64,000 nucleotides of DNA from Gekko japonicus (Eukaryota). Shown one piece after another: positions 1-64,000 of this stretch (positions are counted from its first letter, which is position 1; the number at the start of each line of letters is the position of its first letter). The stretch covers positions 110,178-174,177 of the forward strand of contig NW_015168732.1 in assembly GCF_001447785.1 (NCBI RefSeq), written 5' to 3'. The translations under genes were made by a program, and so were the position numbers. The notes below the pieces were generated by a model. That model worked only from the letters and a program-made list of their open reading frames with translations, was not told where the DNA came from and did no database searches.

Positions 1-1060
1 TTTGACAAAGTCTCCAAAAAGTCTCTTCCGTGATTGTTTGAGTCCTCCTTTACATATTTGAAATCTCCCGCCTTCCTTACATCATTCTTTACTCTAGTCC
101 TCCATCGTGGTTTCTTGTTTCTCTGGAACGCCTTAGCTTGCCTCCTTATTGTCTTTTCTATTTTTGACTTTTCCCCTCTACGGGAAATATCTTTTAAAGA
201 ATCAACTCCTTTTGACTCTTCCTCTTTAATTGCCTGGAGCTGCCTATCATGCTGCGGTTCCTGCTGCAATTCCTGCTNNNNNNNNNNNNNNNNNNNNNNN
301 NNNNNNNNNNNNNNNNNNCTGTCCATTGTGTTGTTTTTTCTTCTCCCCACGGGGGGGGGGGGGTTTGCGGATTGCTAAATAACTTGTCCCATTGCTGTTG
401 AAGATTTTTCTCCAGTTCGTTTCTTAAAGTTATTTTAAAACATTCCGATTGAAGTTCCGCTTTGACTGCCGCTTTAACAGCTTCACATACGAGAGCCGCC
501 GCCATTTCCCCCCGGTATTTAGTTCCACTTTTGTTCTTGTCTTTAGGACGTAAATTTTATATTTTTATCAGTTTGCTTATAAAGTAGGGGATATCAGTTT
601 CCTTCAAAAATTTGCCTCTTACCCCCTCAAAGTCATTCCTTCATTCAGTCCCCAGGATGTTCTCGGCCACCGTTCTTAGACCGGATGGGAAGTCCGCGGG
701 GAGGGAGTTGAGACTCCGTTCTTTTAACACAGTCCTGTTCACTGGACCTATCCTTCGGTGTGCTACAAAAAGTAATCCTTGCTCCGTGTGGAGATGAAAA
801 AAAAAGAAAACAGAATAGACAACACCCCCAACACATTAAAAAAACGGCTGGTCGCTGCTGGGCGGAAACATGGCAGCCATGTCTCCGTTCTCGGTAACGC
901 TCCTGCTTAGGGGCAAACCGGTCACCCCCCGTCCGTGCCAGGGAAACGGGGGGGGGCGGTCAAGCCTCATACCTTGGCCTCCCTCCGGGAGTGCCAAGCG
1001 GGGCCACCCTCAATCACGGGGGGGCTCCGAGAGAGCGTAAACGAACCGGGCTTCACTCAG
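1..1060 (-). mobile_element. L1-clade LINE 5' end: GC-rich 5'UTR plus start of ORF1 (runs off the window start)
   Basis: ORF 505->194 MAAALVCEAVKAAVKAELQSE..LRNELEKNLQQQ is coiled-coil-like and followed by A-rich Lys/Glu sequence; CpG-rich leader upstream. Confidence 0.65.
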
Positions 1061-1061
1061 A

Positions 1062-1228
1062 CATGCTTGAACCCTGCTTCTTGGACCCTCGGCTGGCTTC
1101 CCTTGTGTATGATCCTTGGACTGAACTTTTGACTCACGCTTCTGGTTAGTGATTCTGCCTTGTCCCCTTGGTCTTGGCTGAGTCTGCCTTGATCCAGGAC
1201 ACTTCTCCCACTTCCTATTTCAGTGTGA
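1062..1228 (+). mobile_element. Probable 3' (U5) fragment of a Gypsy-type LTR
   Basis: C/T-rich 'ttggaccctcggctggc..ttggactgaac..' composition resembling U5 of the LTR at 33600-33845; ends ..gtgtga. Confidence 0.35.
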
Positions 1229-1418
1229 TGTGTTGGTTAGAGCAATGATTCCTAATGTTTCTTTGCACCCACTTGCTCCCTCCCCCTCAGATACTTCTTC
1301 CTCAAAGCAAACCCTCCGGGTTCAGAGAGGTCCGGGCAGATCTAACAGGATCTGGAGGACGAAGAAGAGGACAGAGGACTTCAGCTATCCTTCTTCCGAA
1401 ACGCTGGAAGAGAAAAAC

Positions 1419-3509
1419 ATGGCCGCATCGGTGGAATTTGAGGAGCAACTGCCTATAACTCCCGAGGCTTCGGGGGTTGGGCAGCGGAGCGTTCAGCGGC
1501 TGGGGATCGCGCCGCTACAACAGGATGGCAGCTCCTCCAGTGCGGGAACCGGCCAGCCCCCACAAACCCCCCCACATGGTGGAAGATGGCGGTGTGGCAA
1601 GCAACCACAGCCCAAGGGATCCTGCCCACCGCGGGCCAAGAAGACGGCAGCACCGAAGTCAGCTGGCAGAGCGGCCAGCAGAAACAGCAAGAAGGGAAAA
1701 CGCCATGGGAAAGCCACGGGGCCGGCGAGCCCAGCGGGTGAGCTCATTCCATCGGGGGGGGGGCGGTGGGAGACGAGAGGGATGGGATCGTTTCAGCCCT
1801 GATTCCACCACAAGCGCCGGTACCAGGGCCGATCCCAGGCCAGCCTGGGGCCCCAAATGGAGCCGTTCTCGGCCAAATACCACCCCAGCCACCAGCAGAG
1901 GCCCCAGCACAGCACAGCGGCTCTGGGCCAGCGCAACACGCACAGCCCAGCAGCTCTGGACCAGGGCAGCCTGTACCCCTCAGCCCTTGGGAAAATTGGG
2001 GACCACCGGGACCATGGGCGATGGTGGGAAGTGCGTAGCCGGCCTCATTTCAACCCCCTCAGGCCCAACCTTTACTAACAGCCCTGACGTTGCTGCTGCC
2101 ACCACGAGGATTTGGCAGCACGGAACATGGCTGCCTCGTTCCCCCAGCCTTTCCATCCGGCCATCCAGCCTTTTCATCCGGACAACCTTGGACGTGGCCT
2201 TTTGTAGGGGGTCCCTGGCACAACACTCCATGGCCCCTTGGGGGATACCAAGGGGGGGATGGTTCAGACCTCCCAAACACTGGGATGCGAGGGAGTCCGG
2301 GGTAGAAGTCACTCCAGGGGCCCCAGGAGGAGATGGAGACACCATTCTTCGAGCTCCCAATCCTCTTCTGGCTCCAAGTCCTCATCTAAGAGACACAGGG
2401 ACCACAGGACCCCATCCCAAAATGAGGCATGAGGGGCCTCAGAGGCAGAAGGGGAACAGCAACAGGCCATTGCACCCAAGGGAATAGACCGGCCAGTAGC
2501 TAGCGAGGGTCTTGGGAGGCATCACCTGCACAGCATTAGCGCTGAACAAGTGGAGACAGCCTCCACTATTACGTCTACACTCCACACTGAAAAGGAGGAG
2601 GGAGAATGGTCAGGGGATGAGGTGGAAGTAAAACCCACATAGCTTCAAAAAATGCGTAAAGGTTTTTACCTTCTCACCCTTCCCTGGTTATTTTGAGGAT
2701 GTGATAAGGGAAGAGTGGGCCAACCTGGGGGGGGGGGAGGAGCATCTCTACTATCAATAGCAAGAAGTCTATATATGCTACCTGAGAGCACGATGGAAGA
2801 CCTGAAGGTACCTTTGGTGGACGCCCCTGTGGTGGCGATGCACTCGGGGGCCGTCCTTTTGAAGGACAGAGAAAACGTCCGGAGAGATGCTATGGACAAG
2901 AAGAACGAAACGGCCCTAAAGAAAGCGCATGAAGCCATCTCCCTAGCAATACGCTCAGCTGCGGCACTGTCCAACTTCACCAGGGCCATGGCCATTTGGG
3001 CCGACAACCTGCTACAAAACCCTGATGTAACCCCCCTGGAACTGCGGAGATCGCTCCTAAAAATGAAGCGCACAGCAGCGTTCGGAGCAGACGCGTCACA
3101 GGACAATATTCAGTTCTGTGCTAGAGCACAGGCAGCTAACATTATCATCTGCAGAAACATCTGGCTCAAGCACTGGAAGGTAGACACGTTATCAAAAAGT
3201 AACTTGGCTACGGAGAAGTTTTCTGGCAGGCTCCTTTTCGGAGAATCAAATCTGGACAAGGTCCTGGTGGAGACCAGGGAGAAGAAGAAGGCAATGCCCT
3301 CGTCCAGTTACCGGCGGGAAGGAGACCACAAGGGCAGACCGTCACATTCCTTTTGGGGCCACTTCAACTGGGGAAGGGTGCGGGACGGCCGGGACCACAG
3401 GCCATTCAAATCCTTCAAATACAGTGCTAGGTCAAACACTAGAAACACAGAAACCTACAGAACTGACAAGCCCCCCCAAAAAACAACAATCAGTGGGACT
3501 GCCAGATAG
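1419..3509 (+). pseudogene. DIRS ORF1/gag (frameshifted at G-runs); C-terminal part LAP2alpha-like
   Basis: Low-complexity Pro/Gly/Ser N-terminus, then LKVPLVDAPV...DAMDKKNE..LKKAHEA...RNIWLKHWKVD...LLFGESNLD typical of DIRS gag. Confidence 0.8.
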
Positions 3510-4999
3510 GGGGCTGGCTCCAGGCGTTTGCGCAGACCTGGAGCCAGACCACCACGGACCAGTGGGTGCAGAAGATCATATCTCAGGGCTACAGAATAGA
3601 ACTCACTGGCATTCCCCCCCCCAGTTTCAAACCATCGCCAGCCCTGAGGAACAAGGAACGCTTACGGCAACTACAGGAAGCGATCCAACACATCTGGAAC
3701 ATCGGTGCTGTAGAAAACGTTCCCGAAGCAGAACGCTTCAAAGGAATATACTCTGTACTATTTGTAGTACCAAAGAAGTCAGGAGACTGGAGGGCTGTCC
3801 TAAATCTACGCAGACTCAACAGATGGGTGGCAAGGAAAAAATTCCGGATGGAATCTTTGCATCACATCCTACAGATCCTACAGCAAGGGGATTTCATTAC
3901 TTCCATGGACCTGAAAGAGGCCTACCGGCATATACCAATGCATCCTTCTTCCAGACAGTTCCTGCGCTTCTGTTTTCGGGACCAGTATTTCCAGTACACA
4001 GCCCTGCCCTTTGGCCTTTCTTCGGCACCCAGAGTCTTCACCAAGGTCATGGTGGCTCTGGTGGTGGCCTTGCGCATGGAGGGAATACACATTCATCCTT
4101 ATCTGGACGATGCCTTTCTACATGCGGTAGACTATCAGACAGCGGTCTGTGACACTCAAAGGGCGAGGGAATTCCTGTGTGCGCACAGCTTCATCATCAA
4201 CGAGGAGAAGAGCCAATTGACACCCACACAAGATATCATACACCTAGGCGTGAGACTGAACACAAGACGGGCCACAGTGTCACTACCAGTGGAGAAGCAG
4301 ATCAAGATTCGGGCCTTAGTGACAAATGTCAGGGGCAAGAGGCATGTGGACCTCATGCAGCTGGCTACGCTGCAGGGCCTAATGATCTCCACGATCAACT
4401 TGATCCCGTGGGCACGATTCCACGCCAGACCTCTACAGTGGACTCTTCTACCATTCCAGCAGGACATCGCCAAGAAGAGACACATTCCGATAAGAATCTC
4501 AGATGACCTTCGGAGGGACCTGCACTGGTGGATGCAACAGTCAAACATGAGCAAGGCTATCACCTTCCTAAGGCCACAGCAACTCGTGATAATCACAGAT
4601 GCGAGCAAGAGGGGCTGGGGCGCACATTGCGGTCACCTGATCGCACAAGGAAGATGGTCCCCGAAACAAGCCTCTCACAGCATCAACTGGTTGGAACTCC
4701 AGGCTGTCACCCTGGCAATGAGGGCCTTTCACCAACACGTGCAAAACCAGCACATCTTAGTACGCACAGACAATATGTCCACAAAGGCACACATCAACCG
4801 ACAAGGGGGCACCAGGTCGAAGTCCCTATTCAAGGAGACGAGGATCCTGCTGCAATGGGCAGAACAATACACTTCAAGTCTCTGGGCAGAACACCTAAGG
4901 GGCCTGTCCAACCAACAGGTGGACTGGCTAAGCAGGGAGGACCTGAACCCAGGTGAATGGGCACTGAACAAGGAAGTCTTCATCCAGCTCACTCAATGA
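3503..4999 (+). pseudogene. DIRS reverse transcriptase + RNase H
   Basis: IGGWLQAFAQTW..DQWV start; FVVPKKSGDWR; DLKEAY.HIP; LPFGLSSAPRVFTK; YLDD; RNase H TDASKRGWG, INWLEL, RTDN. Confidence 0.95.
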
Positions 5000-5377
5000 T
5001 TTGGAATGCCCATGATGGATCTCCTCACGAACTCTCGGAACCACCAAGTTGAATGGTTCCTATCCCAATACCATGATTTGGAAGCAGAAGGGATCGACGC
5101 ACTATCCCACCCATGGCCACAGGGTCTCCTGTACGCTTTTCTGCCTACGGCCCTAATAGGGGCAATGATCAGCAGAATCAGAAGGGAGAGGGCCACAGTG
5201 GTATTTCTGGCACCCCACTGGCCGAGAAAACCGTGGTTCTCGGAGCTGGTGCAACTGGCAACGGGGAGACCGTGGACACTTCCCCAGAGACCGGACCTAT
5301 TACACCAAGGGCCCATTCTACATCCGGACCCGACATGGCTACAACTGACTGCATGGAAATTGAACGTACCCAACTAA
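5000..5377 (+). pseudogene. DIRS Dam-like (N6-adenine) DNA methyltransferase domain, in frame with RT/RH after a premature TGA at 4997
   Basis: DLL..RN..V..F.S...IDAL..PW...LYAFLP (normally YAFPP)...APHWPRKPWF; same frame as pol. Confidence 0.85.
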
Positions 5378-6406
5378 CCAGCATGGGGTTCCCTCGGGAG
5401 GTGATTGAAGTCATGCTACAGGCGAGACGGTCATCTACACTTCGAATATATAGCCATACATGGAGGACGTTCGTAAGATGGACCTCGACTACGGGCATCC
5501 AAACTATGCGGGCCACGGACAAGGAGATCATCCTATTTCTCTCCCGAGGGCTGGAAGCAGGGACTGCAACCAAACACCCTGAAGCGCCAAGTGGCAGCCA
5601 TACAAGCATGCTTGGGTAGCAAGACTCGGAGGAAGATATCATCCAGCAGTTATGTGAAAAAGTTCCTGAAGGGAGCAAGCCAGCTGGCTTCTCTGGTACG
5701 GCACAGATTCCCTACGTGGAGCCTACACAAGGTATTGAACGCTTTGACAAAAACTCCATTTGAGCCTATGAAATCAACTGAACTTCGGCTCTTATAATGG
5801 AAAGTCACCTTTCTCATTGCGGTGACTACAGCTAGGAGAATCTCTGAGCTGGCCGCTCTTTCAGCTAGGAAGGAGCTTTGCATCTTCCAGTGAGATTCCG
5901 TAACATTGAGGATGGATCCATCATTCATTCCAAAAGTAAATTCGGCCTTCCATCTCAACCAGCCAATTACATTACCTTCTTGATGTCTGAAGCCAACACA
6001 CCCCAAGGAAAAGATGTGGCACAAGCTGGACATCCGTCGGGCTCTACGTATATATCTTGACAGAATGGCCGGCTTCCATCGGTCCGACGCCCTGTTTGTA
6101 AGTTACGGGACCCCAAATCAGGGGGAAAAGGTATCAAAAATGACAGTGGCTTACTGGATCCAGCAATGCATTACCAAGGCCTATGAGGTACAAGGCCTCA
6201 CGCTGCCAGGCAAGTTAACAGCACATTCCACAAGAGCTGCTGCAACAACCGCGGCGTTTTCCACACGAGCCATGGTAGACGAGATATGCAGAGCAGCTAC
6301 CTAGGTGTCATTTTCCACGCTTGTGCGACACTACAGGATAGACCAAGCCACGTCAGTTGAGGCGGCATTTGGCAGAAGAGTTTTACAGCAAGTGGTAAAA
6401 GCATAA
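5353..6406 (+). pseudogene. DIRS tyrosine recombinase (one frameshift, several stops)
   Basis: ARRSSTLRIY..W..F SAM-like N-terminus; TTARRISEL (catalytic R); AHSTR (HxxR); ICRAAT[W->stop]; RHYRID (catalytic Y). Confidence 0.92.
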
Positions 6407-6504
6407 AAACAAAACAAAACAATAACAGCCTTCATGCAACGGGGTGCACCACAAAGTGCGACTGATCACCCACCCCAGAAGAATAGCTTGGGTACAGCTA
6501 ACCA

Positions 6505-6593
6505 GTTTCTGGATGACTTCCCCCCACTGAAGGAGAATGGTACATTGGACCTACCTGAAGGTTCTTTCTCTTCAGTGGGGGAGAAGTCATCCA
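6505..6593 (+). repeat. DIRS internal complementary region (ICR)
   Basis: 6542-6593 is a near-perfect reverse complement of 6836-6887; the first half (6505-6537) resembles the ITR end and would pair with the missing left terminus. Confidence 0.9.
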
Positions 6594-7747
6594 CATCCCA
6601 CCCGTTTTTTTTGGAGAGGGGAAAGAACTCGCAGCGGGGAAAAAGGTTGAAAAATCAGTTCAACCACAAACTAAATAAATAAATAAATAAATAAATAAAA
6701 TTAAACGTGCATCGACACACAGAAGGGCTTGGACACAACTGGAGAGGTCAGCCAGGGCCACTCCTACAGGAGCCATGCAACAAAAGAAATTTGCATAGCC
6801 TATCGAGCGAGCAGAGGCGTGACCTAATCAGTTTCTGGGTGACTTCTCCCCCACTGAAGAGAAAGAACCTTCAGGTAGGTCCAATGTCTACCATAGCCTT
6901 AGTTTTTTTAAAAGGAGTAAGGGCAGGATTGAAATGTCATAGATGATGTTTTTTTATTTAGAGGAAAACAAGAAGTGGGACCTGTGTTCCTTGCAGGGCC
7001 GGGGGGTATTCCCCGTGGCTCCCAGACTGCCAAGGCTTCTCCCTGCCGCCGCCACCCACAACTGCAACAGCGGTGAGCCCTGTGTGGCTCTGAGCCACCA
7101 GGCCCTCCAGGCTTCTCTCCCCCCCCCCCCCCGCAGGCTATTAGATATATAGATAGGAAATCTTTATTTCCTTGGAAGTTTTCAAGGAATATAAATATAA
7201 ATGTGGAATATAAATAGCCACTCTGAGCTCTGCTTGACAGGGAAAGGAGCAGGATATAAATTGAATAAATAAATGTAATAAATAAATTAAATATTGTTGC
7301 CATCGCTGTGGGGAGCTGCAGTCTGGACACAGCCATAGAGAAAGGGCCTGAGAGCTGGTTTTAAAGCCACAAATAGAATCTATAGCCATGCCTTGATTAG
7401 CTCCATAAATCATTGTCGGTGCTGGCTGACTTAGGTCAGCCTGCTTCTTAATTTAGAAAGGGCTTAATAAGAAATGTAAAACTTTACTGCTTAGTCACAT
7501 TGCAGGGGAAGGGGGTTTTTTTGCTTGAGATGGTCAGAATGTTTATCTGTGATGTTGACAGCCATTACGTAGGTAGTCAAGGCTCTTTCAAGGCCCTTTC
7601 ATACATGCTAGATGGGATTTATTTATCTGAATGGGAATCCAGTCCTATCTATAAATTTCAGACTGTAAGTATGATGTGTAAAACTGTCTAAAATTTAATA
7701 TTAATTGAAAGAAGCCCCTAATGACTTAACCCTTTTCACACAGACAC

Positions 7748-7780
7748 TCAAACACAAACACACACACACACACACACACA
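7748..7780 (+). repeat. (CA)n microsatellite
   Basis: cacacacaca.. run. Confidence 0.9.
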
Positions 7781-8780
7781 ATAGACCAATTACTGAGGAA
7801 ATAAATTGCATGGTCAGCTAATGCCCATGGTGTTTTCATCAGTAGCATAAATTAGTGCACTGCCAAATTTTCAGCACAGAAGTTTTCACAGCTATGTGAT
7901 GGCAATAATGAAGCTACATTGCCTGTGACCCTTATTTTCCCAACCAATTGATTTGCACTGGTACATGCCTGATTTTAAAAAGCTGTTTGTGGATGGATCT
8001 AACATTCCGGAAATCCTCTGGAAAACAGTTCTGTACCTCTTCGTGGTCTGTCAGAGAATCATTGAAAAGGGGTGATGAGACATTTTGTTGTTCATAATTG
8101 TTGGCCATGTGGTTTGGCTCAGCACTATCACACTTTGGTATTTCACTACTCAGCCTAACTTAAAATATTTATGTTGCTCGTTTCCACTAGACCTTGTGTT
8201 TTTTCTTTATCATGAATAGCATACTCATCTTTTGAGGGAAAGGATTCTTTAGAGAGCTCTAACAAAGAAGTAATTTTAGATTAATTTTGATAAGTACAAT
8301 CTGTTTCTAGGTGCATGAATAGTGACTGTTAATAATTGTTATTGTTGTGCTTTGATTCAATCATTCTGCCGATCAAACTACTGGATTCTATTCTTCATTG
8401 CTGAAATAGGGGTGGAAGGATGGAATGTGTAGGTGAATTTATACAGGGCTGGGGCAGATTGTTTTGCCATGTGGAATGCATGCACTTGTTGTTTTGATAT
8501 TGCTTTTCTTAAAAACAAAAAAGCAAAAACAGCAGTCTGTGCATTTGGTGAGCACTTCAGAATTCAAAAGAAAAGCCATGCACATCATTATTGTGTGAAT
8601 TGGACCTTATATGATGTTGCATTTTCATTACAGCTATGCAATTATTCCTACCTAAAGCACAGATAGTCTGATCTTTCTTCGTATTTTCCTCTTGTATATT
8701 GAAAAGGATATTCCCGTTTAGTCAGGTTCATGAAATGAAGAGATCTGAGGCTTAGCTTTCTTATATATCAGGCGTTCAGT

Positions 8781-9060
8781 CAGTTTGGTGTAGTGGTTAG
8801 GAGTGTGAACTCTAATCTGGGAGAAACGGGTTTGATTCCCCACTCCTCCACATGCAGCTGCTGGTATAACCTTGGGTCAGTTACAAGTTCTTTCAGAGCT
8901 GTTCTCTCAAGAGCAGTTCTCAAAAGAGCTCTCTCAGTCCCACGTACCTCACAGGGTGTCTGTTGTGGGGAGGGGAAGGGAAAGGAGATTGTAAACCGCT
9001 CTGAGACTCCTTTGGGTAGTGAAGGGTGGGGTATAAATCCAATCTCCTCCTTCTCCTCCT
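8781..9060 (+). mobile_element. tRNA-derived SINE, Squam3-like
   Basis: A box tggtgtagtgg, B box ggtttgattcc; body cctcacagggtgtctgttgtggggag; gtaaaccgctctgagac tail ending in (ctc/ctt)n. Confidence 0.85.
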
Positions 9061-9992
9061 TACTTAGCAGTATGGTGTTTTGTGGAGGGTTGTGGAGGAG
9101 CTGTAGGCTGATGGAAGAGCTCATAGTTTGCAAGCAGAAGCTTTCCATGATGAATTCCTGGTATCACCGGTTAAAAGATCTTAGATATGAAGCCTTGGGA
9201 AAGACTTGAGGCATCAGAGAACCTCTGCCAGTCAAGATAGCTAGATGGGCAAGTGGGTATGACTCAGTATAAGTCATATGTTCAAAGGCCGTCAGCATTT
9301 TGTAAAAACAGGTTACCTTGCCAGTGTATGTTGCCTTAGCATACCAGAATTGGACAATGTATTGGTGTGCTGAGGGCCAAACTATGCAAGATGATTTGCA
9401 GTAAGTTGAGTCTGGGGAACCTGTACCCAGCTTGCTCTCCCCACAGCCACACAGCAGCTACAAGGAATGTCATTTTTAAAGTTTGTGGGGTCTGATTTGG
9501 CTTTGGGACCACAGTTTGGGAGGAAGAGGGACTCCCCCCCCCATTTTCCTGAGCCACAACAGCCTGAGTGGAGAGTTATTGACATAAATTTGAAGCTGCA
9601 TGTGGAATATTCTATGCATGTGCAGCTCCAAAGCTATGCAAATAACTACCCAGTGAAGCTATATAAGCTTGAGAAAACAGTGCAGATGGGGGAGGTAGGA
9701 GCCCCTCCTCACCCACATCATAGTTCTGAGTTGGGTTGGGCCCCCACAGGCTTTAAAAATGAGATTTTCCATAGCTGCTGAGTGGCTGAGAGGAAAGCAT
9801 ATTTGGTCCAGGGAAACGAGCACATCTTGTGTAGTTTAGATATGTAGCCAGGCAAGCGAACCACCACATTTTGGGGGGGGGGGGGCTNNNNNNNNNNNNN
9901 NNNNNNNNNNNNNNNNNNNNNNNNNNNNNNNNNNNNNNNNNNNNNNNNNNNNNNNNNNNNNNNNNNNNNNNNNNNNNNNNNNNNNNNNNNNN

Positions 9993-10162
9993 GGAAGGTA
10001 ACAGCGTTCCGTGCGCCTTGGTGTTTAGTCATGCCGGCCACATGACCACGGAAATGTCTTCGGACAGCGCTGGCTCTTCGGCTTTGAAACGGAGATGAGC
10101 ACCGCAACCCTAGAGTCGGATTTGACTGGCTTTCGAGCAAGGGGACCTTGACCTTGACCTTG
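9993..10162 (+). mobile_element. Sauria SINE 3' half (5' part in gap)
   Basis: ggaaggtaac..gtcatgccggccacatgacc..ggagatgagcacc..agagtcgga and (accttg)n tail. Confidence 0.85.
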
Positions 10163-10789
10163 CACTCTCAGCATGACTTTCAAATTAGGCCTAAGTTGCC
10201 AACCTGTGGAATAGGACTTTGAAGTCATGGTAGTAGGTAAGATGTATTCTGGCAATTTTGCTGAACAGGATATAGAATATATTCTTAGTTTTGATGAATC
10301 ACCCTTGTGACAAAAAACATAATGAGAACAGAAAATGGCGCTACATGGGTCCCCTTCACTGACAGCGATTGTAACAAAGATGGAGTGCATGCACTTCACT
10401 TGCTCTCATTAAAGTCCAAAGATGGTATCCTTGTTAGTGACTTTTCATGGCATTCTATCTTTCATACAGCGCATAATGCTTTTCCTATTCAAACCTCCTT
10501 TATAGCATGACACTGCTGAGTCTGACTCACTGGATGGACAGCAGGAACCCTGTAGAAAGCTCCTCCAGCTGTGTGATCAGTAGCAAAGACCTGCCTCAAG
10601 AGCAACAGAGATGAATTATGAGGACTTACTGGTACTTTTGAAAACTGTGGCACAGTTCTTCAGACAATTGTTCAATTCATATTTTAATAGCTTAAATGTT
10701 GTATGAGACAATACACAGATAGAACAGTGTGGTCTGGGAAACATCACTGTCGGCAAAGTATGCTATATTTAGAGTTTCTATCCAAGCTT

Positions 10790-10990
10790 GCCCTGACCTG
10801 GATAGCCCAGGCTAGACTGATCTCGTCAGATCTCAGAAGCTAAGCAGGGTTGGCTCTGGCTAATATTTGGATGGGAGACCTCCAGGAAATACCAGGGTCA
10901 TGACGCAGAGGCAGGCAATGGCAAACCACCTCTAAATGTCTCCTGCCTTGAAAACCCTTTGGGACCGCCATATGGCGGCACTTCACACCA
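10790..10990 (+). mobile_element. 5S rRNA-derived SINE (5S-Sauria-like)
   Basis: gatctcgtcagatctcagaagctaagcagggt..ttggatgggagacc..aataccaggg is the 5S internal control region, followed by an RTE-type ggcaatggcaaaccac..cttgaaaaccc tail. Confidence 0.85.
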
Positions 10991-11009
10991 CTATTCAGAA
11001 TTGCTCCTA

Positions 11010-11396
11010 ACAATGCAAGTAAAACATTTAAACAACTGAAACAACATTTAAACGTATAAAATAATTTAGTGAAAACACATAAACAAATAGTACCAGAACC
11101 AGGGAGGGGGCCCAATAACGGTTAGGGGGGTATACCAAACAAAACAAAAAAGTCTTCACCTGCTGAAGAAGACACTGATAGAGGGAGACAGAGGGAATTC
11201 CAAAGTTTTGGTGCCAGTGCCAAGAAAGCCCTTTCTTGGGTCACCACCCATCTAGCCTCAGATGGTGGGGACAACTGAAGCAGGGTCTCTGAACATGACT
11301 GGAGTGAATGGGCAGGTTCATATGGGAGAAGGTGGTCCTTAAGGTAAGTTGGTCCCAGGCTGCACAGGATTTTAAAGGTCAATACAAGCACCTTGA
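11010..11396 (-). mobile_element. L2 3' fragment
   Basis: KVLVLTFK....LGPTYLKDHL.PY......RAF...APKLWNSL. Confidence 0.8.
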
Positions 11397-12881
11397 TTTT
11401 TTTTAAATATAGGACAAACACAAACAATCCAACAAACATTAAAAAACATACAGATTGGGGGTTACATATACCTTCTAATTATATCTGTTACAATACCTCC
11501 TACATTGTATAACTGTATATATACCGTATTTTTTGGACCATAAGACTCACTTTTTCTTCCAAAAAAAGTGGGAGGAAAAGTGAGTGCGTCTTATGAACCG
11601 AAGGTTTAGAATATTTTTTTCCCTGTTTTCCTCCTTTAAAAACTAGGTGCGTCTTAAGGTCAGGTGCGTCTTATGGTGCGAAAAATACGGTACTTATATC
11701 TAGATGTTCTGCATCATAATAAAAGCTGAATTCTAAAATATCTCCAAATGAGATTATAAGTCTATATTTTCATTTACTGTAATCTTCGAATCATTTATAA
11801 AATCTTGACCATGTACTCTGGAATCTCTCTTCTTTTTGTCCTCTCAAAAATAAAGTCAGCTTATCCATCTCAGCAGTTTCTAGAGTTTTGCTTACCATTT
11901 CTTCTTTTGAAGGCGCTTCATCTTTCCTCCAGTATTTAGCATACAATATTCTTGCAGTGGTCAATACATGTATAATGAGATAAAAGTCTTGTTTTTTTAC
12001 AATTTTCTGGTCTTATATTCAATAAAAGTAAATCGGGTGTAAAAGGTATGGTACATTCTAGCATTTTTTGTAACATTTCATGAATCCAAGACCAATGTTT
12101 TTAACTCTTATCCATCTGGAAATAGCCATTTATATCCAATTGAATTTGTTTGGTAATATTCGCCGTTACCACGGACATCTGCTCTTTCAAGGCATTTAGC
12201 TGTTCCAGTAGAGGGCGCATGACCTCAGCCATCGCCTTCGTCGTCTCACTGGTCGTTTCCAGCTTCAGGGACTCTAGTTTCGTTTTTAAAAGTTTCTCTT
12301 TGTCTCTGTCCCTCTTCCCCGCCATCTTTTTCCTGTTTGTTTACTTTTGCGAAAAAATTTTAAAGTCTCTGAATATGCGCTTGACTGTATAGCTCAATTC
12401 GGTGAGTACTTCTGGGCAATCGCATGTTTGTTCTTCCACTCCCCCCCTTTCGCTCAGCGATTTGTGCGCATGGGAGGCGTCCCTCCCCGCTCGCTTCTGC
12501 CGTTCCGCCACGTAGGGTAGGGAGCGTCTTTTCTTTTAAAAATCGTTACTCAGTTGACTCACGTTCATAATTAGTCTTCCGACCCCGCTTCCTTCATAAT
12601 TTCTCACGCCCGATCTCCTGCGCTTGACCCAGTTAGCTTCACTTGTACCATTCGGTCTCTCGGCTGGACGAACCACTGGAGCAAGGGGGAACCTCGATTC
12701 TCTGGCATTCAGCAATCGAAGAGGCTACCCCCTCAAAGCTCCTTGGCCAGGGTCCCTTCGCCGGGCCCCGGGGGGGGGTTACGAGCCTGCTCACCCCCTC
12801 CCTCCACCGGAGCACGGAGACACCCCTGGGAGGTCTGGGAGGTGAGTCCGTGAGCGTGCCGCCATCAAACGGAACCACCCT
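11397..12881 (-). mobile_element. Internally deleted L1: 5'UTR + ORF1 N-terminus + short ORF1 C-terminal piece + ORF2 C-terminus + 3'UTR
   Basis: 5' end gggtggttccgtttgatggcggc; ORF1 MAGKRDRDKEKL; IGYKWLFPDG at 12140-12111; ORF2 end HWSWIHEMLQK..LTTARILYAKYWRK..AEMDKLT; A-rich end near 11400. Confidence 0.8.
11524..11690. mobile_element. Tc1/mariner (Tc2/pogo-like) MITE nested in the L1 3'UTR
   Basis: TIRs ccgtattttttggaccataagactcac / gtgcgtcttatggtgcgaaaaatacgg with TA on both sides. Confidence 0.9.
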
Positions 12882-13240
12882 AGCTCAGTTTAGAGGGAAC
12901 TCTGCCCACCACCCTTGGACTTTGAACAAATGCCGGGGGCCAGTGGAACATGTTTCCACCCCCTCCGAGCCACTTGGGGATTGCACCAAAGGTGGGAGAG
13001 GATCTATTTTCACCAAAGATTTACAAAGCATCCTGTGGCTTTGAAAACTCATTTGCAGCAAAGGTTTCCCATGTTTTCTCTACCCCACATATGTAAGAAA
13101 TGTTTCCTCACTGAACTAATGCAAGCTACTTTGTTTGAAAGTTTACAAATTTCCAGTGTCTGAGAGGGGAGACTGGCTGTTGGTCCATTCAAGAGCTTCG
13201 GCAAGCCAAGCTAACAGATCTCCTTTTGTACCCCACACTT

Positions 13241-14890
13241 AACCCAGACAGCCCATCATGGGGGAGGACTGTTCCAGTTTTTCAAGCCTCTCGCCAGGAG
13301 GACCACCCGTTCCCTCCTGCCCCACTTCCTGACACCGCCTTTTAGCCCTCCTTAGGAGGCCACTCGGAGAGGGTCCCTCGTCACCTTTGTTCTCCCCCCC
13401 CCAAAAAAAATCCTCCAAGCGCTCCAGAGCGCACTAATTTCTGCAGCAGACAAATCGCTCACTCACAACTTTATTAAGGCCAGTAACTCGCACAGTAGAA
13501 ATTTTTGCTCACAGCCTCACAGGACTCTGCAGCTTAGAGGGACTTTCAAGTCTCCTGCCAGCAGGACCACCTGTTCCCTCCTGCCCCACTTCCTGACGCC
13601 GCCTTTTAGCCCTCCTTAGGAACCCAGACAGCCCATCATGGGGGAGGACTGTTCCAGTTTTTCAAGCCTCTCGCCAGGAGGACCACCCGTTCCCTCCTGC
13701 CCCACTTCCTGACACCGCCTTTTAGCCCTCCTTAGGAGGCCACTCGGAGAGGGTCCCTCGTCACCTTTGTTCTCCCCCCCCCAAAAAAAATCCTCCAAGC
13801 GCTCCAGAGCGCACTAATTTCTGCAGCAGACAAATCGCTCACTCACAACTTTATTAAGGCCAGTAACTCGCACAGTAGAAATTTTTTTCAAAAGCCTANN
13901 NNNNNNNNNNNNNNNNNNNNNNNNNNNNNNNNNNNNNNNNNNNNNNNNNNNNNNNNNNNNNNNNNNNNNNNNNNNNNNNNNNNNNNNNNNNNNNNNNNNN
14001 NNNNNNNNNNNNNNNNNNNNNNNNNNNNNNNNNNNNNNNNNNNNNNNNNNNNNNNNNNNNNNNNNNNNNNCGCCCCAGAGCACACTAATTTCTGCAGCAG
14101 CCAAATCAATCGCTCACAACTTTATTAAGGCCAGTACCTCGCAAAGTAGAATTTTTGCTCACAGGACTCAGCAGCTTAGAGGGACTTTCGAGCCTCCCAC
14201 CAGCGGGACCACTCATTCCCTCCTGCCCCACTTTCTGATGTCGCCTTTTAGCCCTCCTTAGGAGGCCACTCGGAGAGGGTCCCTCGTTGCTTCTGCTCTC
14301 CTCCCCCCCAAAAAAAAATCCTCCAAGCGCTCCAGAGGACACTAATTTCTGCAGCAGCCAAATTGCTCGCTCACAACTTTATTAAGGCCAGTAACTTGCA
14401 AAGTAGAAATTTTGTTCAAAGCCTCACAGAACTCTGCATCTTAGAGACAGTATAAGCAACCGGCTCCCCTGCTGCCCCCAGACTCTGTTTGTGATCCCAG
14501 GAGGGATCTGGCCCCTCCCTCCCTCATTTCCTCCTGCAGAGGAGCTGGCCTGATCTTGTTTCCCTGAGGTGAACAGGAGCAGCGCCCCAGCCCCCCACCC
14601 AAAAAAAAAAATCCTCCAAGCACTCCAGAGGACACTAATTTCTGCAGCAGCCAAATTGCTCGCTCACAACTTTATTAAGGCCAGTAACCTGCAAAGTAGA
14701 AATTTTGTTCAAAGCCTCACAGAACTCTGCATCTTAGAGACAGTATAAGCAACCGGCTCCCCTGCTGCCCCCAGACTCTGTTTGTGATCCCAGGAGGGAT
14801 CTGGCCCCTCCCTCCCTCATTTCCTCCTGCAGAGGAGCTGGCCTGATCTTGTTTCCCTGAGGTGAACAGGAGCAGCGCCCCAGCCCCCCA
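13241..14890. repeat. Tandem array of ~240-380 bp units spanning an assembly gap
   Basis: Core cactaatttctgcagcag..cacaactttattaaggccagta..gtagaa recurs at ~13432, 13812, 14083, 14340 and 14633. Confidence 0.9.
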
Positions 14891-16682
14891 TGCACCCCTC
14901 CTGATGCTGGGGCTACAGCGATGGTTGAAGGGGGACATGTGGGCCCACGAAGGCAAGGTGTGGGGAGGAAGCGAGCAGGCGGGAGAAGTCAGGAGGGAAA
15001 CCCCAGGCACAGGCTGGCGGAAGGGTGGCCTGCAAGCAGGCGGGCAAGGGGCTTGGTGCACATGCCTACCTTGCCGCCTACCTCTCCTCCTCCTCTCAGC
15101 GCAGCACCAGCAGGTCAGAGGAGCCAAGCCCCATCCCGCCCCGCCAGAGCAGGCCAAGCCCAGGAGCACCAAGACGGCCCCTTAGTTGCACCAGAGCAGG
15201 GCTTTTGACGGGGGTGGGGCGGCAGGCCAGCATGGCGTCCCTCCATGGGCAAATGCCTAAATTCTTCTATCGGTGGTCTGTCCCTGCACAGGTGACCAGG
15301 GAGGCGGGCTCGGCGGGCCTGTTCACTGCTGGAGCATTGCTCCGGCGCACTCCAGCCCGAAATGAGGCCTGCATATGGTAAAGAACCTTCTGGTTTGGCC
15401 AGGTTCTTGCATATATGCAATTGATACATTAGTTTGTCAATAATTAGATGATGCTAAAATCTTCTCTGTCTGGTTTTGCTATTAGGGAAAGCTTGTCCTT
15501 TCCACAAATTCTGTTCTGGTTTCTGTAGGGAAATCAGAAATCTAGTCCTTTTGTAATGCATTTTGCCAGCCTTCAGGGAAAATATTACAATGATGGAATC
15601 TGAAGGCAAGAATTTTCCCACAATTGCATTCATTGCATCAAATATTTCCTTGTCCACCTCCTAATTAACACAGATATCTGGGCATGACCACATAGGAACA
15701 ATATTTCTCTCTCACAGCCAACAGAGAATATATTACATGAATCTGAAAAAAGTGGGCTGCTAGAATAAAAATGTGCTGGTCTTCAAGGTGCCACAGGATT
15801 CCTGCTTGTTTTCACATGTGAATAAGTGTCCCATTTGATTGTGAATTTACTTATAGAACAGTTGGCATTCATTTCTGAACAGCTACAACAATAAAAGCTA
15901 CAACAGTTACCTAGATCCCAGAGGGTTCCAGAGCAGAAACTGCCATTGGTCATGCAGTGCTCACGTGATGGTACTCAACCTGCCACCTTCAAGTGGTGGC
16001 TGAGCAAGGGGGCATCTGGGCTTATGAAGGAAGAGCCCACTGGCACACATCACTTGCACAGGGGCTTCTAGCAGCCTGTGCTGGGGTGGACAGCATCTAA
16101 ATAGGTGCAGTGCAGCAGTGGCTACACCATGGGCAGCAGACTTCCTCCTACACAGACCAAACCCTGAGGTGGTGGAGTAGATCTACCACTGAAGACTGCA
16201 TGTTAAGGGTACTGTTTCTGAATGCTACCAGTGTAAAAACTCATAGTAAAGAGAAAACTAGCACACCATGGTTTAGCCCAGCTAGTTTTCTATTTGCAGG
16301 ATTTTTTTTAATGTGAGGAAGAACTAAAAAATGGCACCCAACAGCTGCAATCTGATATAGTACTCTACGTCTTCAGTACTCTACCACCTTATTCTGCCGG
16401 GACTTCCTGTGTCACACCTCTGTAGTTGTAGGCTATCAATAAGTACTTTGCCACAGGAGTTGTTGCTGTTCTAAAGACTAGTCCTGACAAATACAGTGAG
16501 ATAGGAATACAGCAATAGTCAGAAACATCTCAACTGGTGACTTTTATTATTGTAGCTATAGAGGCAAATGGGCAAGGCTGTCCTGCATGGTCAATCGCAA
16601 TCCTTTTACTGCAGTATTGTATGCATATAGTTGCCCTGATGTAGCCACCTTTGCAGTGGATACAGGGCTCTGAAAATATTGT

Positions 16683-16920
16683 GAAGAAGGAGAATAATTG
16701 GATTTTATACCCTGTTTTTCTCTACCCTAAGGAGTCTCAAAACAACTTACAATTGCCTTCCTTTCCACTCCCCACAACACAACTACTCGTGAGGTAGGTG
16801 GGGCTGAGAGGGTTCTGAGAGAACTGTGACTGGCCCAGGGTCACCCAGCAGGCTTCATGTGGAGGAGAAGGGAGTCAAACCTGGTTCTCTAGATTAGAGT
16901 TCACCACTCTTAACCATTAC
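16683..16920 (-). mobile_element. Squam3-like SINE; its extreme 5' end appears displaced to ~17070-17086 by a small insertion containing a Bov-B tail (16988-17030)
   Basis: Reverse-complement homology to 8781-9060; ttgttgttcagtcgcacagtcgagtc matches the Bov-B end at 26560-26590. Confidence 0.75.
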
Positions 16921-17727
16921 AGCATGTGACAAACTTTTGTTTTACCGTAATTTTTAATTCTTAAATTTTGTTTTATAGTTTATGGCCTTTGTTGTTCAGT
17001 CGCACAGTCGAGTCCGACTCTTTGCGACCTATGGGCTGTTAAACTTGAATATACTTAACTTGATTTGACTGCACCACGCTGGCTCCAGGTGTGCTCCCAT
17101 TCCTTGCTTCCCCATTTTTGTGTTACTTAAAAGATTTTTATACCAGTCTAAACTTATTATTAGGTGGCTTCATTTTGTTGGCACAGTGCCCAAATCTGTG
17201 ACATCCTACATGGGCTAATAGGAGGAGGCCATATGATTAGAAAGGGAGAACAGAGTTTGTGTCCCCACAAAAGAGAAGACAGACTGAATCCAATCATCAG
17301 CCTACTATGGGCACATATGATTTTATTTATTTATTTTAAATCCCCCAGAGTGCAACTGAGCACTTGAATGTATCAGAATAGCCAGAGCAGTGGAGTGGCT
17401 ACCTCAGCACTGTGGCTTCTAATCAAGAAAGTTCAGGCAAAATGTGCTAGATGAAATATTAAATGGACCATCTTCCTTGAGTTTTGCAGATCCCGGTGTG
17501 AGGCCTGACACCTAACAGCAGGTCTCTTAATGATGGCCAGAAAACATTTGCTTCTTATTTATTTTTCTTCCTGTCATTTGAGCTCATACTTTGCTGCTTG
17601 TATTTAGCTTGCCCTAGAAATGGCTTGAGAAAACTCAAAGTAGGTTTGCTTCTCTGCACTGCTGTTTTTACAAAATAAGTTGCAAAAGTTTTTTTGTTTT
17701 TAAGGCATCACTCTGAGTTTCAAAAGC

Positions 17728-17855
17728 AGAATCATAGAATCACAGAGTTGGAAATGGCCATACAAGCCATCTAGTCGAACCCCCTACTCAATGCAGGATC
17801 AGCCTAGAGCATCCCTGACCTGTGTTTGTCCAGCTGCTACTTAAAGACTGCTAGT
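17728..17855 (-). mobile_element. CR1 3' end fragment
   Basis: agaatcatagaatcacagagttggaa.. is the reverse of a (ttctatga)n CR1 tail. Confidence 0.75.
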
Positions 17856-18436
17856 CAGGCCCATAGCTAGAGTGGGGCATTTTGGGGCTCCCCCCCATTT
17901 AACTACTAAGGCCCCCCAACTTTCATCGAGCCCCCAGGCCCCCTGACTCTCTGGGCTGCTTGGAGGACTTCTGACTCTCTGGGGCACCCGGAGGACTTCC
18001 CACCACTGCCCCTTCCCCAAGCATGGCTTGCGCCGCCACTGCTGCATACTAGCCCCTTCCCTGTTTAAAGTATATATTAATGATATAGTAAGTTACTTGG
18101 ACTCCCCCAGTTTACATCCACCAAAACTTCAACAACAGCATGTGTCTATCTTACTGTATGCCGACAATGCTGTCGTCTTAGCTAGAACCAGTTGGCCTTA
18201 GAAGAGCTCTCAGTAAGTTTGCAGACTTTTGTAACAATAAGGAACTAACAATAAATTTTCAAAAAACCAAGGTTATGGCCTTCGGGGCCAGACAAAAGAA
18301 AAGAATCTGGTCTGTAAATGGGCACTCATTAGAGCAGGTTTCCTGCTTTAAATACTTAAGTATGGTCCAATAAAATGGGGCTAGGAAAGCCCATATACAG
18401 TATGTCGCCTCCCAAGGTGAAAGAACAGCCAATGCT

Positions 18437-20969
18437 TTTCTTTTCTTTCTTTTTTAGCCCCCCATAGGGGATTTTTTATTGCATTTTCTATAAACTACAA
18501 TGAAAAATAGGGAGGGAATCTACAATCTATGGGAGAAAGTAAAGAAAACCACTAAAAACCCAAGAGGTGGTGGTCATGCATAATGCTTATACAGTTAGCT
18601 TTTAACTTAAAATTCACTTTAAGTTCATTGAATGTGGTCAACCTACTTAATATCATGCTTAATAAGGAAAACACCAACACATCTGACTTCTTAAAAAGCA
18701 ATATAGGAAATGATTAACCAATATTATAACGGATTCCGAGAACTGTGATAGCTCATTTTTTAATCCTTCTACTTTCTCAAGTGATAATTTGTTTTTGGGG
18801 CTACCGCCCCAAGTTTAGAATCTGAGTCCTATCAGAAGATGCCACTCCTTCTTCTTCACTTCCCTTGGTGCTGTTGCCTTCATCCTCCTCTTCTTCTCCT
18901 GCTGGACGATTATGATGCTGTAGAAACTCACATGCCTTTTCAACAGAGTCAATTCTTTCTTTTTTGTCTTTAAATTTGAAGATTATACCGTCGGGCACGA
19001 TCCATCTGTAGGAGATGTTGTTTTTCTGTAGAAATAAAGTCAAGTCTCTAAATTTCTTTCTTTTCTTTCTTATTTCAAACAGGATGTCCTTCAAAATTTT
19101 TATTTCTTTATCCTTGATTTTCAAGTTCACTCCACTTCACCATCACTTCCCCGGGCAGATTATTCTTTCTTGTATATTCAGAATACGACCTAAAGATCAT
19201 ATCTACTTCACTTTGTAGAGTATCCACTTTGAGTATGACCTAAAGATCATATCTTCTTCACTTTGTAGAGTATCCACTTTGAGATCTGCCACAGGGCCTA
19301 AGAAGTCACACATAGTTTGTTTTAAATTCTCTCCCGTCTCTTCGGGGATCCCTTGAAATCTAAAGATATAGCTTCCCCTTTCCATTTGCAGTGGTAACAA
19401 ATGAGACTCATCCACTGATCTTTTCTTCTCCATCACCTGCATTTGTTTTTTAAGTTTCTTGGTGTTGGCATTCACCTCTTTAAGCTCTTTCTGCGTTTGC
19501 TCTGTTTTTTTAACCATCTCACTCAGCTGGACTTGTTGAGTGTCAAATTTTTGGTGTAATGACGTAACTTGTTCCAGCAGAGAGTGCGTCTCATTCAGCA
19601 TCTTTTGGAGATCTGTATCTGTGTCCTGTCTAGGGACAGAACTCACTGGGCTGGCATTTCCTGCAAGAGGCTTCAGCTTCGGTAGCTTATCTTTTTCCTC
19701 CCTCCTTGGAGGCACCATTTTAGAGAATGTTTACTTTTTGTAAAAGTTACCAAAGCCCTCAAAGTCCTTAAACAAGCTTGGTAAGTTCTTATAAGCTTTT
19801 TATTTTCGTCTCCTTTACTTAAAAAGGGAGCGGTGGTGCAGGCTGTAAATGTAAATGCAGCCTATTTAACATCTGGCCGAACATCTGTTCGAGCCCCACC
19901 GTGGCCGGAGTGAGCTCCCGGCCTACGTCCCAGCTCCCGCCCACCCAGCGGTTCAAAAGCCCGTTAAAGGGTGAGTAGATAAATGGGGACCTACCCTTAG
20001 TAGGGTAGGGGGCACCCCCTCGTCCTGAGGATTGTGGTGTGCGGCGGTGGCGAAGGAACAGTGATGATGGTGGCAACGATGACAGCGGAATCCTGGCAGC
20101 AGAGACGAGATGGCGTGGCGCAACGACGAAGCCAGTAGAGTGACCCCTGGTGGCCTGCAGAGATACAGCAGACAGTGGCCGTCACTAGCAGCAGAAGGCG
20201 TGGAAGACGTCATTTCCCGGCACGGCGGAGCCTACTGGACAGAGCCGAGGCCGGGAGAGACGAATCAACACGCCGAGAAAGCTGCCTCGCCGGAGAAGCG
20301 CCACGAGAGAGATGTCCTGCTGACCGAAGGAAGACAGCTGAGAGCCGAGGAAGCCGGAGGCCGGAGGCCAGAAGGGAGAGCCGCCACCACCGGGGTGCTA
20401 GGTAGGCTGACCCAACCCCTGAGAATATGCCCATAGTTAGGGAATTACAAAGTGACTAGCACTACAAACTGTAAACCGCCCAGAGACCCCCATGGGGGGT
20501 TAGGGCGGTATATAAATCGAATGATAAATAAAATAAAAATTAAATAGCCTGCTCCCCCCTTCTCTGCTACAAAAGTCCGCTTATTTTATTGTCGTGGGGG
20601 AGTTCCCCCCCGCTTCTGAAGGGGAGAGCTTTCGGCTAGTTTTCCAATGTTTTCACTTTAACTTGACTCACATTTCAGTGAATACATCGCTTTTATTCTT
20701 TCGCTCCTTGCTTGGCCACCAAACGTTTGCCCCGGTGTGCGTTCCTAGTTTCATTCGAGGAAGCTCTGCGATGGGACCTTCGGGGCTTGGAACGGGGCCC
20801 CCCTTTGCTGGCAGGGTTGCCGGAGAAAGGGTTCTCCTAGCACCCCATGGTTGGGAGCCCAATGCGAGGGCTTCCGGGGTGGTGAGGACAATCGCACCCC
20901 CTCCCAGCCGCAGGCTCAGGCACACATCTCCTGGAGTTTTGGGAGAATGCAGCTGCCAAAACCAAAACT
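18437..20969 (-). mobile_element. ORF1-only L1 derivative (HAL1-like) with polyA tail and TSD
   Basis: TSD cagccaatgct at 18426-18436 and 20970-20980; ORF1 19718->18801 (coiled coil, FRFQGIPEE, YRWIVPDG); ~360 bp 3'UTR with AATAAA and A-rich tail; no ORF2. Confidence 0.85.
19826..20545 (+). mobile_element. Chimeric SINE-like element: Sauria-like tRNA head, GC-rich body, L2-type tail
   Basis: B box gttcgagcc; gagtgagctcccg..gtcccagctcc..gtgagtagataaat resembles the Sauria SINE 5' half; tail tgtaaaccgccc..gggcggtatataaat..(taaa)n. Confidence 0.7.
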
Positions 20970-22770
20970 CAGCCAATGCTATTCTTAAGTTCTATTGCAC
21001 CAAAGGGGCTTAATATGTGCCAGCTGCCCAAAAACTCTTTCAAGCAAAGGCAGTTGGACAGATGCTCTATGGCACTTTTATTGAACCTCTAGTTTCTCAG
21101 AGCAGTTCTTCAGATCCCAAGGTGTGTATCGAATACACTGATCCGTCTAGAGACAGGTGCGATATCAGTGGAAGCCAAAATTACTTTAGCTTCACTCCAG
21201 TATTGGCTTAAACTAAATTTTCATCCTCAGGGACTAACCCACTTGTTCCTCTCAGACAACTTTCAATCCAAATGGCTGAGAGCAGTTCATAATAAATTAT
21301 ATGAGCTTGGTTTNNNNNNNNNNNNNNNNNNNNNNNNNNNNNNNNNNNNNNNNNNNNNNNNNNNNNNNNNNNNNNNNNNNNNNNNNNNNNNNNNNNNNNN
21401 NNNNNNNNNNNNNNNNNNNNNNNNNNNNNNNNNNNNNNNNNNNNNNNNNNNNNNNNNNNNNNNNNNNNNNNNNNNNNNNNNNNNNNNNNNNNNNNNNNNN
21501 NNNNNNNNNNNNNNNNNNNNNNNNNNNNNNNNNNNNNNNNNNNNNNNNNNNNNNNNNNNNNNNNNNNNNNNNNNNNNNNNNNNNNNNNNNNNNNNNNNNN
21601 NNNNNNNNNNNNNNNNNNNNNNNNNNNNNNNNNNNNNNNNNNNNNNNNNNNNNNNNNNNNNNNNNNNNNNNNNNNNNNNNNNNNNNNNNNNNNNNNNNNN
21701 NNNNNNNNNNNNNNNNNNNNNNNNNNNNATAGTCGCCTAATAGTCTCTGTTTTATGTTCTTCTTTTACTTTATTACGCTCAACTGTATTTTTATAGAGTC
21801 TTATTTTACTGTCCTAAATTCAATTATATGAATGTTATATTTAAGCATGTGTGTTCTATGGCTTGTTGCTGTAATAAATGCCTGACTGACTTCTGACTTT
21901 CTGGGCCACCCGGAGGACTTCCCACCACTACCCCTTCCCCAAGCATGGCTTGTTTCCCCACTGTCGCCACTGCTGCCCCTTCCCCAAGTGTAGCAGCAGC
22001 CTCGCCAGCTCCGTCCCGAAATGGTGGCAGCATAGCATGAGGTAGCTGGGCTGGCCAGCAGGCAAGGTGGAGCCAGTGGGTCTCAACCGGTGCCTCCCTG
22101 CCATACCCAGTGCAGCGCAGGAACTTTCGGTGGCACACAGAGGTCAGCGGGACTGGAGCAGGTTTGCAGCATGATCTGGGCTGGGGCACCTCCGTGGAGC
22201 ATCAAGCGCTACCTGAGGAGGATGTGTGCGCCATGGGGAATTGATAAAGCCATGTAGTTGGGTTTCGGGTTGTAAGCGGGTGGCTTGGGCTGACTTGGTA
22301 TGCAGGCAGAGTGCGAACACCGCAAAAAGGAGGTGTTTAAAAAAAAATTTTATTATTATTTTGTGATGTCAGTGCCCCCCAACTTATTTAAAGGCCCCCC
22401 AAATTACAAAATCCTGGCTATGGGCCTGCTGCCAGTACTAAACAATAAAGCTTTGAGACCATATCCAAAGGTCTTGTACTTCAGTTTCATAAAATCATAA
22501 CTTACTTTTTCTTGTTTGCATGTTAAAAGTTTGTTGAATACTTCTGGCATAATTTATGGTAGCTTCCTTAAGCCTTGAATAATCTAACATAGTAATAAAT
22601 ATTAGCTTCTATAGATTGGTACTATTGAACGTACTCAGTAGAATGTAGTATGGGCACCTGTAGAAAGAAGGGGGGAGGTAGTTTCTCACCTGTAACAAAT
22701 ACTTCCCATAGGAAGTCTACCTTGGCTATGATTACGATGAAGTCAGTGGACATCAAGAATTCATGAAACA

Positions 22771-23670
22771 GACTTCCTGGTTGCAGCGCAGCAAGACTGA
22801 TGGTGTTTGGGAGAGCTCCCAGCTACCACCGGCTTCTTGTTTCCTCTAGAGGAGTTTTGGGGGCTCCCAAACTCCGCTATACTCCTCGGAGGGGGGTGTA
22901 GGGCAAGGGACTTGATCCGAGCCCCTCGCTCATGGCGGCAGGCAAGGGGAAGCCTCTGGATCGTCCCCAGCAAGGAACGATGAAGACCGCCTATAGTCAG
23001 CCATGAGTGGATAACTATCGCTACCAGACAGGAGGGACTTAAGTCTGTGGCTTATCCACAACACTGATGAAGTTTTCTTTTTTTCCCCGTGAGTACCTGT
23101 AAAAGCAACATCACCAGAAAATCTTCTACACAATGTCAGCCCCTTTAAAGTTTAAAGATTCGGACGGGAGGGTGATGTCTTTCTCCCCCCCCCCACACCT
23201 TTACTGCAGCTATCAAAAGCTCCTAAAAGCAACTCTACAATCCCAGGGCGAAGAAAACAAGAGAGGACTTTGTCTAAAGTTGGCAAATAACAGCTAAATC
23301 TTCTTTTGCAATCCCAACACTACTAGAAAATCTGTTATATAATGTCTGTCCCTTTAAGGTTTGGAAAGACTGGCAGTAGCATCAGCTTCTCCCCACCCCC
23401 CATTTCTACCGTGACTGTGAAGAATTTAAAAGCAACCTTCTTTGTAATCTGAACTTTGTTATAACGATTTCATGAGAAAATCCAACATATAACGCTAGTC
23501 CTTTCAAAGTTTTTTTAAAAATTGGCAGTAGCATCAGTTTCCTGAGGAGGTTCTTTAGTATATGAATTGGCTGTTGAAACCTACAAACAGTATTCAGACT
23601 CACCAGAATAATACAACAGATGCTACGATCGGCAAAAGACAGAAGAGACCCCCTTAATCCTCCTTGACTG
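22771..23670 (+). mobile_element. Probable L1-clade 5'UTR
   Basis: gacttcctggttgcag..gatggtg..gagagctcc start typical of squamate L1 5' ends; internal repeats ggcagtagcatcag. Confidence 0.45.
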
Positions 23671-24029
23671 ACCATTCTGGCTTAGTATATGCCAGCTTTT
23701 GAGACTGGGTCCCATTACAGCCATGCTTGAATAAGAATTATTCAAAACGCAGCATCAGGCATCCAGATTACGTGTCGGCTTTTTATGGCTCAGAAAATTT
23801 GGCAACTTGCACTCCAATTTGGACTTTGATATTGCTTCTATGCTGGAGTAGACACATGGAAAGACTGTGACTTGTTTCTATTATTATTGCACTTTGGCCA
23901 ATTGATTTATATCATACTTGTTATGTTTATTTGATTTATATTATACTTGCTGTTATGCTTATTTGATCATTATATACTTGTTTACTTGCTTGTGCGTTAT
24001 TTTTTGCCAGTGGTGTTCTTTCTTGTTTC

Positions 24030-24625
24030 CAACCTGAAAAATCAGCAGTGACTGAACATAGCCTAACTCAAACAGGACACAGTATTTTGTTCCAAGACAC
24101 TGAAAGGCTGGACAACACTTCCAATTACCATGTCGGATTACACAGGGAAACCATTGAAATTCATAAACATAAACACAATTTCAACAGGAAAGAAGAGAAT
24201 TTAAAAATAAATAGGGCATGGTTTCCTGTCCTGAAAAACACAAAAGGCTCTACATCTGACAACAGCACTACAGATAAGATTAAAATTTCAACAGCCAATT
24301 CACATACTAAAGAACCTCATCAGGAAACAGGAAACCTCCTCAGGAAACAATCCATATACAATCCATATCTCCTCAGGAAACCTCCTCCATTAGCATGTTC
24401 ATAGCCTGGGGGACTCCTACAAAATAATAACTCAGCCCTACCCCACCTTCTGGAGTAGTTATAAATTACCTGTCTACCATTTTTCTTCTCACCTTGACAC
24501 AGAGAGTACTCCATCTTTCTGTGTTATACCTCTGAGGATGCCAGTCACAGCTACTGGCGAAACGTCAGGTTCTACAATGCCAAGACCACGGCCACACAAC
24601 ATGGAAAATCTACAGCAACCAACTT
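24030..24625 (+). mobile_element. Penelope-like element 3' fragment (GIY-YIG endonuclease C-terminus + pseudo-LTR)
   Basis: EKSAVTEHSLTQTGHSILFQDTE.L....YHV.LHRETIEIHKH..NFNRKEE, then the terminal repeat. Confidence 0.9.
24528..24570 (+). ncRNA. Minimal type I hammerhead ribozyme in the Penelope pseudo-LTR
   Basis: acct-CTGAGGA-t-gccagt(cacagct)actggc-GAAA-c-GTC-aggt: stem I acct/aggt, 6-bp stem II, palindromic ACGT stem III; predicted cleavage after C24566. Confidence 0.8.
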
Positions 24626-25807
24626 TATCAACATTACATCCCAGCGAAGAAAATAAGAAATGACTTTGTTTAAAATGGTACTCAAAAGTTAAAATTTTGG
24701 GACTATTCATAATCCAATAGATTATTTATAATTTCTATGGACTTTATTTTGAATCTTGCATGTATTCAGTTCCCATAACAAAATTTGCTTATCTTTGTTG
24801 AAATTTATAACTCCATTTTGTTCTGACCACATTTTTTATTATGTAAATAACTGGCTCTCCAGTTTATCTTAGCACTGTTTAGATAATAACAGATGCTGTT
24901 ATATGGTTTGCTAGAAAAAACATCTCTGTACAGCTCAGTTTAGAGTAATGCTTTTAGAGTGTTAATATGTCTTTAGATAAAATGTACTACAAGGATAATG
25001 TGCAGAATGCTTTAAAGATTGTACCTCCTGGTTCACTAGAATCCATGGATACCAAACTCATTCAGGCTTCCTTGGAAGACCTGCTGACTATGATTCAAAC
25101 TACATTGGTTGTTACTATTACAAAGGGAATTGAAGAGTCCTTTTTTCCTTTGCAAACTGAAATGCAATCATTTTGCAACAGGCCTCGGCTAAGGGGGAAC
25201 CAGCCTAGGTAGTATATCAAGACCAGAACAATGGATGTGATCATCCAGAAGACAGACAGGAAACCTTTATGCAAGTGGACTGGACCTATAAAAAAGATCT
25301 CATACCCTATAAGAGAAACAGATCTCTTTAAAAGATGCACCAGAGATTTCTTAAAACGACCATGACTGCTGAATTGACCAAAAAAAAGGCCCTACTCAAC
25401 ACTTCAGAAAGACCAAAGAAACCTACGTATGGAACTGCAAAGCGTAACCAACAGTGTGCATACATGGTTCCTACCAGAAGAAAATCGCTACACCTACAAA
25501 GGGAAAAGACATAGAATTAAGCATTAAAACTTGAGAGCAAAAATCAGAAAATCAAGAGGAGACTTATTAAAATATAGCTAATGTTTGAGGGGATCCCTTA
25601 GATTTTAAGTTTCCTTTATATAATCACTGAGAATTATAGAGGGACCCCTAGATATGTTTGATGGCTTAAGAGTTTTATATTTCTCTATGTAGAAAGAAAC
25701 TGTTTAATGGAACTTTTGAGAGTTTAAGCTTTTCTTATATAAATACTGAGAATTACTGAAAGACCCATAGATATGTTTGATAGAATAGAATCCCAGTATC
25801 TCTTTAT

Positions 25808-26590
25808 GAAATTAAAAGACGCCTGCTCCTTGGGAGGAAAGCGATGACAAACCTTGACAGCATAATAAAAAGTAGAGACATCACCCTGCCAACAAAAGTC
25901 CATATGGTCAAAGCAATGATATTCCCAGTAGTACTGTATGGCTGCCAGAGTTGGACTATAAGGAAGGCCGAACGCCGAAGAATAGATTATATTGAATTAT
26001 GGTGCTGGAGAAGACTCTTGAGCACAGGCGTGGCGGAGCCGGATGTGGACATAGCCGGGCCGGGGCTGCTACGGGCTGCGCGCCAGAAGATCGCGGAGCT
26101 GAGAAGACTGGCCTTAGACAGCACAAAGAATGGGACGCCGACCCCAGTGGACCGCCGGAGGAAGAGAGCCATGGAACAGCTAACCCACCACTTGGGTGCC
26201 AGTAGGTAGCCCCACCCCCTGTAACATATGTGGCCATAGTCTAGGGAATTAACTTGCACTTGCAACGTATCTGTAAACCGCTCTGAGACCTTCGGGTCTG
26301 AGCAGTATAGAAACCGAATGTTGTAGTTGTAGTAGTAGTAGTAGTAGTAGTAATAATAAGAATAATAATACTTTGCCCACCAAATGAGAAGGGAGCACTC
26401 ACTGGAGAAGACCCTGATGCTGGGAAAGATTGAAGATCAAAGAAGAAGGGGATGGCAAAGGATGAAATGGTTATTGAGGCAACTAACATAAAATTAAGCA
26501 AACTCCAGAGCACGACGGAAGACAGGAGGGCCTGGCGTGATGTGGTCCATGGGGTCATGAAGAGTCAGATTCGACTGTGCGACTGAACAA
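25808..26590 (+). mobile_element. Bov-B (RTE) 3' fragment with TSD
   Basis: MTNLDSIIKSRDITLPTKV..LYGCQSWTIRKAE..ELWCWRRLL; gactgaacaa tail; TSD cagtatctctttat (25794-25807) / cagcatctctttat (26591-26604). Confidence 0.92.
26023..26370 (+). mobile_element. Second, 5'-truncated copy of the chimeric L2-tailed element, inserted in Bov-B
   Basis: ccaccac..gggtgc.agtaggt..acccctg..atatg..ccatagt.tagggaatta..tgtaaaccgc shared with 20383-20480; (gta)n/(ata)n tail. Confidence 0.75.
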
Positions 26591-27199
26591 CAGCATCTCT
26601 TTATCCAGATTAAATAATTCCCCATGTTAGTAAAGAGCTTAGGAAATTTAACAATATACTCAGAAATATTTAAAATGTTTGAGAGAATTCTTGAGATCTT
26701 AGGTTTCCTTTTCATAATCACTGAAAATTTTAGAGGGATCCCTAAATATGTGTGTTGGCTTAAGAACTTTAGATCTCTCTTTTTAGAAAGAAAATGTCTG
26801 AGGAGACTTCTGAGATTTTAACTTTTTTTATATAACCACTGAGAATCACTGAGGGACTTACAGGTGTGCTTGACAGAGTAAGACTCCAGTATTTCTTTAT
26901 TCAGAACAATTAATTGTCCACACTACGAAATAGTATAAGAAATTCAATAATACACTTAGACAAAATCCATTTTAGTACAAAAGAAGAAATTGTATGTTTG
27001 CTGACCTGCAAAATATATTTTATCATATATATTGGAAAATTAAATAGATTTGGTTCATGTATGATACAGAGAGCAGATACAATGCAGAAAAATAGTATTA
27101 TATCAGTAGAAAACAGTGCAGCTACAACAGGGTCATATGTGCAGCAAACAGATAATACGTTCTATATACAATGGTACAGTCCGCAGTCCCTTCCCCTTT

Positions 27200-27530
27200 A
27201 CAAAGTACTTTCCTAAACCAATCTGTTATAGCATAGCCCTATTACTTTTATAGAAAAGCTCTCCTGAACAGCTCCATCTTACATAGATTGCAGAATGACA
27301 GAGGCATGGAAGCCTCCCTGACCTCCTCAGGCAGGCCATTCCACAAGGCAACAACCGAGAAAGTACATGAATGGGTGATTGTTGATCTTGCCCATTTACA
27401 AGGTGGCACCCACAGAGAGCCCTAAACAGAAGAGTGAAGCTGTGGTGGTGGAACATAGGAGGAGATGTGGTCTTGCAGATATGAGGGTCGAAGGCCATGC
27501 AGGGCTTTGTGTTAATCAAGACTTTGAATT
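27200..27530 (-). mobile_element. Old L2 fragment
   Basis: aaaagctctcctgaacagctcc..ggccattccacaagg..gcagggctttgt resembles reversed L2 3' ends. Confidence 0.55.
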
Positions 27531-28369
27531 CCAATAAGATGTTGATAACTGTTTCATGAGCTAGCTTAACTTTGTTAGCACTGTACCACTGGAAATAAAA
27601 CTCCAAGCAGGCTAAAAATACATTAGGTACAAAACTTCTAGTTAGTTCATGGAAATCCTGCTTCATGAATAATTTATTTTCAGACTATTTCTGTAAAGCA
27701 TCCCTGGCTTGTCAGAGGAGAAATGGAGCGATTTGCTGTTTATATAAACAGCAGGGCTGTGTCAAGCTTGTTCAAGTCACTGAAAGAAGTTTCCTAGCCT
27801 GCTCTCTTGTGAAATGGATGGTGCCAAGTTGTGAGATGGAAAAAGAAGAAAAATGAAGTATTTTAAAGAGGCTTTGGAGAGAATTTACTGGAGCTTACAG
27901 AACCAGCTTCAGCCCCAGTGATATCCTTGGCAAGCTACTCTGAGCCATGTCATATGTCTCTTCAACACAGGCATTGATCTCAGTGCCAGATAAGTTGTCT
28001 ATTTCATAATGTATGAATGACTTGGAGTTAGGAGAATCTTTTCTCTTGGTACATACATTGGGAAGCTGCAGCTCAAGGTGAAAAAGACACTGGTGTTGTT
28101 TTGATTTATACCGTATTTTCTAGTATGGAGATAAATGGGAAATAATTAAACATGGATGGACCTGTGTGGTGAAATGAACAGATTGTTGGCCTTGGGCCTG
28201 GGCTTGGGTTAAATTCCTTTCCAGCAAAGAAACCCACTCAGATACTGTGGGTCAGTCAGTCCATCCTAACATGGGGCTGTTGTGAGGATAAAATGGAAGA
28301 ACCCCCATTCATGCCACCCTGAGTTCCTTGTAAGAAGAGCAAACTTAAAAATTAGATGGATGTTGAAAA

Positions 28370-29057
28370 AAACAACACATGGAGACCACTGGGAAGAAGC
28401 TATTGGACACAGTTATGAAACAAATGGATGGAGGCGTCTGAAAGAGGACAGTGACTTTTGGCATTAGTAAAATAATTTATGTTGAGAGCAATTAAATGAA
28501 TATAAGAAGGGTATTTAGAATTAGATGATATTTTAAGTGGTAATCATTATGAAGTAGGAATATAGGAATTGAAGTATAATAGCTAAGGGCATAGCAAGGA
28601 GGTGAAGGGTGTGCTCCCCCCAAGATCTCCGGTAATAGGGAGCAGGGTATCCTGCTGTAGGGGTTCTCTCTTCAGCGCCCAGTATCGAAAGCAACCCCCG
28701 TCCAGCTTTCTTTTCTAGGCACTGAAGAAGATAGAATAATACAAAAGACTGAGTGAATAAGAATGAAATGACAGTAGAAAGAGTAAGAAGGTATTGAAGA
28801 TTTAAAGATGTATAAAGGATAGAATATGACTTAGAGGAAGTTGTATGGTGGTATTACAAGCGGGTAGTATAAGGAAATAAGAAAAAGAAGAGGATACAAA
28901 TCAGATTGGGATTAAGTTATAAACAGATGGAATGTAACCTCAATGGTTTCTTTTTTTGTTTTAGTTTGAAATGGAGTATAATATATAAGGAATGAATTAT
29001 TTGTATGAAATATGTAATACATATTCAATAAAAAAACCCTAAAAAAAAACAAAAAAC
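28370..29057 (+). mobile_element. Probable L1 3'UTR fragment
   Basis: Purine/A-rich sequence ending attcaataaaaaaa..aaaaaaaaacaaaaaa. Confidence 0.45.
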
Positions 29058-29606
29058 GACAACACACGAAGTAGCCCTGAACGTGTAAAAGTAGTGTGAA
29101 TACATGTTTCAATATGAATATCACCTTGCTATCTCCACATTTAGACAATGTAACCCGTGCCCAATCATTATGAAGTTAAATTTCCATTGAAGGTTGCATG
29201 TCTAGAAAGGTATGCCTTCATATTTATGCCTGGGTTAAGTTAGAGAGCTAAGCATGAAGTAAAATGTGATATTAAAAAACAGCCATCATTTATATAGCTT
29301 AAAAGCTGTATAAATCACAGGCAAGGCACCAGTATTAGGAAAAGCAGGGCTTCCAGATGTCCCTACCCAGAACTGTATTATTATTACCCTGTATTTAATT
29401 GAACCTTACGGAATAGAACTCTGCTTTTAGCTTTATACCTTTCCACAAGCGTTTGTTCCATGATACGGAAGATATCATTTGATTACGTGTGAAACTACTC
29501 TAAGGAGCCTTTCTCCCCCTTAAGTACCTCTCCCACTGAAGGAAGTCTCCTTAGGCTGAAGGAAGGTTTCAAACTTTACTCAGTGGAATGGTAAAATGGT
29601 CACAAT

Positions 29607-29808
29607 CAATGCTCCCTCTAAGGTGTGGAGTCTTGTGAGCAAAAATTCTTTGTGAGCTACTGGCATTAAGTTGTGAGCAAACGATTTGGCTACTGAATAA
29701 ATTAGTTTGCTCTGGAGCCGTCCTTCCTGAGCTAAGACAAAACTGTGTGAGTTGGAGACTAAAAAACTGTGAGCTAGGTCACACTAACTCAGCTTAGAGG
29801 GAACGCTG
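29607..29808. mobile_element. hAT MITE
   Basis: TIR caatgctccctctaag / cttagagggaacgctg; perfect 8-bp TSD gtcacaat (29599-29606, 29809-29816). Confidence 0.92.
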
Positions 29809-30506
29809 GTCACAATGGTCCCAGGGTAACTGGTGGTTTCCACAGCCTACTCGAGTGCTCTTTCTGAGTTATTTGGTGATATTGTAAGAGAAAATGGTCC
29901 TCAGCAGCATATTTCATACCACCACTTTGACTGAATTAGCTCAGCCTTATTGGATGATACGTTTGAGGGCTCAAGGTGGTTCCCTAATATCACATAATTG
30001 TATTCTTATCACATAATTGTACCCCTTTCTTAGAAATGTTCTGCCTTAGGAGACGGTGCTCTCTCTCTCTCCTGAATCTGACTCCTGTTTATATTCACTG
30101 CAAGGAGAATTGCCAAGGCTTCATTAGATTGTGTCAACTAATATATAACCAGCTCCAATCAGCAGGCTAGGAGGATAGGCAGCTACCATGGTGAAGATTT
30201 GTTTCTGATAGCATACTGCAGGAATGAGCTGGTGATGTCCAGCAGAGTGGTAATTTGTGACAGTTCTTTACGAGCAGCAAATTAATATTACTTTGTGGAG
30301 AGAAAATGCAGTAATGACAGAAATGTGATTCATTCTATGAAAAGGCATAAATAATTACATGTAAATTGCATACATTAAAGAAGTTTATCCAGCCTATCAA
30401 CTATGAAACCACAGATATTAAGGTTGTATTTCAGGGAATAGTCTTAGAATAATATCTAGTTTTATGTTACTATGTAGTAGTAGTAGTAGTGTAGTACTGT
30501 GAATTT

Positions 30507-31624
30507 CCCCCCCATGTTTATTTATAATTTTTTGACAAAATATACATCTTATCTTCGTTTTACATTTGATATCTATGCGAGTCATATTTATGCTTTAACC
30601 AAAATACAACTTATCTTATTTTACGTTCCATAGTTGTGCTCTGTTTTTTGTTATATTGTCTAGCCATATATAGAACATTTTCCATCTTTTTTCAAAAAAT
30701 TCTTTACTCTTCCCTTGTAATATTATGCTTAATCTATCCATTTCAGCTAATTAATACTGTCTCTATTACTTCTTGTTTTGAGGGTATTTTTTCTTCTTTC
30801 CAACATTTGGCTAATAATATTCTTGCTGCTGTAAAAATATAAGTTATTACATATTTATTTGCCTTGCTATAGATTTCTGGAAGAATATTTAATAAAACTC
30901 TGGAGTAAATGTTACATTAAGTCCCATAATTTCATTTACCATCTTATGAATTTTTTGCCAGTATCTTTATATTCTTTCGCATCTCCACCACATGTGAAAG
31001 AATGTACCAACATTTTTTTACATTTCCAACAGTTCTTTTTAACATTTGTATAACATTTTGCTATTTTCTCAGGTGTCCAGTGCCACCTATAAAACGTCTT
31101 ATATATGTTTTCTTTATAAGGAATTGCTCTCATTAATTTTATTGAATTCCAAATTTTAGCCCATTGCTCTGATTCTAAAGTACGTTGTAAGTCTTTCGTC
31201 CATGCTACCATAGTTCCTTTGACAGTTTCATCTAACAAATAATCTGCGATTAGATATTTATATAATTTCTGTATCTGTTTGTCGCTGGAGGAAAGCCATA
31301 TCTTATCCAATTTGTTATTATTGTTATAGAATCCTGTTTTTTTTGTCTACATTAAATCTTGAAGTTAGCTGCATACTGTCCCACCACGTAAGCCTCACAT
31401 TCTGTGTTACCAATTGTTCTTCCTTTTTTAATCTATTATTTTTATCTAAAAGTTCTTCATAGGTCACTTTTTTACTTTTCTCAATGTTGGTATTGTGAGT
31501 GCTTCTATTGGTGCCACCCATTTAGGAATTTTTAAATAATATCGCTTTTTTATGTCCTTCCATTTTCATTAAGGCACCTCTTATCGTATGTTGTGTGAAG
31601 CTCTTTGGAGATTTATCCTCTTCG
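30507..31624 (-). mobile_element. 5'-truncated L1 (ORF2 C-terminus)
   Basis: KENIYKTFYRWHWTP..CWKCK zinc-knuckle region; 19-bp TSD agtgtagtactgtgaattt (30488-30506, 31625-31643). Confidence 0.92.
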
Positions 31625-32844
31625 AGTGTAGTACTGTGAATTTTCTGGCCCTGCGTTCATGAAAAATTTCAGAAGCTGCATGCTTTACTTCTCAATGTGA
31701 CATCAAAGAGATAGGTCTTGAAGAGATCACTTTCGGAAGGGAAAAAGTGCATTAATTAATGCTAAGCTTAATGGTAACTTTATAAAAATGCCTTGAAAGC
31801 AGCTTTAATGTGACTTCAAAATATCCAACTGGAATGGATTTCAGATGTGGTTCTCGGACATTAGAAATCCTCCTTTTTTCCTCCATAATTTAAGAATATA
31901 TTTTGAAACAGCCCAATGAAATGAGAGCACTGTGAGAAAAGTGGGGAAAAAGAGGAAAGGTATTCAGATACGGGGGTAGAGGGAATCCTATGACGGGGCA
32001 GAGAGAGGGAAGTTCTGTATTAGGGTACAAAGGGGAAAAGATGGGGTAGCTGAGAAATGTAGGTGTGGAGAGAAATATGGGCAGGAGAACACAAAACAGC
32101 CTTGCTCTCCCAGCAAGTCACACTTGTGAAGGAATCTCAAGAGCCGGAGAGTCGTGCATTGTAAGTAGTGGGTTGCAACAGCCTGGAAAACTGCTGCCAA
32201 GTCTTCCAGGTGACTCTCAATCCAGGGATACTAGAAACATTCCAGATATCATTATACAGGTATTTCCGTATCCCAACTCCCAGTTTTGCACACTCTCCAT
32301 ATTTCACAGGTAAAAATAGGGATCTTCCTGTTCATGAATGTACGTGACTATGGGCAGAGTCTGGCAGTTGAGGAACATGGCATGGCAGACAATGGTGGGA
32401 CCAGTCCAAAGCAGACTCAGAGGTGACAGAAGCTGAACTCATAGTGCATGCAAGCACATGGTTTCTGGTGAAAAAGCAGTGAGGCAAATCCAGTGCATAT
32501 TCTGTACACACATACATATACAATTTAGAGGACATTGATCCCATTTTACAGCTCAGGAATACTGAGGCACAGTATATAATAAGCCCAGTATCAGTGAGTA
32601 TACTTATGACACTGAATTCTATAGCAGATATAACAAGTATAATAAAGAAGTTCTGAGCATCTGCAGAGTGATTTCCCCTCCCACTGAACAACTTCTGTCT
32701 CCCTATTCCCCATTCATTTAGAATTAAGAAGTCAGCTGATAGCTACCTCTTTCTGTAGAAATTGATCACTGATCTCTACCTCCATTGCCAGCAAACTACA
32801 ACCAGAAAATACACATTCTGCTAAACCCACTCATTGTTTCCTTC

Positions 32845-33135
32845 CAGCCAGGGAGGTAGTGGGGCTCTTGGATGACCAAGGGGTAAAAGGAGTACTGAAG
32901 GATGATAGGGAAATGGCTGAGAAGCTGAATGAATTTTTTCCTCTGTCTTCACTGTGGAAGATGAGAAGTGCTTGCCCACTCCAGAACCACTGATTTCAAG
33001 AGGGGTGTTGAAAGGCCTGAGTCAGATTGAGGTGACGAGAGACGATGGCATACATCCAAGAGTTTTGAAAGAACTCAAATATGTAATCTTTCATTAAAAT
33101 CTGCCCCCACTCCTGAGGACTGGGAGGTAGCTAAT
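32845..33135 (+). mobile_element. CR1 ORF2 internal fragment
   Basis: REVVGLLDDQGVKGVLKDDREMAEKLNEFF; DGIHPRVLKEL; PEDWEVAN. Confidence 0.8.
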
Positions 33136-34010
33136 TGTCATGCCTGCCTTTGCTGATGTCATGCCTGCCTTTGCTGATGCCCCTGAACAGGCTCCTGAGG
33201 ACCCTGAACAGGCTCCTGAGGACACTACTGCAGCAGAAAGGCAAAGACTGGATCCTGTAGCTGAAAGCTATCTAGGTGGTGAGGAGGATAGAGCCTCCCA
33301 GGGAACACCTGCAAGGGATCAGTCTCTGCTGCAGCCCAGTAATTCATCATCAGACTCGCCTCCACCTGTAACCAGGCTCAGGAATGTAAGAAGACAACAG
33401 CTGAGAGAGCAAAGGCAGAATGCACGCATGCGTGCCAGAAGATCTCTTAGCCCTGATTACTGACAGGATCCTGTCCTCACTCCTGGCTAGCTAATGAGTT
33501 GATTAGCTAGCACTGTATATATGCAAGTCTGTTGCCAGCAGTCATTTGTGCTGGCAACGTCGTTTGTTCAGGACCTGAATCCTTGCATCTCTGCTCCAGA
33601 CCTTGTGGAATTCTTCTCGGCTTGATCCTCGGCTTTTGACCTTTGGCTTTGTTGACCCTGCGTTCATCTCTGACTCCTCTGGTATTGTTGTGATTTATGG
33701 ACTTGAAACTTTGGTATGTCTGACCCTGCTTTTGGACTGTGATTTAAACCTGCTTGAACCTTGCTACCTGATTTGCCCGGCTTGACCTCGGACTGTTCCT
33801 GGACTTTTGCTTGCTTGTGTCACGCCCCCTGGTCCTGCCGTGACAGATTGCCAGCACCCACAACGCTCACACATCCCCACCATGGAAGACGGAGCAACCG
33901 GAGGTGTGGACCCCATGGAGGAAATGCTAGCACAGGTACAGCACTTAACTCAAGCTGTGATTGCTTTGCAACAACAGGCTGCTACAAATGCTGTTGCTGT
34001 AGCTTTATCA
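33136..34010 (+). mobile_element. Gypsy-type LTR (33136-33845) plus leader and truncated gag start
   Basis: TGTCA...TGACA termini; TATA-like tatatat at ~33516; ATG at 33882 gives MEDGATGGVDPMEEMLAQVQHLTQAVIALQQQ (coiled-coil gag start). Confidence 0.75.
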
Positions 34011-34099
34011 AAAGCTTTCTGGAAGTCAAGGTAAACAAGGTAAACAATATCTATTGGATCCCCCTTGACTATCTGTGCTCAATCTAATTGTTTACTGAA

Positions 34100-34749
34100 C
34101 TTCAAAGCAATGGTGGGGCTTGGAGGGCATGGAGAGGAGCATCCGGGGAAGGTCCCCTGTGACTTTGATGTCTCTAGCTTGCACAGGATCCATTCTATAT
34201 GCTCCTGAACATCCTGAACCTGTGCCTGTCAAAATGCCCACCTAAGGTGGTCATTTAGACAGGCACAGGTTCAGGAGGCTCAGGAGTGTATAGAATGGCT
34301 CCTGTGCAAGCTAGAGAACCAAACTTGCAGGGAATCTCCAGCTGACTCTCCTCTACCTGCCCTCTAAGTTTGGTGAGGATTGGATTTACGAGGTCTGAGT
34401 TATGGCCCCACAAAGAAGGTGCCCCAGGAAAGTGCTTTCTGGGGAAATGAGAGGTGGCAATTTCCCCAGAAAGCACTTTCCTGTGGGCACCTAACTCAGA
34501 CCCCGTGAATCCAGTCCTCACCAAACAGGTAGAGGAGAGTCAGTCAGCAGGTAGAGGAGAGTCAGCCAGAGATCCCCTGTGAGTTTGGCTCTCTAGCATG
34601 CCGGGGAGGAGGAGCGTTCTACTGGGTCATGAACCTCACAAATTGAACCAATTTGGCCCCTAGAAGTTTGTGACGGTTTATGGTTCGTGAACCAGGCACA
34701 CCATGAACTACAAACCAAACCACATTTTCCCAGTTTGTGCCTATCCCTA
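34100..34749. mobile_element. Fold-back non-autonomous DNA transposon remnant with long internal inverted repeats
   Basis: Hairpins 34152-34335 and 34310-34597; right end gtttgtgcctatcccta (TAGGGAT-type TIR). Confidence 0.65.
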
Positions 34750-34979
34750 TTCACCAGAGCTTAGCCCAGAGGCCTGTTTTCAATCCCAGCAACAAGATCT
34801 AGGGTATGGGATGGATGAAAAAACTTTGAACATTAACAGAGTGTCTTTTCCCTTCCTATCAGAACAACAGCAGAATCCTACCTCCCTATGCACATAGAAT
34901 TCATCAGAAGGTTGCTGGTGCATTCCGGGCCAAGCCTGGCATTGTTGCTAATCTCAGGGTTGCTGGAATACACAAATAC

Positions 34980-35733
34980 AGTAACAATAGGCAGAACAAT
35001 AGGCACAGAGGCAAGATCAGTCTGGAGTCAGAGATCAAAGGTCCAGTCCAAGGGTCAGGGTAAGGAAGGTTAAGGATTCAGGGGTCTGGTTCCAGAACCT
35101 GGGAACACATGCAGCATACAGGGTCTGGGTCCCAGGCTGTAGGAGTAATCATAGGCTACCAGAGACAAGGTACAAGGCAGCAAGTCAGGGTAGAGCTCTG
35201 TTTCTTAAGCAGGTTATCTTCACAGAGGTATGGCAAGCAAGGTTGCTTCCAAGGTTATCTTCACAGAGGTATGGCAAGCAAGGTTGCTTCCAGCAAAGCT
35301 CAGCATGTTCTTTTTATCTGCCTCCTTTACTGACTCATTCCCCGCGACCCAGATGTCGCTCCTTACAGTTGCATTCATCTTCCTACAGATGCATGTCTTT
35401 ACTGTTTCCCTATCAGCCTTTCAGTCCTCATCCTACAAGGATTCCACTCCAAGAATTAACACTGATCATTCCTGTGCAATCAGGTGAGTGCTTCATCTTC
35501 TTTCTAGAGCTGTCAAGCACTCTCTCCTCCAACGCTCTGCTGGTTTGGGAGAGGGCAGTGGAGATGGAGATGCTGGCCTCTGTGGCACCTCTTTCTTCTC
35601 CTGGAAGAGTGCTTCCCAATTCTTCCCCCATTGGGTCTTCTGCTAGACCCAGGTGCTCAGGTGGGGATTCCATTGGTGCAGGGCCCAATTCTTCTGATTT
35701 CCCCGAGGTGGTGGCAGCTGGCTGGCCCATGAC
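34980..35733 (-). mobile_element. Gypsy-type LTR on the minus strand
   Basis: Starts TGTCATGGGCCAGCC; same organisation as the 33136 LTR (purine-rich U3, pyrimidine-rich U5); internal 41-bp tandem duplication at 35210-35292. Confidence 0.6.
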
Positions 35734-36302
35734 AGTTGCTCCTGAGCCCTCACTTAGGCAGAATACGATCCCTCCACAAAAATGTTGATTCCAGGTTTCC
35801 TCCCGGAACAACTCAGCTCACAAATTAGACATAGGCTTTCCTTCAGGGGGAAAAGAAAACCTTGCCAGTACAGTGGGGAAAGACACTTAGACTTTAAAAT
35901 TCTTGTTTTTGATATAATTTATCAATAACTTAAAGAAAATTTATGAGGGCTGAATTAAGAGCTGTCCTTGTCCAAACTCCACACTCTCCCCTATTGCAAA
36001 CTTTGATTGCAGCTCCAGCTGTTTTCCTGCCAAATCTTGGTGGGCTGAGAAAAGCAGGGGGGAAAGAGCCAATATCAACAATAACTAATTTGCATTTAAT
36101 ACTGAAGCTTTTGTGGAAGAAGGTTCAAAGGACAAAAAACAAACAAACAACACATACATTTTATGCCAGTTTTTTTGCTTGCTTCATAGATAACTTGTTG
36201 TTTTGGGATCAACAAACAGCTTTACTTGTAATACTTATTTGGGGCTTTAGCTCTCATAGTGTATGAATCTTAGATGTTCCCATGAAAATGTGGGAAAGGA
36301 CT

Positions 36303-36518
36303 TAGGGCTGCCAACTTCCATGTGGGGCTTGGAGTTCTCCCAGAATTTCAACATATCACTGGTTAGAGATCAGTTTCCCTGGAGGAAATGACAGCTTTGA
36401 AGGGCAGCCTCTCTGGCATCATATTTTCACTAAGCTCCCTTCCTTTTCCAAACTCTGTGCCTCCCTAGCAAGGCCCCCAAATCTCCAGTAATTTCCCAAG
36501 CTGGAGTTGGCAGACCTA
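36303..36518. mobile_element. hAT-like MITE (TAGGGTTGCCA-type TIR)
   Basis: tagggctgccaac ... gttggcagaccta; TSD imperfect. Confidence 0.65.
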
Positions 36519-37004
36519 AAGGGCTGCGGACCATGGGTTTTGGGTGTAGACAGAGCAGACCTTGTGATATGCAAGCCTGGGCTAAAAGAAAAGAACCCAT
36601 GAGAGCAGAGGAAGGGAGGACAGCTGAGTAAAAGAAGGCTAGAATCACGAGTGTGCAGGTGGGACTGGGCTGCCAGGGCAGAAGAGCCAGGAATACTTTT
36701 TAGTCAAGGGGGTTGCATACTAGGGGGGACACAAAATGATAATTAGTAAGAAAACCGTGTGCTTCCCCCCTCCTCTTTTTGGGAAAGATCTGACTCTAGT
36801 GATTATTTTATTCATAGCTATACTGTACAGTGTTTTATGCAAAATCTTAATTGCAAACAGATCGCTGGCCAAACTGCACAGTGCTAGAGTGCAACCAGTA
36901 GTGATACCATTTATATAAATGTTCCTTTTAAGAATGTAAATATTAGAATTCCTAGAAATGAAGAGATAAGGAACTGCCTGATTCACCACCAATGTGTAAT
37001 ACTT

Positions 37005-37122
37005 CCTCACTGGTGGACCTCCTGATGGCACTGGTATTTCTGGCCACTGTGTGATACAGAGTGTTCAGCTGGATGGGCCTTTGGCCTGATCCAACATTGG
37101 TGTCTCTTATGTTCTTATGTTC
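37005..37122 (+). mobile_element. CR1 3' tail
   Basis: Near-identical to 60190-60300; (ttcttatg)n end. Confidence 0.9.
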
Positions 37123-37540
37123 ATTTAGGGCTGCCAGACCCCCCGGACTTTTTTGGGACTTCAACCTGCCCGCCGGCCAGCCCTGCCCCCAAGCCTGCAG
37201 CCACCCCCTCCCTTCCCTCTTGAGAGATTTAAAGGGCTGAAAGTTGGAGGGCCCTTTAAATTTTGCAGAGGGGAGGGAGGGGGGCGGCTGTGGGCACACA
37301 GGGCCCCACTGGCTGGAAGCACTTAAAGGGTCCCTTTAAGCACTTCCAGACGGCGGGGACTGGTCCTTCACACCCAGTGCCAATTGGAGATTGGGCGCTT
37401 GGGTCCCTGCCGGCTAGAAGTGCTTAAAGGATCCCTTTAAGTGCTTCTAGCCGGCGGGGACTGGCCCCATGTGATCATCCAAGATCACATCCTCTGTTAA
37501 CTTAAAATTCTTTCATCAACACTAATCTTAGGTTTTTTTG

Positions 37541-37642
37541 GACAAAGTTTGTGTCCAGTGGCCCCTTTAAGACCAACAAAGTTTAATTCTGGTATAAGCT
37601 TTTGTGTGCATGCACACTTCTTCAAATACATGAAAGCTTATA
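37541..37642 (-). mobile_element. Penelope/Neptune-like terminal repeat fragment with a degenerate hammerhead; inverted partner at 39112-39205
   Basis: Minus strand reads tTGAAGA-a-gtgtgc-at-gcacac-aAAA-gctta (two core mutations). Confidence 0.55.
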
Positions 37643-39100
37643 TTTATTTTTATTTGTTTATTTATTTATTTGACTTATATCCCGCCCTTCCTCATGGGCT
37701 CAGGGTGGCTGACAGGAGGCAATTGCCATACATAACAATAAAAACCAGATAAAACAATCAATTACATTTACACTTAAAATTGGTGCTCGCAAAACAACAT
37801 CCAAGCTGGGGTCTCCAATACAATGGTTCAAAATTCTACTAGCTCTACTTGATCAGTCTGCGCTATGTCCGTTCTTCAGTTCCAGGGCCAGCTCGCATTG
37901 CCAAAATTGGCAGCGCGGTGATGGTACAGTGATGGTGGCGGCTCCTACTCAAAAGCCTGGCAGAAGAGCTCTGCCTTGCAGGCCCTGCGGAACTGCATAA
38001 GGTCCCGCAGGGCCCTGATCTCCTCTGGGAGCTCGTTCCACCAGATAGGAGCCGCCACTGAAAAAGCCCTGGCCCTAGTCACAACATATTTGACATCTCT
38101 AGGGGCTGGAATAACCAGAAGATGTTTCGCCCTCGACCGTAGTGCCCTTGGGGGAACATATGGGGAAAGGTGGTCCCTTAAGTAAGCTGGACCATGGCCA
38201 TATAGGGCTTTATAGGTAAGAACCAGCACTTTGAAGCGGACCCGGTACGGTATTGGCAGCCAGTGCAGCGCCTTCAGCGCAGGCTGGACGTGGTCTCGCC
38301 TAGAGAGGCCCATCAACAGCCAGGCTGCTGCATTCTGCACCAGCTGCAGCTTCCGGATCTGCGACAAAGGCAGCCCCATGTAGAAAGTGTTACAGTAGTC
38401 TAACCTCGAGGTGATCATCACGTGGATCACTGTGGCCAAGTCATCGCGGTCAAGGTAGGGAGCCAACTGCCGTGCCAGCTGCAGTTGATAAAAGGCTGAC
38501 TTGACAGTGGCTGCAACCTGGGCCTCCATTGTTAAGGCAGAGTCCAGGAGCACTCCCAAACTCCTAACCCTCAGCTCCGGCACCAAAGGCACCCCGTCGA
38601 AGGCCAGGAGAGGGAGCCCCAACCCTGAACCGACCCGACTTAAGCCCAGGACCTCTGTCTTCGCCAGGCTTAGCTTCAGCCGACTCAGCCTGAGCCAACC
38701 AGCCACAGCCTGAAGTGCCCGATGAAGGTCATCCGGGTCGGAATCCGACCGGCCGCCCAACATTAGATAGAGCTGGGTGTCATCCACATATTGATGGCAC
38801 CCTAGCCCATAACTCCGAGCAATCTGGGCGAGGGGGCGCATATAGATGTTGAATAATATTGGGGACAGCACTGCCCCCTAAGGCAGCCCACACTCAAGAG
38901 GATACCTCCGGGAGCGCTGATCCCCAATTGCCACCCTCTGTCCCCGACCTTGGAGAAAAGAGGCAAACCATTGAAGGGCAAGACCCTGAATCCCCACGTC
39001 GGCAAGGTGGTGGGTCAGCAGCTGATGGTCGACCGTAACGAATGCGGCCGACAGATCTAACAACAGCAATGCTGCCACACCACCTTGATCCAGATGCCTT
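37643..39100 (-). mobile_element. L2 LINE, 5'-truncated (RT domain to 3' end)
   Basis: LLLLDLSAAF.TVDH; LSPILFNIYM; YVDDTQLY; SRLDYCN; LHWLP; WNELP; (taaa)n tail. Confidence 0.95.
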
Positions 39101-39719
39101 TGGTCTCAAGCTGGTCTCAAACTTTGTTCTGTTGCTTCAGACCAATACAGCTACCCACCCGAATTGATCAATTCAGACCAATATGGCTGCCCACCCGAAT
39201 TGATCTTAGGTTCTTTTGTTTTATTTCCATTATCATACTTAATGCAGCACTGAAAGCAAACGTTGGCTTTAATTTTCCTTCTCTTGCCATTATAGCTTCT
39301 GTTCTGGGTAGCATCTTACTAATTTTGTTCTCCTCTGAAAGGTTTCCCAAAGTGTTTGTCTTTTAAAAGCAAAGTTCATACCTTTGAAGAATTCTGTTTC
39401 TCCTTACAGACCATTTTAATGACCACCTCAGTTCTTTCCCAAATTGCTGCATACGTTCTTTACCTGCCCCCTTTTTTCTAGCATGCCACATCCTCTGAAG
39501 CAATGAACTGCAAGAACTGAAAGATATATTCAGTTAACACCCACAGGGTTCTCAAAATATTTGTTGACTGAAATGTGTAGATAAGAACCAAGATATCCAG
39601 ACAGATGTCTGGCTTGAGCCATAATGCCTACTCTTTATGTATTGCCTTTATGTCACTTTCTAGAGGTAATTAGCAGATTCCAGGTTGCATTGTTTTTGCA
39701 CATCATCTCTCAAGCTACT

Positions 39720-40185
39720 TAAGAACATAAGAACATAAGAGAAGCCAATGTTGGATCAGGCCAATGGCCCATCCAGTCCAACATTCTGTCACACAGTGGC
39801 CAAAAATACCAGGTGCCATCAGGAATTTTATTTCCATTATCATAATGCAGCACTGAAAGCAAACATTGGCTTTAATTTTCCTTCTCCTGCCATTATAGCT
39901 TCTGTTCTAGGTAGCATCTTACTAATTTTGTGGCTAATAGCCACTGATGGACCTCTGCTCCATAAGCTTATCTAATTCCCTTTTGAAGCCGTCCATGCTT
40001 GTAGCTGCCACCATAAGAACATAAGAACATAAGAGACGCCAATGTTGGATCAGGCCAAAGGCCCATCCAGTCCAACACTCTGTATCACACAGTGGCCAGA
40101 AATACCAGGTGCCATCCGGAGGTCCACCAGTGGGGCCAGGACATTAGAAGCCCTCCCACTGTTGCCCCCCCCAAAGCACCAAGAC
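39720..40185 (-). mobile_element. Two tandem CR1 3' fragments, the first containing a templated local insert
   Basis: (cataagaa)n tails at 39720 and 40013; homologous to the reverse of 60015-60300. Confidence 0.9.
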
Positions 40186-41674
40186 TGGTCAGATGACTGG
40201 CTTGGTGCAGTCTGGGAGGGAAAGGCAATGACTTCTTCCCTGGTATGTGGTCCTATCCTGGGTCATCTGGTTTTTCACTGTGAGAAACAGTATGCTGGAC
40301 TAAATGAACAGCCATGCTGTTCTTATGTGCGTAGTAAGTGGCTAATACAAAAATCTGTATTCAAATGGCGCAGCCCAATGGGACACAGGATAGTGGTATT
40401 TGTGATCTTGAAAATATTTTTAAGCACTCTATGTAATAATCTTTCTAATTTTTTTCATGTCTAACATATATAGGGAGAAGTCCACATGCCAATAAAGGTT
40501 ATCTATCTATCTAGGGAGGTCTCACTTTTTCACATCTCATAACAGCACAGTCATTGGCTATGAAGAGAAATGCACTGAATTTATTCTCTGTTTTCTAAGG
40601 TAGTTGTAGATGGGTTTGGTGACTTTGAACATGTAACATTCCTCCAGCATTTTAAGGTTTGCTGCATGGGGGGGGGGGGAGCTGCCACCATGTGCACATC
40701 CCAGCTGGATGCTTATTCTGGGTCAATGCACACATTTTGAAAGTGCTGCCACTTGGCATGTTTCATCCGGTTCTCTTGCTTCTTCCCCTTGTTTGCTTTA
40801 AACCCATCCTGCATGCAGTCTGTAGCTTGCAATTAGCACTACTTAATAGCTGTTAAATAGGGTAATTGGCTGTTATCCTCACAGAGGTGTTCCTTCAGCA
40901 GCTGATATTTCTCAGTGCATCAGGGCTAGCTAGTAGTTGAGTTCTAAGAGGGAACTTAAAGTGAAATTCAATTAGTTCCTTGCTCTGAAAACCATGGGTT
41001 CCTTCCTGACCTGCAATTTTTTGGGATGAATTTTCACATATCTGTTTTAGTAAGTAGCAATGAAGAACAAATTGTCAGAGATCACAGATTTCCACAGGGA
41101 GGTATTATAGAGGTTCACAGATTTTCAGAAAGAGATGATGAAGACTTTAAATGTTGTTTGCTAATTGGTTTGTTCTCCTGTAGTGTACCATATGTGAGAA
41201 GAAAGAGTTGGAAATGCCAAATGAAGAAAATTGCTAAGGGAGTGGAATCATACATGGTCTGAGGGTGGTTCTTACTCATAATTTGCTGTTACTAAGATGG
41301 TTCACATGTCTTCCTTAAAGCATATTTACTGAGGTTGTTTCAGGAAGCATGGCTGATTTGGGTCATGAGAGTGGAACAGCTTTGCTATCATTTCATTCTG
41401 CATTGACTAATTTTTAAAAATCTATTTAACTATTTTTAACTATTTATGACCTTGCATTTCTTCCACACAACTCAAGGCAGTATACTTGGCATGTACAAGA
41501 TTTCCAGGAGGTCTCCTTATTCAAGTACTGACAAGCTCCAGTCCTGTATAGCTTTAGCATTAAGTGCATCCAGAATTGTCTGTATTACCCGGCTTGAAGT
41601 TATTCATAGCAGTTCTGTGGTTGAAACTAAGCAGGTAAAATGTAAAATGCTGGAATGGAAGATTTCCTTAGAAC

Positions 41675-43268
41675 CAGGGGTCTTTTCGTAGAAAAAGAGC
41701 TGCAGGAGCTCATTAGGTTATGGTATGCTAATGAGCTACTAGGCTATTAGCATACTAGCTCATTAGCATATGCAACCCCCCCTGACATAACCAGAAGTGA
41801 TGTCAGAAGGGGAAGCAAAGGGGGGGAGGCATCTTCAAAAGCCTCCCCTTGGGGGGGGGAGCGAAGAGAGAAGGGGTTTAAACTTTAAACCCCTTCTCAC
41901 TAGAGTTGGGCAGCAGAAGGAGGAAAGAAGGAAGGAAAGAGAGAGAAAATAGAGAGAAGGAATGAAGGAAGGAAAGATTGAAAGCGAAGGAAAGAAGGAA
42001 GGAATAAGAAGGAAAGAAGGAGGGAAAGAAATAAAGAGGGCAAACAGATGGGGGGAGGGGGGAGGCTCTCCCACCATCCACTCTCACAATCAAGCCTCCG
42101 CCACCCCCGCAGATCCCTCACTTACCCTGGGAGGTGGCGGTAAGCCTCTTCTGGCCTCCTCCGAACCTCAGCGCTCTGGCACTGGCCAGAGGAGGCGGAG
42201 GGGGGCTCTTCTTGCCTCCTCCGCGCCTCAGCACTCCGGCGCCGGCCGGAAGAGGAGGAGGCGGGGGCTCTTCTGGTCTCCTCCATTCCTCAGCGCTTCG
42301 GCACCGGCCGGAGGCGGTGGTGGGGGACCTCCTTGACTCCTCCAGTCCTCAGTGCTCCGGCGCTGGCTGGAGGCGGCAGCAGGGGGGCTCTTATTGCCTC
42401 CTCCATGCCTTAGCGTTGCGCGCCGGCCGGAGGCGGCGGCGGGGGGCCTCTTCTTGCCTCCTCCGCACCTCAGTGCTTCGGCACCGGCCGGAGGCGGTGG
42501 CGGGGGACCTCCTTGACTCCTCCAGTCCTCAGTGCTCCGACGCTGGCTGGAGGAAGCGGCGGGGGGCCTCTTCTGGCCTCCTCCGGGCTGCAGCGCTCTG
42601 GCGCTGGCTGGAGACAGCGGCGGGGGGCTCTTCTGGCCTCCTCCGGGCCTCAGCACTCCGGCGCCGGCCGGAGGTGGCAGTGGAGGGGCTCTGCTGGCCT
42701 CCTCCGTCCCACAGTGCTCTGGTGCTGGCAGGAGGAGGCGGTGGGAGGCTTGTCTGGCCTCCTCCATCCCGCAGCACTCTGGCGCTGGCTGGTGGACGCA
42801 GCGGGGGGGCTCATCTGGCCTCCTCCGGGCGGCAGCGCTCTGGCGCTGGCCGGAGGCGGCGGCGGGGGCTCTGCTGGCCTCCTCCGTCCTTCAGTGCTCA
42901 GGTGCTGGCCAGAGGAGGCAGCCAGGGGCTCTGCTGGCCTCCTCCGTCCCGCAGTGCTCTGGTGCTGGCTGGAGGATGCGGTGAGGGGGGCTCGTCTGGC
43001 CTCCTCTGGGCCACGGCGCTGTGGCGCTGGCTGGAGGACGCAGCGGGGGGGCTTGTCTGGCCTCCTCCGGGCTGCAGCACTCCCGCGCTGGCCCGGGGAG
43101 GCAGCAACGGGCCTCCCTGGGGCCACAGCACTCCAGCCTGGGCCCCAGTAGGCCGGTGACAGGCCGTAGTGGGAAAGCTTGGGGCGGGGCTTGCTGCCGC
43201 CATCATTTTGCAAGCTCCTGGGCTCCCGGAGCAGTGCTCCGGCATGCTCCCGCCCCAAAAGACCCCTG
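41675..43268. mobile_element. Non-autonomous hAT element carrying a GC-rich ~59-bp minisatellite (42130-43110)
   Basis: Perfect TIR caggggtctttt / aaaagacccctg; perfect TSD cttagaac (41667-41674, 43269-43276). Confidence 0.93.
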
Positions 43269-44179
43269 CTTAGAACCATCTGGATGGTATTCTTAGAGAC
43301 ACTGTGATGAAAGAAAAAGTATCCTAGTATTTCAGTTCAAAGTGAAGAGATACAATGTCTCTGACGCCTCCTGGCATGGAGACTCTTTCATGCTGCACTT
43401 GTCCTGACCATGTGAAGTATTTGGTGTATGTCAGCTGAGATAATTAATCTTTCTGAATTATAGGTCAGGTTGCATGAAGCAACATAGCAGAACAGCCAAC
43501 AGCGCCTTACCTACTTTTTCTGCTTTTATTGTATAGTATAGTCACCCTATTTTGCATACGCACAGATTCTTCCCCTAGTGTAGAATACTTTGTTTATGAA
43601 ATTATACTCTTGTCATGGTTGATAAAGATATACTGCATCTATTGATAAAGGTGCTTTAGCCTCCTCTGGTGCTCTGAGATCTTCCTTCACATTTCCATAA
43701 GTCTGCTTTTACAGCTCCTGCTTCAAGCCCAAACTGATGACCTGAAGCTTCTGCCCCCACCATTCTGTATAAAGGTGTCATAGCTGTAGAATTCCATCTA
43801 CTGTCCAAATGAGATGGCATCCTTGGGAATCACAGAAGAGCAGCACAGCCCTGGCCAGCCTTGTTCTGATCATCAGTTGGTAGCAGAGCATTTCATCTCC
43901 CTGTATGTGCTTTTGTCACAAGCCATTGGATTAGCACATACATCAAATGGGATAGGCCACCTTTTTCAATTGCAGGAAGTTCTCAAGAGATCATTCAAGT
44001 ATTTTGGAGACAATCTGGAAATAGTTTCTCTTTTAGGAACGTAATTCTCCACATGACATTTAATTAATGTTTGAGATTTGCTACTGCAAGATTTTATAAT
44101 GGCCCACTTTACAGTGGGGTGAGACAACTTCACCAAAGGCAAGTTGACTAACAGTTATTAACTGTAGTGGCTACCTCCA

Positions 44180-44850
44180 TTTATTTATTTTATCTATTTT
44201 TATTTACAAAAGTTATACCCCACTTTTCTGCCCCCACGAGGGCCACCAAGACAGCTAACAAATTAGAACATATGTAATAAAATCACATTTTAAAACCATT
44301 TAAAACCAACCACCCCAGAAAAAACACACATCATTAGAACAATTTAAAATGAGTTAAAAGACATGAAAAGAAATAACAACAGCAATTAAAACATTGGGCA
44401 GAAAGGAGGGATCACTGAGGGAATGCCAAACAAAAAAAGTCTTAACTGACTTGTGGGAGATGGAAATAGAAGGGGACAGACAAATCTTCCTGGGGACAGA
44501 TTTCCAGAGTTTTGGTGCCACAACTGAGAAGGTCCTCTCCTTGACACTGGAATATGGACATATATGAACGTATGAAACTGCCTATACTGAATCGGGCCCT
44601 TGGTCCATCAAAGTCAGTATTGTCTACGCAGACTGGCGGTGGCTGTTTAAGGTCTCAGGCAGAGGTCCTTCACATCACCTACTGCCAGATCTTTTAACTG
44701 GAGATACCAGGGATTGAACCTGGGACCTTCTGCATGCCAAGCAAATGCTCTACCACTGAGCCACAGTCCCTCCTGAGTTGCTGCCAGCCCAATCTCCGAA
44801 GGTGGGGGTGCCTGAAGCAAGGCCTCCAAGGATTACTGTAGTTGTCAGGC
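44180..44850 (-). mobile_element. L2 3' fragment interrupted by a SINE
   Basis: (taaa)n tail; ttccagagttttggtgcca and gaagcaaggcctc similar to 11190-11290. Confidence 0.7.
44560..44770 (-). mobile_element. tRNA-derived SINE, Squam2-like
   Basis: Minus strand gggactgtggctcagtggtagagcat..ggttcaatccc (A/B boxes) plus gtagacaatactgac..gatggacc tail. Confidence 0.85.
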
Positions 44851-45224
44851 CTCCATTCTCAGAACCAGTGTGCTACTGAACACCAACTGCTGGAGGTAAG
44901 CAGTGGAAATAGATTATTGCCATATTGCGTTAATTGTGGGTATCTCCATGGCAACTGGTTGGCAACTGTGGGTAACAGGATACTGGACTAGATAGATCTT
45001 TGTTCCAGTCCAGCAGTGTTTTCCTCACATTTTGATAAACACTTTTGGGCAGTCTAGAATACATAGAACATGTTGACCCGGAATAAGTTTATTTCTTTTA
45101 TTAAAATGAGATTTAACCATCCCTCCTCCATCTCATTTACATGCCAGAGTTTCATTAGGTCAGGGTTTTTTAAATCTTCTTGTATTAGCATCAATGTTAG
45201 GACTTTGAACAGTTGACTGTAAAA

Positions 45225-45512
45225 TTTATTTTATTTTATTTTATTAGGTTTATATCCCACCCCGTCCCCACATTGTAGGCTCAGGGCGGGTTCCAACATA
45301 CAGGTCTGCAATTTATGCAGATTTACATTTAAAATATGTAAAATCAAAATCATCACATACTAAAGCAACAATGCCTCAAGAGAAAGCATTGTGGTCCCAA
45401 TCCGTCTTCATGGATCTGTGGTCACTGGAGGGGAGGCCAATCAAGTGGACGCCCGCTGCCTCAACTAAAGGCCCGGCAGAAGAGCTTCATCTTGCAGGCC
45501 CTGCGGAACTGT
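45225..45512 (-). mobile_element. L2 3' fragment
   Basis: cagaagagct..ttgcaggccctgcggaactg matches 37960-37995; (taaaa)n tail. Confidence 0.8.
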
Positions 45513-47579
45513 AACTGTAACAAAGAATTTGCAGTTTCTTTCTCTTATTATTTCACCAAAAGAGGCTAATTTGTTTTTGGTACACAGACATGATGGATCA
45601 CATAAAGCAATTTTTAATGTCACCAATATTTTGGAGGTCAGTCAGTACTGACAGTGGGAAATATGAAGCCGGGAGGAGTAATATCTTTATAATGGTAACA
45701 ATCACTACTGGTACTTTAGTCCTGCTTTAAATTAGAGAAGCTAGTCACTCATTATGTCTTTTACAGGGTGTTTCTTGCAACTCTTTATGGAATTACAGAT
45801 GCTCATAGTAACCAGACAGTGTCAAAGTCAAATATGTTGTAGGAATCTCTTGGTAGTGTTCTGATACCACCTTGCCTACACAAAATTACTTAGTGGCAGC
45901 TGGGTTGGGGGGCACTGTTTCAATAGCTGGTGTCAAAGATACAGGAGTGATAACTGACAGCTTCAAGACTGCTGTATCAATGGGCAAATAATTTCACATG
46001 TTTCAATCTTTATTTTCTGTTTTCGTGCTTTTTGCCTTAGCAGAATTTATTTTGTAAGTGCCATTAACACACCTGGATCTGCTACCATAATTTACATATT
46101 CTGTCTTGTGTCCTCCCCCCCCCAATAGCATCTCCAGTACCTTATGTCTTTTACTAATGATAAATCATGGGACCATTTCACAATTTGAGGTCCAAGTACT
46201 GGCAATAAATTATCACCACTGGACTTTTCTTTTCAAAATTGATTAATAGCACAGTTGCAACCTTCCTAAGCAAGAAAGATTAATTATGTTCACAGTTAAA
46301 AAGTGTACTAATGGGGGGCATCTACCAAGCAAAGCTATCCAGCATTTAAAGTATTTTAAATGAAAACTATGTTGTCACTGACTGGAGTTCATTGCAAAAG
46401 ATGGGCTGCTAATTTTTTATTCACTTGTAGAAATAGTATAAGTGGGGAACCCATGAGGGCCCATGATGCAGGGGAAATCCCATCCTTTTCTTGCTGACCC
46501 CCACTTCTTACCCAGGGTTTCTGAAAGCCACGATGGGCCTCTGGACAGAAATTCCATCTCCTACCCCCCCTCCATTTGACCCTGATCCAAACCAAGTATC
46601 ATAACAAATCACTTTACTTGCTGTTACCATTATTCTATAATGATAAAAGAATTGACCTGTCTGTCCATCTGTCCATTTATGGCAGGCATAATTCAACGGA
46701 CAATAAAGCTAGGAGATTCAAAATTGGCCACCAGCTTCAGGATGATTGTGGAAGTTCTAAGGCCAAAACTGAAAGGCATGGAATATCCTGGCCCAGGTGA
46801 GACACCCCCATGCCATTTGCAATGGAAACTAAGGGTCTCCATTTGTGGCAGGCATAACTCACCAGAAAATAATACTGCACGTTTGAAAACTGCAATGCCA
46901 AAAATGAAGGGAATTGGAACACCCTGAACCAGGCTATCTTTATGATAGGCAACATGTAATAAGAGAGCTTTTAAACAACCTGTCATGTGTCTCTAATACC
47001 CAGATCAACAATCCACCATGGAAGGTTGGTGGGTGACACATTCTCAGCCAGGGTTGTTGTGACGATAAAATGGAGGGCAGGAGAACAATTCATCTTTAGA
47101 AACACATTGGAGAGAAAGACTGGGAATGACATTTGGTATAACTCTAGGTTTTAATGACATATAATTTCATACAGCAAAGTAGCATTTATAAAGGGCTATT
47201 AAATCTTCCACCAACACAATCATAATGATAACAACCCAGTGTCTGAACTGGGAGTACCAACTTGTTTTCCACATGTATAACCACTAAAACAGATTAATGT
47301 TCCATTATCATGCATGTAAAGGGGGGGGGAGGGAGGAAACATCCTTCTACTACTTTGTTAGATCTTGGGTAAACATTATCTTCCCCCATCCCTGTTCATA
47401 ATATTAACAAACGTTTGCTACAATACTACTATTAAGTACATTCTGATGGCAATTAGGTTAGGGATGAGAAGGACCAAGACTTGAAAATAAATGGGGAGGG
47501 AGACACAGAAAAATTAGGTAGAGGAAGAAATGATGAGAAAGGAGTGGAAAATACAGTTGTCAAAGTGAGAAGTGATTGA

Positions 47580-50500
47580 ATCTTTGGAGGATTTTAGACA
47601 CCGGTTAATACTACAAGAATACAATTTCCACACTGGGCATGCTGTTTGCTTGTTACAAAAAATACAGAAAGAGAGAATACATTCAGCTAAATTAGGATAA
47701 AATTATACAACTACATCATAATATTTGATCAGCTGAGGGTAAAAGTTTAAAATGGCATCAGGTACAATAAAGAAAACATCTACAGCCTCACCAAGTCAAA
47801 TTGAGGGTTTAACTCAACAAAAGGCAAACCTTCCACAACTGACAATGGCAGATTTGCAAACAATGATGCAAAACTGTCTATCCCAAGCATCACAACACAC
47901 GGCTGAGCTAATTAAAAAAGAACTGGAGCCAATGCAAAATAAAATCAATGAGATTTCAATACAATTAAAATCAGACACAGAAGAAATTAAAGCAGAAATA
48001 GCAAAAATAGCAAGAACTACCAATAATTTTTGATTTAGATCAAGAAATACAGGATGTAAAATTAAAAACAGATAAAATGGAAGAATCAATAATTATGCTG
48101 GAAATGGAGAAAGCAGGAACCATTCTTAGATTTCAAAATATAACAGAGCAGTTAGACAAAAACTTGAAAGAAGAGCTGGTACAGAATATTGTAAAGCAAT
48201 TTAATATGGGAAGTGAAAAAGAATTGTCAGAGGATATAGAAACTATCTATAGAAGAAACTCGGCTTATGCCAAAAAACACAAAACGCCAAGAGAAGTTCA
48301 TATAAAATTCTATAAGTAGACAACAAGAGATCAAATATTACATGCAGCAAACACAAATAAATTAAAAATAGCAGGAGCAGAAATTAAAATATTAAAAGAA
48401 GTACCTTGGCGCGTTAGAGAAAAATGACATAACTATGATATATTGGCCAATCTATTGAGGAAAAACATGATACAATATAGATGGTTACTCCCTTAATGAA
48501 TGCTGTTTACCTATAAGTCTAGAAGATATCAGATAGACTCTATCTTTAAATTGGAAAAATTTTTAGATAAGGAGGGCAAAGAATTAGAGTGGCAAAAAGG
48601 TACTGGAGAAGACCAAGGAGGAGAAGAAGAGGAAGGTGAAGAAGAAGATGATGAATCCCAAAAAGGTACACTACTACAAACAGATGCCAAAAGTTTATAT
48701 AAAAATGATAAAAAGGGGGGGGGGAAGCAACAATTAAGATTCAGAACTGAATCGCAAATTCAAACTAGACTACAGCTTAAAAACATAGTAACCTTAAAGA
48801 AAAACAAAAACATGACAACTAAAAAATTTAATGTACTATCAGTTAACGTCAACAGATTAAATAGCCCACAAAAAAAGAATTTTCCATCAAGCTTTAAAAA
48901 TGCACGTCAACATTACTTGTTTACAAGAAACGCATATAAAGGAGGGACATGTAAAACACTTAGAGTATAAAAAATTAGGTATTCCATTTATCTCATCGAA
49001 CACTGTAAAAAAAAGAGGGGTGGTGTAAACGAGAAACTTCACCCGGTGCTTAATTATAAATCAGCGGATGGAAGAATTGTAGCAGTGAAAATCAGAAGAA
49101 ATGGAAAAGTGACTTTGATTGTAAATCTTTATGCTCCAATCTAGAATCAAGAAAATTTCTTTAAAGAACTAAAGAGTATGTTAACTAAAGAAAATCCCAA
49201 GGAAGATAGGAAAAAAACGGAAAAAAACTTTAAAAGCAGGTACTATTTTACCTAAAAGTTTCCTAAATTTATCTGAAGAACTTAATATGATCTAGAAAAC
49301 AAGGAACCCACAAAAGAGAGACTACACATACTTCTCCCCTAGACATAAATCGTGGTCAAGGATAGACATGGCCTGGATAAACTTGGGAATGGCGAAAGAT
49401 TTATTAGAAGTAGAAATATTACCAAACACCTTTGCTGACCATAATTCTATTTGGATATCTTTACAAGAAATACATAAAAATACTAGATGGAGACTAAACA
49501 CTGGACTATTAAGAGATAGCAAATTTCTTAAAAAACTTAAATCAGAAGTGAAGGACTTTTTAAAAATAAATAGAACGGAGGACATGACATTAAATAATAT
49601 TTGGGATACACTAAAAGCATATATGAGAGGTCTATTCATCAGTCAAGATATATGAAGAAGAAAACAAAAAAGGGAGAAATTCAAAAAACTGACAGAACAA
49701 CTAAAAAAATAAGAAGCGAGCTTGAAAAATAAAGGAGATATAGAGGAGACAAGAATTAAGATAAAATTGATTCAGCATCAAGTAAATGTTACTAACACAA
49801 GAAATAGCAAACAAAATAGAATACACAAAAGCATACTATTTTGAAAATGTGAATAAACCCTCTCATTGGCTAGCCTATAAGCTTAAAAAAGAGAAAGAAA
49901 AAAGGAGGATTTCAGCACTAAAAAATGAAAACCAAGAGATAAAACATATAAACCAAGATTTAAAAGAGATTGTAGAAAACTTTTATAGACTACTTTATAA
50001 ACAAAGCCTGCAAAACCAGCAAGAACTTAAAGACTTTTTCTTGAGACAGAAATAAATTTACGGAAGATCAGAAGAGAATTTTGAATGAAACCATTACAAC
50101 TTCTGAGATTGTGGAAGCATTTAAAAAACAAAAGAAAAAGAGGTCACCAGGTCCAGATGGCATTCCAGCTGAAGTTTATCAAAAACTGGAAGACGAATTA
50201 ATACCTTTATTTAAAGACTTGACTCATAACTCTATGGCTACAGGAAAAACACCGAACTCATGGAATGAAGCATTAATAACATTAATACATAAACCTAATA
50301 CAGAAGATAATGATATCAAAAATTATAGACCTATTTCACTTCTAAACGTAGACTATAAGATATTTGCGAAAATTATATCTACTAGATTTAAGAAGGTAAT
50401 GTCTCAAGTTATACATCAAGATCAACCAGGCTTTCTCCCAAAAAGACAAATAAAGAAGAACTTAAGAACCATCGTAAATATTATAGAATATTATGAGCAG

Positions 50501-52500
50501 CATCCAGGAAACAAATTGGCTTTGGTCTTCCTTGATGCGGAAAAAGCCTTCGATAATGTTAATTGTGACTTCTTAAAACATAAACTGGAAGTATGGGAAT
50601 GTGGTGAAAACTTCATGAAGATGATAGCAGCAATATACAAAGAACAATTGGCAAAAATAGTTATTAATGGAGATCTAACACAAAACATAGCCATTGAGAA
50701 AGGAACTCGACAAGGATGTCCACTTTCACCATTACTCTTCATTTTTGGAATAAAGACTCTGAACGATCTGGTGAGGGATAATAAAGAAATTACAGGCCTT
50801 AAAATTAAAGGAGAGCAATTCAAACTTCAAGCTTTTGCTGATGACCTTGTATTTATTTTGGGGGATCCAACAACATCTATATTTCATTTATTAAATGTGA
50901 TACAAAGTTATGGAGCTATAGCAGGACTTAAAATAAATATTAAGAAAACAAAAATGTTGACAAAAACTGTACTAAAGAGGACATAACTAAAATTCAACTG
51001 ATTTCAAACATAGAGGTAGTAAAAAAAGTTAAATATCTAGGTATTAATATTTCAAATAAGAATAATAATTTATACGAAAATAATTATAAAGTGTTATTAG
51101 AAGAGATAAAAAAGATCTACTTAAATGGCATGATTTACATATATCATTTATGGGCAGAATTGCCACTATAAAAATGAATATCCTACCACGAATATTATTT
51201 TTAGCGCAATGTATACCTATATTGAAAAACAATAAATTCTTCAAAGAATTAGACCAACATGTCAGGAAATTTATATGGCAATCCAAGAGGTCTCGTGTGA
51301 AAATGAAATTACTCCGAGAGAAGAAAAACAGGGGGACTTGGACTACCAGATTGGTATCTGTACTATCAAGCAGCAGCCATGGGTTGGATTCGAGATTGGA
51401 TTCTGTTAGAAGATAAAAGGTTACTAAAACTGGAAGGACATGACCTATACATGGGCTGGCATGCCTATGTATGGTATGACAAAAATAAAACACAACAAAA
51501 TTTTCATAATCATATAATAAGGGGGATACTAATTAAGATATGGAGAAAAATTAAAGGAAGGTTTTACGCTAAAATACCAAGGTGAGTCTCCCCCCTAGAA
51601 GCTTTTATAATGCTGGCATTGTTAACGGACAATAAAAGGGTAACATATGAAGATCTATTAAATAAGAATAACGAACTGAAATCGTTTGAGATATTACAAT
51701 CAATGAATATCAATCTCACTAATTGGGAAAAATACAGCTGCAATTGAGATACGTTAAAGATAAAACAATGAACTTTGTTAAAACAAAATCAGAAATAGAT
51801 AAAATATGGCTATCATCCTCGGATAAGCTGATTCAAAAATTATATAACTTTTTATTGGAGGATGAAATGAAAGAAGAAATAATAAAACCATGCATGGTAA
51901 CGTGGATGAAAGATATGGGACATAATTTTAACAATAGATGCCTGGTCAAAAACATGGAAATCTGTTAAATTATTAAGATCTACGTCATACAAGGAAAATA
52001 TATTTAAAATGTTATACAGGTGGCACTGGACACCTGACAAACTTTCTAAGTGTTATAAAAATGTTTCTGGAAATTGTTGGAGATGTAAAAATAACATAGG
52101 AACATATTACCATATATGGTGGCGGTGCGAGAAGATTCAAAAATTTTGGGAAAGTATTAAACAATTAATAACAGAGATAACTGATATAGAATTACAGCTC
52201 ATACCAGAAATATACTTGCTTAATATAACACCAGATGGAATTAAGCGTAATGAATTATGTATTATATTATATATCCTTATGGTCGCTAGAATCCTCTTTG
52301 CAAAATGTTGGAAAACTGATAAAATACCTGGCAGAGAAGAGTAAATTATGAAAATCCTTGAAATAGCAGAAATGGATACATTAAAGATGATATTATCAGG
52401 GAAAGATGAAAATGTGTTTAAAAAAAGATGACAAAAAGTTAATAAATGGATTGGAAAAAATGTTTAATGTATACTCCACAAAGTGATTATTATGTATTAC
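47580..52500 (+). mobile_element. Near full-length decayed L1: ORF1 ~47752-48810, ORF2 ~48812-52470
   Basis: ORF1 coiled coil, LRFQNI, PREVHIKF; endonuclease SVNVN.LNS, SRIDM, ADHN; RT SPGPDG, YRPISLLNVDYKI, LDAEKAFD, GTRQGCPLSPLLF, FADD; CWRC..HIWWRC. Many stops and frameshifts. Confidence 0.95.
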
Positions 52501-53830
52501 TGTATAGAAAAATTACTTTCTGCTTTCTATATCCACATGCCTTCTCCTGTGATTACATTATGATAACATGCTGTGTCTTATTTCCTGTTGCAAGCCANNN
52601 NNNNNNNNNNNNNNNNNNNNNNNNNNNNNNNNNNNNNNNNNNNNNNNNNNNNNNNNNNNNNNNNNNNNNNNNNNNNNNNNNNNNNNNNNNNNNNNNNNNN
52701 NNNNNNNNNNNNNNNNNNNNNNNNNNNNNNNNNNNNNNNNNNNNNNNNNNNNNNNNNNNNNNNNNNNNNNNNNNNNNNNNNNNNNNNNNNNNNNNNNNNN
52801 NNNNNNNNNNNNNNNNNNNNNNNNNNNNNNNNNNNNNNNNNNNNNNNNNNNNNNNNNNNNNNNNNNNNNNNNNNNNNNNNNNNNNNNNNNNNNNNNNNNN
52901 NNNNNNNNNNNNNNNNNNNNNNNNNNNNNNNNNNNNNNNNNNNNNNNNNNNNNNNNNNNNNNNNNNNNNNNNNNNNNNNNNNNNNNNNNNNNNNNNNNNN
53001 NNNNNNNNNNNNNNNNNNNNNNNNNNNNNNNNNNNNNNNNNNNNNNNNNNNNNNNNNNNNNNNNNNNNNNNNNNNNNNNNNNNNNNNNNNNNNNNNNNNN
53101 NNNNNNNNNNNNNNNNNNNNNNNNNNNNNNNNNNNNNNNNNNNNNNNNNNNNNNNNNNNNNNNNNNNNNNNNNNNNNNNNNNNNNNNNNNNNNNNNNNNN
53201 NNNNNNNNNNNNNNNNNNNNNNNNNNNNNNNNNNNNNNNNNNNNNNNNNNNNNNNNNNNNNNNNNNNNNNNNNNNNNNNGTAAGAGTAAAAGTGTGCATC
53301 TCTGGATTGAGTTGCTAATGTGTTCTGTCCCAGATGCCAACTAAGGGTTTGGAATCTCTTCCCTTAGGAAAAGCAGGGACTAGTGAAAAGAGGTTCTGGT
53401 GGCAAATTGTCTGGAAACCAGAGAGGGTATAGACCATCTCGTGGTTTGTTGTTTAACGTACTGAAAAGTACAGGATTCCCTCTCATCCCTAGACTGGCCT
53501 GGGTGGGTTAATCCTGTACAATTACATACACTTTTTCTTTTTTGTACTAAAAACTTGATAAATAAATAATTTTAAAAAATACAACTCTTCAAAGGAGAAA
53601 ACAGGATCTGTAAATACACAGAAGGGAACATAATGAAATGTCCAATGTTTCCCACAGTAACCACCACTCTCACACAGGCATACAAAGGTCAAAGCCTCTC
53701 CATAAGAATATGGTTCAGACCATTGGTCCAGCAGCTGTGAGTTACCATGAAGGGACAGCAAAACAAGGGTGAAGAAGCCAAGGCCTTCCCTTTGTGTGCC
53801 CTTCTAGCATGTATTCAGACATTTATTGAT

Positions 53831-54592
53831 TAGGATTGCCAGGTCCGATTGTCACGCTGGCGGTGGGATGGGGGTGTTCTGGGAGTGGGTGGGTACATCA
53901 TGTGACATGTATACGTCACCTGGAAGTGATGTAGGCATGCCAGTGATGTCGGGGGCGACGCTCTGGTTTTTGGGCAAAACTCTATGCTAAAATTGCCCAG
54001 AAACCAGAGCGTCACCCCCCAACAGTCACCGGCATGCCTACATCACTTCTGAGTAATGTCAATGCATTGTGCGCAATGCTGTTTTTCTAAAAGGGTGAGG
54101 TGGCCACCTGCTGCCCGCTTGCCTCCTCTAGGAGCATCCGGAAAGGCAGGGAGCATCAGGGACCAGGAACTGCCCCGACTAAGCGGGAAAGTGACAGCTA
54201 GTCTGAGCCGGTGCAAAAAATTCTTCCGGGTGCCCTGCCGCCCAGCTGGGAAATCCCATCCTGGTCAATTTCACCCGGGCGCCAGTGACGACTCCTGCAA
54301 GGGAAAGGGGTGGCTGTACACTTTCCTTGATCTCCAAGTGGTGATTTTGCCACTTGGAGATCAGGGAAAGCCTGAAGCTGCCCCCCTCCCCCGAAAAACA
54401 GGATTTAAAGGATTCCCTTTAAATGCTGTTTTTTTAGCAGGGGCTGCCTGTGCCTGGGAATGTGTGCGCCCCCCGCCAGAAAAACAGGATTTAAAGGGTT
54501 CCCTTTAAATGCTGTTTTTCTAGCATGGTGGCTACAAGATTTAAAGGACCCTCCAGCTGGTTGGTGGCCATGTGCTTGCCGATCAGCTGGAG
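53831..54592. mobile_element. hAT-like non-autonomous element (left TIR taggattgccagg; right end in gap) with internal palindromes
   Basis: TIR-like start; repeated palindromic aaaacaggatttaaagg..cctttaaatgctgtttt units. Confidence 0.55.
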
Positions 54593-54707
54593 NNNNNNNN
54601 NNNNNNNNNNNNNNNNNNNNNNNNNNNNNNNNNNNNNNNNNNNNNNNNNNNNNNNNNNNNNNNNNNNNNNNNNNNNNNNNNNNNNNNNNNNNNNNNNNNN
54701 NNNNNNN

Positions 54708-55719
54708 TATCCTGGACTTCAGGAAAGCTGATTTCAAAAAACTCAGAGAAATATTAGGTAGGATCCCGTGGCTGGAAATGCTAAGGGGGAAATCTACACA
54801 GGAAGGATGGGTGATGCTGAAAAATGAAGTGCTTAAGGCACAATCGCAAACTGTTCCGGTAAGAAAGAAAGGTGGGAGATGGGCAATGAAGCCAAGGTGG
54901 CTGAACAAGGAACTCTCAAATAAAGCATTGCTGGTCTTCTTTATGTACAGGAAATGGAAAGAGGGTTAAATTACTGAGGGTGAGTACAAGAAGCAGGCTC
55001 GAATCTGTAGGGATAGTGTCAGAAAGGCTAAAGCGCAGATGGAGCTGAGGCTTGCAAGGGATGCTAAAAATAACAAGAAAGGTTTCTATGCCTATGTTCA
55101 GAGCAAAAAGAAGAAAAGGGATGGGGTAAGGTCATTGCTAGGGGCAGACAGTCAAGCCTTAACAAGGGATGAAGACAAAGCGGAATTACTCTCACTTTGT
55201 GTCAGTCTTTAACCGTAAGGCGAGCTATATACAAACTGAAGAATGCAAGGCATATGAAGGAAAGAGGAAGTGCCAGTCCAGAGTAAGTAAGGAGATGGTT
55301 AGAGAGCATCTAGCTGCCTTAAATACTTTCAAATCTCCAGGGCCAGATGGCTTGCATCCCAGGGTGCTAAAAGAAATTGCAGATGTTATTTCAGAGCTTC
55401 TGGCTCTAAACTTTGAGATGTCCTGGAGTACAGGTGTTGTGCCGGAAGACTGGAGAAGAGCAAATGTTCTCCCGATCTTCAAGAACGGAAAAAGACAGAC
55501 ACAGGAAATTACAGGCCTGTCAGTTTGACATCAATACCTGGGAAAGTTCTAGAGCAGATTATTAAACGCTCTGTCTGTGAGCACCTTGAACGGAATGAGT
55601 TAATTGGTAGTAGCCAGCATGGGTTTATCAAGAATAAGTCATGCCAGACCAACCTCATCTCCTTTTTTGACAGAGTTACTAAAATGATTGACTCTGGCAA
55701 TGCTGTGGATATAGTGTAT
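54708..55719 (+). mobile_element. CR1 ORF2 fragment between two gaps
   Basis: LDFRKADF..LR; KSPGPDGLHPRVLKE; YRPVSLTSIPGK; QHGF..KSCQTNL. Confidence 0.93.
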
Positions 55720-56702
55720 NNNNNNNNNNNNNNNNNNNNNNNNNNNNNNNNNNNNNNNNNNNNNNNNNNNNNNNNNNNNNNNNNNNNNNNNNNNNNNNNN
55801 NNNNNNNNNNNNNNNNNNNNNNNNNNNNNNNNNNNNNNNNNNNNNNNNNNNNNNNNNNNNNNNNNNNNNNNNNNNNNNNNNNNNNNNNNNNNNNNNNNNN
55901 NNNNNNNNNNNNNNNNNNNNNNNNNNNNNNNNNNNNNNNNNNNNNNNNNNNNNNNNNNNNNNNNNNNNNNNNNNNNNNNNNNNNNNNNNNNNNNNNNNNN
56001 NNNNNNNNNNNNNNNNNNNNNNNNNNNNNNNNNNNNNNNNNNNNNNNNNNNNNNNNNNNNNNNNNNNNNNNNNNNNNNNNNNNNNNNNNNNNNNNNNNNN
56101 NNNNNNNNNNNNNNNNNNNNNNNNNNNNNNNNNNNNNNNNNNNNNNNNNNNNNNNNNNNNNNNNNNNNNNNNNNNNNNNNNNNNNNNNNNNNNNNNNNNN
56201 NNNNNNNNNNNNNNNNNNNNNNNNNNNNNNNNNNNNNNNNNNNNNNNNNNNNNNNNNNNNNNNNNNNNNNNNNNNNNNNNNNNNNNNNNNNNNNNNNNNN
56301 NNNNNNNNNNNNNNNNNNNNNNNNNNNNNNNNNNNNNNNNNNNNNNNNNNNNNNNNNNNNNNNNNNNNNNNNNNNNNNNNNNNNNNNNNNNNNNNNNNNN
56401 NNNNNNNNNNNNNNNNNNNNNNNNNNNNNNNNNNNNNNNNNNNNNNNNNNNNNNNNNNNNNNNNNNNNNNNNNNNNNNNNNNNNNNNNNNNNNNNNNNNN
56501 NNNNNNNNNNNNNNNNNNNNNNNNNNNNNNNNNNNNNNNNNNNNNNNNNNNNNNNNNNNNNNNNNNNNNNNNNNNNNNNNNNNNNNNNNNNNNNNNNNNN
56601 NNNNNNNNNNNNNNNNNNNNNNNNNNNNNNNNNNNNNNNNNNNNNNNNNNNNNNNNNNNNNNNNNNNNNNNNNNNNNNNNNNNNNNNNNNNNNNNNNNNN
56701 NN

Positions 56703-56917
56703 CCCTCCCCCTCCCTCCCGAGAGGAGGAGCCCTCAGCCAACTGAAGGACGACTTTCTGTCTATCCTCTGAAGCAGGAAATAGGAGAGACTGGCACAAAG
56801 GAGCTGTGATGTGAAGAACAGGAAGCAGGAAGCAGCATAGAGTCAGTTGCTCTTGGGCCAGATTGGAGCCCTGCAGGGGCTGGATCCGCCCCGCAGGCTG
56901 TATGTTTGACACCCCTA
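56703..56917. mobile_element. hAT (Charlie-type) MITE end
   Basis: Ends gtttgacacccct (CAGGGGTGTCAAAC-type TIR). Confidence 0.55.
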
Positions 56918-57686
56918 TTCTAGGGTGTTCATGAATGGATCTGCTAGGCATTTTTAATTGGTAAATTGCAGTTATGGAGGAGATCCAGAATGGATTCCCT
57001 GAATATTTTTATTGGTAAAGAACAGCTGCATGAGGCCTTGGCCATACTGGGACTATGGTGTGCAAATGAGGGGGCCCCTTTTGTTCCATGTTATTTTCTC
57101 AATTACAATGGTCCCCCAAGCCTACAATTTGCCCCATTGGGGGAAACATACAAATGACAAATATGTTGCCTGTGTTTCTCCAATAAGGCAAATGGGAGGA
57201 CCTTTTGGGATCAGGAAAACGGCATGCGGATGGATAAGCCCGCACTATCCTATAAGCAAATTCTGAATCAGGCAATCTATATCAGGGCTTTCTACAGCTG
57301 CTCTTTACCAATAAAAACACTCAAGAGTCGCATTCACTGAGTTACCATTTTGTCTAGTTCATTCCTCCATCTTTCACTGACACTTTCCTCCCAATGGGGA
57401 AATTTCAGTACAAGGATTTTTTCTTTCTGCTATTTCAGATGACTGAATAATCAGCCCTGGTAATGCAGACTAAAGCCTAGGCAAGGTCCAAATCCAGAAC
57501 TACTTCTGCTTAGGATCCTGATAAATGCAGTTCTGCTTGGTGTGCCAATGTATACCCAAGCAGGGCTTGTAGTAGAATCTGAAACTTTGTTGATATGGCT
57601 AATTTTCAGGGTAGATTAATTTTTATAAAATGAGGAGGGGTTCTTCCCAATGATTATGCATCTCTTTCTGTTTTTTCTTTCTGCAG

Positions 57687-57799
57687 CTAGTATTGCCAGA
57701 ATATTCCATCCATAGCCTTTTCTGTATAATGTTTCTGTGTGCTCAAGAATGGCTGACCCTTGGCTTGAATATCCCTCTGCTTTTCTATCACTTTTGGAG
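57687..57799 (+). CDS. CNIH3: Cornichon homolog 3 internal coding exon (exon 4 equivalent): [37 protein letters not shown](R)
   Basis: Polypyrimidine tract and ctgcag acceptor at 57661-57686; ag|gtaagt donor at 57800; 113 bp. Translation matches the vertebrate CNIH3 sequence as I recall it. Not called in this frame by the ORF track. Confidence 0.97.
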
Positions 57800-58141
57800 G
57801 TAAGTCAAAATCCTACTGGGATGCTCACTGAACACCCCACCACCACATTTTCAGGCTGCCACCTCTTTTCCCCACTCCTTCCAGCATTCAGTGTCTTTAG
57901 CAGCTATAACAATCAGAAATAGAAGAGGTGAAGGTTTTCATTGCATGGAAGAGAAAGGCTGTACCTGATAAATTTGCACCTATCAATTACCTTTAAAAGG
58001 CACAAGTGCTTCCTTCCAGGAAAATGAGACAACCCTGGTCCCAGCATGTGTACTTAGGATGCTGAATACTCATTGCTGCATAACAAAACATTAGAGGGAA
58101 AGCCCATATCTAAGTTGTAGAGGACATGCTTTGCAGACAAA

Positions 58142-60430
58142 ATTTTATTTATTTATTTATTTAATTGGATTTACTAGGTCGCCCTTCCCTACTTGTAGGG
58201 CTCAGGGCAGCTTACAACAAAATAGTATACAATATCGTACAACAGCATTTGAAACTATCCAATAAATAAGACTAGATAAAAACAGTATATGTACCATATA
58301 TAAGATGGTGGAAGGATCCATACCCAGCCTCCCTCGGGGGTGGGGCCTTGCGGGGTGGGGGATTATATGAGAGTGCCAGAAGAACCAAAAGCCCGGCGGA
58401 ACATCTCTGCCTTACATGCCCTGTGGAAAGGTAACAACTCCTGCAGGGCACGGATGTCTTCCGGCAGAGTATTCCACCAGGCAGGGACCAGTGCTGAAAA
58501 TGCCCTGGCCCTGGTCGAGGACAGCTGGACTTCTCTTGGACCGGGGACCACCAGCAAATTCTTATTTCCTGAGCGTAATGCTCTTCCGGGGCATACTGGG
58601 AGAGGTGGTCCCAAAGGTATGTTGGTCCCTGACTGCTAAGGGCTTTAAAGGTCAGTACTGAAACCTTGAACTCAAATGTGAACTTGTGGATCTCCTGACA
58701 AAAATATGTAATCCTTCCTTAAAATCTGCCTCCATTCCTGAGGACTGGAAGGTAGCAAATGTCACTCCCATCTTTAAAAAGGGTTCCAGAGGAGATCCGG
58801 GAAATTACAGGCCAGTCAGTCTGACGTCGATACCGGGTAAATTGGTGGAAACCATTATTAAGGAAAGAATTAGTAGGCACATAGATGAACAAAACCTATT
58901 GAGGCAGACTCAACATGGGTTCTGTAAGGGAAGATCTTGTCTCACTAACCTGTTAATGTTCTTTGAGGGGGTGAACAAACATGTGGACAAGGGGGATCCA
59001 ATAGATATTGTTTACCTTGACTTCCAGAAAGCTTTTGATAAAGTTCCTCATCAAAGGCTCATAAGTAAGCTCAAAAATCATGGGATAAAAGGACAAGTCC
59101 TTTTATGGATCAAAAACTGGCTAATTAATAGAAAACAGAGAGTGAGTATAAATGGGCAGTTCTCCCAGTGGAGGGGGGTAAGCAGTGGGGTACCACAGGG
59201 ATCAGTACTTGGTCCACTGCTTTTTAACTTGTTCATTAATGATTTGGAGTTGGGAGTAAGCAGTGAAGTGGCTAAATTTGCGGATGATACAAAGTTGTTC
59301 AGGGTGGTGAAAACCAGTGAGGATTGTGAGGCACTCCAAAGGGATCTGTCAAAGATGGGCAAGTGGGCGTCAACATGGCAAATGGGGTTCAATGTGGCCA
59401 AGTGCAAGGTGATGCACATTGGAGCCAAAAATCCTAAATATAAATACACATTGATGGGGTCTGAACTGGCAGAGACTGAGCAAGAGAGAGATCTTGGAGT
59501 TGTAGTGGATAACTCACTGAAAATGTCGAGACAGTGTGTGACTGCAATAAAGAAGGCCAATGCTATGCTGGGGATTATTAGGAAGGGTATTGAAAACAGA
59601 TCAGCCAATATAATAATGCCCCTATATAAATCAATGGTGAGACCTCATTTGGAATACTGTGTGCAGTTCTGGGCACCACACCTTAAAAAGGATATTATAG
59701 CTTTGGAAAAAGTGCAGAAAAGGGCAACTCGAATGATAAAAGGGTTGGAACACTTTCCCTATGAGGAAAGGTTAAAGCGCTTAGGGCTCTTTAGCTTGGA
59801 GAAAAGACGACTGAGGGGTGACATGATCGAGGTTTATAAGATTATGCATGGGAAAGAGCAGGTAGAGAAAGAGGTACTTTTCTCCCTTTCTCACAATACA
59901 AGAACCCGTGGGCACTCCATGAAATTGCTGAGCGGTCGGGTTAGAACGGATAAAAGGAAGTACTTCTTCACCCAAAGAGTGATTAACACATGGAATTCAC
60001 TGCCACAGGAAGTGGTGGGTGCTACAAGCATGGACGGCTTCAAAAGGGAATTAGATAAGCATATGGAGCAGAGGTCCATCAGTGGCTATTAGCCACAAGG
60101 TATAGCTAGGGGCTCTGGGGCAAGTGATGCTCTGTCTTCTTGGTGCTTGGGGGGGGGGTCAACAGTGGGAGGGCTTCTAATGTCCTGGCCCCACTGCTGG
60201 ACCTCCTGATGGCACTGGTATTTCTGGCCACTGTGTGACACAGAGTGTTGGACTGGATGGGCCTTTGGCCTCATCCAACATTGGCGTCTCTTATGTTCTT
60301 AACCTGTTCCAGTGCTCCACTGGGAGCCAGTGCAGCTCGCGCAGCACTGGTTGGATGTGTGCTATACGAGGGGTCCCTGTAAGGACCCGCATGGCTGCAT
60401 TTTGGACCAGTTGAAGCTTCTGGGTCAGGC
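58142..60430 (-). mobile_element. L2 3' fragment split by CR1, itself inside a decayed Squam2-like SINE (58093-58141, 60430-60580)
   Basis: RARAFSALVPAWWNTLP; L2 resumes at 60301 (LHWLP region); SINE head and tail flank it. Confidence 0.8.
58668..60300 (+). mobile_element. Young 5'-truncated CR1 with an uninterrupted 468-aa RT/C-terminal ORF2 portion (58686-60092)
   Basis: YRPVSLTS; YLDFQKAFDKV; GVPQGSVLGP; FADDTK; RPHLEYC; WNSLP; (ttcttatg) tail; no stops. Confidence 0.97.
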
Positions 60431-60962
60431 AGAATGTTCCAGGTTAATTCTCAGTATCCCTAGACAGGAGGAATTTGGGTTGCAAGTCTGAGAAAGACCC
60501 CCCTGGAAAACTTCCTTTTGGAAACAGTAGACAATACTGGGTTAGATGGACCTGTGGGGTCTGATTCAAATGGGCTTTGTACAAGGTAAGAAGATTAAGG
60601 TTTACACTCCATATATTTCCCCTATGTGGGGAAGGGCAACAGGTGGGGTGGATTTTGAGCAGAAAAATGGCCAGAAAGAAGGTTACACACTTTCTACCTT
60701 CTCTCTTTTACTCTTGATTGAAGAAGTGGTTTCTTAAAAAAAAAATTATTTGCATTTATTAGAGTACTGTCTAGTCTATTCTCCTTATTCTTTTGTCCCT
60801 CATAATTTTTCATGCCTTCTCCTTTGCATTTCACTAGATTTAATGTGTCCTGTTCATCTCTGGGACATGTTCTGCAGTGCTCAAACGCCCACTTGTTACT
60901 CTGTCTATTGCTGATCTGAATTAAAGCTATTAAAGTGGGGAATTTGCAAGGACTAGTTGTGG

Positions 60963-61165
60963 GGAACCTGGATTGCCCAGGTTAGCCCTGTCTTATCAGA
61001 TTTTGGAAGCTAAGAAGAGTCAGTGCTGGTTAGTACTTAAATGGGAAGACCAGGGTTGCTGTGCAGAGGCAGGCAATGCCAAACCACCTCAGTTCATTTC
61101 GTGTCTTGAAAATCCTACAGGGTTGCCATAAATTGGTTATGACTTGATGGCATTTTCCAACACCT
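60963..61165 (+). mobile_element. Older 5S-derived SINE copy
   Basis: Homologous to 10790-10990. Confidence 0.75.
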
Positions 61166-61871
61166 CTAGCTGAGGTAAATCTTGTTTTCCCCGTTCCTTT
61201 CCCCCCTCTTGCTTTTCCTGTTTGCTTCCTGGCAGTGCCTGCAGCTTCTCCCCTTTATTTCCCCCTTCTAATCTACTTACCTACCTACCTACCCACTCAC
61301 CCACTCTTTTCTGTTTCCCTCTTACATCTTCAGCTTCCCTTTTTAATTTTTTTCCTTCTTCAGCTTTACCTTCTGAACCTCCTATCTTTTTAGTCTATCC
61401 CCATACACAATGATATGACTGAGACTTGGAATTGTTGGCAGGGTTGTTTGCTGGTTGCCAAAATGGCTACCAACATCTCACAATGTAGACTTGTGAGATC
61501 TCAGTGATACTTTTTCTTAAAGAAACAGACACAACTTCTATGATTTTGGAGTTTGTCTATCCCCCAGTGTATATATTTTTTACATTTCATATTTGTCTCC
61601 AAAGCTGCGGCTTCTCCCAGGACTGTAGACCCCTACCCCATCTGGCTCTGGCCCTATTGTGGATTTTTTGATTCACACTCTATGGCCCAGTTCAGAATAT
61701 CCTAACATATGAAGAAAAAGTAGGACCATCTTCAACTAAAAGGAGTGCAGAAAAAGCATGCAGTGGAAAAAATGAAGCTATTGTAATAAATGGCTCCATT
61801 AACTGATAGTAAACCAAGCTCAATGTCAGTAATTTCAAAGGGTTTAGGTTTATACTTACATAAAGAACATC

Positions 61872-62008
61872 ATTATTACATGATAATGGTGTTTTATGTA
61901 AAAATCACCATACCATCCTATCTATGCTTAAATTCATTTATTGGCTATTACATGATATTGGTGTTTTATCACCATACTATCCTATCTATGCTTAAATTCA
62001 TTTATTGG
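61872..62008. repeat. ~70-bp tandem duplication
   Basis: tattacatgata.tggtgttttat..caccatac.atcctatctatgcttaaattcatttattgg x2. Confidence 0.85.
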
Positions 62009-62697
62009 AGTAAAGACATGAAATAAATAAATAATCAGTAACTTGATGCCTATATGATATTGTATCTTCTTACCACTGAAAAATTGCTAGGTTAAAGTAC
62101 CTACTGCCTACTGCTGTTCTGCAAAACTCTATAATATAGAACACTGAGCTCCTCAGATTTTAATCTGGGTCAAAATTGGGGCTCTCTCTTGGGTTTGTTG
62201 TCACAGAGCAGAAGTCAACAAAGACTGAGGAGACATTCACATAAACATTGTTTTTCAGCTCTGCAAATCTGCAAGATTCAGTAGCTGAAAAGAATTTGCT
62301 TGTGCAAAGTATGGTGACCATGAACACCATTATACATTGGACTCATGTATACAGTGTATTTCCTTGCAGGGAAGATGTCTTCACTTGATTGCACCAACAG
62401 AAAAGACGTACAATACTTATACAAAAGTGCCCAGAATGTCGGAAATCTACTTTCTAACACAGCTAATAAAATATACATATCAAAAAAGAAGAATTGTTTG
62501 TAACCCAAAATAATGAGCAGGGTTCATATCCATTTTCCCCCTGAACAACTCAGGGCCCAAGATGGGTAACAACAATATAGAATACCATAAAACTTTGTAC
62601 AATTACAGAGATTTTAAAAAATCCATTTTTATGAAGATTTGTGGCTATTTAAATCAGAATACTGCAGATTCTCTCCAGGTGTTTTCTTCTCTTGCAG

Positions 62698-62841
62698 GTA
62701 TTTCCATTGTCCAGCAGACAGTCCTGAGTTAGCATATGACCCACCTGCAGTAATGAATGCAGACACCTTGATCTACTGTCAAAGAGAGGCCTGGTGCAAA
62801 TTAGCTTTCTATCTCCTCTCATTCTTCTATTATCTTTACTG
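62698..62841 (+). CDS. CNIH3: Cornichon homolog 3 internal coding exon (exon 5 equivalent): (R)[47 protein letters not shown](C)
   Basis: tttcttctcttgcag acceptor; tg|gtaagc donor at 62842; 144 bp. Phase-compatible with the previous exon (AG+G = Arg). YFHCPAD..ELAYDPP is CNIH3-like rather than CNIH2-like. Terminal exon not found in the window. Confidence 0.97.
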
Positions 62842-63122
62842 GTAAGCTTTGACTCATGTTTCCCCCTGAAAATTCTTTACCAGAGCACATTTTCAGTCCT
62901 CATGAAAGTGGATTTTTCTTACTTGTTCAGTACTACCATATATTATTATTATTGCTGTTACTACTTATATATGTAGGCCCAAAGAGGAATAGCAGGATAA
63001 AAGTGTTTATTTCGTAGGCACATTTGCATTAAATTGCTCTGTTAAAATAAAAAGTGAACTCATTTTCTAGAGTCAAATATTGGAGGAGTATACATTGGGA
63101 CTGATGATGGACAGAACACTGG

Positions 63123-63650
63123 TAGGGGTGTGCAAAAAAAGAAGAAATATTTTTTTGGGTTTAGGTATATTGAACCTGAAAAATATTGGCATTTCCTGAT
63201 ATGCTTGAATCCCAACATTGGTATGGTATTGGGATTCAGAAAAGGTGGAGAAGGTGTTTAAACACTTTTTGGGCAAACCCACTGCTTGGGCATTCACTTG
63301 CATGGTGCGGCTTGCAAAAGGCATTTAAATGCCTTTTGCAAGTGCCGCTGCATGAATGGAGTCCCAAGTGGAGTTCACTTGTGCGGTGCAGCTTACAAAA
63401 GGCATTTAAGACATTTAAAGGAAACGTGTTCCCTTAAAATGTCTTTTGCAAGCCACACTGTGGATCAGATGGGGTGGCGTGGAGCTGAGAGCTCTGCACA
63501 GCCGCGACTGGGGCTGGCTCTTGGTATAGCTGAACACACCCAAATAAAATTCAAAATAAATTTGGTTTTTTTGGGCTCAGCCAGGCCCATAGCCGAGTAC
63601 AGATTTCTGATCTGTATTTGGCTTAAGCCATACCCAAATGCACACCCCTA
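63123..63650. mobile_element. hAT MITE
   Basis: TIR taggggtgtgca / tgcacaccccta; TSD aacactgg / aacactgc. Confidence 0.85.
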
Positions 63651-64000
63651 AACACTGCATCTCTGGCTTTATCTGCACTAGCAGTAGTTCACACATCCTG
63701 ATATTGCTAGTCCTCCATCTATGATCTCCTCATGAAAAACCGTGCCCCCAATAATAAAGTACAAACATTTGGGTGCAGACTGAATCTCACATTCAGCTGT
63801 ATTTCTGGCAGCTCCCAGGTTAAGACCAGGAGAGGCATCCCAGTCTAGGAGATAACACCAATACACACTGTCATTTTTGTCACATGTTTGTTCCTATTGC
63901 TTCAGGGTCGTCATCCCCCCCCCCAAAAAAAATGTGTTTTGCTTTCTCTAGTAGTCCCAGAGGGAGCAAAACACTTGTGGGAAAGGGGGGTGGAACCCAA

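Follow-up and report, generated by a model that had tools for sequence, protein, structure and literature searches.

An ORF1-only L1 derivative flanked by a target-site duplication in Gekko japonicus

ORF1-only retroelements and the L1s of lizards

HAL1 elements arose independently several times, in the rat through deletion of ORF2 (excerpts of PMC5753468, PMC2241872 and PMC3627910). As characterized in those excerpts, human HAL1, rat RNHAL1 and guinea-pig HAL1 share their architecture with a unit found in a 64-kb stretch of Gekko japonicus DNA (the window): an L1 5'UTR and ORF1, no ORF2, a poly(A) end and a target-site duplication (TSD). The ORF1 of the gecko unit, in contrast, is of squamate type and is broken. 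Because it is squamate-type, any family behind the unit would have arisen independently of mammalian HAL1. A literature search returned no reptile HAL1, and the papers it covered describe HAL1 for mammals alone.

Two further systems are comparable. HeT-A (from Jockey) and Ag-Sponge (from CR1) keep ORF1p and borrow a reverse transcriptase (PMC5786205, in part); they belong to other LINE clades and other hosts, and are likened to the unit by logic, not by sequence. The ORF1mneoI reporter, an engineered proxy for HAL1, is an L1 5'UTR-ORF1 RNA served by ORF2p in trans, and excerpts of that study state that ORF2p mobilizes ORF1-only RNA in trans given functional ORF1p encoded in cis (PMC11260458). 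The reporter depends on functional ORF1p, a product that the unit cannot make, and the assay as excerpted used human proteins only.

Lizard L1s provide the closest sequence context (Boissinot and Sookdeo 2016, PMC5381506). Anolis clade-1 elements have a 5'UTR of 792–1465 nt, an ORF1 of 1026–1101 nt, a spacer of 0–110 nt and a 3'UTR of 194–570 nt with 22.5–40.2% GC. Clade-2 elements have a 5'UTR of 216–238 nt and a G-rich spacer of 270–384 nt with 40–50% GC. The unit resembles clade 1 in its CC-RRM-CTD ORF1, CpG-rich 5'UTR, AT-rich 3' segment and AATAAA, and its ORF1 has no basic docking motif where the RRM begins, judging from an alignment read by eye against the published description. It differs from clade 1 in having no ORF2, which clade 1 carries within ~110 nt of ORF1, and in the lengths of its 5'UTR (~570 nt minus an insert) and ORF1 (~910–945 nt). 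Three of 10 positions at its 5' terminus differ from the clade-1 5' consensus GACTTCCGGT; against GACTTCCGGTGN8ATGGCG, seven of the first 10 bases agree and the remainder diverges. A 5'UTR of ~570 nt and a 3' segment of 32% GC place the unit outside the clade-2 ranges.

Structure of the insertion

The evidence supports a minus-strand L1 derivative that was inserted by target-primed reverse transcription, retains ORF1 and has no ORF2 (Table 1). The 11-bp TSD of the preliminary description is exact at all 11 positions: the 11-mer CAGCCAATGCT occurs exactly twice in the window, counting both strands (18426-18436 and 20970-20980), and the match extends to 16 of 17 bp (18426-18442 versus 20970-20986). 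Among random window pairs of comparable size and spacing, ~12 of 20,000 shared an exact 11-mer. On the element strand, TT directly precedes the 5' copy, giving a TT/AAGA site that fits the L1-endonuclease-type consensus. The AATAAA and A-rich tail were both located as described, and the final 6 nt of the tail may be TSD sequence. All hallmarks of an L1 insertion (TSD, endonuclease-type site, poly(A) signal and tail) are present. The unit interrupts a decayed LINE that probably picks up again at 20987-21313, where an ORF on the right flank had no Pfam match. At the reconstructed empty site two of the three frames run through without a stop, an outcome that does not discriminate.

Table 1. Features of the unit and its host sequence, in window coordinates
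Feature	Position	Strand	Remarks
Host: fragment of a decayed, RT-encoding LINE into which the unit is inserted	17947..18425	+	weak RVT_1, E 0.007 and 0.07, below cut-off
3' TSD copy	18426..18442	-	exact 11-bp core 18426-18436
A-rich tail	18455-18437	-	after 19-nt spacer
Spacer, 19 nt, with G-run	18474-18456	-	between AATAAA and A-rich tail
AATAAA polyadenylation signal	18475..18480	-	
Non-coding AT-rich 3'UTR-like segment	18481..18800	-	32% GC; pyrimidine tracts near end; no ORF2 similarity
Candidate true ORF1 tail in other frame (third lesion)	18769..18830	-	stop 18771-18769; weak
Broken squamate-type L1 ORF1	18801..19718	-	ATG 19718; coiled coil, RRM, CTD, acidic tail
44-nt deletion site in RRM	19133..19140	-	~19137
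Frameshifting 50-nt tandem duplication inside ORF1	19187..19283	-	TRF period 50, 1.9 copies, 97%
L1 5'UTR part 2, reaching ORF1 start	19719..19863	-	colinear with 5'UTR of second element
Unrelated retroposon, nested antisense within 5'UTR	19864..20545	+	repeat matches in window
L1 5'UTR part 1, with 5' terminus of element	20546..20969	-	CpG-rich, 55% GC
5' TSD copy	20970..20986	-	exact 11-bp core 20970-20980; 16 of 17 bp over the full length; TT precedes

Upstream of the ORF1 ATG lie 1251 nt, all of which had been taken as 5'UTR. This held for the 5' end, where the L1 5'UTR is complete, but ~680 nt (~19864-20545) are a separate, unrelated repeat on the opposite strand. A second short L1 derivative, 6 kb away at 11400-12880, was used for comparison, and the 5' ends of the two elements align. 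Part 1 of the 5'UTR matches that of the second element (12324-12880) with a local score of 56 (shuffle maximum 39, n = 200), and the 5'UTR minus the insert aligns globally with a score of 32 (shuffles -95 ± 14, maximum -53, n = 200); part 2 alone is not significant (score 25, shuffle maximum 37). As judged from these alignments, the unit carries its own L1 5'UTR, 5'-complete though interrupted by the insert. The nested retroposon has no similarity to the second-element 5'UTR (score 32, shuffle maximum 38). Over its 3' 170 nt it has an independent counterpart at 26154-26320 (69%, E 5e-14), other matches occur in the window at 45224-45295, 37641-37715 and 8990-9043, and its tail is common to other window repeats, including one 3' of an RT ORF (37945-38877). 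The 3' boundary of the retroposon is firm and the 5' boundary lies somewhere between ~19800 and 19865. A 5-nt direct repeat, AGCCT, is present; a boundary scan for colinearity, which is partly length-driven, peaked away from this repeat at 19804-19812, and hairpin potential pointed to the 5' boundary only weakly (rank 21 of 600).

Sequence similarity identifies ORF1 as homologous to L1 ORF1p of the CC-RRM-CTD type. All three ORF1 features of the preliminary description (coiled coil, FRFQGIPEE, YRWIVPDG) were found, and a profile of 14 ORF1 family sequences matches human ORF1p structures 2YKP/2YKO (E 3e-14). Homologues number 187 at E ≤ 1e-3, the best being 36% identical, and the 12 named relatives (30 looked up) are all squamate, three of them gecko. 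Less sensitive searches returned little: a single-sequence PDB search gave four matches (E ≥ 0.1) and no ORF1p, which the profile alone found, and Pfam on the ORF1 pieces gave just coiled-coil noise below cut-off, with no call of Transposase_22, a family called in six of 34 scanned homologues (E ≤ 1e-3). A word-index protein search for close relatives yielded none among 1121 candidates at E ≤ 1e-5; with a three-sequence alignment it yielded one of 7999, the 36% relative. The full L1 in the window has an ORF1 only 29% identical (E 9e-18), which rules it out as the parent. In a quick tree, which served for branch length and nearest neighbor alone, the branch leading to this ORF1 is of unremarkable length (1.01 versus a median of 0.93); the tree held 60 of 87 homologues of 250–420 aa plus four other rows, and 26 of its 61 inner branches are unresolved.

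The L1-type ORF1 had been described without lesions, but its reading frame is broken. In-frame stops at codons 172, 174, 192 and 194 (the first at 19205-19203) result from the 50-nt tandem duplication, whose halves are 94% identical over 50 nt, and the 44-nt deletion. The deletion drops ~15 residues of the RRM, equivalent to chain positions 118–132 of 2YKP. It leaves an anchor-to-anchor span of 67 nt, versus 37 aa in 30 of 31 anchor-matching homologues, and is also visible as a profile gap at 187–202. A candidate tail in another frame recalls, by its GAV and Y.LR motifs, the end of the closest homologue; of 87 homologue tails, only five have GA[VTIA][GA]. The frame-correct N- and C-parts contain no stops in 156 and 111 codons, versus four in 258 in the in-window L1 ORF1. 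With the codon-172 stop, the duplication and part of the RRM gone, this copy does not encode an intact ORF1p; it can yield no more than 171 residues of coiled coil and is no source of a working chaperone. The proposal that the unit supplies its own RNA chaperone is therefore false for this copy, and could apply to a progenitor alone.

Past the ORF1 stop, the earlier estimate of ~360 bp of non-coding sequence agrees with our count of 364 nt (330–364 nt, 32% GC), in which there are four pyrimidine tracts of at least 8 nt. A profile built from 22 squamate ORF2 proteins bore out the reported lack of endonuclease or RT sequence: on it the 3' segment scored -3.9 bits, below the shuffle median (127 of 200 shuffles scored as high), and all 37 equal-sized tiles of decayed in-window ORF2 scored at least 37.7 bits. 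Remnants shorter than ~90 nt may escape this profile, which placed 61 of 80 tiles of that size above the top-scoring shuffle. To that limit of ~90 nt, no ORF2 remnant occurs on either side of the junction, which rules out premature polyadenylation inside ORF2, a case named at the outset as one that would overturn the description. The same test dismissed two candidate ORF2 remnants, the endonuclease-like 'GVFLIK' and an ATG that follows ORF1. The 3' segment did not align with any of the window's three other L1 3'UTRs (181, 18 and 159 shuffles, of 300 each, scored as high), so length, composition and a single motif are what speak for its origin as an L1 3'UTR. That motif, a terminal AATAAA...ATGGGGG picked post hoc, is common to the unit and to the 3' end of an ORF2-bearing L1 at 30509. 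Folding of the segment was no better than that of shuffles (z -1.33; 12 of 100), and two Rfam matches, both under the gathering score, were taken as chance. The 64-kb window holds no second copy of the 3' segment or of its junction with ORF1.

Origin of the ORF1-only form

The unit is HAL1-like in architecture and is not classed as a HAL1 member. We give about an even chance to its being a decayed copy from a HAL1-like, ORF1-only, non-autonomous squamate L1 family that used ORF2p in trans. Its mobilization in the present ORF1-only form is something we infer, because a TSD and tail would also outlast a later genomic deletion of ORF2. In the proposed sequence of events, an L1 would have lost ORF2 wholly, presumably by a joining of the ORF1 end to the 3'UTR, and the resulting short element would have been transcribed off its own 5'UTR and polyadenylated ~19 nt past AATAAA. 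By analogy with mammalian HAL1 and the ORF1mneoI assay, ORF1p made in cis would package the RNA and aid capture of ORF2p from an autonomous L1. ORF2p would then nick the TT/AAGA site in the older LINE, and full-length copying of the RNA would leave a 17-bp duplication. The antisense retroposon, the 50-nt duplication and the 44-nt deletion would have been acquired afterwards or in the immediate progenitor, and the unit would be one among many copies.

In a toy model of random deletions, ORF1 stayed whole, ORF2 was gone and the 3'UTR was kept in 0.3% of cases (0.9% for deletions >2.5 kb); amplification therefore explains the shape more easily than chance. In length and composition the 3' segment fits Anolis clade-1 3'UTRs, and its length far exceeds that of the clade-1 spacer. 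Also in favor are the L1 homology of ORF1, the absence of ORF2, the complete and colinear 5'UTR, the stop-free N- and C-parts of ORF1, the terminal motif common to an ORF2-bearing L1, and the mobilization of ORF1-only RNA seen in the ORF1mneoI study. Against the family reading stand the broken ORF1, the ordinary length of its branch, and the failure to find a close ORF1 relative in the protein searches or a second copy in the 64-kb window. The length of the 3' segment also overlaps the clade-2 spacer range, a neighbor is internally deleted, and lizard LINEs are fragmented by deletion. One-off deletion and premature polyadenylation jointly carry about the same weight as the HAL1-like family.

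Deletion after insertion, in which a full-length L1 of ~5.5–6 kb lost ORF2 to a single DNA deletion and the ORF1-only form was never mobile, is unlikely. Such a deletion would spare the TSD, 5' end and tail, and the unit shows other indels of 44–50 nt. The neighbor at 11400-12880, for which no TSD was found (longest repeats 8 nt), has breakpoints inside ORF1 and ORF2, so deletions that damage ORF1 do happen in this genome, and large deletions are reported as fragmenting lizard LINEs (PMC3787681). Both breakpoints, however, would have to fall in narrow zones, as did those of the 0.9% of large deletions in the toy model, and ORF2 remnants are absent on both sides. A one-off RNA or cDNA event, in which splicing or an RT template jump skipped ORF2 and the single insertion founded no family, is about as unlikely, perhaps slightly more so. 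It accounts for an insertion that is flanked by a TSD, complete at its 5' end and normal at its 3' end, and splicing of L1 RNA is documented in excerpts of PMC4859970; yet the breakpoints required are equally narrow unless splice sites chance to flank ORF2, and the in-window L1, with its divergent ORF1, is not the parent.

We regard it as improbable that the RNA was polyadenylated prematurely, within a long spacer between ORF1 and ORF2. The apparent 3'UTR would then be intergenic sequence, cut ~19 nt past an internal AATAAA. This is the usual cleavage distance. The 19-nt gap itself is a point in favor, as the 3' end of lizard L1s is given as AATAAA and then poly(A), and clade-2 spacers are of suitable length; 3'-truncated ORF1 RNAs might also retrotranspose (PMC4859970, in part). 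Clade-2 spacers, however, are G-rich and of higher GC content than the segment, clade 2 keeps the basic docking motif that this ORF1 lacks, the homologues beside which ORF1 falls include ORF1-ORF2 fusion gene models and the spacerless in-window L1, and an ORF2-bearing fragment ends in the same terminal motif. A domesticated, L1TD1-like ORF1 gene or an assembly chimaera is very improbable: mammals have ORF1-only host genes (excerpts of PMC4161310) and one of seven N gaps in the window lies ~330 nt from the unit, but the ORF1 frame is broken, no N falls within the unit, and a join between two different copies would not yield matching TSDs.

Significance for squamate L1 biology

On a tentative broader reading, squamates evolved HAL1-like L1 parasites independently, as short 5'-complete families, one with ORF1 (the unit) and one without (11400-12880). 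The same reading, held just as loosely, has short forms favored by lizard selection against full-length L1s. The gain is only moderate, since the architecture is not new, the copy itself is dead and the family is no more than a proposal. In ORF1-only L1 derivatives, nature provides an experiment on why ORF1p is needed in cis and ORF2p can be borrowed. A squamate family, if real, would count as one more independent origin, and the evolution of ORF1 could then be set side by side for ORF1-only and autonomous elements in a lineage where many L1 families coexist. If the broader reading is true, ORF1-only L1 families would extend past mammals, and the advantage of cis-encoded ORF1p would also hold for the divergent lizard ORF1p, of uncertain oligomeric state.

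Insertion boundaries and absence of ORF2

The window is repeat-rich squamate nuclear DNA with seven N runs. We interpret the minus-strand candidate (the unit) as a real, 5'-complete squamate L1 insertion that lacks ORF2, has a dead ORF1 and carries a nested insert. The preliminary description, which proposed a gecko HAL1-like (half-L1) family mobilized by ORF2 in trans, was partly confirmed in its observations and partly supported in its interpretation: an insertion without ORF2 is present, but its ORF1 is dead and its 5'UTR composite.

Features of the window in and around the ORF2-less L1 insertion
Feature	Position	Strand	Remarks
DIRS-like retrotransposon	~2700-5600	+	LAP2alpha-like first ORF and overlapping RT/RNase H ORF, 510 codons
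Second L1 derivative	~11400-12880	minus	557-nt complete-looking 5'UTR homologous to the unit's, then fused coding part, 3'UTR
MITE-like insert	~11525-11695		In 3'UTR of second derivative; inverted ends, TA-rich flanks (by eye)
Near-identical duplications	13241-14890		266 bp at 100%, 293 bp at 98-99%; adjoin N gap; possibly scaffolding artefacts
Unit	18426-20980	minus	TSD extendable to 20986
Retroposon, nested copy	19864-20545	+	GC- and CpG-rich, diverged; 170-nt 3' end common to both copies; 13-nt near-inverted repeat at its ends
Retroposon, independent copy	~26024-26360	+	GC- and CpG-rich, diverged; inside another LINE fragment; (GTA)n repeat at its end
5'-truncated L1	~30510-31500	minus	ORF2 C-terminus and short 3'UTR; AATAAA plus G-run end like the unit's
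GC-rich tandem array	42130-43115		60-bp motif repeated ~16 times; several frames are open
Decayed long L1	47752-52597	+	ORF1 and ORF2; 3' end cut by N gap
CR1/L2-type RT ORFs	in window		

The target-site duplication (TSD) and polyadenylated end reported for the unit were both recovered. Within the window the 11-mer has two occurrences and no more, at 18426 and at 20970, and with flanking bases the match lengthens to 16 of 17; among 20,000 random pairings of comparable segments, ~12 had an exact 11-mer in common. On the element strand, TT precedes the upstream TSD copy, giving TT/AAGA, a usual L1 endonuclease site. Downstream of AATAAA (18480-18475) come a 19-nt spacer and an A-rich tail, also 19 nt long. 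On its left the unit is flanked by a decayed RT-encoding LINE with weak RVT_1 matches (E 0.007 and 0.07), and a frame test across the empty site was not discriminating, since two of three frames are open. The pre-tail spacer (18456-18473) resembles, at 15 of 18 bases, the loop region of a hairpin in the tail of the nested insert (20484-20501); both are near-palindromes, and the likeness is possibly chance.

The reported lack of endonuclease or RT sequence also held. An ORF2 profile was built from 22 proteins of 1150-1300 aa, drawn from 105 (120 listed ORF2 proteins minus 15 that were rodent, primate, unnamed or, in one case, misannotated), and the long L1 served as internal control. The unit's 364-nt 3' region scored -3.9 bits, a value equalled or exceeded by 127 of 200 base shuffles; every one of 37 tiles of that size from the control's decayed ORF2 reached at least 37.7 bits, and 61 of 80 ORF2 tiles of 90 nt exceeded the best shuffle. 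A tblastn search of the 105 proteins against the unit gave 78 matches; the best 15 all lie outside the 3' region, and the top two come from fusion gene models that join ORF1 to ORF2, matching in their ORF1 half. The 3' region shows no ORF2 similarity, and truncation inside ORF2 is therefore excluded, save for very short remnants. In the long L1 the end of ORF1 reads in frame into the start of ORF2, with no stop in this copy (ORF 48500-48970).

Composite 5'UTR and damaged ORF1

Upstream of the ATG are 1251 nt, taken earlier as 5'UTR. About 570 nt of this is genuine L1 5'UTR, but ~680 nt is a foreign opposite-strand retroposon. With this nested insert removed, what is left (566 nt) can be aligned over its whole length with the 5'UTR of the second derivative (557 nt, 12324-12880; 329 of 629 columns; score 32 versus -95 +/- 14 for shuffles, maximum -53 of 200), which indicates that the unit is 5'-complete. 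The insert has no similarity of that kind to the second derivative's 5'UTR. Its last 170 nt match the independent copy at 26154-26320 (69%, E 5e-14), its tail matches three further sites in the window, and its 5' boundary lies between ~19800 and 19865. The 3' end of both copies has an L2-type tail.

On sequence grounds the unit's ORF1 is an L1 ORF1p, as first described. It shares 29% identity with ORF1 of the long L1 (E 9e-18), and a full HMMER search recovered 187 proteins at E<=0.001. No close relative was found in the protein searches; the top match is an unnamed 305-aa protein at 36% identity. A 14-sequence profile that includes the candidate itself matched human ORF1p structures (E 3e-14) over the coiled-coil end, RRM and CTD. 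Pfam Transposase_22 was called at E<=0.001 on 6 of 34 scanned homologues and not on the candidate. Of 30 relatives looked up, 12 are named, and every one of these belongs to a lizard, snake or amphisbaenian, with three from geckos; this supports a squamate affiliation and makes a gecko one plausible. In a quick tree, the closest row to the long L1 is a Gekko japonicus protein (40% identity). Several squamate L1 ORF1 homologues (P0007, P0035, P0018, P0025) carry apolipoprotein A-IV-like, myosin-6-like or ubiquitin-conjugating enzyme isoform annotations in public databases; these entries are L1 sequence within gene models.

ORF1 of this copy is broken, a point that the preliminary description missed. 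Translation from the ATG at 19718 meets stops at codons 172, 174, 192 and 194; a 50-nt tandem duplication causes a frameshift and a 44-nt deletion restores the frame. The distance between two conserved anchors, which 31 of 150 homologues matched, is 37 aa in 30 of those 31 but 67 nt in the unit, and a profile from 87 homologues recovers the ORF as three segments, spread over two frames, and leaves a gap of 16 positions. The deletion maps to chain positions 118-132 of the human ORF1p structure 2YKP and its last residue is the first of REKG, a motif that human L1 needs for retrotransposition. There may be a third frameshift near 18830, though support for it is weak. Stretches of 156 and 111 codons outside the lesions are free of stops. 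The ORF1 stop is enclosed by a perfect 7-bp hairpin (18781-18810, minus strand); an Rfam frameshift-element match there (22 of 40 bits, E 0.034) falls short of the gathering score and is probably chance.

An ORF1-only family or a single event

We give about even chances that the unit represents a HAL1-like family. A second copy was not found within the 64-kb window. The second derivative joins ~70 codons of ORF1 directly to the last ~115 codons of ORF2, with no TSD found around it, and is a candidate bipartite non-autonomous L1 without full ORF1. The presence of two L1 derivatives in 64 kb, both short and 5'-complete, would be easier to explain if such forms amplify.

Deletion after insertion is unlikely. 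A toy model in which breakpoints are uniform and lengths are assumed produced the clean ORF1-only shape in 0.3% of deletions and in 0.9% of those over 2.5 kb, which speaks for a family. Against a family, deletions in this DNA need not spare ORF1, since the second derivative joins partial ORF1 to the ORF2 end; large deletions are reported to fragment lizard LINEs (PMC3787681); and the branch of the unit's ORF1 is ordinary in length (quick tree). Next in order, a one-off splice or template jump is unlikely as well.

Premature polyadenylation in a spacer is more doubtful still. The 3' segment (332-364 nt, 32% GC, four pyrimidine tracts) is more likely a 3'UTR than a spacer. In Anolis, L1s of clade 1 combine spacers of 0-110 nt with 3'UTRs of 194-570 nt (22.5-40.2% GC, pyrimidine tracts), and in clade 2 the spacers are G-rich and 270-384 nt long (39.6-50% GC) (PMC5381506). 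Comparison with the consensus sequences of that paper covered about the first 400 nt of each, and ORF1, spacer and 3'UTR were set against the clades by description; the unit's ORF1 looks clade-1-like. Against a 3'UTR, the segment aligns with none of the three further L1 3'UTRs present in the window, where 181, 18 and 159 of 300 shuffles scored as well. AATAAA N0-12 ATGGGGG occurs three times in the window versus 0.13 expected (in the unit, at 30509, which is the end of an ORF2-bearing L1 fragment, and at 42030), an excess that is partly circular because the motif was chosen after the first two sites were seen. Domestication or misassembly is very improbable.

Relation to known HAL1 elements

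HAL1s are non-autonomous L1 derivatives that encode ORF1p alone and have several origins in mammals (PMC5753468, PMC13756887). Rat HAL1 was born by ORF2 deletion and has ~7500 copies (PMC2241872), in the guinea pig the ORF1 of HAL1 stayed capable of coding for 29-44 Myr (PMC3627910), and other LINE clades have analogues in HeT-A and Ag-Sponge (PMC5786205). With engineered ORF1-only RNA, ORF2p moves the RNA in trans provided that this RNA itself yields functional ORF1p (PMC11260458). We found no report of a squamate HAL1 in the literature searched, and the available part of PMC5203782 does not mention HAL1; subscription papers, Repbase, Dfam or supplements may contain one. The unit has the HAL1 architecture of ORF1 and no ORF2, but it is not classed as a HAL1 member because its ORF1 is not intact here and only one copy is known here. 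It probably arose or moved like a HAL1.
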